Part shown: positions 1 through 64,000 of the stretch, one piece after another
Position numbering within the stretch: the first letter of the stretch is position 1
Layout: each line of letters opens with the position of its first letter
NCBI GenBank assembly: GCA_965205365.1
Contig: CBDBGT010000005.1
Location: 270,121-334,120 of the forward strand
DNA: 64,000 nt
Direction: 5' to 3'
Source of the DNA: Bdellovibrionales bacterium
GTDB lineage: Bacteria; Bdellovibrionota; Bdellovibrionia; Bdellovibrionales; UBA1609
Notes under the pieces: generated by a model
The model's database searches: none
What the model saw: only the letters and a program-made list of their open reading frames with translations
What the model was told of the DNA's origin: nothing
Program-made: the position numbers and the translations under genes

Positions 1-74
1 TACACATAGGTTTATTGTTTAATAACGGTTTTAAAAAATATCTATATACATATATAAGAAATAAAAAAAATTTC

Positions 75-446
75 TTAACTATAAAGTCTATTATTAAAAA
101 AATCTTGAATTTGCTCATTAACATTTGAGTAAACAAGTTTTTCAGAGTATTTTTTAAGAACAATGATGTTTAAATAGACTTTAAATTTTGTTGAGCTTTG
201 TTTAAAAAAAGATACGCTTTCCTTTGCAGTATACAGTCTTAAAACTTCTTTTAATAAACGTCGAGTTCTGTTTCTTAAAAAGGCTTTTCCAACCCTCTTA
301 GTAATGGTAAACCCTACGTTTAGTGAATTCTCACACTCTATATTCTCTTTTATAAGATAAACAAAAAGAAAGTTTGATGTTTTAAAAGTTCTTCCGTTTT
401 TTCTTAAAGATTTAAAGTCCTTAGATTCTAACCTGTTCAAAAGCAC
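75..446 (-). CDS. rnpA: ribonuclease P protein component
   Basis: 123-aa basic ORF directly downstream of rpmH on the same strand. The motif ITKRVGKAFLRNRTRRLLKE resembles the conserved RnpA RNR motif. Canonical rpmH-rnpA position next to dnaA. Confidence 0.85.
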   Translation of the reverse strand: MLLNRLESKDFKSLRKNGRTFKTSNFLFVYLIKENIECENSLNVGFTITKRVGKAFLRNRTRRLLKEVLRLYTAKESVSFFKQSSTKFKVYLNIIVLKKYSEKLVYSNVNEQIQDFFNNRLYS

Positions 447-455
447 CTAGAAAAA

Positions 456-605
456 CTATTTGCCTCCTATAGTAATTACTAAACGTTTTCTGCCCTTAGA
501 CCTTCTACGCGACAAAACTTCCTGCCCATCTTTAGTAGCCATTCTTTTTCTAAATCCATGAGATCTTTTTCTTTTTATACGACTTGGTTGATACGTCCTT
601 TTCAC
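456..605 (-). CDS. rpmH: 50S ribosomal protein L34
   Basis: Hand translation of the minus strand gives (GTG)[48 protein letters not shown], a textbook L34 sequence. It is missing from the ORF track because it is under 60 aa and starts with GTG. Its stop lies 10 nt before the rnpA start. Confidence 0.93.
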
Positions 606-794
606 AATTCCTCCCATCAGTTAAGATGAACTTGTGGGCATAGGAACATATTTCACCGCCACAGGTCAATATATATATAGGATCATTGGATTCCATATAA
701 ACCCTATATATACGAACGCACTGTCTCATTAATAAATTCCTGTTGCTAAGAAGGCCATGAATTATTAGAGTCCTCCAAATTCCAGTGTCTATTT

Positions 795-2297
795 ATGAGC
801 AAAATGTCTAAAGCACATACTAGACACAATATACACAATTATGAGGGGGATCTTATTTTGTCTAAAGCTTTATGGAATAGTGTTAAAGAAAACCTTCAAA
901 AACGTCACGCAGGTAATGAATGTGCAGAAACATGGTTTAAACCAACAAAACTCATTGATATTCAAAAATCACAAAAATCTGGAACCTGTTTTAACCTCAG
1001 TGTCCCAACAGAACTCCATAAATATTGGATATCAGAACATTTTTTAAAAGAAATTCATTCTTCAATTAAAGAACTTTTTCATTCACCTTTTTCCGTTGAA
1101 ATAAACGTAGATCAGATAAAAAATAACCCCTCCTCAATTAAAAAAGAAGATTTTCTCATAAAACCCATTGAAATTTTAAAACCAACCTCTTCCAAAAAAA
1201 TTATTCAAACCACTAAAACTTCTACGGATTTTAAAGCCCCTCAGCCAAAACAAAGCCCCCATCCTTCAGACTTATTAAATAAAGACTATACTTTTTCTAA
1301 TTTTGTTGTTGGTCGTAATAATGAGTTTGCCCATGCTGCTTGCCATAACATTGCTCAAAATCCTAAAAGTAGTGACTATAACCCCTTATTCATCTGTGGA
1401 CCCACAGGAATGGGAAAAACACACCTTATAAACGCCATTGCAAACCATATTTTAGAAAAAAACCCAGATAAAATAATTACTTATGTCTCTGCTGAAAAGT
1501 TTCTTAATGACTGTGTGTCTTGTTTAAGACGTGCAGAAATGTACAAATTTAGAAAGAAATATCGGGAACGTTCAGATGTTTTACTCATGGATGATATTCA
1601 AATTCTAGGGAAAGGTGAGGTTATTCAACAAGAATTCTTCCATACCCTAAATGAATACCTTGAATCAGGAAGACAGGTTGTTGTTGCTTCTGATCGAATG
1701 CCCAAAGACATTAAAGACTTTGAAGACCGCATTAGAACACGCTTAGAGTGGGGGTTAATCGCGGATATCCAAATGCCTGATATTGAAACACGTGTGGCTA
1801 TCCTTAACTATAAAGTTGAAAAAATGCCTATTTTTTTAACAACTGAGACCATAAACTATATAGCTAAAATTTCTCGTCGTTCCATTCGTGAGCTTGAGGG
1901 AAATCTTAAAAAAATTAAAATGGTTTCAGAGCTTCAAAACATCAAAATAGACTTAGATCTTTGTAAAAAAGTCCTTTCCCATCATGATGCTAAGTCTACG
2001 GTGACTGTAGATGATATTTTAAAATTAATTTCACAACACTATACTGTTAAAATTCCTGACTTAAAAACTAAAAGCCGGACAAAACAGATTCTTATACCCC
2101 GTCAAGTTGGAATGTATATGCTTAAAAAGCACCTTGATTTAAGTTTAGTTGAAATAGGAAAAATTTTTGGTGGCAAAGATCACACTACAGTACTTAGCGC
2201 TGTGCGTAAAATAAGAACTCAACAGCAAGATAATGGAGAAATACGTAAAAATATTGAAGACTTAAACAGAAAGATCCACAATTTAACAGGAGTGTGA
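795..2297 (+). CDS. dnaA: chromosomal replication initiator protein DnaA
   Basis: 500 aa. AAA+ Walker A GPTGMGKTHL, Walker B LLMDDIQ and a C-terminal DnaA-box-binding helix (DHTTVLSAVRKI). Followed by dnaN-recF-gyrB. Confidence 0.97.
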   Translation: MSKMSKAHTRHNIHNYEGDLILSKALWNSVKENLQKRHAGNECAETWFKPTKLIDIQKSQKSGTCFNLSVPTELHKYWISEHFLKEIHSSIKELFHSPFSVEINVDQIKNNPSSIKKEDFLIKPIEILKPTSSKKIIQTTKTSTDFKAPQPKQSPHPSDLLNKDYTFSNFVVGRNNEFAHAACHNIAQNPKSSDYNPLFICGPTGMGKTHLINAIANHILEKNPDKIITYVSAEKFLNDCVSCLRRAEMYKFRKKYRERSDVLLMDDIQILGKGEVIQQEFFHTLNEYLESGRQVVVASDRMPKDIKDFEDRIRTRLEWGLIADIQMPDIETRVAILNYKVEKMPIFLTTETINYIAKISRRSIRELEGNLKKIKMVSELQNIKIDLDLCKKVLSHHDAKSTVTVDDILKLISQHYTVKIPDLKTKSRTKQILIPRQVGMYMLKKHLDLSLVEIGKIFGGKDHTTVLSAVRKIRTQQQDNGEIRKNIEDLNRKIHNLTGV

Positions 2298-2518
2298 ATA
2301 TCAGTTGTGGAAAAAAACCTGAAATCCCTGAGGATTTTAATGTGGATTGTAAAATATGTGGAAAGTAGGGACTTTTTTAGTTTTTTATTCAACACTAAAA
2401 AAACTAAAAAAAAGAAGTGAGTTTAAGGAGATAAAAAAATAATCCACAATCCACAGCTACTACTACTACTACTACTATAATATATATAGTCATAGTGTTA
2501 AAAAAGAGAGGTCTAAAA
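2298..2518. promoter_or_regulatory. candidate oriC (DnaA-box cluster plus AT-rich inverted repeat) in the dnaA-dnaN spacer
   Basis: Five 9-mers lie within 1-2 mismatches of TTATCCACA. Reverse orientation: 2306-2314 (TTTTCCACA), 2341-2349 (CAATCCACA), 2357-2365 (CTTTCCACA). Forward orientation: 2440-2448 (TAATCCACA), 2447-2455 (CAATCCACA). They flank an AT-rich imperfect palindrome, CTTTTTTAGTTTTTT...AAAAAAACTAAAAAAAAG, at about 2371-2415. Confidence 0.55.
2457..2477. repeat. (CTA)7 trinucleotide microsatellite
   Basis: ctactactactactactacta read directly. It sits between the last DnaA-box-like site and the dnaN ribosome-binding site. Confidence 0.95.
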
Positions 2519-3643
2519 ATGAAAATAAATGTTTTAAGAACAGAAATATTTAATCTTGTTTCTAAAATTCAAAACATCGTTGAAATAAGAAATACAATGC
2601 CTGTTCTTACAAACGTTCTTCTTTCAGTAAGTAAGAATGTGTTAACTGTATATGCCACAGATTTAGAAGTGAGTATTAAATCTACTTGTAAAGTTAAATG
2701 CTTAGAGGATGGACAAGTTGTTGTTAGTGCAAAAAGTTTATTTGATATTTTAAAAGAATTTCCAGAAGGAGAAATATCTTTTAAAAAGCTTAAAAACAAT
2801 TCATTGGCCATAGAACAAAAAAAATTATATTTTAACATAAATGGAATAAATCCTGATGAGTTTCCTGTTTTCCCAAGCCTAGACACCAATAATTTTATAA
2901 GTTTTTCATCTAACACTATTAAAGAAATGATTGAAAAAACAATTTACTCAGTATCAACAGATGAATCTCGTTATCATTTAAACGGGGTTTTGTTTGAATC
3001 AAAAAAAGACTCTAAGACGTTAAATATGAGAATGGTGGCTACTGATGGCCATAGACTTAGTTTAATTGATAAAGACTTAGCTATTACACCATCAGAGCTG
3101 TTTAAAGAGGGAATTATAGTGCCTCGTAAAGGCCTTAATGAAATTAGAAAAATTGTTGATTTTTTAGATTCCAAAGAAATTATAGAGGTAGCAGTGGATG
3201 GTGTTCAATTAATAATAAAATCTTTAAATACGATTTTAATGATTAGGTTAATTGAAGGTAGGTATCCAAATTATAAGCAATTGCTTCCAAAAAATTTAAA
3301 TCTTCATGCCATAATTAACAAAGATAAGTTAATGTCTAGTTTAAAAAGAATTTCTTTGGTTTCTAATCAAAAATCAAAAGGTGTGACATTTTCTTTTTCT
3401 AATGGAACTGTTAAAATTTTCTCTAACTCTCCGGATCTTGGAGAAGCTAAAGAAGAAATTCAAGTAAATTATAATGAAGAAAATTTAAAAATAGGTTTTA
3501 ATGCTAAATATATTTTAGACGTGTTGACTTCAATTAAAGAAAATGAGGTACAAATGTCTTTTAAAGATCAAAACTCACCAGTATTGTTAAGGCCAAAAGG
3601 TGATGAAAAGTACCAATGTGTTGTAATGCCAATGAGAATTTAA
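2519..3643 (+). CDS. dnaN: DNA polymerase III beta sliding clamp
   Basis: The ORF track opens at GTG 2495. ATG 2519 (MKINVLRTEIF...) follows an AGAGAGG ribosome-binding site and gives a typical ~374-aa clamp. The C-terminal ...YQCVVMPMRI is characteristic of DnaN. Confidence 0.93.
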   Translation: MKINVLRTEIFNLVSKIQNIVEIRNTMPVLTNVLLSVSKNVLTVYATDLEVSIKSTCKVKCLEDGQVVVSAKSLFDILKEFPEGEISFKKLKNNSLAIEQKKLYFNINGINPDEFPVFPSLDTNNFISFSSNTIKEMIEKTIYSVSTDESRYHLNGVLFESKKDSKTLNMRMVATDGHRLSLIDKDLAITPSELFKEGIIVPRKGLNEIRKIVDFLDSKEIIEVAVDGVQLIIKSLNTILMIRLIEGRYPNYKQLLPKNLNLHAIINKDKLMSSLKRISLVSNQKSKGVTFSFSNGTVKIFSNSPDLGEAKEEIQVNYNEENLKIGFNAKYILDVLTSIKENEVQMSFKDQNSPVLLRPKGDEKYQCVVMPMRI

Positions 3644-3658
3644 ACTAACGGAAAAAAA

Positions 3659-7199
<3,541 letters not shown>

Positions 7200-7200
7200 T

Positions 7201-9669
7201 ATGGAAAATAATGAAGAAACTGGCAACAAGAATATAGAAAAAGATGTTGTACAAATTGATATTAATAATGAGATGCGAGAAGCTTATCTTCAATACTCAA
7301 TGAGTGTAATTGTTGGAAGAGCTCTTCCTGATGTTAGAGACGGTTTAAAACCAGTTCATAGAAGAATACTTTATGCTATGAATGATCTAAACAACACCCA
7401 TGATAAACCATATAAAAAATCAGCTAGAATAGTGGGTGATGTTATTGGTAAATATCATCCACATGGTGATACTGCTGTTTATGATTCTATGGTGAGAATG
7501 GCTCAAGAGTTCTCTTTAAGAGAACCTTTAGTTGATGGCCAAGGAAATTTTGGCTCTATTGATGGTGATAGTCCTGCAGCACAAAGATATACAGAAGTTC
7601 GAATGACAAAGCTTGCAGAAAGTCTTTTAGAAGACATAAGCAAGGATACAGTAGACTTTGGACCAAACTATGATGATTCATTAAAAATTCCTTTAATCCT
7701 TCCTGCAAAATTTCCAAATCTTTTAATTAATGGAAGCTCTGGTATTGCAGTAGGCATGGCTACAAATATACCGCCTCATAATTTAACAGAGGTTATTAAC
7801 GGATGTTTATATTTAATCAAAAACCCAGATGCTTTAATAAACGATTTAATTCAACATATCCCAGGACCAGATTTTCCAACAGGTGCTGTGATCACAGGTC
7901 GTGGAGGAATTGTTAGTGCATACAAAGAGGGTAAAGGCAGTATAAAAATTAAATCTGTTACTCAAATTATTGAAGATGTTAAGAAAGGTAGATCTGAAAT
8001 AATAATTACAAAACTTCCTTATCAAGTAAATAAAGCAAAACTCATTGAAAACATTGCTCAACTTGTTCGTGATAAAAAAATTGAGGGAATTGCTGATATT
8101 AAAGATGAATCCAGTAGAGAAGGAATTCGAATTGTTATAAAAACAAAACGAGATACTAATGGGCAGGTTTTATTAAATCAGCTTTTCAAAATGACTCAGC
8201 TACAAGTAAATTTTGGAATTAATCTTTTAGCCTTAGACAGTAAAAATAAACCACACTTATTTAACATAAAAGAAATACTAGCATCGTTTATTGAACATAG
8301 AAAAAATGTTGTTATTAGACGTTGTCTCTTTGATTTAAAAAAAGCAGAAGATAGAGAACATATCTTATTTGGTTTGAGTAAAGCCTTAGATCATATTGAT
8401 GAGGTCATTAAGATTATTAGAGGGTCTCAAGAGGCTAGTAGCGCTTTAGTAGGATTGATGGGTAAATTTTCATTTTCTAAAAGACAGGCCCAAGCAATTT
8501 TAGATATGAAACTTCAAAGACTTACTGGATTAGAAAAAGATAAAATTAATAAAGAACTTGCTCAGGTTAAAGAGACAATTAAACGGTTAAAAGAAATTTT
8601 ATCTGATATTCAAGAGGTTTTAAACATTATATCTGAAGAGCTTACTTTTGTTAAAGGAAAGTATGGCAACAAAAGAAGAACTGAAATTGAGGATATTGAA
8701 AATAATTTTGAATTTGAAGACCTTGTGTCAAATGAAGAGGTTTTAGTAATTCTTACGGCTTCAGATAAAATTAAAAGAATAGGCATTGATGAATATAGAG
8801 TACAAAAACGTGGAGGAAAAGGTGTTAAAGGGGCTGGAGCGGTAGAAGAAGATTTTATTACAGACATTGTTCACACAGGAACACTTTCAACACTTTTAGT
8901 CTTTTCCAATAGAGGAAAAGTTTACTGGTCAAGAGTGCATAGTCTCCCAAAAGGATCAAGAACCAGTAAAGGTAAATCTATTAAAAATATTGTTCAGCTT
9001 TCAGATGAAGAACAAGTGACTACAATTATGGCTATTACAGATTTTGCAAATCAAAAAGGTGAGGTTTTATTTGTTACTAAAAATGGAATTATTAAAAGAA
9101 CAAATTTAAAGAATTTTTCAAAACCAAGAGTAAGCGGCTTACTTGCTGCAAACACAGATAAAGGAGACTCCTTAGTCAATGTTCGTCTCACCACAGGTGA
9201 GGATGATGTTTTCTTAATTACTCAAAATGGAATGTCAATTAGGTTTGATGAAAAGCAAATTAGATCCATGGGACGAACAGCTCGTGGTGTAAAAGGAATT
9301 AATCTTTCTAAAGATGACAAGGTTGTTGGTGCTGCAACTGTATCTACTAAAAATAAAGATTTAAACATGCTCATCATTACCGAAAACGGTTTTGGTAAAA
9401 GAACCTCGTTGCAAGACTATAGAGTGCAATCTAGAGGAGGAGTTGGTCTTATTACTCAGAAAATAACAGATAAGGTTGGTAGAGTTGTTAAAGCTGCCAT
9501 GGTTGAAAATACAGACCAAGTTATTATAACGACTAATAAAGGTCAGGCCATTAGAGTGAAAGCTTCAGATATTTCAATTTACGGGCGCTCAACCCAGGGT
9601 TTAAAAATTATTAACTTAAACCGAGGAGAATTTGTAACAGGAATGACCATATTGCCTGAAGAGGAGTAA
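7201..9669 (+). CDS. gyrA: DNA gyrase subunit A
   Basis: 822 aa. A QRDR-like segment ([20 protein letters not shown]), the active-site region [10 protein letters not shown] and GyrA-box/beta-pinwheel repeats in the C-terminus. Confidence 0.98.
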
Positions 9670-9678
9670 ACACGTACT

Positions 9679-10479
9679 TTGAAAATAATAATTTTTCTTT
9701 TTTTGTTTATTTTAATTGGTTGTTCAGATAAAAGTGGTCGCATTATTAAATCTGCAGAAAATTTATCTAAAACAAATTCAAAAAAAGCCCTTCAAATTTT
9801 AGACAATGCGCTCATGAATGAGGTTTCTTTTAAAAAAAAATTAAAATATATTTCAGCAATTGAAAAACTTATAAAGAATAAAGTTAAAAAAACTTCTTAT
9901 TATAAAGCTATTTTACAAAAAAAACTTGTTTATGTTGAAACCCAACAGGAAAGGAATCAAGTCCTTTTAATGTTGTCTCAACTTTTAATTCAAAATTATA
10001 AAAATAATGTTGAAGCTTTAAATTACTTAGAAAAAATTAATATAGATTTGTTAAATGAGAATGAAAGAGAGCAGTACCTTAAATCAGTATTAATAGCTAA
10101 TATTAATAGCGAAAATTATGAACAAGCATTAATTGAAGTTAAAAGCTTTTTAAGTAGAAAGGATTTATCTCCATCAGAAAGATTTAGAATTAAAATTTTA
10201 AAAGCTAGAACAAATACAAATTTTAAAAAAATTGAACTTGCTGAAAAGGAATATAAGCAACTTTTAAATAAATATCCAAATTTATCAAAAAAATGGAGAA
10301 TTAGAATGCAATTGGCATTGATCCTAGAAGAGCAGAAAAAATATAAAGAAGCCATTAAAGAACTCAGACTTCATGCCAAAGAAGAAAATCATAAAGATCC
10401 GCTTTTAAAGTGGAGAATTGAAGAATTGACAAAAAGACTTGCACAACAGCCTGGTGGAAAAGGTAGATTAAAAAGATAA
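9679..10479 (+). CDS. hypothetical lipoprotein with TPR-like helical repeats
   Basis: TTG start. Signal peptide with lipobox LIGC. Lys/Leu-rich helical repeats. No catalytic motifs. Confidence 0.45.
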   Translation: MKIIIFLFLFILIGCSDKSGRIIKSAENLSKTNSKKALQILDNALMNEVSFKKKLKYISAIEKLIKNKVKKTSYYKAILQKKLVYVETQQERNQVLLMLSQLLIQNYKNNVEALNYLEKINIDLLNENEREQYLKSVLIANINSENYEQALIEVKSFLSRKDLSPSERFRIKILKARTNTNFKKIELAEKEYKQLLNKYPNLSKKWRIRMQLALILEEQKKYKEAIKELRLHAKEENHKDPLLKWRIEELTKRLAQQPGGKGRLKR

Positions 10480-10773
10480 ATGTATAATTTTATTGCAGGA
10501 ATACTCATTTTTTTACTCCTTTTTATAGCAAAAAGAGGGTTAATTTTTGCTCTTTTTTCTCTTAAAAAAAAACAGGTTGCCTTCCTAGTTACCATTATTA
10601 TAGTAAGTGAGTTGTTGATGATTTTTATGCTGTATATTTTTATAGATAAATATAAATTAGACAGCGTAAAACTGTTTATAGGGTTTTTAATGGGCTTAAT
10701 GGCAATGATTGTATATTATTGTTGTAAGGCTTTAAGTAAAGGTAGTGAAAAAATAAAAAATGGCAAACTTTAA
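10480..10773 (+). CDS. small integral membrane protein, possibly ATP synthase protein I (AtpI-like)
   Basis: 97 aa with about three hydrophobic helices. It lies immediately upstream of atpB and overlaps it, which is the usual atpI position. No sequence motif confirms the call. Confidence 0.35.
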   Translation: MYNFIAGILIFLLLFIAKRGLIFALFSLKKKQVAFLVTIIIVSELLMIFMLYIFIDKYKLDSVKLFIGFLMGLMAMIVYYCCKALSKGSEKIKNGKL

Positions 10774-11449
10774 TTGGACAGAGTTGTTACCAGGAGTAAC
10801 ACATGATAATTCCCATGTGGCAACGGCTGTGGTTGCCACAGGGACAATAATAATTTTTAGTCTTATTGGACGTCTTGCTTTAGGAAGGGGAGAAGGAGCT
10901 ATTGTTCCTGTAGGGAAAGTCTCTGTTCGTGGAGTGTTTGAACAACTTATTGAATTTATTAGAAATTTAGGCGCATCGGTGATGGGTGAGCAGGGATATA
11001 AAATGACGCCCTTATTTGCTTCACTCTTTTTCTTTTTGTTTTTTAATAACCTTGTGGGTTTAGCACCAGGAATGACTCCGGCAACTGAAAATATCAACAC
11101 AGGTGTTGCAATCGGAATTTTTAGTTTTCTAGTTTATAATATTTTTGGGTTCATGGAGCATGGTGTTTCTTACTTAAAGCATTTTTTAGGCCCTGTGCTC
11201 TGGCTTGCACCATTGATGCTGCCCATTGAAATTATATCCCATGTAGTGCGTCCTATAAGCTTAGGCTTAAGACTTCAAGGTAATATGCTTGGTGATCATA
11301 TGGTTTTAGGTATTTTTACACAATTGCTTCCTGCTCCAGGTGCAGTGATATTTTATCTACTAGGTTTTTTTGTGTGTTTTATGCAAGCGTTTGTATTTAC
11401 AATGCTTTCAATGATTTATGTATCTATGTCTGTTGCTCATGATCATTAA
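10760..11449 (+). CDS. atpB: F0F1 ATP synthase subunit a
   Basis: 229 aa polytopic protein. The conserved essential-Arg region is LGLRLQGNMLGDHM (consensus LRLFGNM.AG). Followed by the c subunit. Confidence 0.88.
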   Translation: MANFNWTELLPGVTHDNSHVATAVVATGTIIIFSLIGRLALGRGEGAIVPVGKVSVRGVFEQLIEFIRNLGASVMGEQGYKMTPLFASLFFFLFFNNLVGLAPGMTPATENINTGVAIGIFSFLVYNIFGFMEHGVSYLKHFLGPVLWLAPLMLPIEIISHVVRPISLGLRLQGNMLGDHMVLGIFTQLLPAPGAVIFYLLGFFVCFMQAFVFTMLSMIYVSMSVAHDH

Positions 11450-11484
11450 AATTTAATAAAGTATAAGTAGAAAGGAGAATAAAA

Positions 11485-11796
11485 ATGAGAGGAATGTTAA
11501 AAACTTTAGGGGTGGCTTTTTTAGTCCTATTGCCAAGTGTATGTGCTTTTGCAGAAAGTGTAGAAGGAGGAAGTAGTGGATCTGGACTTGCAGCTCTTGC
11601 TGCTGGATTAGGATTAGGATTAGCAGTAATTGGTGGAGCGTTAGCACAAGGTAAAATCTGTGCTTCGGCAATGGAAGGAATTGCAAGAAACCCAAATGCT
11701 CAAGAGAAAATGTTTGTATCAATGATTATTGGTTTAGTGCTTATTGAATCATTGGTTATTTACATGCTTGTGGTGTCTTTTAAAATTTTAGGCTAA
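11485..11796 (+). CDS. atpE: F0F1 ATP synthase subunit c
   Basis: 103 aa. After a signal-like N-terminus comes a two-helix hairpin with a Gly-rich helix (GLGLGLAVIGGALAQG), the ARNP loop and the carboxylate helix (LVLIESLVIY). Confidence 0.88.
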   Translation: MRGMLKTLGVAFLVLLPSVCAFAESVEGGSSGSGLAALAAGLGLGLAVIGGALAQGKICASAMEGIARNPNAQEKMFVSMIIGLVLIESLVIYMLVVSFKILG

Positions 11797-13309
11797 TTTT
11801 TGTTTTTAAAATTCTTAAAAGCGGTAATAAGAAAAATAAAAGATTTAAAAAAGAGAGTTCGCTTTTTGAAGAAGAGTCTTTAACATAAGATTGTTTTGAA
11901 AAAGAGTTTGAACATCCTCCGTTATTTTTTAAAGAGTCTGCAAAATTTGTTGAATATGCATAGTTTTTTACTTCCTCAAGCTTAGGTATGATATTAGGTA
12001 AATTTTGATTTTCATCTAAATAATCAAGGGCATTTAAGAAATTAGGTTTGATATATAAACGAGAATCGTTTGTTTGAAGGTATGGCTGGAGATTAAACTT
12101 ATCTCCAGATTCTTTTAGAACATGAACGGCCTGAAATGCTGTTAAGGATTTGCTCTGAGACATTAGACTACCTATAAGACTAGCTATAAGTGGTGCTGAC
12201 ATACTTGTGCCTTTAAGTTCAAGGTAGCTAGATCCAAGACCAAGGCTTAATAAAGACTCTGAAGAACGCTCAGGGCCATCTCCTCCGGGAGAAATAAAAT
12301 CAATGGAAGAACCATAGTTTGAGAAAGTAGAAAGTTGATTTGATGAATTTATTGAGGCCACAGTAACAACATTTTTAATTGCTGCAGGGACAACCCATGA
12401 AGCAGGGATACGCTCATTTCCAGCAGACGCTACAATGACAACACTGTTTTTTGTGGCATAGTTTACTGCAGCAATTTCTGCTGCTTGAGGAAGTTTTTCT
12501 GATCCCCAGCTAGCATTGATAATGTTAGCTCCATTATCAACAGCGTAGTAGATAGTTTGAAGAAGGTCAGCAATACTTGAAGGAGCATTGGATTTAAAAC
12601 CTTTTAAAGACATGATTTTTATAGAATTTAGGGAAACGCTGGAAACACCCTTATTGTTAAAAGACCTTGCTGCAATAAGTCCAGCAACATGTGTTCCATG
12701 GTCGTAATCAATAAAGGAGTCTTGAACTGTGGGCTTAGGGTTTGAATCATTGTCACCAAAATCATAACCATAAACATCATCAATATATCCATTATTGTCG
12801 TCATCAATATTTAAAGAACCATTTAATTCAGCAGAGTTTGTCCAAAGGTTTCCTTGAAGGTCAGTGTGGTCAATATCCACTCCAGTATCAGAAACGGCAA
12901 CAACAATATTTCTTAAAGGAATTAAAGTAGATGAAGGGTCTTGATTTAGACTATTAAAATACCAAGTTTGAAAGTTTAAAAAAGGATCTGAAGTTGCTCT
13001 TAAAAAATCAACTTTACAGTTATGTTGAATTTCTCCGTTGGGAAAGAGTTTTTTAACTTCAGAAAGAGAATTAGAATTTATTAGATATGTGTTTTTTTCA
13101 TTGTTAGTTTTTAAAAGAGCTAACGATTTTTTAGAACTTGAAATTTTTTTAAAGGAAAGGTTAGGCAAACCTGTTTTTCCAAGAAAATTTTTAGAAATAT
13201 TTTTAGGTGTCACAACAAGAAATTGGTTTTTAACTATGTTTTTTTTTAAACAAGAAGCATAAGTAGTTGAGAACATAAAAAAGGATAGAATAAAGATGAA
13301 ATAAGTCAT
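11780..13309 (-). CDS. secreted subtilisin-like (S8) serine protease
   Basis: Asp, His and Ser triad motifs: VAVSDTGVDIDHTDL, HGTHVAGLIAA, GTSMSAPLIASL. N-terminal signal peptide. C-terminal GGCS...LSFLNLLFFLLPLLRILKTK hydrophobic/basic tail. Overlaps the atpE 3' end convergently by 17 nt. Confidence 0.88.
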   Translation of the reverse strand: MTYFIFILSFFMFSTTYASCLKKNIVKNQFLVVTPKNISKNFLGKTGLPNLSFKKISSSKKSLALLKTNNEKNTYLINSNSLSEVKKLFPNGEIQHNCKVDFLRATSDPFLNFQTWYFNSLNQDPSSTLIPLRNIVVAVSDTGVDIDHTDLQGNLWTNSAELNGSLNIDDDNNGYIDDVYGYDFGDNDSNPKPTVQDSFIDYDHGTHVAGLIAARSFNNKGVSSVSLNSIKIMSLKGFKSNAPSSIADLLQTIYYAVDNGANIINASWGSEKLPQAAEIAAVNYATKNSVVIVASAGNERIPASWVVPAAIKNVVTVASINSSNQLSTFSNYGSSIDFISPGGDGPERSSESLLSLGLGSSYLELKGTSMSAPLIASLIGSLMSQSKSLTAFQAVHVLKESGDKFNLQPYLQTNDSRLYIKPNFLNALDYLDENQNLPNIIPKLEEVKNYAYSTNFADSLKNNGGCSNSFSKQSYVKDSSSKSELSFLNLLFFLLPLLRILKTKISLKF

Positions 13310-13374
13310 TAAAGGTTTATGTCGGCAAAAAAACCTTAAAACAGTTGCTTAATAAAAAGATTTATTTTTTAAGA

Positions 13375-13457
13375 TGAGAATATGGACTAAAGGTTTAATA
13401 TTTAAGAAGTTTAACTTTTTTATTTTGTCTAAATTTTGTTTAGATTGTGATTTAAAA
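13375..13457. repeat. left direct repeat of the island: a relic copy of the manB 3' end (attL-like)
   Basis: Aligns with 23216-23297 with one 1-nt indel, about 75-80% identity by hand count. The 19-nt core TCTAAATTTTGTTTAGATT is identical in both copies. The minus strand still reads FKSQSKQNLDKIKK, against FESKSKQNLEEIKN in manB. Confidence 0.7.
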
Positions 13458-13554
13458 TAACCCTACTTGGGTGGACAATATGGACAAAGGTGTAGAGTTG
13501 AGGGAGGGGGTGTTGTCTTGTAGCACTTTTTATGGACTATTCCTTTAGTCGTTA

Positions 13555-13864
13555 CCATGTATAAAAAGCTCTAAAATTTTTGAAATCAGGAAATTGGAGG
13601 AACAAAGAGATTGTGATGATTTTAGATAACCTAGGAGGAAAACCTCTCTTCCTTTTGCTGGGTATGAGTTTGCGCTGTTCGTAATTTAGTCCTAAAATAA
13701 AGTCGTCAACAAGAGTAAAAATCTCTACAATTTGAGTCTTTTTGATTATTCCAAGCTCCTTTTTTCAAATCAGATTAGAAAAACAACTACATCTTACAAA
13801 AGGCTTAAGGTGATCTTCTATTTATACAGGACTTAGATCCTGGGAAAAGTCCGAACTCGGGTTA
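13555..13864 (-). pseudogene. IS982-family element, 5' fragment (terminal inverted repeat plus N-terminal transposase remnant)
   Basis: Ends in the inverted repeat AAAGTCCGAACTCGGGTTA (13846-13864). The minus strand reads (ATA for ATG) IIKKTQIVEIFTLVDDFILGLNYEQRKLIPSKRKRGFPPRLSKIITISLFLQFPDFKNFRAFY, typical of an IS982 N-terminus, then breaks off. The left boundary is approximate. Confidence 0.6.
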
Positions 13865-13872
13865 AATAGTTT

Positions 13873-13903
13873 ATCTTAAGGAGGCTTTAAGCCTCCTTAA
13901 GAT
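13873..13903 (-). terminator. perfect 13-bp-stem hairpin downstream of the DUF1566 lipoprotein gene
   Basis: ATCTTAAGGAGGC-tttaa-GCCTCCTTAGAT-type palindrome read directly. There is no strong U-tract on the minus strand, so terminator function is tentative. Confidence 0.4.
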
Positions 13904-13938
13904 AAAAGAACTAAAGGGCTCATGAATCCTTTTAACCC

Positions 13939-14763
13939 TCAAAACCGCCGCACACAACGAACAAAGTGAGAACCGCCCTTACCATCGATATTCTGACTGC
14001 CATTATAAAACCGCTGGACCCACGCATAGGCAGTAACGTTCTCCGTAGACGACCAATACCATATACCATTAATAATCCTCTTATCTAAACCTGGAAGAGC
14101 AGAGCGATTTGTGTACATTAAATTAAGCTCATAGCGGTTAGGTAAATGCCAATCATCATAACCACCATAATCAAGCTTATCACAGTACCTTGCTGCTGGG
14201 TGATAACCCCCTTGATCCGGTGAAGTTATGGCAACAATTGCATCTGTATTCGCTGAACCGTAATTTGCATCTTTATTAATTTCACCATGATCAGTTCCAG
14301 TAGTTGATGTGTAGTTTACTAGCCCTGGAATATCATACCAATCATCTGAACCATTCCACCTTTTACGTAAACTATCAGTACCAGAACAAGTCACTGTAAA
14401 ATCATCTAATGCATAAGAGTTTATCCCCGAACCTCCTGAAACACTTCCTGATGGAATATCTCCACAACCCCCAGGGGTGGTCATATAGCGATCTGTTCCA
14501 CTACCATTAGTGGCACCTGGGCTAAGGCTTCCAAGATAAATTGCTCCACCCTTACACACGGTTCCTGGGGTGGGAGAAGAATCAAGACATAAATCAGGAC
14601 CAGGGTCTGGATCAGGATCAGGGTCTGGATTAGGATTAGGATCTGGCTGACTAGCTCCACAAGAAGAACCAACACATAAATCAGGATCTGGACTACTAGA
14701 TCCACAAGCAGCTAAACTCAATAGGGTAGTTGTAATTAATAGTAATTGAATGATTTTATTCAT
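13939..14763 (-). CDS. lipoprotein with Pro-Asp repeat linker and DUF1566 (Lcl C-terminal-like) domain
   Basis: Lipobox LSLAAC. The linker is PDPNPNPDPDPDPDPGPD. The C-terminal WHLPNRYELNLMY...WYWSSTE...AWVQRF...VRCVR pattern is characteristic of DUF1566. The gene is visibly richer in G+C than its neighbours. Confidence 0.7.
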   Translation of the reverse strand: MNKIIQLLLITTTLLSLAACGSSSPDPDLCVGSSCGASQPDPNPNPDPDPDPDPGPDLCLDSSPTPGTVCKGGAIYLGSLSPGATNGSGTDRYMTTPGGCGDIPSGSVSGGSGINSYALDDFTVTCSGTDSLRKRWNGSDDWYDIPGLVNYTSTTGTDHGEINKDANYGSANTDAIVAITSPDQGGYHPAARYCDKLDYGGYDDWHLPNRYELNLMYTNRSALPGLDKRIINGIWYWSSTENVTAYAWVQRFYNGSQNIDGKGGSHFVRCVRRF

Positions 14764-14868
14764 ATGAATACCTCATTTATTTTATATCGTATAAACTCTA
14801 ATACTCTATCTAACCCTATGAATTAAAAAAATAGTTTTTTAATATTTAATCTGAATTTAGACTTTAGT

Positions 14869-14998
14869 AAATCCGAGTTAGGATTTTTCCAAGCTCTTTT
14901 TTATAGATCAGATTTAAAAAACAACCACATCTTACAAAAGGCTTAAGGTGATCTTTTATTCAAAACTTAGGTCCTTAGAAAAATTCTAACTCGGGTTA
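14869..14998. mobile_element. 130-bp MITE-like derivative of the IS982-family element
   Basis: Degenerate terminal inverted repeats: AATCCGAGTTAGGATTTTT (14870-14888) and AAAAATTCTAACTCGGGTTA (14979-14998). The interior matches the first ~110 bp of the full copies (compare 17960-18089). No coding capacity. Confidence 0.6.
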
Positions 14999-15059
14999 GC
15001 TAAGTTCTTTTCTAACATTACACGCCTTTTGTTTAGGAAGGCCCCTTATAAACTTTTTA

Positions 15060-15212
15060 CACAAGGATCCAGGATTTAAGGTTGTTAAAAAACGTTGGGT
15101 TGTTGAACGAACTTTTGCATGGCTAGGAAATTATAGAAGGCATTCTAAAGATTATGAAAGGCTGGCAGAATCAAGTGAAGCTATGATTCATCTCATGGTC
15201 AGGAGAATTTAG
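15060..15212 (+). pseudogene. IS5-family DDE transposase, C-terminal fragment
   Basis: Reads ...[47 protein letters not shown]. The [18 protein letters not shown] signature marks the IS5-family C-terminus. No upstream part is present. Confidence 0.7.
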
Positions 15213-15279
15213 ACTTTTCAAACAGCTTCTAAGAGATTTTGTTCGCCGTGTCCGCAACAATTATGTTCGCGAACATTTT

Positions 15280-15450
15280 TTATTCATCTGCAACTTTAAA
15301 TGCACTCTTCATCAAGCCAACTTCACGTGACGGGATAGATAGCTTTTTAGCTATCTCTGGCCAGCGTTTGACTACTGACAAGACCTCTTGAACAATTTCA
15401 TTTGCACGGTCGTCACTCAAACGGAAGTAATGAGCCACACTTAACACAAG
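15280..15450 (-). pseudogene. possible HipA-family toxin kinase, C-terminal remnant
   Basis: The minus strand reads DLGLVLSVAHYFRLSDDRANEIVQEVLSVVKRWPEIAKKLSIPSREVGLMKSAFKVADE*. This resembles the C-terminal helical tail of HipA-like proteins as I recall it. Only about 57 codons remain and they are preceded by a stop. Confidence 0.3.
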
Positions 15451-15999
15451 GCCTAAATCTTAAAGACGGAAAGCTTAAGGTAGGTGAGCTTATAACCAAT
15501 TATGGAACAAAAAAGTATCTTAAGTCTTTTAAAGGGGATGTAGAGATGGATAAGCTTAAGATTAGTAGAGATGCTAAGTGGGATGGTTTTTATGGTGTCA
15601 TCACAAATCTTGAAGATTAAGTCTGTAGCTGAAGTTTTAGAGCGTTATAAAGGACTGTGGAAAATAGAGCAGGCGCTTAGAATAAATAAAACAGATTTAA
15701 AGATGCGACCTATTTTTCATTGGAAACCTGAAAGAATTAAGGCTCATATTGGAATTTGTTTTTTAGCGTATGCAATTATTTGTAGAGTGAATAAACTTAT
15801 TAAAAAAAACCAGTCAAAATTTAGCTTTTTAGATCTTAAAGAGGAGCTCAATAAAGATGAGTACAGTGTTTTAAAGGACTCGAGTACGGGAATACTTTAT
15901 GAGCTTGGATCTAAAACTACTCCTATTTTAAAGAAAATTTATCAAGTTTTAAATCTTAAGGGAAAGGACTGTGTTCGCCTAGTTAAAGAGCAAATGTAG
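15450..15999 (+). pseudogene. IS1634/IS4-superfamily transposase, C-terminal fragment with frameshift
   Basis: Two overlapping ORFs (15402..15620 and 15571..15999) join to read ...DAKWDGFYGVITNLE/IKSVAEVLERYKGLWKIEQALRINKTDLKMRPIFHWKPERIKAHIGICFLAYAI. The Y.GLW.IE..FR..K.DL..RPI.HW motif is typical. The N-terminal two-thirds are missing. Confidence 0.65.
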
Positions 16000-16191
16000 T
16001 GACCCTGAGAAAATATAAGTGCCTGATTTTATGCACCGTGCTGTGTTGAAGTCAGGGTGAACTCCAGCAACCATAGGTAGTTTAAATGTATTAGTAAATT
16101 TTATAGTTAGGTGGGAGACTATTTTATTGGTCAAGTTCAATAATATTTTAAAGAATAAAAGCTCTTAAAATGATTTAATAAGGGGAGCATT

Positions 16192-17139
16192 ATGTTAAAG
16201 GTTAAAGGATTTGGCTTATTATTACTATTGTTTGGACAAAACCTTGGAAGTAGTCATTATTTAGAGGCTAGTAACTGTTTTACAGATATAGACATGAGAA
16301 TACCTGTACGTCATAGCTTATTAGAAGAGGGTGATCCACTTGTAGGAATTTCTCAAGAAGAGTTTATGTTAGTATTGTCTGAAATAGAAACAGTATATAC
16401 GCCAGTTTTTCAAGCTCTAGGTAAGAGCTTCACAGTAAATAAATTGTGGGCAAGTGAGAAAGTAAACGCTTTGGCTCGTCAAAGGGGCGATAATTGGGAT
16501 ATTGATATTCATGGTGGTCTTGGAAGGCATGAGTATTCAACTCTAGATTCTTTGAGAGCAGTTGTTTGTCATGAAATTGGTCACCATCTTGGTGGAGCTC
16601 CTAAGATGTCTAATCGGTGGGTGTCTTGGGCTTCTAGTGAAGGTCAATCTGATTATTTTGCGGCGTCTAAATGTATGAGTAAACTTATTTTAGAGGGGCA
16701 GCAGGGAGGGCTTAAAGTTGCCTCACCGGACCTTTCCATTTATGAGGCTAAAGAGTTGGCCTTAGTTAATGAAAAGTGTGCTCAAAGTTTTCCTCAAGAA
16801 GAAGGCCCTAGCAGTGATGAACAAGAAATTCGAGACACTGCTTTTTCTTCGTGTAAAAGGGCTGCTCTTGCAGGCTTATCTTTCGGAAGATTACAGGGTT
16901 CGGCAAGAAGCTCTGAACAATATATTAGCCTAGCTACTCCAGATGAAACAGTTGTTGTAAAAACTGGTGATGAGCACCCTAAAGCTCAGTGTAGGGCAGA
17001 TACTTATTTTGCTGGATCACTTTGTAATTTAGATTTTAATTTAGAGCTTAGCAATACAGATGCCAACATTGGTACATGTAATAGAGCTGAAGGGTTTAAC
17101 TATGGTGTAAGGCCACTTTGTTGGTTTAAGCCTAGTTAA
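16192..17139 (+). CDS. secreted putative zinc metalloprotease (HExxH)
   Basis: Signal peptide. VVCHEIGHHLGG, followed about 24 residues later by SEGQSDYF (gluzincin-like spacing). Several Cys pairs. GC-richer than the backbone and flanked by IS debris. Confidence 0.5.
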   Translation: MLKVKGFGLLLLLFGQNLGSSHYLEASNCFTDIDMRIPVRHSLLEEGDPLVGISQEEFMLVLSEIETVYTPVFQALGKSFTVNKLWASEKVNALARQRGDNWDIDIHGGLGRHEYSTLDSLRAVVCHEIGHHLGGAPKMSNRWVSWASSEGQSDYFAASKCMSKLILEGQQGGLKVASPDLSIYEAKELALVNEKCAQSFPQEEGPSSDEQEIRDTAFSSCKRAALAGLSFGRLQGSARSSEQYISLATPDETVVVKTGDEHPKAQCRADTYFAGSLCNLDFNLELSNTDANIGTCNRAEGFNYGVRPLCWFKPS

Positions 17140-17248
17140 TAAGTTTATAAATGTAGAGGTGTTAGTTTTTTAAAGTGTTTACTATCTCCTTAGAAATACA
17201 TACTAACATCTTATGTTAATTGAGGACGCGCCCTAATAGAGCTTTAAC

Positions 17249-18089
17249 TAACCCGAGTTCGGACTTTTTAAATCTGGTTTAACACTCTATTTTCATGGCA
17301 CGTATTGTCGGTTTAAAAGGACGGAGACAATATGCAGAGCTAATGCTCATAAAAGATTCACTATAAAGTTTTTTAAGACTTTGGTGTCTTGAGTGTTCAA
17401 TATAAAACTCTTCCTTTAAAATTCTAAAAACAGTCTCAACAATATATCTTTTTCTCAGTAAAAGTTTATGAAAAAGTGGTACAAACTTATTTTTCATATT
17501 TGATTTTAAATGAGTAATCAACTTAAACACCTTTGCCCATAAGTTTTTTAAAGAGGTTCTTTTAAGATATATCCCTTATCTCCGCTTTCCAAACAAACCA
17601 TCTGTAAGATTCTCTAAAGGCTTTGTATCATGGACGTTTCCTGGGGTCATAGTGAAGTTTAGGAGCTCTCCTTTATGAGAAATAATAATATGAACTTTAA
17701 AACCAAAGAGAACCAACCCATTGTTGATTTTTTACGTTTTCAAAGCCCCTTAAAGGTTTTATGGCCACTGATTCTTTTGTTGTTACAAACACTCACGGGG
17801 CTCAGAGTCTAGAATAGATATTCCTGTAATTTGATTCCATAAGTGAGTTTAGGAAAATAAAGAGTTAAGGTGTGCTGAATATTTTTAAGTTCCACAAACC
17901 TATTGTAAGACAAGAGTTTTTGGAAATAAGGTTTTAGAAATTTTTGAACATAGCCTTTTGGTTCTCTTTGATCATTCAAAGCTCCTTTTCATAGATCAGA
18001 TTAAAAAATAAATACATCTTACAAAAGGTTTAAGGTGATCTTTTATTTATACAGGACTTAGATCCTTAGAAAAGTCCGAACTCGGGTTA
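17249..18089 (-). mobile_element. IS982-family element copy A (841 bp, internally deleted, frameshifted transposase)
   Basis: Terminal inverted repeats TAACCCGAGTTCGGACTTT and AAAGTCCGAACTCGGGTTA. Coding remnants include GELLNFTMTPGNVHDTKPL and LITHLKSNMKNK...RKRYIVETVF..LK....IEHSRHQS (IS982 DDE C-terminus). Stops and frameshifts are present. Relative to the 13555-13864 fragment it lacks the KRGFPPRLS...FRAFY N-terminal block. Confidence 0.75.
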
Positions 18090-19300
18090 TTGAGTAAAAT
18101 CCCTGTGTTTCTTGCTATGTATTCTGCAAAATCAGTGAAACCTTTTAACTTTACTTTAAAGGCTTCAACTATCCACTGGGTTAAAAATAAATTGGCTTCT
18201 TTATCTTCAAAATGTCTAAAACTAAAAAAATTGTAGAACTGTTCTTTGTGTAAATATGCCTTAAAGAGGTCTTTATTTATTTCTTCTAAAGACTCTAAGC
18301 TTTTTACTTTTTTATCACTTAAATTCTTCTTTTTAAAACGAAGAAGCCAATTCATTCTATGTATGGCTTTTCTTTTTCCAACTTTTAATCTTGAGCCAAC
18401 ACTTAACTCTTTTCGACAATCATCAATTGCTTTATTTAACCTCTGGATCACGTGAAAATGATCTGCCACTTGCATAGCCTGCGGCACATGATCATCACAA
18501 CTGTACTTAAAAGCTAAATGTAGGTCCTTTGAGACTGCCTCAATTTTAGCCCATCGATCAACGCCTAAGATCATAAAAAACTCATCCACACTGGCTCTGG
18601 TGTTGCCATTACTCACCCAAATAACTTTTTTAGTATCTGTGTCAGTTATAATTGTGACCTAGCTGTAACCCCTCTTAAAACTCTTTTCATCTATACTTAT
18701 ATGTATTGGGCCTGGTATTTCATAAGATTGAACCATTCTTTTTAAAACCTCATGGTCAATTTCATAAGTTACAGAATAACTTAAACCAAAAATTCTAGCA
18801 GTGTCTGCAACAGTCACCATTTTTGAACATAGCATGTACTCAACATTGTCTTGAAGTCTTTTTGTAATGTTGTGCTTTTCAGCCTTAAACCATAAGAATT
18901 CACCTTGTGGGCCATCTGAACAATCACATTTAACACGGTTAAACTTCACTCTCCATTCACACTCTTTAAGTCCATAAGGTATGTCTTTTAATTTAATCTC
19001 TCTGCTGTCATGAATTTTCTTAACCAAGCTTCGACACTTTGAACAGATTCTTTCTTTGGTCGAATCAGGCTCAATTTCAACAACAATTCTATCTTTAAAA
19101 ACCTTCATATCTTTAATGATGAAATTTGATCCTTGAAGATCAAACATACGCTCTACTATGTCTTTTTGATTCATATAAAACCCCCTTTGAAATAAAAAAA
19201 TCTTATATAAAGAGGTTTTAACTTGGTCACAGGTTTAGTTTGAGAAATGAGCGCCTCAGGATTTAAGTCCTGGAGATTTCCTCAATTTTAGAAGAGAACC
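18090..19300 (-). pseudogene. ISL3-family transposase (frameshifted, 3' end truncated by IS982 copy A)
   Basis: ORFs 18659..19174 (zinc-finger N-terminus, CSKCRSLVKK) and 18047..18616 (DDE core, HFHVIQRLNKAIDDCR) are in different frames. The reading frame runs straight into the IS982 inverted repeat at 18089. A putative inverted repeat GGTTCTCTTCTAAAATTGAGG lies at 19280-19300 (complement). Confidence 0.75.
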
Positions 19301-19366
19301 AAGGTTTATTTGTGGAAATTAGCTTTATGTTTTAATATTGTTCTATATATGAGATAAGGGGGAGGG

Positions 19367-20416
19367 ATGAGACTTTTAGGGGTTTTGATAATTTTACTGC
19401 TGGAAAGTCAGCCATCTTTTGGAATCAGTAGATCAGAAAAATTGAGGCTTACTAATGAAAATGTGCGCCTAAGAGTTTTGCAGAGCAAGACGCTTTTTGA
19501 ACTGTCAGAAAACTTACCCTTGAATAAAAAACAGCGAAAAGAGGTGCAAGCTTATTTAATTCGCAATAGGTTTAAGAATTTTTCAGTTCCCAAAATTAAA
19601 ATTGAAAAAGGCAAGCTTGTCATTGGAAATCATTCTCGAATTGAACTAAATTTAGAGCAATCTCATAAGGAAGTTGTGTTCGTAAATGGGTCGAGGGTCA
19701 AAGTTAAAGACAAAAATTACTCCCAGCTTGTAGAAGAAATTCAGAAGATTGTAGAGAAAGATTTTTTTGTAAGTACATTGGAAGAACTGCTTTTTCCGAG
19801 GGCAAATGCATTTGTATGGTTTATACCAGTAGCCTTAACTGCTGCGACGGTTGCCATTCCTGTATACACCCTAGCTATATGTGGAGATGGTCTTTGTCAT
19901 TTAAAGGAACGAATGAAACAATACATTACTGATAAGCACTCTCCCATCAGATCTCTTCAGTGCACCCCAGAGGGACTGCTGAAATCAGTTAGTTATTATA
20001 TGCCGAGCTTGGATCATCACGTGCATTACGAGTCTCTTGAATTTCAACATAGAAAGGGTAAAGTTTCAAAAATAAGTAGAAGTCGTTATTATGGTGCTGC
20101 TGGCCATAGTGGTACGGAAACTAGGGTTTGTGACCACTTTGTGGATAAAGGGCGTATTAATAAAACAGATTATAGTCTTAATTATTCGTCGCGGGAAGTA
20201 GCCAAACTCTTGTGTGATAAGCCTCCCAAAGGAAAGCATTATACACGCTTAAAACTTTATAGGGGTATGGAGGACAGGCATCTACATCCTGTTCTTGACT
20301 TTAAGGTCTGCTGCAAATACAAAAGTTGTTCTCTTACAGCTCAAAAAATGATTTCTAAGAATAACAGAAAATTTTTCAAAAAACAGTCCGAAGCGGTACA
20401 GCAAAGTATTAAATAA
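19367..20416 (+). CDS. hypothetical secreted/membrane protein with Cys/His-rich C-terminal half
   Basis: 349 aa. Signal peptide, one internal hydrophobic helix (FVWFIPVALTAATVAIPVYTLAI), then about 10 Cys and many His. I recognise no family. Lies inside the IS-bounded segment. Confidence 0.4.
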   Translation: MRLLGVLIILLLESQPSFGISRSEKLRLTNENVRLRVLQSKTLFELSENLPLNKKQRKEVQAYLIRNRFKNFSVPKIKIEKGKLVIGNHSRIELNLEQSHKEVVFVNGSRVKVKDKNYSQLVEEIQKIVEKDFFVSTLEELLFPRANAFVWFIPVALTAATVAIPVYTLAICGDGLCHLKERMKQYITDKHSPIRSLQCTPEGLLKSVSYYMPSLDHHVHYESLEFQHRKGKVSKISRSRYYGAAGHSGTETRVCDHFVDKGRINKTDYSLNYSSREVAKLLCDKPPKGKHYTRLKLYRGMEDRHLHPVLDFKVCCKYKSCSLTAQKMISKNNRKFFKKQSEAVQQSIK

Positions 20417-20773
20417 AAGAAGTGCAGCTCTCTTTTTACCACTATGAATCAGAAGAAGTAGAGCTTTTGCGAGATATTTGTTTATATGGGCTCCCAAATG
20501 AGTCTTTAGACCTAATTTTTCCATCTTTGCCATGAGTAACAAGCTCTGTCTTGTCCCTCTCAGCAATTTTTCTACCAGATTCTGTTTGCCCTGAGAAATA
20601 GTTTACACTTTTAAAACCTTAAACAAAATTGCCTTTTTTAACGGACTTGATTGAAAAGCCCGTCCTATCTCACAACCAACCCAGAAAGCTCTTTTTTAAG
20701 CTTTCTCAGCTCTCTGACTTGCTCATCTATTGAGTCCATAGCTGACCTTCTTAACGTAAGCGCTTCATCAACC

Positions 20774-22264
20774 CTGACTTTTACCCACAAATATTTGGTC
20801 TAGTCTAGTAAATTTTTGGATCTAAATACCCTAGACTTTAGGTTTAACAATTTAACCTAAGGCATATTAGTGGATATCTCATCAGAATTTAAAAATGCAC
20901 AGCTAGGAGACAAGAGACTTAACTCTCGACTAGAGACTCTAGCAAGAACTTTCGAAAAAAATCATGGTCAATCTATAAACTTCTCCTGCCAAGATTGGAA
21001 GTCTTCAAAGGCTGCTTATAGATTTTTTGATAATGATCGCTTTGATGAGACTGATATAATTAAACCACATATCTCACAAACATTTCAAAGAATGGAAGCT
21101 ATTAATGATAAAGAAAAGGTTTTAATTTCTCATGATTCAAGTGAGGTAGTTCTTCCAGGAACAAAACTTATCCAAGGTGGCGGTTTTATAGGTTCCTTTA
21201 AACACCCAGCTAGCGGCAAAGAGCTGACAACAAAAGGCATGATGATGCATTCCTCCTTAGCCCTTTCTAGTACTGGAGTACCATTGGGATTAGTGGCACA
21301 AAAAGTCTGGACAAGGGATATTAAAAATAAACGAACGATTAGAAATGCCGGTAAAAACTTTTCACGCGTCCCTGTGGAAGAAAAAGAAAGTTTTAAGTGG
21401 ATTGAAGGCGTTAACAGCGTAGCTGCTGAATTTCCACCAGAACGGTTAGTTCATCTCTGTGACAGGGATGCTGACATGTATGAATTATTTTTCAATTGCA
21501 TTAGTTTAAGTACTAATTTTGTAATTAGAGCAGTTCATCAAAGGTCGACGGTGAGAGGAAAGGTAAAAGTTTTTGATCGCGTTTCAAGAACAGCTCCATG
21601 TGGAGAATATAAGTTACATTTGCCAAAAACTCATAAAAGAAAATCCAGAATCACAAAAATAAAAGTTCGATACTATAAAGTAAAGATTTTGCCACCAATA
21701 GATAAGAGAAAAGAATACCCTCCAATTGAATTATACGTTGTTTCAGCAAAAGAGCATAGCTCGATGACCGATAGAGTGGATTGGAAACTCTTAACTAACC
21801 TGCCTGTTGATTGTTTTGAGGAAGCTTTGGAAAAAATTAACTGGTATAAAGAAAGATGGAATATTGAAGTTTTTTTTAAAACATTAAAATCAGGATTTAG
21901 CATTGAGAGAAGTCGGCTACAGCATATTGATAGATTAAAAAAATTTGTAAGCTTCACAAGTGTATTAGCATGGAAAGTATTTTGGCTATCAAAAGTTTCA
22001 AGAGAAGCCCCCAATAGTAAGTCTGACCTTTGCTTTACAAAAGAACAGCGAGCCATACTTATAAAATTTGAAAGAAATGCAGGACGGTTAAAATTGAAAA
22101 TGAGGAGCAATAGTAATGATTTTGTTATTGCCTTTGCTCGGCTCGGTGGCTATTTGGCGAGAAATTCTGATCCACCACCAGGCCCACTGGTGCTTTGGAG
22201 GGCCATGGCGAGGCTTAGTGATATTCAGATTGGAGTGACTATGTAATTTGTGGGTAAAAGTCAG
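20774..22264 (+). mobile_element. intact IS50/Tn5-like insertion sequence (IS4 family)
   Basis: Perfect 19-bp terminal inverted repeats CTGACTTTTACCCACAAAT (20774-20792; complement at 22246-22264). Flanked by the direct repeat TTCATCAACC (20764-20773 and 22265-22274). Contains a single 458-aa transposase ORF. Confidence 0.9.
20870..22246 (+). CDS. IS4-family (Tn5 Tnp-like) DDE transposase
   Basis: GTG start. LGDKRLNSRLETLA...AAYRFFDN, CDRDADMYELF, YKERWNIEVFFKTLKSG and ARLGGYLAR...LWRAMARL parallel the Tn5 transposase blocks (LGDPRRTARL, CDREADIHAYL, YTHRWRIEEFHKAWKTG, ARLGGFMD). Confidence 0.9.
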   Translation: MDISSEFKNAQLGDKRLNSRLETLARTFEKNHGQSINFSCQDWKSSKAAYRFFDNDRFDETDIIKPHISQTFQRMEAINDKEKVLISHDSSEVVLPGTKLIQGGGFIGSFKHPASGKELTTKGMMMHSSLALSSTGVPLGLVAQKVWTRDIKNKRTIRNAGKNFSRVPVEEKESFKWIEGVNSVAAEFPPERLVHLCDRDADMYELFFNCISLSTNFVIRAVHQRSTVRGKVKVFDRVSRTAPCGEYKLHLPKTHKRKSRITKIKVRYYKVKILPPIDKRKEYPPIELYVVSAKEHSSMTDRVDWKLLTNLPVDCFEEALEKINWYKERWNIEVFFKTLKSGFSIERSRLQHIDRLKKFVSFTSVLAWKVFWLSKVSREAPNSKSDLCFTKEQRAILIKFERNAGRLKLKMRSNSNDFVIAFARLGGYLARNSDPPPGPLVLWRAMARLSDIQIGVTM

Positions 22265-22295
22265 TTCATCAACCCACTGTTGACAGCTACTTAGT

Positions 22296-23136
22296 TAACC
22301 CGAGTTCGGACTTTTCTAAGGATCTAAGTCCTGTATAAATAAAAGATCACCTTAAGCCTTTTGTAAGATGTATTTATTTTTTAATCTGATCTATGAAAAG
22401 GAGCTTTGAATGATCAAAGAGAACCAAAAGGCTATGTTCAAAAATTTCTAAAACCTTATTTCCAAAAACTCTTGTCTTACAATAGGTTTGTGGAACTTAA
22501 AAATATTCAGCACACCTTAACTCTTTATTTTCCTAAACTCACTTATGGAATCAAATTACAGGAATATCTATTCTAGACTCTGAGCCCCGTGAGTGTTTGT
22601 AACAACAAAAGAATCAGTGGCCATAAAACCTTTAAGGGGCTTTGAAAACGTAAAAAATCAACAATGGGTTGGTTCTCTTTGGTTTTAAAGTTCATATTAT
22701 TATTTCTCATAAAGGAGAGCTCCTAAACTTCACTATGACCCCAGGAAACGTCCATGATACAAAGCCTTTAGAGAATCTTACAGATGGTTTGTTTGGAAAG
22801 CGGAGATAAGGGATATATCTTAAAAGAACCTCTTTAAAAAACTTATGGGCAAAGGTGTTTAAGTTGATTACTCATTTAAAATCAAATATGAAAAATAAGT
22901 TTGTACCACTTTTTCATAAACTTTTACTGAGAAAAAGATATATTGTTGAGACTGTTTTTAGAATTTTAAAGGAAGAGTTTTATATTGAACACTCAAGACA
23001 CCAAAGTCTTAAAAAACTTTATAGTGAATCTTTTATGAGCATTAGCTCTGCATATTGTCTCCGCCCTTTTAAACCGACAATACGTGCCATGAAAATAGAG
23101 TGTTAAACCAGATTTAAAAAGTCCGAACTCGGGTTA
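22296..23136 (+). mobile_element. IS982-family element copy B (841 bp, inverted relative to copy A)
   Basis: Same length, inverted repeats and defects as copy A. I found a single nucleotide difference (ctccgCcc against ctccgTcc) in the stretches I compared by eye. Confidence 0.75.
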
Positions 23137-23215
23137 ACTATAGACCCATGAAGTGTGGGTTATCCGCTAAAAAGCCTACCTAGCTTTCCTTGGGTCATAC
23201 CCTTTAATAGCCCAG

Positions 23216-23297
23216 TGAGAACACGGATTAAAGGCCTAATATGTGAAAAGCTTGGTTTTTTATTTCTTCTAAATTTTGTTTAGATTTTGATTCAAAA
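23216..23297. repeat. right direct repeat of the island (functional manB 3' end, attR-like)
   Basis: Partner of 13375-13457. Overlaps the last ~23 codons and the stop of manB. Confidence 0.7.
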
Positions 23298-24598
23298 CGA
23301 AGAGTTATAGCAGGTTGAGTATTAGAAACTCGTACTAAAGCCCATCCATTTTCAAAGTTAGCACGAACACCATCAATTTCATTTAGAGACAGACATTTGT
23401 TTTTAATTTTATTTCTGTATTTTTCAACAAGCTCATATTTTTTCTTTTCTCCCACTTCAATGCGAAGTTCAGCTGTGGAAAAAGTGGGGGGAAAGTCTGA
23501 TAAAAGTTTTGAAATAGTAGAGTTAGAATTTTGTATGATTTCAATTAAACGAAGGCTGCAATAAATAGCATCGTCAAAGCCATAAAAACGGTCTGCAAAA
23601 AAAATATGGCCACTAAATTCACCTCCAAACGGTGATTTTAACTCTTTGATTTTTCTTTTGATTAAAGAGTGTCCGGTCATCCACATAATGGGCTCTCCAC
23701 CCCATTTTGATAAGAGGTTGAAGTACTCTTTAGAGCATTTTACATCAGCAACAATTTTAGCTCCAGGGTGATTTTTAAGAATGGATTTAGCGTAAATAGA
23801 CATAAGTTCATCAGTTTGAACAGTTTTTCCAGTCTCTGTTACAATTACGATACGATCTGCGTCACCATCATAGCCTACACCGAAACAAGCTTTTGAGGAA
23901 AGAACGGTTTTTTTTAAATCCATTAGGTTTTCTTCTAAAGTTGGGTCTGGGTGATGGTTTGGAAAATCCCCATCAGGCTTTTCAAAAAGTATTTTTGGGT
24001 TGAGGCCAGCTGCTTTATAGGCTTTACGAGCAATTAAACCAGCAGTTCCATTTCCACAGTCTACAACAAAAGGAATGTTTTTTAGATTAAATTCTTTTGA
24101 TATTCTTGCAATATAAGGAGTAATGATGTCGTAGGGTTTAATAAAACCATTTAAAACTAAACTGTCTATATTTAAAATATACTTTTCTAGTAATTTTATT
24201 TTTTCAGAAGTTAAGGTGTTTTTTTTTAAAGAAATTTTAAAACCATTGTATTCAGGAGGGTTGTGGCTACCTGTAATCATAATAGAGCCTGTGAGATCTT
24301 TAATGTGGTAGCATGAAAAATAACAAACAGGAGATGTGATCACATTTAGGTTTAAAATAAAAGCTCCAGCATCACTCATACCTTTAGCCATGGCATTTAA
24401 AAGAGGAAGGCTTGAATGGCGAACATCTCTTCCTAGAGCGATTTTAATATTGGTGTCATTAGTTTCATTTTTACAAAAATCTATAAATCCTTTACCAAGT
24501 GCGTAGGCAAAAGAATCATCAAAATCAATTTTATACTTTCCCCTAATATCGTATTCTCTAAAGATTTCTTTATTGTATTTTAAGCTGTTGGTCTTCAT
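23228..24598 (-). CDS. manB: phosphomannomutase/phosphoglucomutase
   Basis: 456 aa. Active-site loop MITGSHNPPEYNGFK, metal loop GVGYDGDADR and sugar loop GGEFSGH. AlgC/ManB type rather than GlmM. Confidence 0.85.
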   Translation of the reverse strand: MKTNSLKYNKEIFREYDIRGKYKIDFDDSFAYALGKGFIDFCKNETNDTNIKIALGRDVRHSSLPLLNAMAKGMSDAGAFILNLNVITSPVCYFSCYHIKDLTGSIMITGSHNPPEYNGFKISLKKNTLTSEKIKLLEKYILNIDSLVLNGFIKPYDIITPYIARISKEFNLKNIPFVVDCGNGTAGLIARKAYKAAGLNPKILFEKPDGDFPNHHPDPTLEENLMDLKKTVLSSKACFGVGYDGDADRIVIVTETGKTVQTDELMSIYAKSILKNHPGAKIVADVKCSKEYFNLLSKWGGEPIMWMTGHSLIKRKIKELKSPFGGEFSGHIFFADRFYGFDDAIYCSLRLIEIIQNSNSTISKLLSDFPPTFSTAELRIEVGEKKKYELVEKYRNKIKNKCLSLNEIDGVRANFENGWALVRVSNTQPAITLRFESKSKQNLEEIKNQAFHILGL

Positions 24599-25506
24599 GG
24601 CTGTTCCTTAAATAATTTCATAGCTAAAAGTCTTTGGGCTAATTTAATGGCGTGTATCATAGAAGCTGGGTTTGCTCTAGATTTCATGTGTAAAACTTCG
24701 CCTGTGCCATGATTAACACTAGTACGAACAAAAGGAAGGCCTAAAGTGGTTTGTGAACCATTAAAGCCGTTGATGAGTTTAAAGGGGATAAGTCCTTGGT
24801 CATGATAGTTGGCAATTATAAAATCATAGGATTTATATGATTCAGTGGAGAAGAATTCGTCTGGAGAAAGAGGGCCGTAAAGGTTGTTTTCTTTAGAAAT
24901 AATTGGGGAGTGTATTAAAAGCTCTTCATCTCCAATGAATCCACACTCTCCAGCATGTGGATTAAGCCCTAAAAGTCCAACTTTAGAAGGGTTAAAGTTT
25001 TTAATAAGTTTGAGTGCTAGATCAATTTGTTTTTTAGATATGGATTGAGGAACTTTTTTTAAAGGAATATGGTCGTTTAATAAAAGGCAGTTATAAATTT
25101 CTCCAAAAAAAGTCATAAATAAAGGAAGCTCTTTAAAAAAAAATCTAAGATATGAGGTGTGGCCTAAAATTTTAGAATCGTTAAAAGAGGCCTTAGTTAA
25201 AGGCCCTGTTATAAGGGCACTGGTGTGTTGATGTAAATTACAAAAAGAACAGGCATTTTTAAACCAATCTGCAGGGGAGGCTTTAGAATCTATAAAATAA
25301 AGCCCGGCAGGTAGGTCATGACTTGGTTTAGAAAGTTTTTTAAAAGAAAAAGTTAAAGAGAGGCTGTTAAGGTGTTGGTTTAAATAATCTTTTTTTGTAT
25401 ATATGATATAAACGTCTTTTATTGGTATAGAGGCTAAAGCCTTTAAGGTGACCTCTAAACCAACACCATTAAATTCACCAGGTGTAATTAGGTATGTTTT
25501 AATCAT
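24595..25506 (-). CDS. pdxA: 4-hydroxythreonine-4-phosphate dehydrogenase
   Basis: 303 aa. Motifs GLNPHAGECG, ANYHDQGLIPFK and VRTSVNHGTG. Sits in the surA-pdxA arrangement. Confidence 0.85.
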   Translation of the reverse strand: MIKTYLITPGEFNGVGLEVTLKALASIPIKDVYIIYTKKDYLNQHLNSLSLTFSFKKLSKPSHDLPAGLYFIDSKASPADWFKNACSFCNLHQHTSALITGPLTKASFNDSKILGHTSYLRFFFKELPLFMTFFGEIYNCLLLNDHIPLKKVPQSISKKQIDLALKLIKNFNPSKVGLLGLNPHAGECGFIGDEELLIHSPIISKENNLYGPLSPDEFFSTESYKSYDFIIANYHDQGLIPFKLINGFNGSQTTLGLPFVRTSVNHGTGEVLHMKSRANPASMIHAIKLAQRLLAMKLFKEQP

Positions 25507-26413
25507 TTATACGAACAAAAAATTGTGGTTTTATTTTGTTAAACCAAGAATTAAACTGAAGCTTAATTTTTTTGTTATAGTATTCTTGTTGTAATGATCT
25601 AACTCTAGGAGTGTTGGGAACATTAAAACGGCTACGCTTTGAATTTACATAAAAAATACGGTAGCCTTTTGGCTCAGTAAGTACAGAACTGATGTTGTTT
25701 TGTTGTATGGGAAAAACTGCTTTTGAGTGAGCTTTTGATAAATCAGATTCTTTTAAAGATCCAAGCTTTGTGCCCGCGGTTTTTAAGGTTTTAAAATAGT
25801 TTTTAAAGTTTTCTTTAGTTATACTTTTTGCAAGCTTTAGTGCCTTAGGCGATGTTTTTAAAATAAAAATTTGATCTAAATCATATAAATAACTAGGAAC
25901 TATGCTAGAAACATTATTTTGTTTTAGATAGCTTACAAAGTCTTCTTCTGTGGGCCGCACTTGAGTAACTACATTTTTTTCAAGAACTGAGCGGATTAAA
26001 GAAGATTCTCCAATGAAAGTTTTGTAGTGATCAAAGTTAATGCCCTTAGATTTAATTTTTTTTGTTAACTGTTTTACAGACATTTGATTTTTTTTGGCAA
26101 GGGTTAAGAGCTCTTTGTTTATAATTTCATCAATATTTAAAATGTTTAAATTTTTTTGTGCAAATACGGTAATGATTTTTTTTGCTATAAGATAATCTAA
26201 AATTTTTGATTTAGATTTTGTATTTAGATTTAAGAGAGAAATTAAATTTTCATTTATTAGAGTTTTTTTAGTAAGTTTTTTTCGAAAAGATAAGACATCA
26301 GATTGAAGAATCATGCGTCCTTCCACAACAGCTAAAACACTTTCAACAATTTTTCCTTGAGCCATGGAGCTAGTAAGAAGACAGAGAGTTAAAATTTGAA
26401 GTTTTAACTGCAT
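25499..26413 (-). CDS. surA: SurA-like periplasmic chaperone/parvulin PPIase
   Basis: Signal peptide. SurA N-domain-like start (IVESVLAVVEGRMILQSDV). A degenerate parvulin domain at the C-terminus. Immediately upstream of pdxA, as in proteobacteria. Confidence 0.55.
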   Translation of the reverse strand: MQLKLQILTLCLLTSSMAQGKIVESVLAVVEGRMILQSDVLSFRKKLTKKTLINENLISLLNLNTKSKSKILDYLIAKKIITVFAQKNLNILNIDEIINKELLTLAKKNQMSVKQLTKKIKSKGINFDHYKTFIGESSLIRSVLEKNVVTQVRPTEEDFVSYLKQNNVSSIVPSYLYDLDQIFILKTSPKALKLAKSITKENFKNYFKTLKTAGTKLGSLKESDLSKAHSKAVFPIQQNNISSVLTEPKGYRIFYVNSKRSRFNVPNTPRVRSLQQEYYNKKIKLQFNSWFNKIKPQFFVRIND

Positions 26414-26442
26414 AAAAACACCTCGAATAAAGGTATAAAACC

Positions 26443-27312
26443 CTATTTTCTGATTTTCAAGCCGTATAAGAGCTTGGTGTTAATATGTAGTTTTTTACTT
26501 TTTTTAAAGTCTTCTAAAAGAGGCTTTATAGCAGACTTGGTCTGACTCTGTGCAACATGGGTTTGTTTTAAAGGGAGTTTTCCTCGTTTTTTAATTTGAA
26601 TTAAAATATATCCCCATGAGGTTTGAATAGGTTTAGAAACGGTGTTTAAGGGTAAATATTTAATTTTTTTAAAAAAAGGTAGGTCCACTGTGGGCACCCA
26701 AGAGTAGAGTTTAGTGTGAGTTTTTTTTATTAAGATGTCATCAAAGCGTGCAAGGTTTTTTTTAATTCTTTTATATTGTTCATTTGCTTTAAGTTCATCT
26801 TCAAAAGAGATAACAGCCATGTATAGGGCATTTTTATGAGATTTTTTCATTTTAGTAGGCTGTATTTTAGGGGTGTTGCTTAGTTGTTTTAAAATCTTGT
26901 TTTGTATAAATTGACTTCTAAAAACCCCTTTCCAGTCATTATAAGAAAAGTTGTTTACTTTAAGAATATAAATTAAATCCTCTCGTTTTAAACCAGGTGT
27001 TCTAGTCTTAATCCATTGTTCAAGTTCAGAATCAGTTACTTTGATTTTATATTTTTGTGATAAAGAATTGTAAAACATATTGTTAATGAAGTATTCTAAG
27101 GTTTGAGTTCTCATACTTTCAAAAAAAACAGAATCGTATATTTTAGAATAAAAAGCCTTACCATGTTTCATAAAGCCAAGAACCATTAAAATATTTATAA
27201 ACTCAGAGGTCTGAACTTTTTTTAAGCCATACTTAATAACATATGGCTGCTTATTTTGTTTTAGGTTGCAGGATATAAGAAAAAATAGCGAAAGATAAAG
27301 TAAGCAATTCAT
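26443..27312 (-). CDS. SurA/PpiC-like lipoprotein (parvulin-domain paralogue)
   Basis: Lipobox FLISC. C-terminal segment SKPIQTSWGYILIQIKKRG is a parvulin-type signature. Confidence 0.45.
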   Translation of the reverse strand: MNCLLYLSLFFLISCNLKQNKQPYVIKYGLKKVQTSEFINILMVLGFMKHGKAFYSKIYDSVFFESMRTQTLEYFINNMFYNSLSQKYKIKVTDSELEQWIKTRTPGLKREDLIYILKVNNFSYNDWKGVFRSQFIQNKILKQLSNTPKIQPTKMKKSHKNALYMAVISFEDELKANEQYKRIKKNLARFDDILIKKTHTKLYSWVPTVDLPFFKKIKYLPLNTVSKPIQTSWGYILIQIKKRGKLPLKQTHVAQSQTKSAIKPLLEDFKKSKKLHINTKLLYGLKIRK

Positions 27313-27337
27313 GGTTTTATTTTATAATATAGTTTTC

Positions 27338-28147
27338 TTAAAGGGCACCTTTATTATAAGAAACACCGTATTTTTTCTTTAAGCTATTAAAGTAGCTGTT
27401 AAGGATTTTAAATCTTTTTTTATTAAATACAGTAATTTTTATGGCATTTTTATCAGCTTTTTGAAAGGAAAGCTGATGGGTTTTTTTTACAATATGAAGC
27501 CCGAATAAACCGCGAAAGGGTTTAGAAATATCACCAATTTTTAAAGATTTAAGCACAGCATAGTATGCAGGATAAAGAGAGTCTGGGCCGTGATAGCCAA
27601 GATCTCCTGCATCTGTTTTAGTAGACTCATCATCAGAATAATTTTCTACATGGATTGGCCATTTTTTTTTCTTAGCAAGAATCTGAGCATATACTTTATT
27701 TGCCCTAGAGGTGATGTTTTTAACTTGTTGTGGTGTGGGGTTTTGAGGAAACCTTATAAAAATATGGCTTGAGCGTATATGAGGATTTTTTTTATAAGAA
27801 GCCCGCATTTCATTTTCAGAAACTTTAATTTTATTAATTTCTTTAGAAAGTTTTATTTCAAGAAGCCCTTTGTAAAGAGCAAGCTCTAAGGATTTTTTAA
27901 CAGTAGGGTGTGCGGCCAACTTTGATTTTTTAGCCTCTTTTAGGCCAAGCTTAAAACGAATCATGTCTTCTAAATGTTCTTGACGTGTTGGAGGTCTCAT
28001 TAAGGCACGAGAGTTGTTTAGAGTTTGTTTATAGCTTTTTTCAAATTCAGGTTTTGAAATTTTAGTGGAACCTATTTTAGCAATGGTTTGCGCCCAGGCT
28101 GAGAAGCCAAAACTAAGACATAGGATTAAGAAAGTTTGTTTAATCAT
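27338..28147 (-). CDS. PpiC-type peptidyl-prolyl cis-trans isomerase
   Basis: Signal peptide. Parvulin motifs RSSHIFIRF, DAGDLGYHG and ISKPFRGLFGLHIVKK. Confidence 0.6.
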   Translation of the reverse strand: MIKQTFLILCLSFGFSAWAQTIAKIGSTKISKPEFEKSYKQTLNNSRALMRPPTRQEHLEDMIRFKLGLKEAKKSKLAAHPTVKKSLELALYKGLLEIKLSKEINKIKVSENEMRASYKKNPHIRSSHIFIRFPQNPTPQQVKNITSRANKVYAQILAKKKKWPIHVENYSDDESTKTDAGDLGYHGPDSLYPAYYAVLKSLKIGDISKPFRGLFGLHIVKKTHQLSFQKADKNAIKITVFNKKRFKILNSYFNSLKKKYGVSYNKGAL

Positions 28148-28187
28148 GGTGTGTCCTCCAAAAGATTGAGAGTTTATTTTATAATTA

Positions 28188-28850
28188 TTATTTTAAGTAA
28201 CCTAGTGTTAAGTTTTGATTACTAGACATGTTTTCGTTTAATCTTGCCAAAAGTTTAGGGTTTAAAGGGTCCATGCTTTTTGTTACAGTTTCAAGGGCTG
28301 GACTAAAGTTAAAGATAACCTTTGAAAAAGGCTTTGGAATTATTGTTTGATCCCAGCTTTTTTTAAGAACCCACTTAGAACTATAGGCAACATTTACATT
28401 GATAATAGGACATGAGAAAATTCTAGAGCTTTGAAGTATTCCAGATTTGGCTTTTTTAGGAGGCCCTTTTGGTCCATCAACTGCTATACAGGCCCAGTAT
28501 TTTCCTGTTTTCATTAGTCGGACAAAGCCCTTAAAAGCTTTGACAGGGTTTGTTCTCGAAGACCCCCTGGCCGTAATAGAGCCAAGCTTTTCTATAATTT
28601 GAGACACAAGCTGTCCGTCCTTACTATCTGAAACAATAGAGAGAGTGTTAAACCTCCATGAAATATATAAAAGAATGTTTACATCCTGATGCCAAAAAGC
28701 AATAAGTACAGGTTTTTTACTTTTGATATAGCCTTTAACTTCAGGAGAGAATATAATTTTTTTTCTTAATGTTAGAAGGTAGAGTTTATAAAAAAACGCT
28801 AAGAGCCATATAAGTATGGGGTTAAATTTATCTGTTTTTTTAATCTCCAT
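28188..28850 (-). CDS. DUF374-family (lysophospholipid acyltransferase-like) protein
   Basis: The pattern AFWHQDV...SDSKDGQL...ARGSSRTNPVKA...DGPKGPPKKAKSG matches what I recall for DUF374, which is often Kdo-transferase associated. Confidence 0.55.
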   Translation of the reverse strand: MEIKKTDKFNPILIWLLAFFYKLYLLTLRKKIIFSPEVKGYIKSKKPVLIAFWHQDVNILLYISWRFNTLSIVSDSKDGQLVSQIIEKLGSITARGSSRTNPVKAFKGFVRLMKTGKYWACIAVDGPKGPPKKAKSGILQSSRIFSCPIINVNVAYSSKWVLKKSWDQTIIPKPFSKVIFNFSPALETVTKSMDPLNPKLLARLNENMSSNQNLTLGYLK

Positions 28851-28868
28851 AAATAAAACTCTTAAGTG

Positions 28869-29822
28869 TTATAAGATGCTTTTAAATTTATTTATTAATT
28901 TTGGTAAAACTTCAAACAGATCACCAACAATACCGTAAGTAGATTTTTTAAAAATAGGAGCATCACTATCGTTGTTAATTGCAACAATAACTTTGCTTCC
29001 ACTCATTCCAGCTAAATGTTGAACCGCACCGGATATACCACAAGCAATATAAAGTGAGGGCGCTACGGTTTTGCCTGTTTGGCCAACTTGCATGCTATGA
29101 GGAACCCAACCGTCATCTGTTACAGCACGAGATGCACCAACAGTAGCTCCCAGTACACTGGCTAAATCCTCTAGAAGTTTAAAATTAGCAGCTTCTTTCA
29201 TTCCCCGGCCACCGGAAACAATTATATTTGCTTCAGTAAGATCAGCTCGATTGGTGTTTCCTTTAAGAGAAGGTTTTAGAGAAAAGTTAGAAGGGTTTTT
29301 TGGAAGATGAAGTGTTGTAATGTTTAAAGTTGTGTCCTCTTTAGTGGCTGAAGGCAGTTGATTAGGGCGTATTAAAATAAGTTTAGGCCCTGAGCCCTTA
29401 AGCTCTACAGAGCAAGAGCATTTTCCTGCGTAAAGAGGTTTTTTAGGAGTGATTTTATTTTCGTTTAAAGAAAGGCTAGTACAGTCTGCCACATAGTCAC
29501 CGTTTGTATAAACTGAGGCTCTTGAAAAAAGATCCGTTGTAAGTACTGTTGAGGATCCAAGAATAAAAGAATAGTTTTTCTCACTGATTAAGTTAGAAAG
29601 CCCTTCACTCCAAGTCATGGGGTTATAGCTAGAATCAGTTTCCATTAAGACTACTTTTGATATTCCCATGGATTCACATTGAGATTTGATCTCATTGGTT
29701 AGGCTGCCTATGAAAAGAGCCTCCCAGTTGAGATTTTTAGATTTACACCACTGACTTAATTCAAAAGAAGATTTTTTAATTTTACCATTTGAGCTTTCTA
29801 AAAATACTAATGCACTAGTCAT
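28869..29822 (-). CDS. etfA: electron transfer flavoprotein alpha subunit
   Basis: FAD-binding C-terminal block: VSGGRGM...[16 protein letters not shown]...[29 protein letters not shown]. Confidence 0.92.
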
Positions 29823-29835
29823 AATAATATCTCCT

Positions 29836-30609
29836 TTATAAAACTTTAGCTTCGTTTTTAAGTAAGTTTACGAGTTCATCGACTTGAGCGTTGATTTCTC
29901 CTGAAAGAATTTTTGTTGGAGGTTTTTCTTTGGGAAGCTCGTAGTTTATGAAACTTAGAGTTGGGTTTATACTGATACCAAGGTCGCTCATGGAATAAAC
30001 ATGGATAGGTTTTTTCTTAGCCTTCATGATTCCTGGAAGGCTTGGGTAGCGAGGAGTGTTTAAGCCTTTATTTGCGCCAATTACACAAAGACCAGTTATG
30101 GAGTAAACTTCTTGTGTTCCCCCTTCAATTTCACGTTGAATTTCAATTTCCCCAGGGTGAGGAGTTATTTTTGTAACAGCCGTTCCGTGGGGAACTTTAA
30201 AAAGTGCGGCAAGTTGTTGTGTAAAAGCCTGTGAATTGTCATCAATTGAAGATTTTCCAGTGAGGATTAAAGTGGGCTCATGGGTTTTTAAAATGGCAGC
30301 CTGAATAGCTTTAGCAACAGTAAGTGAGTCTAAAGGGCCATTATAGTCAACACTAACCCCCTTGTCACAACCCATGGCCAGAGCAATACGTAGTGAACTT
30401 TGTGTTCTTTTTTCAGGGCCCAATGTAATTGCATAGACCTCATTTACACCCATGGAGGCTTTTAGTTTTATAGCCTCCTCAATGGCAAATTCATCATAGG
30501 GGTTTATTATCCACTTAATGGAATCTGTTAGAATTCCAGACTTATCATGGTTTAATTGAATTTTGGTTTCAGTATCTGGAACCTGTTTTATGCATACAAA
30601 AATAGCCAT
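29836..30609 (-). CDS. etfB: electron transfer flavoprotein beta subunit
   Basis: N-terminus [11 protein letters not shown]...[11 protein letters not shown] is typical EtfB. Directly upstream of etfA. Confidence 0.92.
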
Positions 30610-30794
30610 GAATCACTCTCCCCACCTTAAGTCTATTTTGTAGACACTAAATAAGGAAATATCAAGAGTTTAGGACATTTAGTAACTCTTAAGCTGTGTT
30701 TAATAATGACAGTTTTTAAATTAGCTAGTATGGTGCTACTTCACCTAGAATATTATGTAAGACATAAAAACGAAGCTAAAGTTTAAAGGGTTTT

Positions 30795-31445
30795 ATGGGT
30801 TATTTTACTTCAACTGTTGGTAGGAAACAAATGGTGGGCCTTGCAGGCCTAGGCTTATCAGGTTTTGTGCTTATACATATGGCAGGAAACTTACTCATAT
30901 TTTTAGGCCCCCAAGTTTATAATAAATATGCACACGCTTTAATCAGCAATCCGGCAATATATTTTTTTGAAGTCATACTGGTAGCCATGTTGGTTGTTCA
31001 TATGGTCATAGCTCTTTTTTTAGCTTTTAAAAATAAAAAAGCGAAAGGATCCACCTATGCAGTAATGGGAAAAAAAAATCGAGCAAGTCTAGCTTCAAGA
31101 ACTATGCAGTTTCAAGGGGTTGTTATTTTAGCGTTTTTAGTTTGGCATTTAATTACTTTTAAATATGGCACATATTACCCAGCAAACTATGATGGTATTG
31201 AAATGAGAGATTTGTTTAGATTAATGGAAGAGTCTTTTAAAAATCCATTATATGTAGGGGGGTATTTAATTGTTCTAGTGATTTTAGGAACCCATTTAGG
31301 ACATGGCTTAGCCTCGAGTTTTCAATCATTAGGTTTAAATGGTGTAAAATATGATTTTAAAATTAAATATATTGCAAAAGCCTATGCTGTTTTAGTTACA
31401 ATAGGGTTTTTGTTGCCACCATTTTATATTTATTTAATTTATTGA
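30795..31445 (+). CDS. sdhC: succinate dehydrogenase/fumarate reductase cytochrome b subunit (b558, five-helix type)
   Basis: 216-aa polytopic protein with conserved His in its helices. First gene of an sdhCAB-type cluster with no separate sdhD. Confidence 0.8.
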   Translation: MGYFTSTVGRKQMVGLAGLGLSGFVLIHMAGNLLIFLGPQVYNKYAHALISNPAIYFFEVILVAMLVVHMVIALFLAFKNKKAKGSTYAVMGKKNRASLASRTMQFQGVVILAFLVWHLITFKYGTYYPANYDGIEMRDLFRLMEESFKNPLYVGGYLIVLVILGTHLGHGLASSFQSLGLNGVKYDFKIKYIAKAYAVLVTIGFLLPPFYIYLIY

Positions 31446-31494
31446 TTTTTTTATAAAGGCATGAGGGTCTTTAAAAGAGACAGAGGAGATTACC

Positions 31495-33420
31495 TTGGCA
31501 ATGAAGTTAGACTCAAAAATTCCTGAGGGGTCAATTGAAAATAAATGGGACAATCATAAGTCTGCAACAAGGCTTATAAACCCTGCGAACAAAAGAAAAT
31601 TTAAAGTCATAGTTGTGGGAACGGGTTTAGCTGGAGCTTCTGCGGCTGCAACGTTATCTGAGCTAGGTTATGATGTGCACGTTTTTTGTATACATGATTC
31701 TCCAAGAAGAGCACACTCCATTGCAGCTCAAGGTGGAATTAATGCAGCTAAAAACTATCAAAATGATGGGGATTCAGTGCAAAGACTTTTTTATGACACC
31801 ATAAAAGGTGGAGATTTTAGGTCAAGAGAGGCCAATGTGTATAGGCTTGCCCAAGTGTCTTCAAATATTATTGATCAGGCTGTTGCTCAGGGAGTACCTT
31901 TTGCTAGAGATTATGGTGGGCTTTTAATGAATAGGTCTTTTGGTGGTGCTCAGGTTTCAAGAACTTTCTATGCCAGAGGTCAAACAGGGCAACAGTTATT
32001 AATAGGAGCATACTCTTCTATGATGAAGCAGGTTCATAAAGGGGCTGTTAAATTGTATACAAGAAGAGAGATGTTAGATCTTGTAACTATTAATGAAAAA
32101 GCTCGTGGAATTACTGTTAGAAATTTAATTACAGGGGAAATTGAAAGTCATGTAGCAGACACTGTTTTACTTTGTACTGGTGGGTACGGAAATGTTTTTT
32201 ATCTTTCTACAAATGCGAAGCAATCAAACTGTACTGCAATTTGGAGAGCTCATAAAAAAGGAGCCGCTTTTGCAAACCCTTGTTACACACAAATCCATCC
32301 AACATGTATTCCAGTCTCAGGTGATTACCAATCAAAACTAACTTTAATGTCTGAGTCTTTAAGAAACCATGGGCGTGTTTGGGTTCCAAAGGCATTGGAT
32401 GATAAAAGAAAACCTTTAGATATTCCTGAAAATGAAAGAGATTACTATTTAGAAAGGGTTTATCCAAGTTTTGGTAACTTAGCCCCAAGAGATGTTTCAT
32501 CAAGACAGGCAAAGTACAGGGTTGATGAAGGTAAAGGCGTTGGAACAACAGGTATGGCGGTTTATTTAGATTTTAAAGATGCTATAAAACGCCTGGGTCG
32601 TGATGCCATTAGTGAAAAGTACGGAAATTTATTTCAAATGTATGAGAAAATTACAGGTGAAACTCCATATGACACTCCAATGAGGATATACCCTGCAGTT
32701 CATTACACAATGGGTGGTTTATGGGTTGATTATAATTTGCAAACTACAGTTTTAGGTCTACATGTTTTAGGTGAGGCGAATTTTTCTGATCATGGTGCCA
32801 ATAGACTCGGTGCGTCTGCTCTTATGCAAGGCCTTGGTGATGGTTATTTTATAATTCCAGCAACTCTTGGAAACTATTTAGCCTCAAATACTTTAGAGAA
32901 AATTGATGAAAATCATGCTGCATTTAAAGAGTCTAGAGAAAAAGTTTCAAATGAGCTTGATAAGCTTTTAAATGTTAAGGGGTCAAAAACTGTAGATGAA
33001 TTCCATAGAGAGCTTGGTCATATAATGTGGGAGTATGTAGGTATGGCTCGTAATAAGGCTGGTTTAAAAAAGGCCATTTGTGCAATTACAAGTCTTAGAG
33101 AAGAGTTTCATAATGATGTAAAAATTTTAGGTGAAGTGAATTATAAAAATGAAGAAATAGAAAAAGCTACAAGGGTTTCAGATTTTTTAGAGCTTGGTCA
33201 GTTAATGGCTCAAGATGCACTGGATCGAGAAGAAAGTTGTGGAGGTCATTTTAGAGATGAGTATCAGACAAAAGAAGGTGAGGCGAAAAGAAATGACGCT
33301 GAGTTTTCTCATGCTTCAGCTTATGAGTTTCTTGGAGAAGGAACCAGTATGAAATGGAGCCTTCATAAAGAAAAGCTTGAGTTTAAAAGTGTTGAATTGG
33401 CAACAAGAAGTTATAAGTAG
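31495..33420 (+). CDS. sdhA: succinate dehydrogenase/fumarate reductase flavoprotein subunit
   Basis: FAD fold [15 protein letters not shown]. Covalent-FAD His context [14 protein letters not shown]. Active-site motifs HYTMGG and NRLGASAL. The start could be TTG 31495 or ATG 31501. Confidence 0.95.
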
Positions 33421-33431
33421 AGGGTGATTGT

Positions 33432-34175
33432 ATGATGTTACAGTTAAAATTAAAAATTTGGAGACAGAAGGATAAAAACCATAAGGGTTACTTTCAAGAG
33501 TATAATGCTAAAAATATTTCTAAGGAGATGTCTTTTCTTGAAATGTTAGATGTAATGAATCAAGACTTAATTCATCAAGGAAAAGAGCCATTAGCTTTTG
33601 ATCATGATTGTCGTGAGGGTATTTGTGGTTCATGTTCAATGGTGATTAATGGTGATGTCCATGGACCTCAAAGGGGAACAACAGCGTGTCAGCTTCATAT
33701 GAGAGCTTTTAAAAACGGTGAAACTATTTTTATAGAACCATGGAGGGCTAAAGCTTTCCCTGTTATAAGAGACTTAGTTGTAGATCGATCTGCTTTTGAT
33801 AGAATCATGAGTTCTGGTGGGTATATTTCAGTTGCAACAGGGAATGCACAAGATGCAAACGCTCTTCCATTTTCTAAAGTAGATTCTGATGATTCATTTA
33901 CATCTGCAGCTTGTATTGGTTGTGGCGCATGTGTTGCCGCATGTAAAAACGCTTCTGCTATGCTTTTTGTAGCTGCAAAAGTGAACCACCTTGGAAAAGC
34001 ACCACAAGGAAAAATTGAGCAAAAAATGAGGGTTTCTCGTATGGTTGCTCAAATGGATAAAGAGGGTTTTGGTGCATGCACAAATACAGGTTCTTGTTCA
34101 GCTGGGTGTCCTAAAGACATTCCCCTTGATAACATTGCTTCCCTTAATAGGGATTTGGTTAAATCTAGTTTTTAA
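33432..34175 (+). CDS. sdhB: succinate dehydrogenase/fumarate reductase iron-sulfur subunit
   Basis: Cys clusters [20 protein letters not shown] and [12 protein letters not shown] for the 2Fe-2S, 4Fe-4S and 3Fe-4S centres. Confidence 0.93.
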
Positions 34176-34301
34176 TTGTTTTAGGGCGCTTACCTTTTTT
34201 TAGTCATATATCTAGATTTAAAAAAGTCCATGCTGGATTAACCCCCAAAATCCACATACTTATCCACATAAATATAAAATTAACTTAAAAATGTGTTAAA
34301 T

Positions 34302-35186
34302 TTAGGCCCTGCTTTTATAAATGCTTAAAAATTCCCTAATTTTTAAGTTGAGTTCAATGGGAAGGTCTAGTTGAGTACAATGACTTCCTTCTAAAAACTC
34401 TAAAAATGTTGATTGAGAAAGGGATTTAGCAAGAATTTTATTTTGACCAATGGGAGTGATACCATCCCTAGCTCCACTTACAATAAGAGTAGGGCAGGTG
34501 GTTTGTTCAAAATAAGAAGAGCCGTTAAAATGGATAAGAGCTTTAAGGTGTTTGAAAAAATTTGGAAGTGGTATTGCGCTTAAACCTTTTGAATAAATTT
34601 CAATGTCTTTATAGTTTATTCTTTCTAAATTAAAGCCACCAGCTACTCCTGCAAGATAGTGGAAAATAGGATTGTTTGTAGAATTAGTCCAAAGCCATTT
34701 TGATAAAGAAGGGGCTGTTTTAGTAAAGATATTTAAATTGTCTATGAGTTTTATACATTGTTCGGTGGGTAGAAATTCTGAAAAAGGATTTTTGTAAAAA
34801 CCATTGATTAAAACAATAGATTTAACAGATTCAGGGTATAAGGAGGCGCACCTAAAAGAAATTGGTGCTCCTAAGCTGTGCCCCCAAAAATGAGCTTTTG
34901 GGTTTTTAGGAAACAATGCTTTAAGGAGTTCAACAGCATCTTGGGCCAAAAGGTCAGTGGTTATGTTTTCTTTAAGGCCCATTTCACTTTTATGATGTCC
35001 TCGAAGGTCATAAGTTAAAACCTGGTGGTCTTTTGCAAAATCATTAATTTGAAAATGCCAGTGATTCATAAGGCAAGCAATGCCATATGTTAAAACAATA
35101 ATAGGGCCGGAATCACCATAAAGTTCATAGTAGATTTTTGTCTGATCTGGCATTTTTACAAAGCCTGTTTTTCTTGGAATACTCAT
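34302..35186 (-). CDS. alpha/beta-fold hydrolase
   Basis: Nucleophile elbow GHSLGA, an HWHFQ oxyanion region, and a C-terminal Asp/His context (SGARDG..., EGSHC). Confidence 0.75.
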   Translation of the reverse strand: MSIPRKTGFVKMPDQTKIYYELYGDSGPIIVLTYGIACLMNHWHFQINDFAKDHQVLTYDLRGHHKSEMGLKENITTDLLAQDAVELLKALFPKNPKAHFWGHSLGAPISFRCASLYPESVKSIVLINGFYKNPFSEFLPTEQCIKLIDNLNIFTKTAPSLSKWLWTNSTNNPIFHYLAGVAGGFNLERINYKDIEIYSKGLSAIPLPNFFKHLKALIHFNGSSYFEQTTCPTLIVSGARDGITPIGQNKILAKSLSQSTFLEFLEGSHCTQLDLPIELNLKIREFLSIYKSRA

Positions 35187-35872
35187 TTCATTTTAATATA
35201 GAATGCTGTTTGTCCAAATTCAATGAGATCCCCGTCAGAGATTTTTTTTGGTTCATTTATAAGCTTTTTATTACAGGATACAAAGTTGGGTATTTTAGAT
35301 GAGATTACGAGTTCATTATTTGAAGTAAACAGATCAAGAAAATCTAAATCTGAGGTGATGGACTCATCTATAAAGAAAAAAAGGTTTGATGCTTTGCCAA
35401 AGGAAATAGGCTGCCAGGGGATGTTCCAAGACTGGTTAAGCCAAAACCCTCGAGTGAAGTTAAAAGCAATAGGTGTTTGAAGTATGTTAATTTTAGGTGT
35501 TTTGGGGCTAGAATTAGAGGTTGGGTTGCTATAAAGGTTAGCTAATGATAAGAGTTTTTTTTCTTCTTCAATTTTAGCTTTTATGGGAGCTTCTTGGGTT
35601 GAAAATCCTATTTCATTTATTGAAAAAATAAGCCCTGGGATTAAATCAATTTTAGGAAGATTTTCTGAGCCTGATGAAATTAAATGTTTTTTATTAGAGG
35701 AGTAAAGTGTTAAAATTCCAGAGGAGTTAGATTTGACTATAAAACTATTGTTTTTAAAATAATCAGTGTTAATTTGAAGGTCACAATTTTTTGAAAAGCC
35801 AATTTTAAAGCCTTCAAAAATATCAAGCAATGTTCCTTGTAGTTTTCCTGTTAAAATAAGCAATTGAAGCAT
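35183..35872 (-). CDS. hypothetical protein with two FHA-like modules
   Basis: The N-terminal segment (GFKIGFSKNCDLQIN...) and the C-terminal segment (ISDGDLIEFGQTAFYI) resemble the start and end strands of FHA domains. The similarity is weak. The stop overlaps the hydrolase start. Confidence 0.3.
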   Translation of the reverse strand: MLQLLILTGKLQGTLLDIFEGFKIGFSKNCDLQINTDYFKNNSFIVKSNSSGILTLYSSNKKHLISSGSENLPKIDLIPGLIFSINEIGFSTQEAPIKAKIEEEKKLLSLANLYSNPTSNSSPKTPKINILQTPIAFNFTRGFWLNQSWNIPWQPISFGKASNLFFFIDESITSDLDFLDLFTSNNELVISSKIPNFVSCNKKLINEPKKISDGDLIEFGQTAFYIKMK

Positions 35873-36043
35873 GTTCGCCCTTTTTAAATTCTTATAATAG
35901 CTCTAAGCTTTATTGTAAAACAGTTTTTAAGAGTCTTATTTAAATTAAGAAGAAAAGACTAAAGAAAATTTTTTTCTAGTAGATTAAGTTTAAAATCAGC
36001 CTTGTTTTGAGGTTGAAAAGGGTTTATTTTATTCCATCAATTA

Positions 36044-36117
36044 GGTGGCGTAGCAAAGAGGCTATGCGCCGGCCTGCAAAGCCGTTGACGCCGGTTCGAA
36101 TCCGGCCGCCACCTCCA
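36044..36117 (+). tRNA. tRNA-Cys (anticodon GCA)
   Basis: Hand-folded cloverleaf. Acceptor stem GGTGGCG/CGCCACC. Anticodon loop CTGCAAA with GCA at positions 34-36. T arm GCCGG-TTCGAAT-CCGGC. Discriminator U73 and an A13:A22-type D stem, as in bacterial tRNA-Cys. The CCA end is encoded. Confidence 0.9.
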
Positions 36118-36193
36118 CTTCGACAAAACAAATGTCTTCGGTATAAAGTGTAAACTATGTGTCAGGACGTACATTATTGTAGTTTAAAAAAAA

Positions 36194-36346
36194 TTGTAGA
36201 CTGAAGATGAAGTAAACCCAAGTGTTAAAGTGGGCACCATATAAACGCTTTAGGCTTCTTACTGAAGGTAAGCATGCTCACCACATTCAGGGACAGTTCC
36301 CGATAAATATACTTGTAGGGTTTACTTTTTTCAATTCAGCCTACAA
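36194..36346 (+). ncRNA. candidate structured small RNA, 6S (ssrS)-like
   Basis: ORF-free region. A long interrupted closing stem of about 27 bp pairs 36194-36223 with 36311-36346. Inside are single-stranded stretches, an apical near-palindrome GGTAAGCATGCTCACC, and CACATTCA followed by the mini-hairpin GGGAcagtTCCC. This layout and these two strings recall E. coli 6S RNA from memory. Confidence 0.4.
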
Positions 36347-36395
36347 ACAAGGCTCATTATATCATTAAGAATGGGGTTTTACAAGGCTAGGAGGC

Positions 36396-37808
36396 TTGCT
36401 CAAAGGGGGAAAAGGCCCTAGGTTCAGCTATATGGACCATGGTCAACAATCGTTTAGTTTTGAGAAAAAAAACCTTTTAAAGGCTGGAGCTATTTCTGTA
36501 AGTAATTTAAACCAGGCTTTAAAATTAAATATTGAGAACGAATTTCATACAGTTTGTGTACAGGGGGAAATATCTAATTTTAAACCTCACTCATCAGGGC
36601 ATTTTTATTTTTCTTTAAAGGACTTAAAATCTCAAATCAATGTAGTTATGTTTCGAGGTTCAAACACAAGGCTTAAGTTTAGACCTAAAGATGGTATGGA
36701 AGTTATTTTAAAGGGAAGAGTTACGGTTTACACCCCTAGGGGCTCATATCAAATTTTATGTGATACAATGGATCCTGTGGGGCAGGGTGATCTTCAAGAA
36801 GCCTTTGAAAAACTAAAGTTAAAATTAAAAAGTGAGGGTCTTTTTGACAGTGAAAAGAAAAAACCACTTCCCTTTCTTCCATTTAATATAGCTTTAGTTA
36901 CAAGTCCAACAGGCGCTGCTGTTAGGGATATGATTCATGTTTTAAAAAGAAAACATCCGGCAGCTCAAATCACCATAGTGCAGGCGCTGACTCAAGGAGA
37001 CCAGGCTGCCGTGGATTTAATTAGAGCACTTAAGGATGCTCAAAACCTTTCTGGTGTTGAGGTGATACTTTTAAGTAGAGGTGGTGGATCATTAGAGGAT
37101 ATGTGGTGCTTTAATGATGAAAGACTTGCTAGAAAAATTTATTCAATGAACGTTCCTGTTATATCTGGAATAGGTCATGAAATTGATTTTACTATTTCAG
37201 ATTTTGTAGCGGATTTTAGAGCACCAACACCTTCTGTTGCTGCAGAGATTGTTTGTAAAAATGTAGATGAAATTAAAGAAAAGGTTTTTCAAAGTAAAAA
37301 CCGTTTAGAATATAGAATATGTAATCTTATTAAAAATAAAAAAGTTATGGTTGGTCATGTGAGTAAGAGACTTACAGACCCAAGAAGAAGACTCTTGGAT
37401 TTAAGAATTAAAATTGATGAGCTCATTGTTCGAGGTCAAAAGTCTATTGAATCAAGAATTCAGCTTTATAGGGCTAATGAAAAAACTTATAGTTTAAGGC
37501 TTAAAGGGGGTTTAAATATTTGGAATTTTTTAAGGCAAAGGCTTAATTTTTTAAATAAAAATTTAATACATGTTCAAGAAACTAAACTCCAAAACCTTCA
37601 AGGAAAGCTTCATCAAACTACTGGAGTTTTAGAGGCTTTAAATCCTTTTGGAGTATTAGATAGAGGGTATGCCATTGTTAGAAATGTTAGAACTGGGGGA
37701 ATAGTTAAAGACTCTAATTCCTTGGCGGTGAAAGAAAAAATAAAAGTACAATTTTTTAAGGGCGGAGTGGATGCTCAAATTATAAAAAAATTAAAAAATG
37801 GAGAGTAA
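36396..37808 (+). CDS. xseA: exodeoxyribonuclease VII large subunit
   Basis: OB-fold N-terminus (VCVQGEISNFKPHSSGHFYFSLKD), catalytic core (RGGGSLEDMWCFNDE, SGIGHEIDFT) and a coiled-coil tail. The true start is probably an internal Met (about 36432). Confidence 0.9.
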   Translation: MLKGGKGPRFSYMDHGQQSFSFEKKNLLKAGAISVSNLNQALKLNIENEFHTVCVQGEISNFKPHSSGHFYFSLKDLKSQINVVMFRGSNTRLKFRPKDGMEVILKGRVTVYTPRGSYQILCDTMDPVGQGDLQEAFEKLKLKLKSEGLFDSEKKKPLPFLPFNIALVTSPTGAAVRDMIHVLKRKHPAAQITIVQALTQGDQAAVDLIRALKDAQNLSGVEVILLSRGGGSLEDMWCFNDERLARKIYSMNVPVISGIGHEIDFTISDFVADFRAPTPSVAAEIVCKNVDEIKEKVFQSKNRLEYRICNLIKNKKVMVGHVSKRLTDPRRRLLDLRIKIDELIVRGQKSIESRIQLYRANEKTYSLRLKGGLNIWNFLRQRLNFLNKNLIHVQETKLQNLQGKLHQTTGVLEALNPFGVLDRGYAIVRNVRTGGIVKDSNSLAVKEKIKVQFFKGGVDAQIIKKLKNGE

Positions 37809-38031
37809 AAATATGGTTAAAGAAAAAGTTTCCTTTGAAGAAAAAATTAAAAGATTAGAAGAGATTGTTGAAAAAATTGAATCTTCAGATATTGAGTTAA
37901 CAGATTCCATTAAGCTTTTTGAAGAAGGGGCTAAGCTTTCAAAAGATTGTCAAGGGGCATTAGATGATGCTGAAAAAAAAGTTAAAATATTAGTTTCAGA
38001 TGGAACCCTTAAGGAATTTAATGATCAATGA
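37798..38031 (+). CDS. xseB: exodeoxyribonuclease VII small subunit
   Basis: 77-aa helical protein (FEEKIKRLEEIVEKIE...LFEEGAKL). Overlaps the xseA stop. Confidence 0.88.
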   Translation: MESKNMVKEKVSFEEKIKRLEEIVEKIESSDIELTDSIKLFEEGAKLSKDCQGALDDAEKKVKILVSDGTLKEFNDQ

Positions 38032-38836
38032 TTTTGAATTTTATTGTGAGAAAGAGCTTTTTAAATTAAAAAAACTTTTAAGCCCCGATTTTTTTAACAG
38101 TTTAAGGTATTCTTTTTTTTCAGGAGGAAAAAGAATCAGGCCATTTTTACTTTTAGCCATGGGTGAAGATTTAGGGTGTAGAGGAAGGGTTTTACACCCA
38201 GCCGCATTTGCAATTGAATTGGCACACACATACTCTCTTATTCATGATGATCTTCCAGTAATGGACAATGATGTGTATAGAAGGGGAAAGCTTAGTCATC
38301 ATGGTAAATATGGACAGGCCTCAGCAGTGCTTGCTGGAAGCGGGCTTTTAACTTTTGCGTTTCAGGTTTTAGCTGAAAACTATAGGGGAGAAGTTTTAAA
38401 AAGCTTAATCTTAATGCTTTCAAAATCTTTAGGTGGATCTGGAATGATTGGTGGTCAGGTATTAGATTGTTTAACAGATGAGCGAAGTGAAGAGATTTTT
38501 AATAAAATTCATTTATTAAAAACAGGAATGCTCTTTGGTTTTTGTGTTGCATCACCAGGTTTGATTTTAAGTTTAGAAAAATTAAAAATAAATAATTTAA
38601 AAAGACTTGGTCATGAAATTGGCCTACTTTTTCAATTACAAGATGATCTTTTTGATGAAAATAAGAAGAACAAGCGAAAGGAAGAAAATATTTTATCGGT
38701 TTTATCAAAAACAGACCTTCTTAGTCTTATTCAAAATAAAAGAGAAAGTATTCAAGGCTTATTAGTGGAGCTTAATGTTAAGAAGGGATCTAATTTTTAT
38801 GATTTGGTGGAAGTTTTATTTAAAAGAAAGCATTAA
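38000..38836 (+). CDS. ispA: polyprenyl (farnesyl/geranylgeranyl) diphosphate synthase
   Basis: First and second Asp-rich motifs LIHDDLPVMDND..RRG and FQLQDDLFD. Sits in the xseB-ispA arrangement known from proteobacteria. Confidence 0.88.
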   Translation: MEPLRNLMINDFEFYCEKELFKLKKLLSPDFFNSLRYSFFSGGKRIRPFLLLAMGEDLGCRGRVLHPAAFAIELAHTYSLIHDDLPVMDNDVYRRGKLSHHGKYGQASAVLAGSGLLTFAFQVLAENYRGEVLKSLILMLSKSLGGSGMIGGQVLDCLTDERSEEIFNKIHLLKTGMLFGFCVASPGLILSLEKLKINNLKRLGHEIGLLFQLQDDLFDENKKNKRKEENILSVLSKTDLLSLIQNKRESIQGLLVELNVKKGSNFYDLVEVLFKRKH

Positions 38837-38845
38837 GAAAAGAGT

Positions 38846-39577
38846 ATGCGTTTAGACCAGTACTTAGTTAATATTAAAATAATGCGATCAAGAGCCCAGG
38901 CAAAAGACTTTATTCAAAGGGGAAAAGTTAAAGTAAATGGGCATCTGGTCACAAAGGCCAGTTATTTTTGTAATCTAGATACTAAAATTCAGATTATAGA
39001 TGATGCTAATATACAGTGGGTGGCTAGATCAGGGCAAAAGCTTTATGGAGCCCTTAAGCGCTTAAACTTAGATTTAACAGGTAAGACTTGTTTAGACGTG
39101 GGGCAGTCTAAGGGGGGCTTTACCCAAGCAATGCTTAAAAAAAATGCTGGAGTAGTTGTTGGTGTTGATGTTGGTAAAAATCAAGTGGATAAGGGTATTA
39201 GGGATCTTGCTAATGTTTATTGTTATGAGTCTTTTGATGCTAGAGAGCTTTTAAAGCTTAAAGGCCAATGGAGTATTGATTTTTTTGCTGTAGATGTTTC
39301 GTTTATTTCTGTTTTAAAAATTTTTCAAGGGCTTAAGGACTTGGTCTGTAGAGATTTTCCCATTAAAGGGTTTTTGCTTATAAAACCACAGTTTGAAGTA
39401 GGTGAAAAGAAGGTGAAAAAAGGTGGTTTAGTTCATCTTCCACTGATACATTTAGAGTGTGAGAAAAAGGTTTTAGCTGGACTTGTGAGTATGGGGGCTA
39501 TAATTTTAGATTACTTTCCATCAAGTTTAAGGGGGAGAGATGGCAATGAAGAGTTTATTTGTTACATTTCTATTTAG
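38846..39577 (+). CDS. tlyA: TlyA-family rRNA 2'-O-methyltransferase (S4 plus FtsJ domains)
   Basis: S4-like N-terminus MRLDQYLV...RSRAQAKDFIQRGKVKVNG. SAM motif LDVGQSKGGFTQ. Confidence 0.8.
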   Translation: MRLDQYLVNIKIMRSRAQAKDFIQRGKVKVNGHLVTKASYFCNLDTKIQIIDDANIQWVARSGQKLYGALKRLNLDLTGKTCLDVGQSKGGFTQAMLKKNAGVVVGVDVGKNQVDKGIRDLANVYCYESFDARELLKLKGQWSIDFFAVDVSFISVLKIFQGLKDLVCRDFPIKGFLLIKPQFEVGEKKVKKGGLVHLPLIHLECEKKVLAGLVSMGAIILDYFPSSLRGRDGNEEFICYISI

Positions 39578-40490
39578 TTTATTTTTAATGTCTTGTGTTC
39601 AGGTAAGGAAAATGAATTTTAGAAACACTCAGCCTCAAAAAACTGTTCCAAAGGAATTTAGAGCTGAAGATATAGAGGAGCCTGAGCTTGAAGAGAATAT
39701 AAATTTTGAAACCAGGGTTTCTGATAAGTTGTTTAGGCCGAAGGTAAGTTTAGTTTTAGGCCCGGGGGCTTCAAGGTCTTTTGCACATATAGGGGTTTTA
39801 AAGGAGTTAAAGACTTTAGGGATTCCTATTCATTCTATTATTGGAATGGGTTGGTCGGCAATAGTGGCAGCTGAATATGTAGATCAAAAGTCGGTACATG
39901 GTTTAGAATGGAAAGTTTCAAGATCTAAGGAGTTTAAAAAACTTTTAGAAACTTCTTTCTGGAGTTCTAAAATTAAAGAAAGAGCCTTGTTTGAAGCTGA
40001 AACTTTAGTGAAAAGTCTTTTAACAGACTACAGCACAAGAGCGGAAAATAGAAGGAAATTTTCTTGCCCCCTACTTTCAAAAAGAAAGAACATTTTGGTG
40101 TTGTCAGATAAAAGAGGGTTAAAAAACTGTATTGCTGTTCCCCCACTATTTAATCCAGGAAAAAACTATGCTCCGTATTTATTTGACGTTAGGGCCATAC
40201 AACAGGGTGCCATGCGTATGGGGGCTGAAAAAGTGATTTTCATAGATGTTTTAAATAAAAACAAAAAACTCTTTGGAAAAGAACAAGCCTTTATAAGCGG
40301 TGTGGTTTATTGGTACTGGACTTTTGCTGCTCAAATGATTGAATCTGCTTATGGTGTTTTTGATAAAGTTATAGAGATAGATGTAAATTCTGAAATTTTA
40401 AACTTTAACAATACTCTTGATTTAGTTAGAAAAGGGAGAGTGTCAGGGCGAGAGCTTGCCGAGTTTTTAAAAAAAGAATATCAATACTAA
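39540..40490 (+). CDS. patatin-like phospholipase family lipoprotein
   Basis: Lipobox LFLMSC. Oxyanion/Gly-rich block LVLGPGASRSFAHIGVLKEL. Nucleophile-elbow-like IIGMGWSAIVAA; the final Gly of GxSxG is not conserved. Confidence 0.55.
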   Translation: MAMKSLFVTFLFSLFLMSCVQVRKMNFRNTQPQKTVPKEFRAEDIEEPELEENINFETRVSDKLFRPKVSLVLGPGASRSFAHIGVLKELKTLGIPIHSIIGMGWSAIVAAEYVDQKSVHGLEWKVSRSKEFKKLLETSFWSSKIKERALFEAETLVKSLLTDYSTRAENRRKFSCPLLSKRKNILVLSDKRGLKNCIAVPPLFNPGKNYAPYLFDVRAIQQGAMRMGAEKVIFIDVLNKNKKLFGKEQAFISGVVYWYWTFAAQMIESAYGVFDKVIEIDVNSEILNFNNTLDLVRKGRVSGRELAEFLKKEYQY

Positions 40491-40506
40491 ATATGAGGGT
40501 TAAGTT

Positions 40507-41823
40507 ATGAGAAAACCACTTTTAGATATAAAGTACTTTAAACAAAGAAGAGATCGATTTAAAAGTATGGCTCAAAAAGATGAAGGGTTTATCTTATTTT
40601 CTGGGCATGCTTTAAGAAGAAGTAATGATACAAATTATAAATTTAGGGTGAATAGTAATTTTTTCTATCTTACAGGTTTTGAAGAAGAGGGCGCTATTTT
40701 AGTGTATAGGCCTGGAAAAACTCCGGAGACAGTAGTTTTTGTTCAGCCTAAGGATTCAGTTCTAGAAACCTGGGATGGTTTTAGGTTTGGAAAAGACCTT
40801 GCAAAAACCACCTTTGGTTTTGATGAAACCTATATAGAGTCAGATTTTGATTCTAAAATTGTTGATCTTTTATTGGAAGTTAAATCAGTTTATTTTAAAA
40901 TTGGTGAAGACTCAAAACAAGATGAAAGAGTTTTATCTGCAATGAAGTTGGTGTTGAAAAAAAAAGGTCGTAAAGAACAGTGTCTTCAAGAAATTAAAGA
41001 TCCAAATTTTTATATGGCAGGTTTAAGGGTTATTAAAACAGAAGAAGAAATTAAGCTTATGAAAAAAGCTGCTCAAGTTTCAGCAAAAGCTCACATAGAA
41101 GTTATGAAAGCCATAGAGCCAGGGGTCAATGAGGCTTATCTTGAAGGTGTTTTTTTAAGTGAGGCTATGAAATTAGGAGCTAAAAACGTAGCATACAATA
41201 CAATTTCAGCCAGTGGAAATAATGCAACAACTCTTCATTATGGGTTTAATGATGAAGAGTGTAGGGATAAAGAGCTTTATTTAATTGATGCTGGTGTTGA
41301 GTATGAGTACTACGCAGGAGACATAACTAGAGCTTACCCTGTTGGAGCAAATTTTACTCAAGTTCAAAAAGATGTTTATGAAAAAGTTTTACAGGTTCAA
41401 AAAAACATAGTGACTTTAGTTAAACCAGGCATCACTTTTGAATTTCTTATGGAAAAAGCAGACAAAGCTTTAACAAAAATTATGATTGATTTAGGCCTAC
41501 TTAAAGGCACTGTTGAAGAAAATATAGAAGACAAACTTTATAAGAAATATTATCCCCATGGGATTGGGCATTTTTTAGGAATGGATGTTCATGATCTTGG
41601 TTTTTATGAAAAAAACAATGAAGCCGTCGTTTTTCAAGCGGGTATGTGTCTCACCATAGAGCCAGGTCTTTATATTCCTAAAGATGATATAAGTGCTCCA
41701 GGGCACTTAAGAGGAATAGGTATAAGGATTGAAGACAACATCTTAGTAACAGAGCACGGTCATGAGAATATGACTAAACTAGTTCCTAAGGAAGTAGATG
41801 AAATTTTAGCCCTTAAAAGATAG
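40507..41823 (+). CDS. pepP: Xaa-Pro aminopeptidase (M24B)
   Basis: Metal ligand blocks LIDAGVEYEYYAGDITR, HGIGHFLGMDVHD, EPGLY and IRIEDNILVT. Confidence 0.87.
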   Translation: MRKPLLDIKYFKQRRDRFKSMAQKDEGFILFSGHALRRSNDTNYKFRVNSNFFYLTGFEEEGAILVYRPGKTPETVVFVQPKDSVLETWDGFRFGKDLAKTTFGFDETYIESDFDSKIVDLLLEVKSVYFKIGEDSKQDERVLSAMKLVLKKKGRKEQCLQEIKDPNFYMAGLRVIKTEEEIKLMKKAAQVSAKAHIEVMKAIEPGVNEAYLEGVFLSEAMKLGAKNVAYNTISASGNNATTLHYGFNDEECRDKELYLIDAGVEYEYYAGDITRAYPVGANFTQVQKDVYEKVLQVQKNIVTLVKPGITFEFLMEKADKALTKIMIDLGLLKGTVEENIEDKLYKKYYPHGIGHFLGMDVHDLGFYEKNNEAVVFQAGMCLTIEPGLYIPKDDISAPGHLRGIGIRIEDNILVTEHGHENMTKLVPKEVDEILALKR

Positions 41824-42039
41824 TTTTGGCGGGTTTTTTGGTGGAGGGGTTTATATTGTTATAGGAGGCCTTATTTGTTTTTGCTTAAGTCTAATTTTAG
41901 AAGGCTTTGTTCTTAAAAGAAGACTGCTACTTTAGTTAAGGTTATTTTGATATCCATGGTCTAGGATTTATAAAAAAATCTCATGAGTAATTTCTATATT
42001 TTTTAGGATGTTTTTTAGAAAAACTTTTTAAAGCTTGTA

Positions 42040-42792
42040 TTAAAAAAAATCGTTTCTTATGAAATCCATATAATGCCAGCCATTTTTTTTTGCAATTTTA
42101 AGAGCACTATTTTCACAATTATAAATGGAAGAATTTAAAGTTGCTGAATGAACGATTTGTTTTAAATGAGTTGAGGTTTTCATCATGGGAATATCTGAAA
42201 TTGTATTTCCTGAAACAAAAAATGGTTTTTTTCCTTTTGTATGCTCAAGTAGAGCCTTAACTTTTCCTTCATGCCAGCTAATATAGCCTGTTTTTTTATT
42301 GGTTATAATTCCATTTTCAAGTTTAGCTTCAATGCCAATAATATTTTGCCGAGGCAGCCCTAGTTCTAAAGCTGCAGATTCAATGGCCCACTTTACAGAG
42401 GCAGTAACCATATAGACTTTAACCCCTTTATTGATTAAAAACCTAATGATTTCTTTTTGGTGTTGAATAAAGCGAGGTCTAACTTGTTCATTAAATTTAT
42501 CTCCAAAGGAGCGAACCTCGCCTATTGAGAAACCTGCAAGGGTTTTTGCAAACCAAAAAAGTCCAGCTTGGGTATTTTTTTTTTCCTCCTTTCTGTAATC
42601 ACTCCAAGTATAGGGCTTATTTTTAAAAAATTTTTCTTTTACTTGATAGTCAAAGAAATCACGCCCTACATCAGATAGCCAGCATGTTCCGTCAGCATCA
42701 AAAGCTGCAATGGGATTGGTTTTTGGATCACTTAGGGCGGTCTCAATATTTTTTTTAATTAAATTAGTATAGGCTTTAGGTACATTATGCAT
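42040..42792 (-). CDS. HAD-IB family hydrolase (phosphoserine phosphatase-like)
   Basis: Motif I AAFDADGTCW, motif II VTAS, and motif III/IV K...GNTISDIPMM. Confidence 0.55.
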   Translation of the reverse strand: MHNVPKAYTNLIKKNIETALSDPKTNPIAAFDADGTCWLSDVGRDFFDYQVKEKFFKNKPYTWSDYRKEEKKNTQAGLFWFAKTLAGFSIGEVRSFGDKFNEQVRPRFIQHQKEIIRFLINKGVKVYMVTASVKWAIESAALELGLPRQNIIGIEAKLENGIITNKKTGYISWHEGKVKALLEHTKGKKPFFVSGNTISDIPMMKTSTHLKQIVHSATLNSSIYNCENSALKIAKKNGWHYMDFIRNDFF

Positions 42793-43044
42793 TATCTACT
42801 TTTGTAGCATAAACCATGAAAAATCAATGGAATTAAGAAAAATCATGATTAAAAGGCTTAAATTTTATAGGCTTTTTAGTGTTGAAGCTAAAAAAATCTT
42901 ATTAAAAGTACTTTCTTAGGTTTTAAAAGAAAATATTTGTAAGGAGTTGGTTTTTTTAAGGCATAGGGGTTAGAAATAAGTTTCAGGTGTGTTTTGTTTA
43001 AAGTAAGAAATAGGTTAAAATAAAGCCCTTGTTAAGGTTAGAAA

Positions 43045-44682
43045 ATGGAGTGGAGTATGGAATTAACATCATCTTTTTTAAATAGATCTGAGCACTTAAA
43101 AGCTTTAAGAAATGATGTGTTTGATTTATTAGTGGTGGGTGGTGGCATTACTGGGGCTGGTGTTGCACGAGATGCGGCCTTAAGGGGTTTATCAGTTTGT
43201 TTGATTGAAAAGGGTGATTTTGGAGAGGGAACAAGCTCTCGTTCTAGCAAACTTGCTCATGGAGGGCTTCGTTATTTAGAAAATTTGGAGTTTGATTTAG
43301 TAAGTGAGGCTTTACATGAGAGGCAAAATCTTTTGCATATGGCTTCTCATATGGTAAAGCCTCTTAGGTTTTTAATGCCGATTTATAAAGGGGATAGGGT
43401 GAGCCCCTTTAAGATGAAGCTTGGGATGATTTTATACGATTTATTAGCAGTCTTTAACACTCCTAAGTTTCATGAAAGTATTTCAGTAAGAAGAATTAAA
43501 GAAGACTATCTTAAACTAAAAACTAAAAACTTAAAAAAAGGGTTTTTATATTCTGATGCTCTTATGGATGATGATCGCTTAGTTCTTGAAACCATGCGCT
43601 CAGCGGTTAAAAATGGTGCGGTGGTTTTAAATTATGTTGAGTGTAGAGAGTTTGAATCAGATAAGGGCTGTAAAATATTTTGTGAAGATAAACTTTCAGG
43701 GGGTTGTTTTTTAGTTTCAGGTAAACATATGGTTTCTTGTGTGGGGCCTTGGACAGATAAGCTTGGATCATTAGTAGATTCTTCTTGGGAACCTAGGATG
43801 AGGCCTTCAAAAGGTGTACATATTACTCTTCCAAAGAAGATACTAAATCTTAAAACTGCTGTTGTAATGGCTGCAGATGGACAAAACAGAATTTTATTTT
43901 GTATCCCAAGAGAGGATTTTGATATTGTGGGCACTACGGATACGGATTTTATAGGGGACCCGTCTTTTGTTCGAGCAGAGAAGAAAGATGTAGATTATAT
44001 TCTTGATATTTTAAATGAGTACTATCCAGGTGTTGGAATTGACTACAGTGATATTTTTTTTACATACGCTGGGGTGAGGCCTTTAGTGAATGATGGTTCA
44101 AATTCAGAAAGTAAGGTAAGTAGGAGTCATTGGATTAAAACTGATTTAGAAAATAAGGTTACATATATTTCTGGTGGAAAATATACAACATTTTTATCTA
44201 TGGCTAAAGATTGTGTTGATGAGGTTTTGCAGGTAACTGAACTGGGTAAAAAGGTTAGGGTGGGGTTAAACTCAAGTAAACCTTTTGTAGATTTAAATAC
44301 AGAAGACAACAATGATTTAGCTTTAAAATTTTTTTTAGAAAATGCTCAAATAAATTGGTCCATTAAAGAACGTAAGAGTTTTGTTTTTAGGCATGGGGCA
44401 CAGGCTGTTGTTTTTGTTAAAAGATGGCCAGGCTTAAAGTTAGAAGAGTTAGAGGCTAAGGTTGCAATTCATTATTATTTTTGTGGTTCGTTAAGAGATT
44501 TTTACTTTAGGCGGGTGCCGTATTTGTTAAAAGGTTTGACTTGTTTACAAGAAACTTTGGCCGCAGTGGGAGAAATTTTTAAAAATGATTTAGGTTTAAA
44601 TGATGAGCAGTTTAAATTACAGACTAAAGAGCTTAACAAAGCTGTTGCTTTTGAAAACTCTTGGCGAAAGGACATATGTTGA
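43045..44682 (+). CDS. glpD: FAD-dependent glycerol-3-phosphate dehydrogenase
   Basis: Dinucleotide fold DLLVVGGGITGAGVARDAALRG, the SSRSSKLAHGGLRYL block and a C-terminal alpha-helical domain. Confidence 0.8.
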   Translation: MEWSMELTSSFLNRSEHLKALRNDVFDLLVVGGGITGAGVARDAALRGLSVCLIEKGDFGEGTSSRSSKLAHGGLRYLENLEFDLVSEALHERQNLLHMASHMVKPLRFLMPIYKGDRVSPFKMKLGMILYDLLAVFNTPKFHESISVRRIKEDYLKLKTKNLKKGFLYSDALMDDDRLVLETMRSAVKNGAVVLNYVECREFESDKGCKIFCEDKLSGGCFLVSGKHMVSCVGPWTDKLGSLVDSSWEPRMRPSKGVHITLPKKILNLKTAVVMAADGQNRILFCIPREDFDIVGTTDTDFIGDPSFVRAEKKDVDYILDILNEYYPGVGIDYSDIFFTYAGVRPLVNDGSNSESKVSRSHWIKTDLENKVTYISGGKYTTFLSMAKDCVDEVLQVTELGKKVRVGLNSSKPFVDLNTEDNNDLALKFFLENAQINWSIKERKSFVFRHGAQAVVFVKRWPGLKLEELEAKVAIHYYFCGSLRDFYFRRVPYLLKGLTCLQETLAAVGEIFKNDLGLNDEQFKLQTKELNKAVAFENSWRKDIC

Positions 44683-44730
44683 CTATAGCTTAAGTCCAGT
44701 GTGAAATGAATTTTAAAAAAATGGTGGTAA

Positions 44731-45774
<1,044 letters not shown>

Positions 45775-45784
45775 TAGGTTTTAG

Positions 45785-46207
45785 GTGAGAGAAGAAAATA
45801 ATTTTAAGTTAGCGGCAAAAATACTTTTTTTTGGTACTCTTGAAGAGCACTTTGCCATTGAGGCGGCAAAAAAAATTGTAAAAATAAAAAATCAAAAACT
45901 TCTTTTAGACCGTATCCATGGGCTTCTTCTACGTAGAAAAGATAAAATGGCTACAATGGTTCATCTTACTGATGTTGCGTTTATATTCCCTGTGGGTGTA
46001 GATTTGAGTTACTGGAGAGAGTTTAAAATGAACTGTCAAAGAGATGCATTTTTGGCTATTTTATACAAATGGATCGGTGGAATTTCAGATGAAAATTTAT
46101 GTGAAGCACTTCAAATCTCAAGGGGAAGCCTTTACTCTCTTTACAACCAAGGTTTAAGGAGCTTAGGCAAGTTGCTAGTCAATAGCCAGATTACTTTGGG
46201 TATTTAA
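45785..46207 (+). CDS. small protein with a sigma-70 region-4-like HTH only
   Basis: GTG start, 140 aa. The C-terminal QRDAFLAILYKWIGGISDENLCEALQISRGSLYSLYNQGLRSLGKLL fits the sigma region 4.2 pattern. No recognisable region 2. Confidence 0.45.
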   Translation: MREENNFKLAAKILFFGTLEEHFAIEAAKKIVKIKNQKLLLDRIHGLLLRRKDKMATMVHLTDVAFIFPVGVDLSYWREFKMNCQRDAFLAILYKWIGGISDENLCEALQISRGSLYSLYNQGLRSLGKLLVNSQITLGI

Positions 46208-46210
46208 GTT

Positions 46211-46573
46211 ATGGGTATGAACGATAAGCCCTTTATAGGAGAACCCCTTTTTTCTTCATTTTTTTATGAAAATAAGTTGTACGAGTTTTCTCAAAAAAAA
46301 CTATCTAAAGCTGATCATTTAGTAATGAAAAAAATGTCTGGAAAAACTTCTGAATTAAAATATGAAATAGGAGGGGTGCTCCTTTCTTTGGAGTATTTGA
46401 ATAAACTTAAAGAGGTGTCGTTAGAAGTTAAAAAAATAGACTATGAGAATTTAGAAAAAAAATCATTTTTATATAAAACTTTTATTTTTTTATTTTTTAT
46501 AGTTTTAACAACTGCGTTTTCTGTTTCAGGTTACTATGTAATCCGTATTTTTTTTCAAGAAGGGCTAAATTGA
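46211..46573 (+). CDS. single-pass membrane protein, anti-sigma-factor-like architecture
   Basis: 120 aa. Cytoplasmic N-domain (LYEFSQKKLSKADHLVMKKMSGKTSELKYE) that lacks the zinc-binding Cys/His of ZAS-type (zinc-binding) anti-sigma factors. C-terminal TM helix FIFLFFIVLTTAFSVSGYYVI. Tightly coupled to the ORFs on both sides. Confidence 0.35.
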   Translation: MGMNDKPFIGEPLFSSFFYENKLYEFSQKKLSKADHLVMKKMSGKTSELKYEIGGVLLSLEYLNKLKEVSLEVKKIDYENLEKKSFLYKTFIFLFFIVLTTAFSVSGYYVIRIFFQEGLN

Positions 46574-48264
46574 ACAAATATTCTTTAAAGTCTTTTGCGC
46601 TTTTTTGGATGTCACTTTTTATAGTTTCTTTTCTAGGTTTTTTATACGTTATACTTAATCTTTTTTTTTCTGAGCATTTAACTAGATCAAGTTTAAAAGA
46701 TTTAAAATATATGGCTCATGTTGCAAAGCTCATTTTGTCAGAAGAGGAGGCGAGAATGAAAACTTCTCTGGCCTTGCATGTAAGTTCTGAAGAGTTTATT
46801 GATCTTTTGTCTCAACGTGCTTTTAAAAAAGTAAATAAATTTATTAACAATTGGAAGCGGATTTTAAGAATAGACAATATTTGGCTTTATAATAACATGG
46901 GGGAGCCCATAGATCTTAAAACAGGATTGGTGTCTAAGGACAGCGTGGGGCTTTTAAAAGAGAGTATTGGAAAGTTAAATTTTGGTTACGATGAAACAAA
47001 GTATAAGGCTACTAAAAATGGACTCTTGATTTCAGTAGAAAGAAAAATTACGGGTCATAACCATCTTTCTCAAGGGTATTTAGTAGAACAAAAAAAAATA
47101 CCCTATGAAGCATTTTTAGAAATCGGTTTAGACAGAGATTTAATTGTGATGTCTGATGAAGGTATAGTTTTCACCACAAAAAATATTGAAACACTTAAAA
47201 AACTTTCAAAAAAAACTTTTCCAAAGGGAGCAAAGGCATTTGAGCTTTCATTAGAAGGAAAGACTTTTGATATGTCTAGGCTAGATTTGGCTCAGGGTAT
47301 AACATTCTTCTTGGTAAAAAAGAATTTAAAGAAGGTTGTTCTTAGTGGTTTTTATAAAAAATACTTGGTTTACTTTGGATTGCTAATAGTGTTTTTAGTA
47401 TTAGGTTTTTATCTTTCCTATTATAGGCAGGTATTTCGTCCATTGGAGCAAATTAGTGAGTTTATTTTGCGTGATGGAGGAAGGTTTAGAGTTGAAACTT
47501 CAGTACATGAAATAAGCCTTATTGCAAAAAAACTAGAGGAAAAAATTTTTGAACTCAACAAGGATATTGAAAGAAGTGAACGTGGTAGAGCTAGTGATAT
47601 GTCTAGGCTTGTTGCTAGTGTTGCCCATGAGCTTAACAATTCTCTTTCATATTTAGGGGGTAATCTTGAATATCTAGAGGGTGAGTTAAATGAAACAAAA
47701 AAGATAGATGCAGGTGAGTTTAAAGCTGCTGTTTTGTCTGCTCAATCAGGCTATGAATATATTAAAAAAATCGTTTCTGATTTAAGAGTGTTTTCTACTA
47801 AAAGAGATGTCTTAATTTCTTGGTATGATGTAAAGGTTTTAAAAAATAAAATTCAAAAAGAATTTGATAATGTGAGTGTAAGTTTTCCAGAAGATTTGTA
47901 TGCCTATGAAGTGGAAATAGATTTAGATAGATCAATTCAGATTGTTAAAAATCTTATTATAAATGCAGAGCAGGCGTATCAGGAGAGTATAAAAAATAAG
48001 AAGGTGCTTATTTCTTTTTATTTGGATGGTGATGGATTTGTAATTGCTGTTAAGGATTGGGCAGGGGGTTTTTCAACAGAAATAAGAAATAAGATTTTTG
48101 AGCCGTTTTATACAACTAAAAAGAATATGGGGGGTGCGGGCTTAGGTCTTGCACTTTCGCGCAATTTAGCAGAAGAGATGAATTCAGATCTATTTTTAAA
48201 GGAGGTTGGCTCTGAGGGGACAGTATTTTGTTTTAAATTGAAACACTTTAGAACTAAAGTGTAA
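46570..48264 (+). CDS. sensor histidine kinase (two TM helices, periplasmic loop of about 230 aa)
   Basis: H box VASVAHELNNSLSYL, N box NLIINAEQA, and G1/G2 boxes DWAGGF and TKKNMGGAGLGLALS. No response regulator gene is adjacent. Confidence 0.85.
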   Translation: MNKYSLKSFALFWMSLFIVSFLGFLYVILNLFFSEHLTRSSLKDLKYMAHVAKLILSEEEARMKTSLALHVSSEEFIDLLSQRAFKKVNKFINNWKRILRIDNIWLYNNMGEPIDLKTGLVSKDSVGLLKESIGKLNFGYDETKYKATKNGLLISVERKITGHNHLSQGYLVEQKKIPYEAFLEIGLDRDLIVMSDEGIVFTTKNIETLKKLSKKTFPKGAKAFELSLEGKTFDMSRLDLAQGITFFLVKKNLKKVVLSGFYKKYLVYFGLLIVFLVLGFYLSYYRQVFRPLEQISEFILRDGGRFRVETSVHEISLIAKKLEEKIFELNKDIERSERGRASDMSRLVASVAHELNNSLSYLGGNLEYLEGELNETKKIDAGEFKAAVLSAQSGYEYIKKIVSDLRVFSTKRDVLISWYDVKVLKNKIQKEFDNVSVSFPEDLYAYEVEIDLDRSIQIVKNLIINAEQAYQESIKNKKVLISFYLDGDGFVIAVKDWAGGFSTEIRNKIFEPFYTTKKNMGGAGLGLALSRNLAEEMNSDLFLKEVGSEGTVFCFKLKHFRTKV

Positions 48265-48282
48265 ACTCCGATGTAAAGCTTA

Positions 48283-48789
48283 ATGGCTTTAAGTTCTCGC
48301 ATAAAAGATGTTATGTTTATTTCTATGTTTTCAACATTAATGTTTTTTGGTGCATTTTTTTTATTTTCTTCTTTAAAAAAAACAAAGGTTAATGAGCAGA
48401 TTTCCATTAAATCCTTAGAGAAAGAGATGAATGATAAGGTGAATGAACAAGTTCAAATGCTTCAGATAAAAAATAGAAACTTTAAAAGTAAACTTACTAA
48501 GCCTAGGCCTGTGGGTATAGATAAAGTTTTTAAGGAGGAGTTTTTAAATACTAATTCAAAATATAAACTGGATGTTTTTAAACAACAGGGCTTGCAACCT
48601 TCAAGGGTCATACCAAAAGACGCATTTGAAAAAATCAGTGCTCGGCTAGAGCTTGAAGATTTAAAAGTCGCTGAGGAGAAAAGGCTTTTAAGAGAGTATA
48701 AAAAGCAAATTGTTCAAAAGGCTCGCAAACTAGGGTGGGTTATTGAAGTCAATGATGATTTAAAGGTGATCTCTGCAAAAAAGTTATAA
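48283..48789 (+). CDS. hypothetical membrane-anchored coiled-coil protein
   Basis: 168 aa. N-terminal TM helix (VMFISMFSTLMFFGAFFLFSS) followed by a charged helical region. Confidence 0.4.
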   Translation: MALSSRIKDVMFISMFSTLMFFGAFFLFSSLKKTKVNEQISIKSLEKEMNDKVNEQVQMLQIKNRNFKSKLTKPRPVGIDKVFKEEFLNTNSKYKLDVFKQQGLQPSRVIPKDAFEKISARLELEDLKVAEEKRLLREYKKQIVQKARKLGWVIEVNDDLKVISAKKL

Positions 48790-48830
48790 TAAACTTTTTA
48801 CACAAGAATTCATAGGGGGTCTGTTTTAGG

Positions 48831-50018
48831 CTGACTTTTACCCACAAATTACATAGTCACTCCAATCTGAATATCACTAAGCCTCGCCATGGCCCTCCAA
48901 AGCACCAGTGGGCCTGGTGGTGGATCAGAATTTCTCGCCAAATAGCCACCGAGCCGAGCAAAGGCAATAACAAAATCATTACTATTGCTCCTCATTTTCA
49001 ATTTTAACCGTCCTGCATTTCTTTCAAATTTTATAAGTATGGCTCGCTGTTCTTTTGTAAAGCAAAGGTCAGACTTACTATTGGGGGCTTCTCTTGAAAC
49101 TTTTGATAGCCAAAATACTTTCCATGCTAATACACCTGTGAAGCTTACAAATTTTTTTAATCTATCAATATGCTGTAGCCGACTTCTCTCAATGCTAAAT
49201 CCTGATTTTAATGTTTTAAAAAAAACTTCAATATTTCATCTTTCTTTATACCAGTTAATTTTTTCCAAAGCTTCCTCAAAACAATCAACAGGCAGGTTAG
49301 TTAAGAGTTTCCAATCCACTCTATCGGTCATCGAGCTATGCTCTTTTGCTGAAACAACGTATAATTCAATTGGAGGGTATTCTTTTCTCTTATCTATTGG
49401 TGGCAAAATCTTTACTTTATAGTATCGAACTTTTATTTTTGTGATTCTGGATTTTCTTTTATGAGTTTTTGGCAAATGTAACTTATATTCTCCACATGGA
49501 GCTGTTCTTGAAACGCGATCAAAAACTTTTACCTTTCCTCTCACCGTCGACCTTTGATGAACTGCTCTAATTACAAAATTAGTACTTAAACTAATGCAAT
49601 TGAAAAATAATTCATACATGTCAGCATCCCTGTCACAGAGATGAACTAACCGTTCTGGTGGAAATTCAGCAGCTACGCTGTTAACGCCTTCAATCCACTT
49701 AAAACTTTCTTTTTCTTCCACAGGGACGCGTGAAAAGTTTTTACCGGCATTTCTAATCGTTCGTTTATTTTTAATATCCCTTGTCCAGACTTTTTGTGCC
49801 ACTAATCCCAATGGTACTCCAGTACTAGAAAGGGCTAAGGAGGAATGCATCATCATGCCTTTTGTTGTCAGCTCTTTGCCGCTAGCTGGGTGTTTAAAGG
49901 AACCTATAAAACCGCCACCTTGGATAAGTTTTGTTCCTGGAAGAACTACCTCACTTGAATCATGAGAAATTAAAACCTTTTCTTTATCATTAATAGCTTC
50001 CATTCTTTGAAATGTTTG
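48831..50018 (-). pseudogene. second IS50/Tn5-like copy, truncated and nonsense-mutated
   Basis: Starts with the same 19-bp inverted repeat (48831-48849). Collinear with 21079-22264 of copy 1. Identity ends at 50018, which corresponds to codon ~70. TGG to TGA at the YKERW codon ends the ORF early (ORF 49236..50003). One further substitution (L to P in the antisense ORF comparison) is visible. Confidence 0.85.
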
Positions 50019-51258
50019 GCCTCTCCGTTATCTAGAAGGGTGTAGTTTGTGCCAATCTCATTTGAGGTGGCCAGTACCAACTTGAAGTATTGATGTAATT
50101 TGAGTTTAAAAGTCCACATCGCTGCAGTATTTTGTGCATAAATGACTCTGGGTTTGTGTAACCATAGCCCATCCTTCTAAGCACTTTAATCTTGTTGTTT
50201 AAGCCTTCACTTACTGCTGTTGTGAGCCCAGACATAATATATCCTTCAATGTAACCTCTGTACTTTCTTAAGGTTTTTGCAAATTTCAAAAAGGGCTTTA
50301 ATTTTGACTCTCTTGCATATCGGTACCAAAGAACCAGAGCTTTTCTAAAGTCTTTTACATTCTTTTGATCTAAAACTTTATGGAAGTGCTCAACTAAAAC
50401 TGAAGCTTTAAAAATGTTCTTATTCACATCTAAAAGCCTCTCTAATTTAGTAAAATCTCCTTTAGATAAATTCTTCTCACGCTCCACTAAAATATATCTT
50501 TTATGAGGTGCTAGCACATCCATTAAAAACTTATCTTCATTTTCTTTAGCTTTTTTAAACTCAAATTTTCTCACATCATCAAAAAAATTATTTAGCCCTT
50601 CTGCAACATGGAACCTATCAACACAGACCTTAGCATTCTCACATTTACCTATCACAGCCTCAATAAAAGCATCATGCATATCAACTGCAAAAAACTTGAT
50701 CTTATCTAGCTGCTCTTTTGTTAATACCTTTAAACAATTAAGTAAGCTTGAACCCTTTCTGCCCATTGCATTTGAGAGCACCTTTCTCATCTTCGTACAG
50801 ACTAAATTTGTGATGAACTTAATCGTATTCTTGTCACAAGACTTCTTTCCAAAAATAGTTCTAAAGTGCACCTCATCAGATGACATCTGCTCTAAATCTA
50901 ACTTTCTTTCAGCATAGCTTAAAAGAGGTTTTATTTGCTTCATCCGGTACTGATCCAAATTCCACACAGTCTTGGGGTTCATTCTTAAAATTCTAGCAAC
51001 TGACTCACAAGTCATCTCTTCACAAAGACGTCCTGCTTTTTCTACAAGTGAGTAAGTTAAGTTTTCAAAATTAGGGTGAGTAAAATCAACACCAGCTGAT
51101 CTGACTTTATCATCACACATTAAGCAGTGCCCTCGAAGCTGTTTTAAGTAAATCCACACCTCTTCATATGAGCCTATTGGAGAAGCTTTAATTTTTCGAA
51201 GCTTCCACTCATGGACATGAGATATTTGGCAGCCACATTGATTACAGCCTACCCCCGG
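50019..51258 (-). pseudogene. ISL3-family element, missing its transposase 5' end and left inverted repeat
   Basis: ORF 50032..51159 carries the ISL3 DDE core. The frame stays open upstream (CNQCGCQISHVHEW zinc finger) up to the IS3 boundary, with no start codon. About 35-40 N-terminal codons are absent. Confidence 0.75.
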
Positions 51259-51365
51259 TTTTTGGATAGTTGGGACCTGAGAGAAAAATTAATTATTTAA
51301 AATTCAGTTTAACTTTTGAAATCCACTTTATTTAAACAATATCAGGGGCTTAAAAAGGAAAACAC

Positions 51366-51866
51366 ATGAAAAACAATAACCTCAATAAAACTTATAATGA
51401 AAACTTTAAACTCAACGCTGTGAAAAAATTACTCGCTGACAAAAAAGGACTCACTTACACCGCTAGTAAACTTAACATTGCCTCTTCAACCCTCTATGGA
51501 TGGAAGAAAAAATATGCTAATTTAAATTCTATGACCCACAGCAACAGCAATAAAAAACTCTCTCTTGAAGACAAACTTAACTTTATTAAAAAAACTCAAT
51601 CTTTAAATGAAAACGAACTTGGAAAATTTCTTAGAGAAAATGGACTTAACTCTTCAGACCTTATTAATTTTGAAAAAGAATTACTTGGACAAAATCCTGT
51701 TGGAAGACCTTCACTTGATCCTGAAATTAAAACTTTAAGGAAAGATAAAATAAACTTAGAAAGATCTTTAAATCGAGCTGAAAAAGCTCTAGCTGAACAG
51801 TCTGCTAGAATCATCTTGTTAAAAAAAAGCCACGAGATCTGGGGGGTCAAAGAGGACGAAGATTAA
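51366..51866 (+). CDS. IS3 OrfA (HTH / leucine-zipper protein)
   Basis: 166 aa. HTH (ASKLNIASSTLYGWKKKY) and coiled coil. A8 run at 51821-51828 near the 3' end. Confidence 0.85.
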   Translation: MKNNNLNKTYNENFKLNAVKKLLADKKGLTYTASKLNIASSTLYGWKKKYANLNSMTHSNSNKKLSLEDKLNFIKKTQSLNENELGKFLRENGLNSSDLINFEKELLGQNPVGRPSLDPEIKTLRKDKINLERSLNRAEKALAEQSARIILLKKSHEIWGVKEDED

Positions 51867-52906
51867 GTCCTGATGACAAAGAAGTTTGTCTTGAATTAAT
51901 TAACACCTCTTCTAAAAATGGCTGTAGACTTAAACTTGCCTGCAGCGATTTAGAAATTGATATTAAAACTTTCAACCGCTGGAAACTTTCTTTAACTGAT
52001 AAAAGAAAAGGACCCTTATCGCCTCCAAAAAATAAATTAAGTGATAAAGAAAAAGATGAGATCATTAACACCTGTACTTTAAAAAAGTATGTTGATGACT
52101 CTCCTCATGTGATAGTTTCAAAACTTGCAGATGATGGAGTTTATTTAGCAAGTGAATCAAGTTTTTATAAAGTTTTAAAAGAGAATAAACTTTTAGTTCA
52201 TAGAGGAAGAACAAAACCAAAAACTAAACAAAAGCCAAAAGGAATGACTGCAACGGAAGTGAATCAAGTTTATTCTTGGGATATTACTTATTTAAAAACT
52301 TCGGTGCGGGGTCGGTTTTATTATTTATATATGTTTATGGATGTGTTTAGTAGAAAGATTGTAGGTTATAAAGTACACGTTAGAGAAAGTATGGATTTAT
52401 CATCAGAGTTAATTAAAAAGATTTGTGAGAGAGAAAAAATAAAAAGAAATGAGCTAGTATTACATTCAGATAATGGCGGCTCAATGAAGGGAGCAACGAT
52501 GCTAGCAACACTTGATTGGTTGGGAGTTTCAAGTTCATTTAGTAGGCCGAGTGTAAGTAATGACAATGCCTATTCAGAAAGTTTATTTAAGACGTTAAAG
52601 TATGTGCCGGATTATCCAGAGTTTTTTAAAAGCATAGGTGATGCAAGAGACTGGGTTGATAGTTTTGTTAATTGGTACAATGAAGAGCATCGTCACAGTG
52701 GAATAAAGTTTGTGACGCCATCAGAGCGTCATTTAGGAAAAGATAAAGAGATATTAGAAAAGCGTAAGGAAGTTTATGAAGCAGCAAGAAGGTTAAAGCC
52801 AGAGCGCTGGAGTGGCAGAGGAATTAGGAATTGGGAGCGAGAGAATGTGGTGTATTTAAATTGTTTGCCAAGTGAAAAAGTAGTTGTTATGAAGAATGTG
52901 GTTTAA
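51827..52906 (+). CDS. IS3 OrfB (rve DDE integrase domain), expressed as an OrfAB fusion by -1 frameshift
   Basis: The -1 frame is open from about 51820 (KKKPRDLGGQRGRRLSPDDKEV...). DDE blocks WDITYL, HSDNGGSMKG and NAYSESLFKTLK. The track ORF 52109..52906 is only its GTG-initiated tail. Confidence 0.8.
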   Translation, partial: KPRDLGGQRGRRLSPDDKEVCLELINTSSKNGCRLKLACSDLEIDIKTFNRWKLSLTDKRKGPLSPPKNKLSDKEKDEIINTCTLKKYVDDSPHVIVSKLADDGVYLASESSFYKVLKENKLLVHRGRTKPKTKQKPKGMTATEVNQVYSWDITYLKTSVRGRFYYLYMFMDVFSRKIVGYKVHVRESMDLSSELIKKICEREKIKRNELVLHSDNGGSMKGATMLATLDWLGVSSSFSRPSVSNDNAYSESLFKTLKYVPDYPEFFKSIGDARDWVDSFVNWYNEEHRHSGIKFVTPSERHLGKDKEILEKRKEVYEAARRLKPERWSGRGIRNWERENVVYLNCLPSEKVVVMKNVV

Positions 52907-52947
52907 CTGAATTAAATTTCCCTTCAGGTCCCAACTATCCAAAAATT

Positions 52948-53432
52948 TTCCGATCACGAGACCACATTTTTTCATTCACTAAACCTAAAGGAACTCCCCT
53001 TTTACTTCATAGAGCAAGAGATGAATATATCATTAAACCTGGTGTATCGTACTCTTTACCATTTCGATGATCTATGTAGGACCCTAAGTATCCTGCGTTG
53101 CCTTGAAAGACTTTATTTTTTGAGAAAGTTATTTCACTTGAGTCATGTAAAATTAAAGACATATCATTTTCATCTAGAGCATTCATTCTGTTGAGCGTTT
53201 GTTTTATGTGAGGTTTGAGAATTTCTTCAGCCTGAAAGTTGTCATTATCAAAGAATCTATAAGCCGCCTTAGAAGATTTCCAATCTTGGCATGAAAAAGA
53301 GATAGACTCACCATTATTTTTACTGAAAGCCTCAGCAAGGTATTCAAGTCTGTGGTTAAGTCCTTTATCACCAAGTTGAGGATTTTTAAATTCATTTTTA
53401 ATATTCACAAAAACTCCAATTCTTAAAATCAA
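52948..53432 (-). pseudogene. divergent IS50/Tn5-like transposase, N-terminal fragment
   Basis: ORF 53007..53432 (NPQLGDKGLNHRLEYLAEAF...AAYRFFDNDNF...) is a paralogue of the 20870 transposase N-terminus. After a stop the frame continues as SKRGVPLGLVNEKMWSRDRK, then is cut by the IS3 end. Confidence 0.75.
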
Positions 53433-53488
53433 TACGTGCCATGAAAATAGAATGTTAAACTAGATTTAAAAAGTCTGAACTCGGGTTA
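53433..53488 (+). mobile_element. IS982-family right-end fragment (about 56 bp)
   Basis: CAATACGTGCCATGAAAATAGAATGTTAAACTAGATTTAAAAAGTCTGAACTCGGGTTA matches 23079-23136 with 3 mismatches. Its last three bases are the complement of the mfd stop codon. Confidence 0.75.
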
Positions 53489-56400
53489 GTTCATTAAGTC
53501 TTTTTCTAAAGACGAGATTTCTTCATAGATTTGATCCCACTTGAGGTTATCTTTAGCAATTAAAATTTTTTGATCAGGAGAGAGAGTGTATTTTTTAGGT
53601 TGTTTTTTTATAAGAGCCAGTAGTGTTGAGGGGTTTATATTAGGTTTATCTATAAATTTTAAAGAAATGTTTTTAGATGTAGTTTTAAGGTCTTTAATGC
53701 CCATTTTACGACAGATGTTTTTTGTTGCAGATAGAAAAAACAATCCAATAACTTCATCTGGAATTTGACCAAATTGGTCTTTTAATTCAAATTCAAGTTC
53801 GTCAAGTTCTTGTTCAGAATCGATTTTATTAAGTTTTCTATAGTAATATAATCGAGTTTTTAAATCACCAATATAAGAGCTAGGAATTAAGGCAGGTAGT
53901 GGAACATTGATATCAGGGTCAATGGCTTTAGTAGTATTTTTTCCTTGAATTTCTAAAATGGCTTCTTCCAAGAGTTCAATGTAAAAATCATAACCAATAG
54001 CCTCTCCATGGCCAGATTGAGCCTCACCTAATAGATTTCCTGTTCCTCTAAGTTCTAGATCATAATGGGCAATTTTAAGGCCACTTCCTAAAACAGTATG
54101 ATCTTGTAGGATTTTTAATTTTTCTTTTTGATCTTTTTCAAGGTTTTTATTTGGTGGAATGAGTAGATAACAAAACCCACGCCTTTCACTTCGACCAACT
54201 CGACCGCGGAGTTGATACAATTGGCTAAGTCCAAGGTTTTGAGCGTTATTTATGATTATAGTGTTTGCCGATGATACATCTACGCCGGATTCAATAATTG
54301 TAGTGGATAAGAGAACATCAATTTCTTTGTTAAAGAACTTAACCATGACAGACTCAAGTTCTTTTTCCACCATTTGACCGTGCCCGAGACTAATTCTTAT
54401 ATTAGGCAGAGAATGTTTAAGCTCTTCGTATAGAGTATGAATAGATTGAACACGATTGTGTACAAAATAAACTTGTCCACCTCGTTTAATCTCTGTTTCA
54501 ATGGCTTTTTTAATTATTTGAATATTATAGTGAGAGACAAAGGTTTTAATGGGAAGTCTATTCTTAGGAGGAGTGGAGATTAAGGACAAATCACGAACAC
54601 CTAAAAACCCCATATTAAGAGTTCTTGGTATTGGTGTTGCTGAAAGGGAAAGAACATCAATGTTGGTTTTTAATTTTTTAATTTTTTCTTTTTGTCCAAC
54701 ACCAAACTTTTGCTCTTCATCGACAATTAGAAGTCCAAGATTTTTAAAATTCACATCCTGACTAAGCATTCGATGTGTTCCTATGGCAAGATCAACGCAT
54801 CCTGTAGACAGTCCGTTAAGAGTATTTTTAAGGTTTAATTGTGATACAAAGCGGTTTAAACTTCTAATTTCAAAGGGCCATTTTTTAAAACGTTCTTTAA
54901 AAGACTGTAAGTGTTGAAGGCTTAAGACTGTGGTTGGGGCAAGAACTGCAACTTGTTTTCCCTCAGAGAGTGAAATAAATGCAGCCCTCATGGCCACCTC
55001 TGTTTTTCCAAAACCAACATCGCCACACACTAAGCGGTCCATGGGGAAATTTTTTTCAAAATCTTTATAAATAGAATCAACGGTTTCTAGTTGATCTTTT
55101 GTTTCTTGAAAAAGAAATTGATTTTGAAATAGAGTAATATCATTGGAATGAGTTGTTAAGGCTGGTCTATGTATAGTTTTTCTTTTTGCATAGAGTTCAA
55201 TTAAATCTGCTGCAATTTCTTTAAGCTTGGATTTAGTATTAGCTTTGGTTTTTTGCCAGTATTGCCCGCCAAGTTTATCTAAGGATCGATTTGTAGAGTT
55301 TCCAGAGTATTTTCTAAGTTGGTGGATTTTATGCACAGGTAAAAACAATTTATCTTTTCCACTGTATTGAATTTCTATACACTCTGAATCAAGTCCTTGA
55401 AGAGAAATTATCTTAAGCCCTTTAAAAATACCCACACCATGTTGAATGTGCACCACAAGGTCTTTAATATCCATATCCCCCATGGGAATTGCTTCTAATC
55501 TGTCAAAATATTTTTTATGTGTAGATTTTTGAATTTTTTGGCTTTGTGTTTCTTTTCCAAGAAGATCTTCGAAGCGAACGTAAATAATTTTATCATCATT
55601 ATATTTTATGGAAGCTGATGAGTCTCTTAGAATGATATTGATTTTAGGATGAGTTAGAGTTTCTTTGTTTTCTAAGGAAGAAAAAGGAAGGTCGAGTTCT
55701 TTTAAAATAGAGGTTGTTCTTATTAAAGTGTTTTTAGATTTACAGCATATATAAACACAATTGCCTGTATTAAGCCATGTTTTTAATAGCTTTTTAATTT
55801 CAGAAGTAAAAACACTCCAGGATGTGCTGTTTTTTTTGATATTTAAAAGACCATGTTTAATATCTGAAGTAGAATAATTAAAATGAGAAGAATTGTTGTC
55901 TTCATTGTTATAGGCTTTAATATCTGAGACAAGAACGGGGCAGAGGTTAGCTCTACAATTAAACTTTTTAAGGGAAAGTTTTTCTTCAAATATATTGTGA
56001 GGCTTTAGGAGGGATTTTTCAACTTCAAGGCTTATTTTATACTCATTTTCAAAAGTATTAAATTGGTTAGACCAGGTTGTTTTAATAAAAGTTTCATCAA
56101 AGATAATGATTTTTGTGTTAGCGGTGAAATAGTCAAGTGCTGTTGAGGGGTTTTCCCAGAACAAGGGGAGTAGAAATTCTTTTCTAGAAAAAGGAATGGA
56201 GTTTCTGATTTTATGAAGAGAATCTTTTACCCAAGAAGAAGTGGAGTCGGCTTTTGAAAAGTGATTTATTAAGGAAGCCTTATTCTTAGTAGTGTATAGT
56301 GTTTCAGTGGCGGGAATAATAGTTAAAGATGTGGTTTCTTTTGTGGTTCGTTGGGTTTTTGTTGAGAATATTCGTAGGGATTCAATATCGCTTCCAAAAA

Positions 56401-56956
56401 GCTCTATTCTATGGGGGAATGTATGGGCAGGAGAGAAGACATCAACAATACCTCCTTTATCACAAAATTGCCCGGGTTTTTCTACAAACTGTGTGGCCTG
56501 GTATCCAAGTTGTAAAAGTTTTTCATTAGGGTTTTTAAAAAAAACATCTGCGAATTCAAAACTGTGCACTTCTTTTAGAAGGTCTGTTTTACAAAGGGTT
56601 TTTAGCAAAAGAGCTTCTGGATGGCTTATAAAAACCTTAGTCTCTGATGCTGGATTGAAGGCTTGATATAAGAAACCAAGTCTGCTTGGGGAAATGTGAG
56701 AACTAGGCTCTAATCCAGAATATGGGTTTGCTCCAAAGGACTGTAGTTGATAAAAATCAATGGACAATGAGTGGGTGTAGTTATGAGCGGAGTCCTCGTC
56801 AGGAAAAATAAGCAGGTACTTTTTATTTTTCTTGCTTTCCTTGAGTATGGTCAATAAAGGGTCTTGAATAGCCAAAGGGTCATGTATTCCAGAAATTACA
56901 GACAGCCCTTGGTCAAGACACTGTCGTAAAAGATTAGAGCCTTTTAAAAAATCCAT
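53486..56956 (-). CDS. mfd: transcription-repair coupling factor
   Basis: 1156 aa. UvrB-homology N-terminal region, CarD/RNAP-interaction domain, SF2 helicase motifs (GDVGFGKTEVA, DEEQKFG, SATPIPRT, QLRGRVGR) and the TRG motif. Confidence 0.96.
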   Translation of the reverse strand: MDFLKGSNLLRQCLDQGLSVISGIHDPLAIQDPLLTILKESKKNKKYLLIFPDEDSAHNYTHSLSIDFYQLQSFGANPYSGLEPSSHISPSRLGFLYQAFNPASETKVFISHPEALLLKTLCKTDLLKEVHSFEFADVFFKNPNEKLLQLGYQATQFVEKPGQFCDKGGIVDVFSPAHTFPHRIELFGSDIESLRIFSTKTQRTTKETTSLTIIPATETLYTTKNKASLINHFSKADSTSSWVKDSLHKIRNSIPFSRKEFLLPLFWENPSTALDYFTANTKIIIFDETFIKTTWSNQFNTFENEYKISLEVEKSLLKPHNIFEEKLSLKKFNCRANLCPVLVSDIKAYNNEDNNSSHFNYSTSDIKHGLLNIKKNSTSWSVFTSEIKKLLKTWLNTGNCVYICCKSKNTLIRTTSILKELDLPFSSLENKETLTHPKINIILRDSSASIKYNDDKIIYVRFEDLLGKETQSQKIQKSTHKKYFDRLEAIPMGDMDIKDLVVHIQHGVGIFKGLKIISLQGLDSECIEIQYSGKDKLFLPVHKIHQLRKYSGNSTNRSLDKLGGQYWQKTKANTKSKLKEIAADLIELYAKRKTIHRPALTTHSNDITLFQNQFLFQETKDQLETVDSIYKDFEKNFPMDRLVCGDVGFGKTEVAMRAAFISLSEGKQVAVLAPTTVLSLQHLQSFKERFKKWPFEIRSLNRFVSQLNLKNTLNGLSTGCVDLAIGTHRMLSQDVNFKNLGLLIVDEEQKFGVGQKEKIKKLKTNIDVLSLSATPIPRTLNMGFLGVRDLSLISTPPKNRLPIKTFVSHYNIQIIKKAIETEIKRGGQVYFVHNRVQSIHTLYEELKHSLPNIRISLGHGQMVEKELESVMVKFFNKEIDVLLSTTIIESGVDVSSANTIIINNAQNLGLSQLYQLRGRVGRSERRGFCYLLIPPNKNLEKDQKEKLKILQDHTVLGSGLKIAHYDLELRGTGNLLGEAQSGHGEAIGYDFYIELLEEAILEIQGKNTTKAIDPDINVPLPALIPSSYIGDLKTRLYYYRKLNKIDSEQELDELEFELKDQFGQIPDEVIGLFFLSATKNICRKMGIKDLKTTSKNISLKFIDKPNINPSTLLALIKKQPKKYTLSPDQKILIAKDNLKWDQIYEEISSLEKDLMN

Positions 56957-57261
56957 GGTTGATTTAAATACATGAAAAAAAATGAATTTGCTAGGTACTT
57001 TGTAAATTTATTTAATCCGGATACTATAAAGTAGTATGAAATTTAATTAAAAGAGGGGGGGGAAGGGTTTTGCCACTTTCATTAGGTTTTTTTTTGGGCT
57101 TATGATTTTAAAACCTAGTTTTTTTGTTAAGTGGAGTATAAGTGAGGGTGGCTATATGAGTATGGCTTAGATCATAGAATATTTAAAAAAGTAAGAGTTT
57201 TAGTAGGCTTTTATTTTGTAGTAAATGTGCTTATTCTAAATTTTTTTAAGGAGGTAGGGCA

Positions 57262-57783
57262 TTGATAAACCTTTCTCAAAATGTATTTTTCTTTTTCCCT
57301 TTAGCGGGTTTTATTATTGCAATGGCCTTAGGTGTTCTTTTTACTAAAAAGGTTATAAGAGCACTGTGTTTTTTGGCCCTAGGTATGGTTGGAGTGGGTG
57401 TGTTGTTTCTTGCTCAAAATGCGGTTTTTTTAGGTGGCCTACAGCTTATTTTTTATACTGGAACCATTGTAAGCTTATTCTTAGTGACCTTTATGGTGGT
57501 AGATGTAAATAAGGTTACTAATGAATTTTTTAAAGAAAAATTGCCCATGGGAAATTTTGTACAAGTAGGTTTAATAGGTATTATTTTAGGCTTGTCCTTA
57601 GGTGTTTTTTCCTTAAAAACATATGTTAATATTTATAAAAGGGATTTAAATACTATAGATTCAATAAAAAATTTCATATCAACACTTTTTCAAAATCATA
57701 TTTTTTTATTTGAAATAATAGGAGTACTTATTTTGGTTACATCTGTAGCGGCTATTGTTGTAAGCAAAACTAGAAAATATTAG
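57262..57783 (+). CDS. nuoJ: NADH-quinone oxidoreductase subunit J
   Basis: TTG start, 173 aa, five hydrophobic helices. Position directly before nuoK-L-M-N. Confidence 0.75.
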   Translation: MINLSQNVFFFFPLAGFIIAMALGVLFTKKVIRALCFLALGMVGVGVLFLAQNAVFLGGLQLIFYTGTIVSLFLVTFMVVDVNKVTNEFFKEKLPMGNFVQVGLIGIILGLSLGVFSLKTYVNIYKRDLNTIDSIKNFISTLFQNHIFLFEIIGVLILVTSVAAIVVSKTRKY

Positions 57784-57785
57784 TT

Positions 57786-58112
57786 ATGATGGGGTTAGAA
57801 TATCTTTTTAGTGTCACCTTACAGTATTATCTTTTGTTGGGGTTTTTGCTTTTTTTTATAGGCCTTTTAATTGTAGTGTCTAAAAAAAATCCTTTGATTA
57901 TACTAATGGGTATTGAGCTTATGTTAAATGGAGTTAATGTAATAGCAGTTTCTTTTGGGCATTATAATAATAATGTAGAGGGTGGGGTGCTTGCATTTTT
58001 TATTCTTATTATTGCACTAATAGAGATTAGTACAGGGTTGGTGTTGGTTATTTCTTTATTTAAAGAGCTTAAAAGCGTTGGAATTTCTAATTTAATAAAA
58101 TCAAAGGGTTAG
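57786..58112 (+). CDS. nuoK: NADH-quinone oxidoreductase subunit K
   Basis: 108 aa, three helices, conserved GIELMLN.VN block. Confidence 0.85.
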   Translation: MMGLEYLFSVTLQYYLLLGFLLFFIGLLIVVSKKNPLIILMGIELMLNGVNVIAVSFGHYNNNVEGGVLAFFILIIALIEISTGLVLVISLFKELKSVGISNLIKSKG

Positions 58113-58114
58113 TT

Positions 58115-60037
58115 ATGCAAAGTTTTTGGTTGTTAGGTGGGCTTTTAGCAACGCCTTTTTTAAGTTTTATTATAGACAGTTTTTTATATAAAAAGAAAAA
58201 CATTTTTTGGACAGAGTTTTTGGGTTTAAGCGGTGTTTTTATTCCGTTTATGCTTTCTTGTGTATTGTTTGTTAGATTTTATTTAGGTGAACAGCTTGGT
58301 ATAGATTTAGAGCTTTTATCTTGGATATCAATAGAAGGTGTGAATATAAATTTTGCCATTAGTTACAATCCATTATCCGCACTCATGTGTTTGGTTATTA
58401 CAGGTGTTGGCTTATTGGTACATATTTTTAGTATTGAATATATGAAAAATAAGAAAATCTTTCATAGGTATTTTGCATATTTAAATTTATTTATTTTTAA
58501 TATGCTTTTATTGGTTCTTGGAAAAAATTTACTTGTAACGTTTATTGCTTGGGAGGGTATGGGGTTTTGTTTATATTTATTAATAAATTATGGGTGTCAA
58601 AGTGGTGAGAAAACTTTTGCTAGAATGAGAGTGTTTGTTATTAATAGGATTGGTGATGCTGGGTTTTTAATTGGAATGGTTCTTTTGTATTTAAATTTCG
58701 GTACATTAGATTATGAGGTGATAAATAAATTTGCTTCAAACCTTGGTGATTTAGGTTGGATGAGTGTTTCAACAGCAGCAGTGCTTGCTATTTTTATTGG
58801 TGTAGCTGCAAAATCATCACAATTACCTTTATCCTTATGGCTTCAAAATAGGACCATAAATTCAATACCGGTGTCAGCTTTAATATACACTGTGGCTATG
58901 GCTGTTCCAGGAATTTATGTTTTGTTTAGATTAAACGGTCTTTTAAGTGTTTCTCCTCAAGGAATGTCAGTAATTGCTTTTGTTGGAATTTTAACAGCCT
59001 TTATAGCTGCTGTTGTTGCTCTTACTGAGCAAGATATAAAAAAAATTCTAGCATGCTCTGCAGTGTCACAGCTTGGTTATATGGTTTTTGCCATTGGTGT
59101 GGGCTCATATGTTGGCGCAGTTTTTCATTTAGTAACACATACTTTCTTTAAAGTCTTGATGTTTTTAGGTGCTGGAGTAGTGGTTCATAGTTTGTCTGGT
59201 GAACAGAATATAGAAAAAATGGGAGGTTTAAAAAAATCTATGCCCATTACATACTTTACTTTTTTAATAGGCTGGTTTTTAAGTATTGGAACTTCTTTTT
59301 TTTCAGGGTTTTTTGGTAAAAACGAAATATTTTTTCACACGGTTTTTAAATCAATATTCTTTTGGACTCTTGCCCTAATGACCATGGGTGTAACAGTATT
59401 TTATATGATAAAATTAATGGTTAAGGTTTTTGAGGGAGAGAGTAGAGTGGAAAAAAATATTTATTCAAATGAATTAAAGTTTTTATTTGTTCTTCCTTTA
59501 GTGATTTTGGCTATTTGTTCAGTGTTTTTTGGGTTTTTAGGTTTGCCACAAAGGATTTTAAACATATTTTCAAAAAACTCAGCTCATTTACTAGAGCAAT
59601 GGCTTAGCTTAATGATAAGAAACGTTTATGATGTTAACAAGAGTCTTACCTTAGAGTGGTTGTTGATCCTTTTATTTATTGTGACCATGGCAGTTTGTAG
59701 TGTTTTTGCATATTTTTTATATGTGGAAAAAGAAAGTAGAGTTAGAGGTTGGTTTTCTTATATTGAGCGTTTTTTTGTGAGTAGAGTTTTTAAAAGATTA
59801 GTATATACGAAGGGTTTTTATAAAAATAGTGTTATGCATTTCTTTAAAGAATTTTCTAAAGCTTTGTGGTTATTTATAGATGTTAATTTGATAAGTGGAT
59901 TTTTTATATCAACATCAAGGGCTGTTATGAGTGTTGGAAAAATTAGTAAAACCATTGAATCTAAAAATCTAGAGTTTTATGTTATGGTTTTTATTCTTAC
60001 AATTGCTGTATTCTTAATGGGGGCTCTTTTTATATAA
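58115..60037 (+). CDS. nuoL: NADH-quinone oxidoreductase subunit L
   Basis: 640 aa antiporter-like subunit. WEGMGFCLYLLI block and SSQLPLSLWL...PVSALIY block; the usual His-Ala-Ala-Thr after SALI is replaced. C-terminal lateral-helix extension. Confidence 0.85.
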   Translation: MQSFWLLGGLLATPFLSFIIDSFLYKKKNIFWTEFLGLSGVFIPFMLSCVLFVRFYLGEQLGIDLELLSWISIEGVNINFAISYNPLSALMCLVITGVGLLVHIFSIEYMKNKKIFHRYFAYLNLFIFNMLLLVLGKNLLVTFIAWEGMGFCLYLLINYGCQSGEKTFARMRVFVINRIGDAGFLIGMVLLYLNFGTLDYEVINKFASNLGDLGWMSVSTAAVLAIFIGVAAKSSQLPLSLWLQNRTINSIPVSALIYTVAMAVPGIYVLFRLNGLLSVSPQGMSVIAFVGILTAFIAAVVALTEQDIKKILACSAVSQLGYMVFAIGVGSYVGAVFHLVTHTFFKVLMFLGAGVVVHSLSGEQNIEKMGGLKKSMPITYFTFLIGWFLSIGTSFFSGFFGKNEIFFHTVFKSIFFWTLALMTMGVTVFYMIKLMVKVFEGESRVEKNIYSNELKFLFVLPLVILAICSVFFGFLGLPQRILNIFSKNSAHLLEQWLSLMIRNVYDVNKSLTLEWLLILLFIVTMAVCSVFAYFLYVEKESRVRGWFSYIERFFVSRVFKRLVYTKGFYKNSVMHFFKEFSKALWLFIDVNLISGFFISTSRAVMSVGKISKTIESKNLEFYVMVFILTIAVFLMGALFI

Positions 60038-60049
60038 GAGAGTAAAATA

Positions 60050-61557
60050 ATGATATTAACAAACTTATTATGGTTACCAGTTTTTTTTATTCTTCTACTT
60101 TTTTTATTCAAAAAAGATAAGCATTTAAAGGTATTGGGGTTTATTCTTTCAATGTTGCATTTTTTTACGGAATTTTTATTTATACTAATTTTGATATTGA
60201 AAATAAACATCACCAAATGGTGGAGCTTATGAGTCTTTTTAAGCCCCTAGGTATACACTATAGTTTAGGCGTAGATGGATTAAGTCTTTTGCTGGTGATG
60301 TTTTCACTTTTTATGATGCCACTGGTTATATTAGGCACATGGAATTTAATGGAAACTAAAATAAAACCGTATCTTATAAATTTATTTGCATTACAAACTT
60401 GTATCATTGGAATTTTTCTTTCATTGGATCTAGTTTTATTTTATATGTTTTTTGAATCCAGCTTAATTCCAATGTTTTTATTAATGGGAATGTATGGTGG
60501 AAAAGAAAAATTTTTTCCAACAAAGGTGTTTTCATTTTTTATTATTATGAGTTCGATTTTTTTAATAGGCTCAATTATTACTATGATGGTTTTATTTGAA
60601 TCTTTTAATGGGATTATGAGCGCTTTGATGGCAGATATTAAAACCATGGAATTTGCGTTTGTAAAAAACACAATTTTTTCAACACAAACCATCTTATTCT
60701 GTGGCTTCCTAATAGCTTTTGGAGTAAGAGCAGCGCTTTTTCCACTACATACTTGGCTACCAGGGGCTTATGCTCAAAGGTCAACAGGGGGCTCCATTGT
60801 TTTAGGAATGTTGATGTTAACGTCTGGGGCTTATGGGATGATTAGGTTTTTAGGCTTATATTTTCCACAAGCCATTGCGCAGTATTCTTGGGCCGTTTGC
60901 ATACTAGCAATTACAGCAATTATTTATAGTGCAGTGATCGCTTTTTCTCAAACAGATGTTAAAAAGTTTATGGCGTATTTATCTGTTTTTCATATGGGGT
61001 ATGTGGTTTTAGGTATTTTTTGTTGGAGTAGTGTTTCTCATACGGGAGCTTTATTTCAGGTGCTGAATCATGGATTAGCCATTGGTGGATTGTTATTCAT
61101 GACTGGAATGCTTTATGAAAGATTTAAGACAAGTCAGATTAAAGATTTTAGAGGGCTAGTAAAAACTATGCCAAACTTCACTATTTATTTTTTATTGATT
61201 TCTCTTTCAAGTATGGCAGTGCCGCTAACAGTTGGCTTTATGGGAAATTTTTTAATTATTTTAGGGGCTTTTGTTAAAAATAAATATTATGGGGTTTTTG
61301 CAGTTTTAGGAGCCGTTTTAGGAGCTTTGTGTATGTTAAATATCATTAGAAAGGTTTTTTTTAATTCTGTGCCAGAGGAGTTTAATAATTTGAGCAATGT
61401 TGATTTGTCAAAAAGAGAAATATTTTTATTGACTCCTATAGTGATTTTGATTTTTTTAATGGGCTTTTATCCTAAAAGCATTACAAGTTTTTTAATTAAG
61501 GGGGGTGAAGAGATAAATAGTATACAGGTGGAAGAGAGTGGTTATGTTGTTAAATAA
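60050..61557 (+). CDS. nuoM: NADH-quinone oxidoreductase subunit M, split by an apparent 1-nt frameshift
   Basis: ORF 60050..60232 is the NuoM N-terminus. ORF 60217..61557 continues it (LGIHYSLGVDGLSLLLV..., FESSLIPMF, HTWLPGAY). The downstream frame is open from 60121. One extra T in the T7 run at 60160-60166 would join them as ...SMLHFFYGIFIYTNFDIE... Confidence 0.8.
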
Positions 61558-63037
61558 CTTCCCCTTAATGGATTTTTATTTAATATTTCCAGGAGCTTGT
61601 CTTTTTTTTAGTTCAATTTTTATATTGTTTATTAAAATTTTTTTAAAAAATAAGAAATCAAAAAAAAGAATAGTAGCAGGCTTTGGAATTGGGGGTGTTT
61701 TATTAGCCGGTCTGTTAAGTATAATCACCTTTAACTTATTAGGCGATGAGGAGAGGTTTATATTTTACGATGCTCTTTTTTTTAATTCTTTTACATGCTG
61801 GGTTGGAGTGGCGATTTCTTTTGGAGCTGTTTTTTCCATAGTTTTATTTCAGAAAAATAAAGAAATTATAGGAGAGCAATTTTTTGAATTTTTGTTTTTG
61901 TTTTTAAACTCTGTATTAGGTGCTTTCATTGTTTTATGGAGCAATCATTTTTTAGTGCTCTTTGTAGGCCTTGAGTTAGTTATTCTGCCCTTATGTATGA
62001 TGATTTTACTCAATTGTAGAGATGGTAGTGGGAAAGAATTTGTAATAAAGTATTATATTTTAGGTAGTGTGGCCTCAGCTTTTTTTCTTTTAGGTTTGGC
62101 CCTAGTGTACGGCGCCTTGGTAGGAGAGTTTGAAGGTGATGTTTTTTTAAACATAGAGGGGTTTTTAGGGGCGTCTTTTATGCTTATGAAGACAGATTAT
62201 TTATTTTTAGTTGGATCCACATTTATGTTATTTTCATCTTTTTTTAGATTGGGTGTTTTTCCTTTTCATGGTTGGGTTCTAGACGTATACCACAGGGCCA
62301 ATACAGCAGTGACATACTATATGATGACTGTTGTAAAAATTGTAGTGATTCTTTTGATACTTAAATTAATGAGTGCAGGGTTTTTAATAGAAAATTATTT
62401 TTTTCAACGAGTACTTGAGTGGATAGTGGTTTTTTCTATGTTGTTTGGAGCCCTTTTTGCTTCTTCTCAAGAAAGCGTTAAAAAAATATTTATTTATTCA
62501 GGGATGATTCATTTAAGTTATATGTTGATGCCTCTTCTAGGTTATGGTTTTAAGGGAGCGGGTAGTGTGGAAGCTCTTGTTTTTTATTTGTTTCCATACA
62601 TCTTTTTTTCTGGTTTAGTTTTCTATATTCTTCAAAAACTTGAGGAGAAGAAAGGGGCTTATGTGACAGTCTCTGATTTAAGAGGCTTATATCAAAGGTG
62701 GCCTAAAGAGTCTTTAATACTTTTATTAAGTGTTTTAGGCTTATCAGGGATGCCTCCCTTAGTAGGCTTTGTAACCAAGGTTTATATTATTAAAAATTCC
62801 ATAGAAACAGGCTTTTATTGGGTGTCTTTTTGGGCCTTGTTAGCCGGTGGGGTGAGTATGGTTTATTATTTAAGGATAATAAAACAAATTTTTTTCTATG
62901 ATTTTAATGAAGAGCTTCATGTTTTGTGGAAGAACCCCTTAGGTGAAAAAACTTTTTGTGCTAAAGGACTGCTCTCCTTATTGATACTCTTAGGTTTTTC
63001 ACTAATGTCTATTTACTACTTTCCTTTAAATTCATAA
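61538..63037 (+). CDS. nuoN: NADH-quinone oxidoreductase subunit N
   Basis: 499-aa antiporter-like subunit (GLELVILPLCMMI, FPFHGWVLDVY, GMPPLVGFVTK). Last gene of the cluster. Confidence 0.85.
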   Translation: MVMLLNNFPLMDFYLIFPGACLFFSSIFILFIKIFLKNKKSKKRIVAGFGIGGVLLAGLLSIITFNLLGDEERFIFYDALFFNSFTCWVGVAISFGAVFSIVLFQKNKEIIGEQFFEFLFLFLNSVLGAFIVLWSNHFLVLFVGLELVILPLCMMILLNCRDGSGKEFVIKYYILGSVASAFFLLGLALVYGALVGEFEGDVFLNIEGFLGASFMLMKTDYLFLVGSTFMLFSSFFRLGVFPFHGWVLDVYHRANTAVTYYMMTVVKIVVILLILKLMSAGFLIENYFFQRVLEWIVVFSMLFGALFASSQESVKKIFIYSGMIHLSYMLMPLLGYGFKGAGSVEALVFYLFPYIFFSGLVFYILQKLEEKKGAYVTVSDLRGLYQRWPKESLILLLSVLGLSGMPPLVGFVTKVYIIKNSIETGFYWVSFWALLAGGVSMVYYLRIIKQIFFYDFNEELHVLWKNPLGEKTFCAKGLLSLLILLGFSLMSIYYFPLNS

Positions 63038-64000
63038 TCTCGAAGACTGTTCATTGCAGCTTTAAAGCCAACGGTGATGATTTTATTTAAAATTTTAGGC
63101 TTTAAAGATAAATGATCGGCAAAAAACATCTCATAGTCTTGTGAGCTAGGGTTAATATATAAGACATTAGCATTACGATCAGGGAAAAACTTTTTTTCAA
63201 GGCGCCGTATGATTTTATTTGCCTTAGGTTTGTCTATTGTTTTAAGGAGAATGCTTTCAAGGTCATTAAACAGCTCTTTAAGTTTATCTTTAGAATTAAT
63301 ATGGTTTACAATTTTATGTTGAATCATTTGATAGAGAGCTTGATTAAGAATTACAGGAAGTCCGTAGGTGTCTAAAGAACCAAACTCCTCATTTATTCTA
63401 TAAGGCTCCATGGAATAGGACACAACAACTAAGTCTGAACCGTGTTCAAGGGCAATATGAGAGCTTAAAGAGTCTCGAACTTCACCATCAAAGAAGGTCT
63501 CACCATTTATTTTCACAGGGGCAAAAATTGGGGGAAGAGCCGTGGAAGCTGTTATGGCAGTGGCAACATCAACACCGGTTATATAATTGGTGTCCTCTCT
63601 CATGCTTTTAATGTCATCATTTAAATGGTATTTAGAAAAAACAGCTTTTTTAGGGTGATTTAAATAGGTTGCAACAATGAATAAATCTGCCACAAGGTCT
63701 TTAAAGTTTGTAGACTCAGACTTTAGGACTACTTTTTGAAAGTATTCACCTATGCCTTTGGTTGAAAAAAAACCATTAATTTTAAAAGCTCTTTTAAGTA
63801 AGCTTTCAATGCCGCCCCAACTTATAATTCCATCTGAGAAGAGACTGGGTATCCACGTGGAGGGAGAAGGGGAGGGGGTGGATAGGTTGATGCTGAATAC
63901 GTTCTTATACTTTATGGAGGGTAGCTTGTGACTAGGCTCTAAGTTTTTTAAATCTAGAGTATCAAGGTTGTGCTTACCCTGGGTAAAAGCGAAAATGATA
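63016..64000 (-). CDS. patatin-like phospholipase, partial (5' end beyond the window)
   Basis: The frame is open on the minus strand from 63016 to the window edge, by hand translation upstream of the track's Met. The catalytic Asp block ETFFDGEV and the ALPPIFAPV block are typical of patatin domains. Confidence 0.6.
   Translation of the reverse strand, partial: IIFAFTQGKHNLDTLDLKNLEPSHKLPSIKYKNVFSINLSTPSPSPSTWIPSLFSDGIISWGGIESLLKRAFKINGFFSTKGIGEYFQKVVLKSESTNFKDLVADLFIVATYLNHPKKAVFSKYHLNDDIKSMREDTNYITGVDVATAITASTALPPIFAPVKINGETFFDGEVRDSLSSHIALEHGSDLVVVSYSMEPYRINEEFGSLDTYGLPVILNQALYQMIQHKIVNHINSKDKLKELFNDLESILLKTIDKPKANKIIRRLEKKFFPDRNANVLYINPSSQDYEMFFADHLSLKPKILNKIITVGFKAAMNSLRDYEFKGK

Follow-up and report, generated by a model that had tools for sequence, protein, structure and literature searches.

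A duplicated manB 3' end that appears to predate the insertion-sequence nest between its copies in a Bdellovibrionales bacterium

The window analysed here, a 64,000-nucleotide stretch from the genome of an uncultured Bdellovibrionales bacterium, carries two diverged 83-nt copies of the 3' end of the phosphomannomutase gene manB, and both copies are descended from a single manB 3' end. The gene still uses the right copy as its working end, and the left copy is a dead fragment that has kept its ancestral place and decayed towards A+T. Because the closest relative has the same kind of pair around just 0.57 kb, the repeat is most simply read as older than everything that now stands between its copies. 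We propose, with a probability of about 0.4, that site-specific Campbell-type integration founded the pair, and put it at about 0.5 if RecA-mediated integration of any circle carrying the segment is included. Overall, the locus is an ordinary kind of genome scar and implies no new mechanism. The repeat copies and their surroundings are as follows.

11780..13309, minus strand: S8 (subtilase) protease gene (Peptidase_S8), the ancestral downstream neighbour of manB.
13310..13374, minus strand: ancestral manB-protease intergenic DNA, still joined to the relic and 91% identical to the DNA upstream of the protease gene in the closest relative.
13375..13457, minus strand: left repeat copy, a relic manB 3' end that is frameshifted and AT-decayed; it can be matched to the live gene end of the closest relative as far as 13364.
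13458..13554, strandless: 97 nt beside the relic, with no match in the window or the fetched loci.
23162..23215, strandless: 54 nt separating the live repeat copy from IS982-like copy B, with no match elsewhere.
23216..23297, minus strand: right repeat copy, the last 22 manB codons, the stop codon and 12 nt downstream; collinearity with the closest relative resumes at 23217.
23228..24598, minus strand: live manB (phosphomannomutase/phosphoglucomutase), 456 aa, intact, with all four PGM_PMM Pfam domains.

Local alignment of 13300-13520 with 23150-23370 returned 13375-13457 against 23216-23297, exactly the limits proposed in the earlier note, as a direct repeat of 83 columns, 67 of them identical (80.7%), with a single 1-nt indel. 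The score was 84, against 20.2 ± 3.3 (maximum 40) in 300 dinucleotide-preserving shuffles, and blastn inside the window gave E = 3.7e-11. The unit was not found as a dispersed repeat in the 64-kb window, which holds just the two copies. The 19-mer AATCTAAACAAAATTTAGA, the reverse complement of the TCTAAATTTTGTTTAGATT named in the earlier note as a perfect core, is indeed identical at 13428-13446 and 23268-23286, and it occurs nowhere else in the window even with two mismatches (chance expectation 0.01). As a core it is statistically nothing unusual, since an uninterrupted run of at least 19 nt arises in about 16% of random placements of 16 differences in 83 columns (P≈0.16). The right copy had been read as the live gene end, and it is. 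The left copy reads GYFKSQSKQNLDKIKK and then runs out of frame, the manB frame being kept for 16 codons, and it lies 77 nt upstream of the S8 protease gene. Because 11 of the 15 substitutions between the copies run from G/C in the live copy to A/T in the relic, the left copy appears to be plain decay of one sequence; the live end is as conserved as the remainder of the gene. Sequence 5' of the relic gave no further match to manB or pdxA (score 25, compared with 23.5 ± 2.2). On the other side, the 54-nt segment cuts the downstream flank of the live copy at +13, and the closest relative continues to at least +24.

The ancestral arrangement is preserved in related Bdellovibrionales. In six relatives (L002, L003, L004, L008, L009 and L012) the S8 protease gene follows manB immediately on the same strand, as had been predicted for a genome lacking the island. 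The left copy was likewise correctly recognised as what remains of a manB end; it holds the ancestral place, ahead of the protease gene. The empty-site relatives keep pdxA-manB-S8-atpE-atpB synteny, and the intergenic DNA at 13310..13374 can be aligned to the corresponding region of L002-L004. Orthologues of manB that are 78-87% identical to it have the same 456-aa length. Since manB and the protease gene are neighbours in these relatives, the insertion in this genome is derived. Identities to L002 are 64% for pdxA, 79% for manB, 70% for S8 and 85% for atpB. A relic downstream of manB was present at none of 74 other manB loci (0/74), and manB is therefore no known recurrent target.

The closest relative (L001) is collinear with the window (86-88% DNA identity) up to breakpoints that coincide exactly with the repeat copies, and has a live-end/relic pair of its own (42 nt, 38/42 identical, score 57 against 20 ± 3). 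That pair encloses only 0.57 kb holding an IS1595 stub, the sole gene called in the interval. In this relative at least 24 nt beyond the stop codon belong to the duplicated unit. The manB portion of the relic is 67 nt in the window and 17 nt in the relative; in the relative the IS fragment adjoins its inner edge, and in the window 97 nt separate that edge from an IS982 fragment. Where the two pairs overlap (30 nt), the live ends agree with each other and the relics with each other at three sites, and one site groups by genome. Only these three sites against one speak for a single ancestral event, and independent integrations by related elements would look alike. There is good support for the duplication having taken place before the split from L001 and after the split from the empty-site lineages.

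The 9.76 kb between the copies consists of about 57% IS material, in eight pieces of five families (IS982, IS5, IS1634, ISL3 and IS4), as listed here.

13555..13868, minus strand: IS982-family 5' fragment, cut short on the relic side, with a terminal repeat and about 70 N-terminal codons (repeat families D1, D2 and I3).
14882..15005, plus strand: second solo IS982-like end fragment, in direct orientation with 13744-13868 (repeat comparison).
15000..15209, plus strand: IS5-family transposase C-terminal fragment (PF13586 DDE_Tnp_1_2, 6.6e-11).
15460..15999, plus strand: IS1634-family transposase C-terminal fragment in two frames (NF033559, 4.5e-25, model positions 313-483 of 483).
17249..18089, minus strand: IS982-like copy A, a dead transposase frame with many stops (PF13612 on an 83-aa remnant).
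18047..19174, minus strand: ISL3-family transposase in two ORFs, its 3' end cut by IS982-like copy A (PF01610, PF14690, PF13542 and NF033550).
20774..22264, plus strand: IS4/Tn5-like element, its 458-aa transposase intact and its terminal inverted repeats 19 bp long (NF033590, 3e-95).
22296..23143, plus strand: IS982-like copy B, inverted relative to copy A (repeat comparison).

The heavy colonisation by IS elements and the families described in the earlier note were thereby confirmed, its IS50-like material being the IS4/Tn5-like element. In contrast, a supposed HipA stub (15283-15459, minus strand) found no support in Pfam, NCBIfam or PDB. For the 70-aa frame of the first fragment, the IS982 N-terminal assignment was made by inspection, with no HMM match; 13731-13868 matches the ends of both longer IS982-like copies at 88-89% identity. 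Copy A is 99.8% identical to 22296-23136 in inverted orientation, and 21077-22264 of the IS4-like element is 99.8% identical to 48831-50018. Target-site duplications were absent at copies A and B, and these IS copies therefore indicate rearrangement. Together, the data strongly suggest that the interval is a secondary IS nest of young copies (99.8% identical) and that the 9.76 kb were not the original insert. A composite transposon was also considered and rejected: the long IS982-like copies are internal, inverted and without target duplications, and the bordering repeat is 83 nt of gene sequence.

A second IS nest is found in the same window, and near-identical IS copies lie at 48.8-53.5 kb. 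The genome is IS-rich, having at least two IS nests in 64 kb.

Three genes in the interval are not of IS origin.

13939..14763, minus strand: lipoprotein gene with an Lcl C-terminal domain, 274 aa (PF07603 at 3e-16; lipobox LAAC by inspection).
16058..17150, plus strand: ectopic copy of a lineage gene together with 134 nt of the DNA that belongs upstream of it (similarity to L005); the CDS, 16192-17139, encodes a secreted, Cys-rich HExxH protein of 315 aa.
19367..20416, plus strand: 349-aa ORFan with a signal-peptide-like N-terminus and no Pfam or NCBIfam match.

A 37-nt hairpin follows the lipoprotein gene at 13870-13906. The segment 16058..17150 is 80.5% identical in DNA to L005 9866-10953, and the HExxH family has a conserved native site beside a Peptidase_M17 gene in relatives and is clade-wide; at the L086 locus the upstream ORF is cut, so that the Peptidase_M17 neighbour there is just probable. 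A paralogue of the 315-aa gene, 96% identical, lies on another contig (404 kb). This clade-wide secreted HExxH family is without a Pfam family or structural relative. The 349-aa ORFan found no match but itself, whether in 5.8 billion proteins or in 1.84 billion cluster representatives. The GC content of the island is 0.358 against 0.329, and GC3 is 0.25 in the lipoprotein gene and 0.24 in the 315-aa gene, within the 0.19-0.27 of core genes. From sequence composition and similarity, the three genes do not appear foreign, two having native GC3 and the third being an ORFan. The nest has in all likelihood also taken in ordinary lineage genes, at least one of them a recent intragenomic duplicate. 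The view that everything between the repeats is GC-richer accessory cargo was thus not borne out, given the native GC3 of two genes and the native family and 96% paralogue of the 315-aa gene.

No recombinase gene or remnant was detected in the interval by Pfam and NCBIfam searches of all ORFs and of stop-to-stop segments in the unassigned DNA, which agrees with the earlier note's statement that no integrase survives; only about 1.1 kb is left without assignment. Excisionase, conjugation and phage genes or remnants were likewise absent from the interval in the window, and the interval had no plasmid similarity. Phage structural, replication and lysis Pfam matches were absent, and blastn against 50,697 phage records gave no match; both results speak against a prophage. 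The exact 19-nt core was absent from JGI metagenome contigs, and its nine matches in viral contigs are chance ones. An attP-bearing element with a manB end was not found in the JGI metagenome and viral contigs. The two carriers do not share a defined crossover core with the same repeat limits, the 19-nt run being ordinary and the relics holding 67 and 17 nt of manB, and the interval contains no coherent foreign cargo of deviant codon composition with relatives on mobile elements.

Considering these results, we have outlined a possible origin of the locus. The founding event would be a Campbell-type integration: a circular DNA that brought a manB end of its own would have entered here, leaving manB complete and displacing the resident end. 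Loss of its recombinase and backbone genes since then would have left a fully decayed CIME-like scar (CIME, cis-mobilizable element) that may later have served as a safe landing pad for IS elements. The classic attL/attR signature that had been proposed was not supported, as the core is ordinary, 11 of 15 substitutions are AT decay, the unit in L001 takes in at least 24 nt of intergenic DNA and the relic edge differs between genomes. We infer that an integrase-made attL/attR pair is nevertheless the single most likely origin, with IS-centred duplication or illegitimate recombination fitting nearly as well.

Tandem duplication centred on an IS is an unlikely alternative. The right edge would lie about 24-45 nt past the manB stop codon with an IS at the join, IS-adjacent deletions would have consumed the second copy from its 5' side until 67 nt of manB remained in this genome and 17 nt in the relative, and an IS nest would have built up at the join. 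The unequal relic lengths fit this course, as do the IS1595 sequence abutting the relic in L001 and the IS982 fragment 97 nt off in the window, the IS copies without target duplications, the second nest in the same window and a live manB end conserved like the rest of the gene; IS elements between duplicated segments and frequent adjacent deletions are moreover known experimentally (PMC11708052). However, several steps are required, an unstable tandem duplication must survive until it is trimmed, no further second-copy sequence was traced 5' of the relic, and the three fixed live/relic differences common to L001 need time before the split.

Somewhat more doubtful is homology-facilitated illegitimate recombination, by which DNA of a related strain (manB, its flank and extra sequence) recombined homologously upstream and was joined illegitimately 67 nt before the resident manB stop codon, creating the relic. 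Such an event would leave the structure seen, an entire gene with the displaced 3' piece of the resident one behind it and no recombinase, and the three live/relic differences also seen in L001 fit two alleles that were never identical. On the other hand, the divergence of manB from L002 is not anomalous beside that of its neighbours, natural transformation is not known in the lineage, and the live/relic differences are mostly one-sided AT decay.

Less probable again is the proposal of the earlier note, one coherent island of about 9.8 kb whose three foreign secreted-protein genes integrated as a unit, with the integrase lost and IS elements scattered through it later. It draws on the insertion exactly at a gene 3' end, the flanking direct repeats, the empty site in relatives and the slightly higher GC. 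Against it, L001 has the same repeat pair around 0.57 kb with none of the three genes there, GC3 is native in two of the three, the 315-aa gene has its 96% paralogue and a conserved native locus in relatives, and repeats diverged by 19% enclose IS copies that are 99.8% identical. We regard as very unlikely the idea that the manB 3' end, with its 6-5-6 palindrome TCTAAA-CAAAA-TTTAGA, would be the attB of an undescribed integrative family, the interval still being cis-mobilizable by a recombinase encoded elsewhere and shuttling the Lcl_C lipoprotein, HExxH and ORFan genes. Chance AT-rich similarity or a dispersed intergenic repeat, suggested by nothing more than the AT-richness of the region, can be dismissed, with a score about 20 standard deviations above the shuffles, only two copies in 64 kb with mismatches allowed, and a left copy that is orthologous to the L001 relic and keeps the manB frame for 16 codons.

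A relic gene end can outlive the element that made it, if Campbell-type integration was its origin. The flanking repeats date an old event, before the split of two MAG lineages about 87% identical, and what they enclose is younger, namely IS traffic and native genes that have moved in. Island callers treating the combination of direct repeats, higher GC and IS elements as one foreign island would mis-describe this locus, which is mainly a cautionary and dating example.

Islands and prophages that use tyrosine recombinases enter the 3' ends of tRNA, tmRNA or protein genes, and their attP brings a replacement gene end. The locus resembles them in its geometry, the functional gene end standing at one border and the resident end displaced to the other, and in the empty site of relatives; it differs in lacking a recombinase, in content that is native-looking and IS-derived with no coherent foreign module, and in a target, manB, for which 74 other manB loci gave no further example. 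Large, fresh duplications associated with IS elements, and deletions adjacent to them, have been seen in the laboratory (Ngan et al., 2024, PMC11708052). Unlike those cases, the event here is old and just 83 nt of the second copy survives; as in IS nests and IS-associated duplications, several families have inserted into one another and truncate one another, target duplications are absent and near-identical copies lie elsewhere in the window, and, as in such duplications, the borders of the duplicated segment have IS fragments on or close to them. CIMEs are decayed ICEs or IMEs that have kept attL and attR and lost their integration and transfer genes, and they occupy 3' gene ends in streptococci (PMC5704250). 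Unlike a CIME, the interval has no backbone gene or remnant of any ICE or IME family, and its repeats, as putative att sites, are 19% diverged and not near-identical and pass the stop codon; an IS truncates the relic on its inner side in L001, and in the window an IS fragment stands 97 nt away from that edge. Like a CIME, the locus has an insert at the 3' end of a housekeeping gene that stays intact, direct repeats that contain the gene end, no integrase, and accreted mobile DNA.

The 3' end of manB occurs twice in the window, at 23216-23297, where it closes the live gene, and at 13375-13457, beside the S8 protease gene. Local alignment of 13300-13520 against 23150-23370 gave exactly the limits proposed in the earlier note, with 67 identities in 83 columns and one 1-nt indel. 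The score of 84 was far above that of 300 dinucleotide-preserving shuffles (20.2 ± 3.3, maximum 40; blastn E = 3.7e-11), so that a chance origin of the similarity can be set aside with near certainty. At a tolerance of two mismatches, the 19-nt core (13428-13446 and 23268-23286) still had no further site in the window, and no dispersed family including the repeat pair was found there, contrary to the dispersed repeat for which the earlier note had allowed. The right copy comprises the last 22 codons and stop of the 456-aa manB ORF plus 12 nt, and all four phosphoglucomutase/phosphomannomutase domains are present in that ORF. In the left copy the manB frame is readable (...FKSQSKQNLDKIKK) and is then lost through a 1-nt insertion, in agreement with the relic gene end that had been suspected.

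The manB homologues placed the window among uncultured Bdellovibrionales. In the related loci L002, L003 and L004 (manB identity 78-80%) the order is pdxA-manB-S8 protease-atpE-atpB, with a manB-protease gap of about 76-108 nt, and the two genes are also adjacent in L008, L009 and L012, where manB identity falls to 51-62%; the adjacency predicted for genomes lacking the insert was thus found. The relic and the next 65 nt can be aligned with the manB end and intergenic region of these relatives, and the 77 nt from its out-of-frame TAG to the protease ATG equal the L002 distance once the start codon is put in register. The left copy is therefore the resident manB end, still in its original place. 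No additional manB or pdxA similarity was found in the DNA 5' of the relic. An apparent echo of the live end in the L002 intergenic region (TTAATCCGT) was dropped, as it is absent from L003 and the live flank of the sister genome fits its own relic far better.

That sister genome, L001, is the closest relative (manB 87% identical in amino acids) and is collinear with the window on both sides at 86-88% DNA identity, with breakpoints exactly at the repeat copies (window 13404/L001 11845; window 23217/L001 11382). Its manB-protease gap is only 0.57 kb and is flanked by a live/relic pair of its own (L001 11354-11395 versus 11845-11887; 38 of 42 identical; score 57 versus 20 ± 3 in shuffles). Since this pair includes at least 24 nt of intergenic DNA besides 17 nt of manB and the stop, the duplicated unit ran beyond the gene end. 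Within the 30 nt common to all four copies, three sites separate the live from the relic copies, and one pairs the copies by genome. Most parsimoniously, a single duplication would have preceded the split of the window and L001 lineages and followed the branching of the L002 group, although separate integrations by related site-specific elements in the two lineages would give the same site pattern. Of manB, the relic retains 67 nt in the window, against 17 nt in L001. In L001 its inner edge directly adjoins a truncated IS1595; in the window 97 nt of unassigned DNA separate it from a truncated IS982-family fragment. Because these inner edges lie at or near IS and the lengths differ, the repeat limits now visible result from secondary truncation, which is certain in L001 and probable in the window. 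The IS at the equivalent manB-protease site of L001 (11372-11940, C-terminal third of an IS1595 transposase) is a different one, so that the gap bounded by the relic has served separately in each lineage as an IS landing pad.

The interval between the copies (13458-23215; 9,758 nt) consists of about 57% IS material, including four IS982-like pieces (two long copies and two end fragments).

IS material in the interval between the copies
17249-18089 and 22296-23143: long IS982-like copies, 841-848 nt, mutually inverted, 99.8% identical, with dead reading frames
within the interval: IS5-family fragment
within the interval: IS1634 fragment
within the interval: two-ORF ISL3 transposase, truncated by an IS982-like copy
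within the interval: IS4/Tn5-like element, 1,491 nt, with intact transposase and 19-bp inverted repeats

The transposase frame of the long IS982-like copies is full of stop codons, and no target-site duplications were found for them, including in the pairing expected after inversion between them; either an intact relative mobilised them in trans, or recombination copied them. Of the IS4/Tn5-like element, 1,188 of 1,491 nt are repeated at 48831-50018 with 99.8% identity. Since the repeats are 19% diverged and the IS copies are nearly identical, the content of the interval is much younger than its borders. No recombinase and no other backbone gene or remnant was found in the interval, also when every stop-to-stop segment of 30 aa or more in the unassigned DNA, which amounts to only about 1.1 kb, was scanned with profiles. 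There was no similarity to phage and plasmid records except two IS-sized snippets, and the two junction segments, of 97 and 54 nt, matched none of the fetched loci. The possible HipA stub of the earlier note had no support in Pfam, NCBIfam or a PDB sequence search. A 58-aa frame on the minus strand (20445-20618), in the unassigned stretch that separates the ORFan from the IS4-like element, matched DUF2188 (E = 7e-7) and is probably a gene fragment.

The three non-IS genes had been regarded as accessory, a view that was not borne out. Their higher GC is located in codon positions 1 and 2, and GC3 is 0.25 in the Lcl_C lipoprotein gene, 0.24 in the 315-aa gene and 0.33 in the ORFan, against 0.19-0.27 in surrounding core genes, so that two of the three are native-like. 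The Lcl_C gene lies between two IS982-like end fragments of about 125 nt in direct orientation (13744-13868 and 14882-15005), with a near-perfect (97%) 37-nt hairpin at 13870-13906; it looks as if gene and IS ends had been transferred or duplicated jointly as one small unit. The 315-aa HExxH protein (16192-17139) belongs to a clade-wide family that also occurs in Bacteriovorax and Halobacteriovorax. In L005 and L087/L088 the family gene is divergent to an adjoining Peptidase_M17 gene, and L086 has the same downstream genes, its upstream ORF being cut by the contig end. The window copy lacks the adjoining M17 gene; its 80.5% DNA identity to L005 extends over 1,096 nt, of which 134 nt lie upstream of the gene. 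Two paralogues, 96% and 87% identical, sit together on one contig of 404,524 nt. Since the closest manB in the database is 87% identical, this contig is probably part of the genome of the window, in which case the window copy would be a recent intragenomic duplicate.

The 315-aa protein is predicted to be secreted, and its HEIGHH motif and eight cysteines are invariant in the family, which includes L005, L086 and L087. No Pfam or NCBIfam model was found for this Bdellovibrionota-wide family. The AlphaFold model was confident (pLDDT 81, pTM 0.84), and a PDB fold search with it gave no significant match (best E = 0.28); the weak top matches were zincin-like metalloproteases, and the family may be an undescribed zincin family. 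Downstream of the native homologue, L005 11203-11341 resembled 17751-17886, in the interior of the IS982-like copies and oriented as in the window (68.5% over 143 nt, E about 7e-8). This similarity was too weak for a shared insertion, which was dropped; it may reflect an old link of the 315-aa gene with an IS982 relative, or chance. The 349-aa ORF (19367-20416) had no homologue among 5.8 billion proteins or 1.84 billion cluster representatives, and its single-sequence structure prediction was uninformative (pLDDT 37). Its start is signal-peptide-like, and its length in 33%-GC DNA argues for a real gene, now or recently. Rather than forming a coherent foreign island, the interval is an IS nest into which native genes have been drawn.

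A second IS nest (48831-53491) lies directly upstream of mfd (53486-56956).

Second IS nest
within the nest: truncated copy of the IS4/Tn5-like element
50032-51159: ISL3 transposase, 375 aa
51366-52906: IS3-type orfA/orfB pair
53007-53432: further IS4 N-terminal fragment
53430-53491: IS982-like end

Two RNA genes also lie outside the interval.

RNA genes
36044-36117, plus strand: tRNA-Cys (GCA)
36189-36350, minus strand: 6S RNA gene, adjoining tRNA-Cys (Rfam RF00013, 67 bits)

The 19-nt core was rejected as evidence of a crossover site. With 16 differences placed at random over 83 columns, a perfect run of this length is expected in about 16% of cases, a figure unchanged by weighting for base composition, and the AT-rich core sits in a relic decaying towards A/T. 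At 11 of the 15 substitutions the live copy has G/C and the relic A/T, yet G/C occupies just 22 of the 82 live positions. This is the outcome expected when an unconstrained copy of the same sequence decays towards A/T, and a core already rich in A/T simply had few G/C positions to change. The 6-5-6 palindrome that the core forms hints at a recombinase site, yet such palindromes are common in AT-rich DNA.

Four processes were considered for the origin of the duplication, each yielding an intact gene, an insert and a displaced resident 3' fragment. As the founding insert has been lost in both genomes, the choice among them rests on priors and weak cues. We favour site-specific integration of a circular DNA that would have carried a replacement manB end in its attP and then decayed fully to a CIME-like scar (probability about 0.4). 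RecA acting on any circle with a manB-end segment would give the same geometry, and the two routes together have roughly an even chance. Both agree with the exact preservation of manB at 456 aa and with the fact that gene ends are common sites of integration. Against the site-specific route, the interval holds no recombinase, the repeat extends into intergenic DNA and the relic inner edge is IS-truncated or IS-flanked. A survey of 74 other manB loci, for which L001 served as positive control, gave no second case. No attP-bearing element was found either: a 23-nt extension of the core had 0 matches in JGI metagenome contigs, and the 9 matches of the 19-mer to viral contigs all had flanks that were random.

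A duplication whose join point held an IS, and whose second copy was then lost to IS-adjacent deletion, is unlikely by comparison with circle integration; both steps have been seen experimentally (PMC11708052). Homology-facilitated illegitimate recombination with DNA of a related strain appears somewhat less probable still. The least credible of these readings is the single 9.8-kb island of the earlier note, a variant of site-specific integration. The repeat and the relic are real and the predicted synteny was confirmed; the reading as one old integrative island with foreign cargo has only partial support.

CIMEs, decayed forms of elements integrated at gene 3' ends, have been described (PMC5704250). 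The significance of the locus is modest and it implies no new mechanism; it represents a genome scar of a known type, here in a new lineage: an old insertion duplicated the gene end, and the site later turned into an IS nest.
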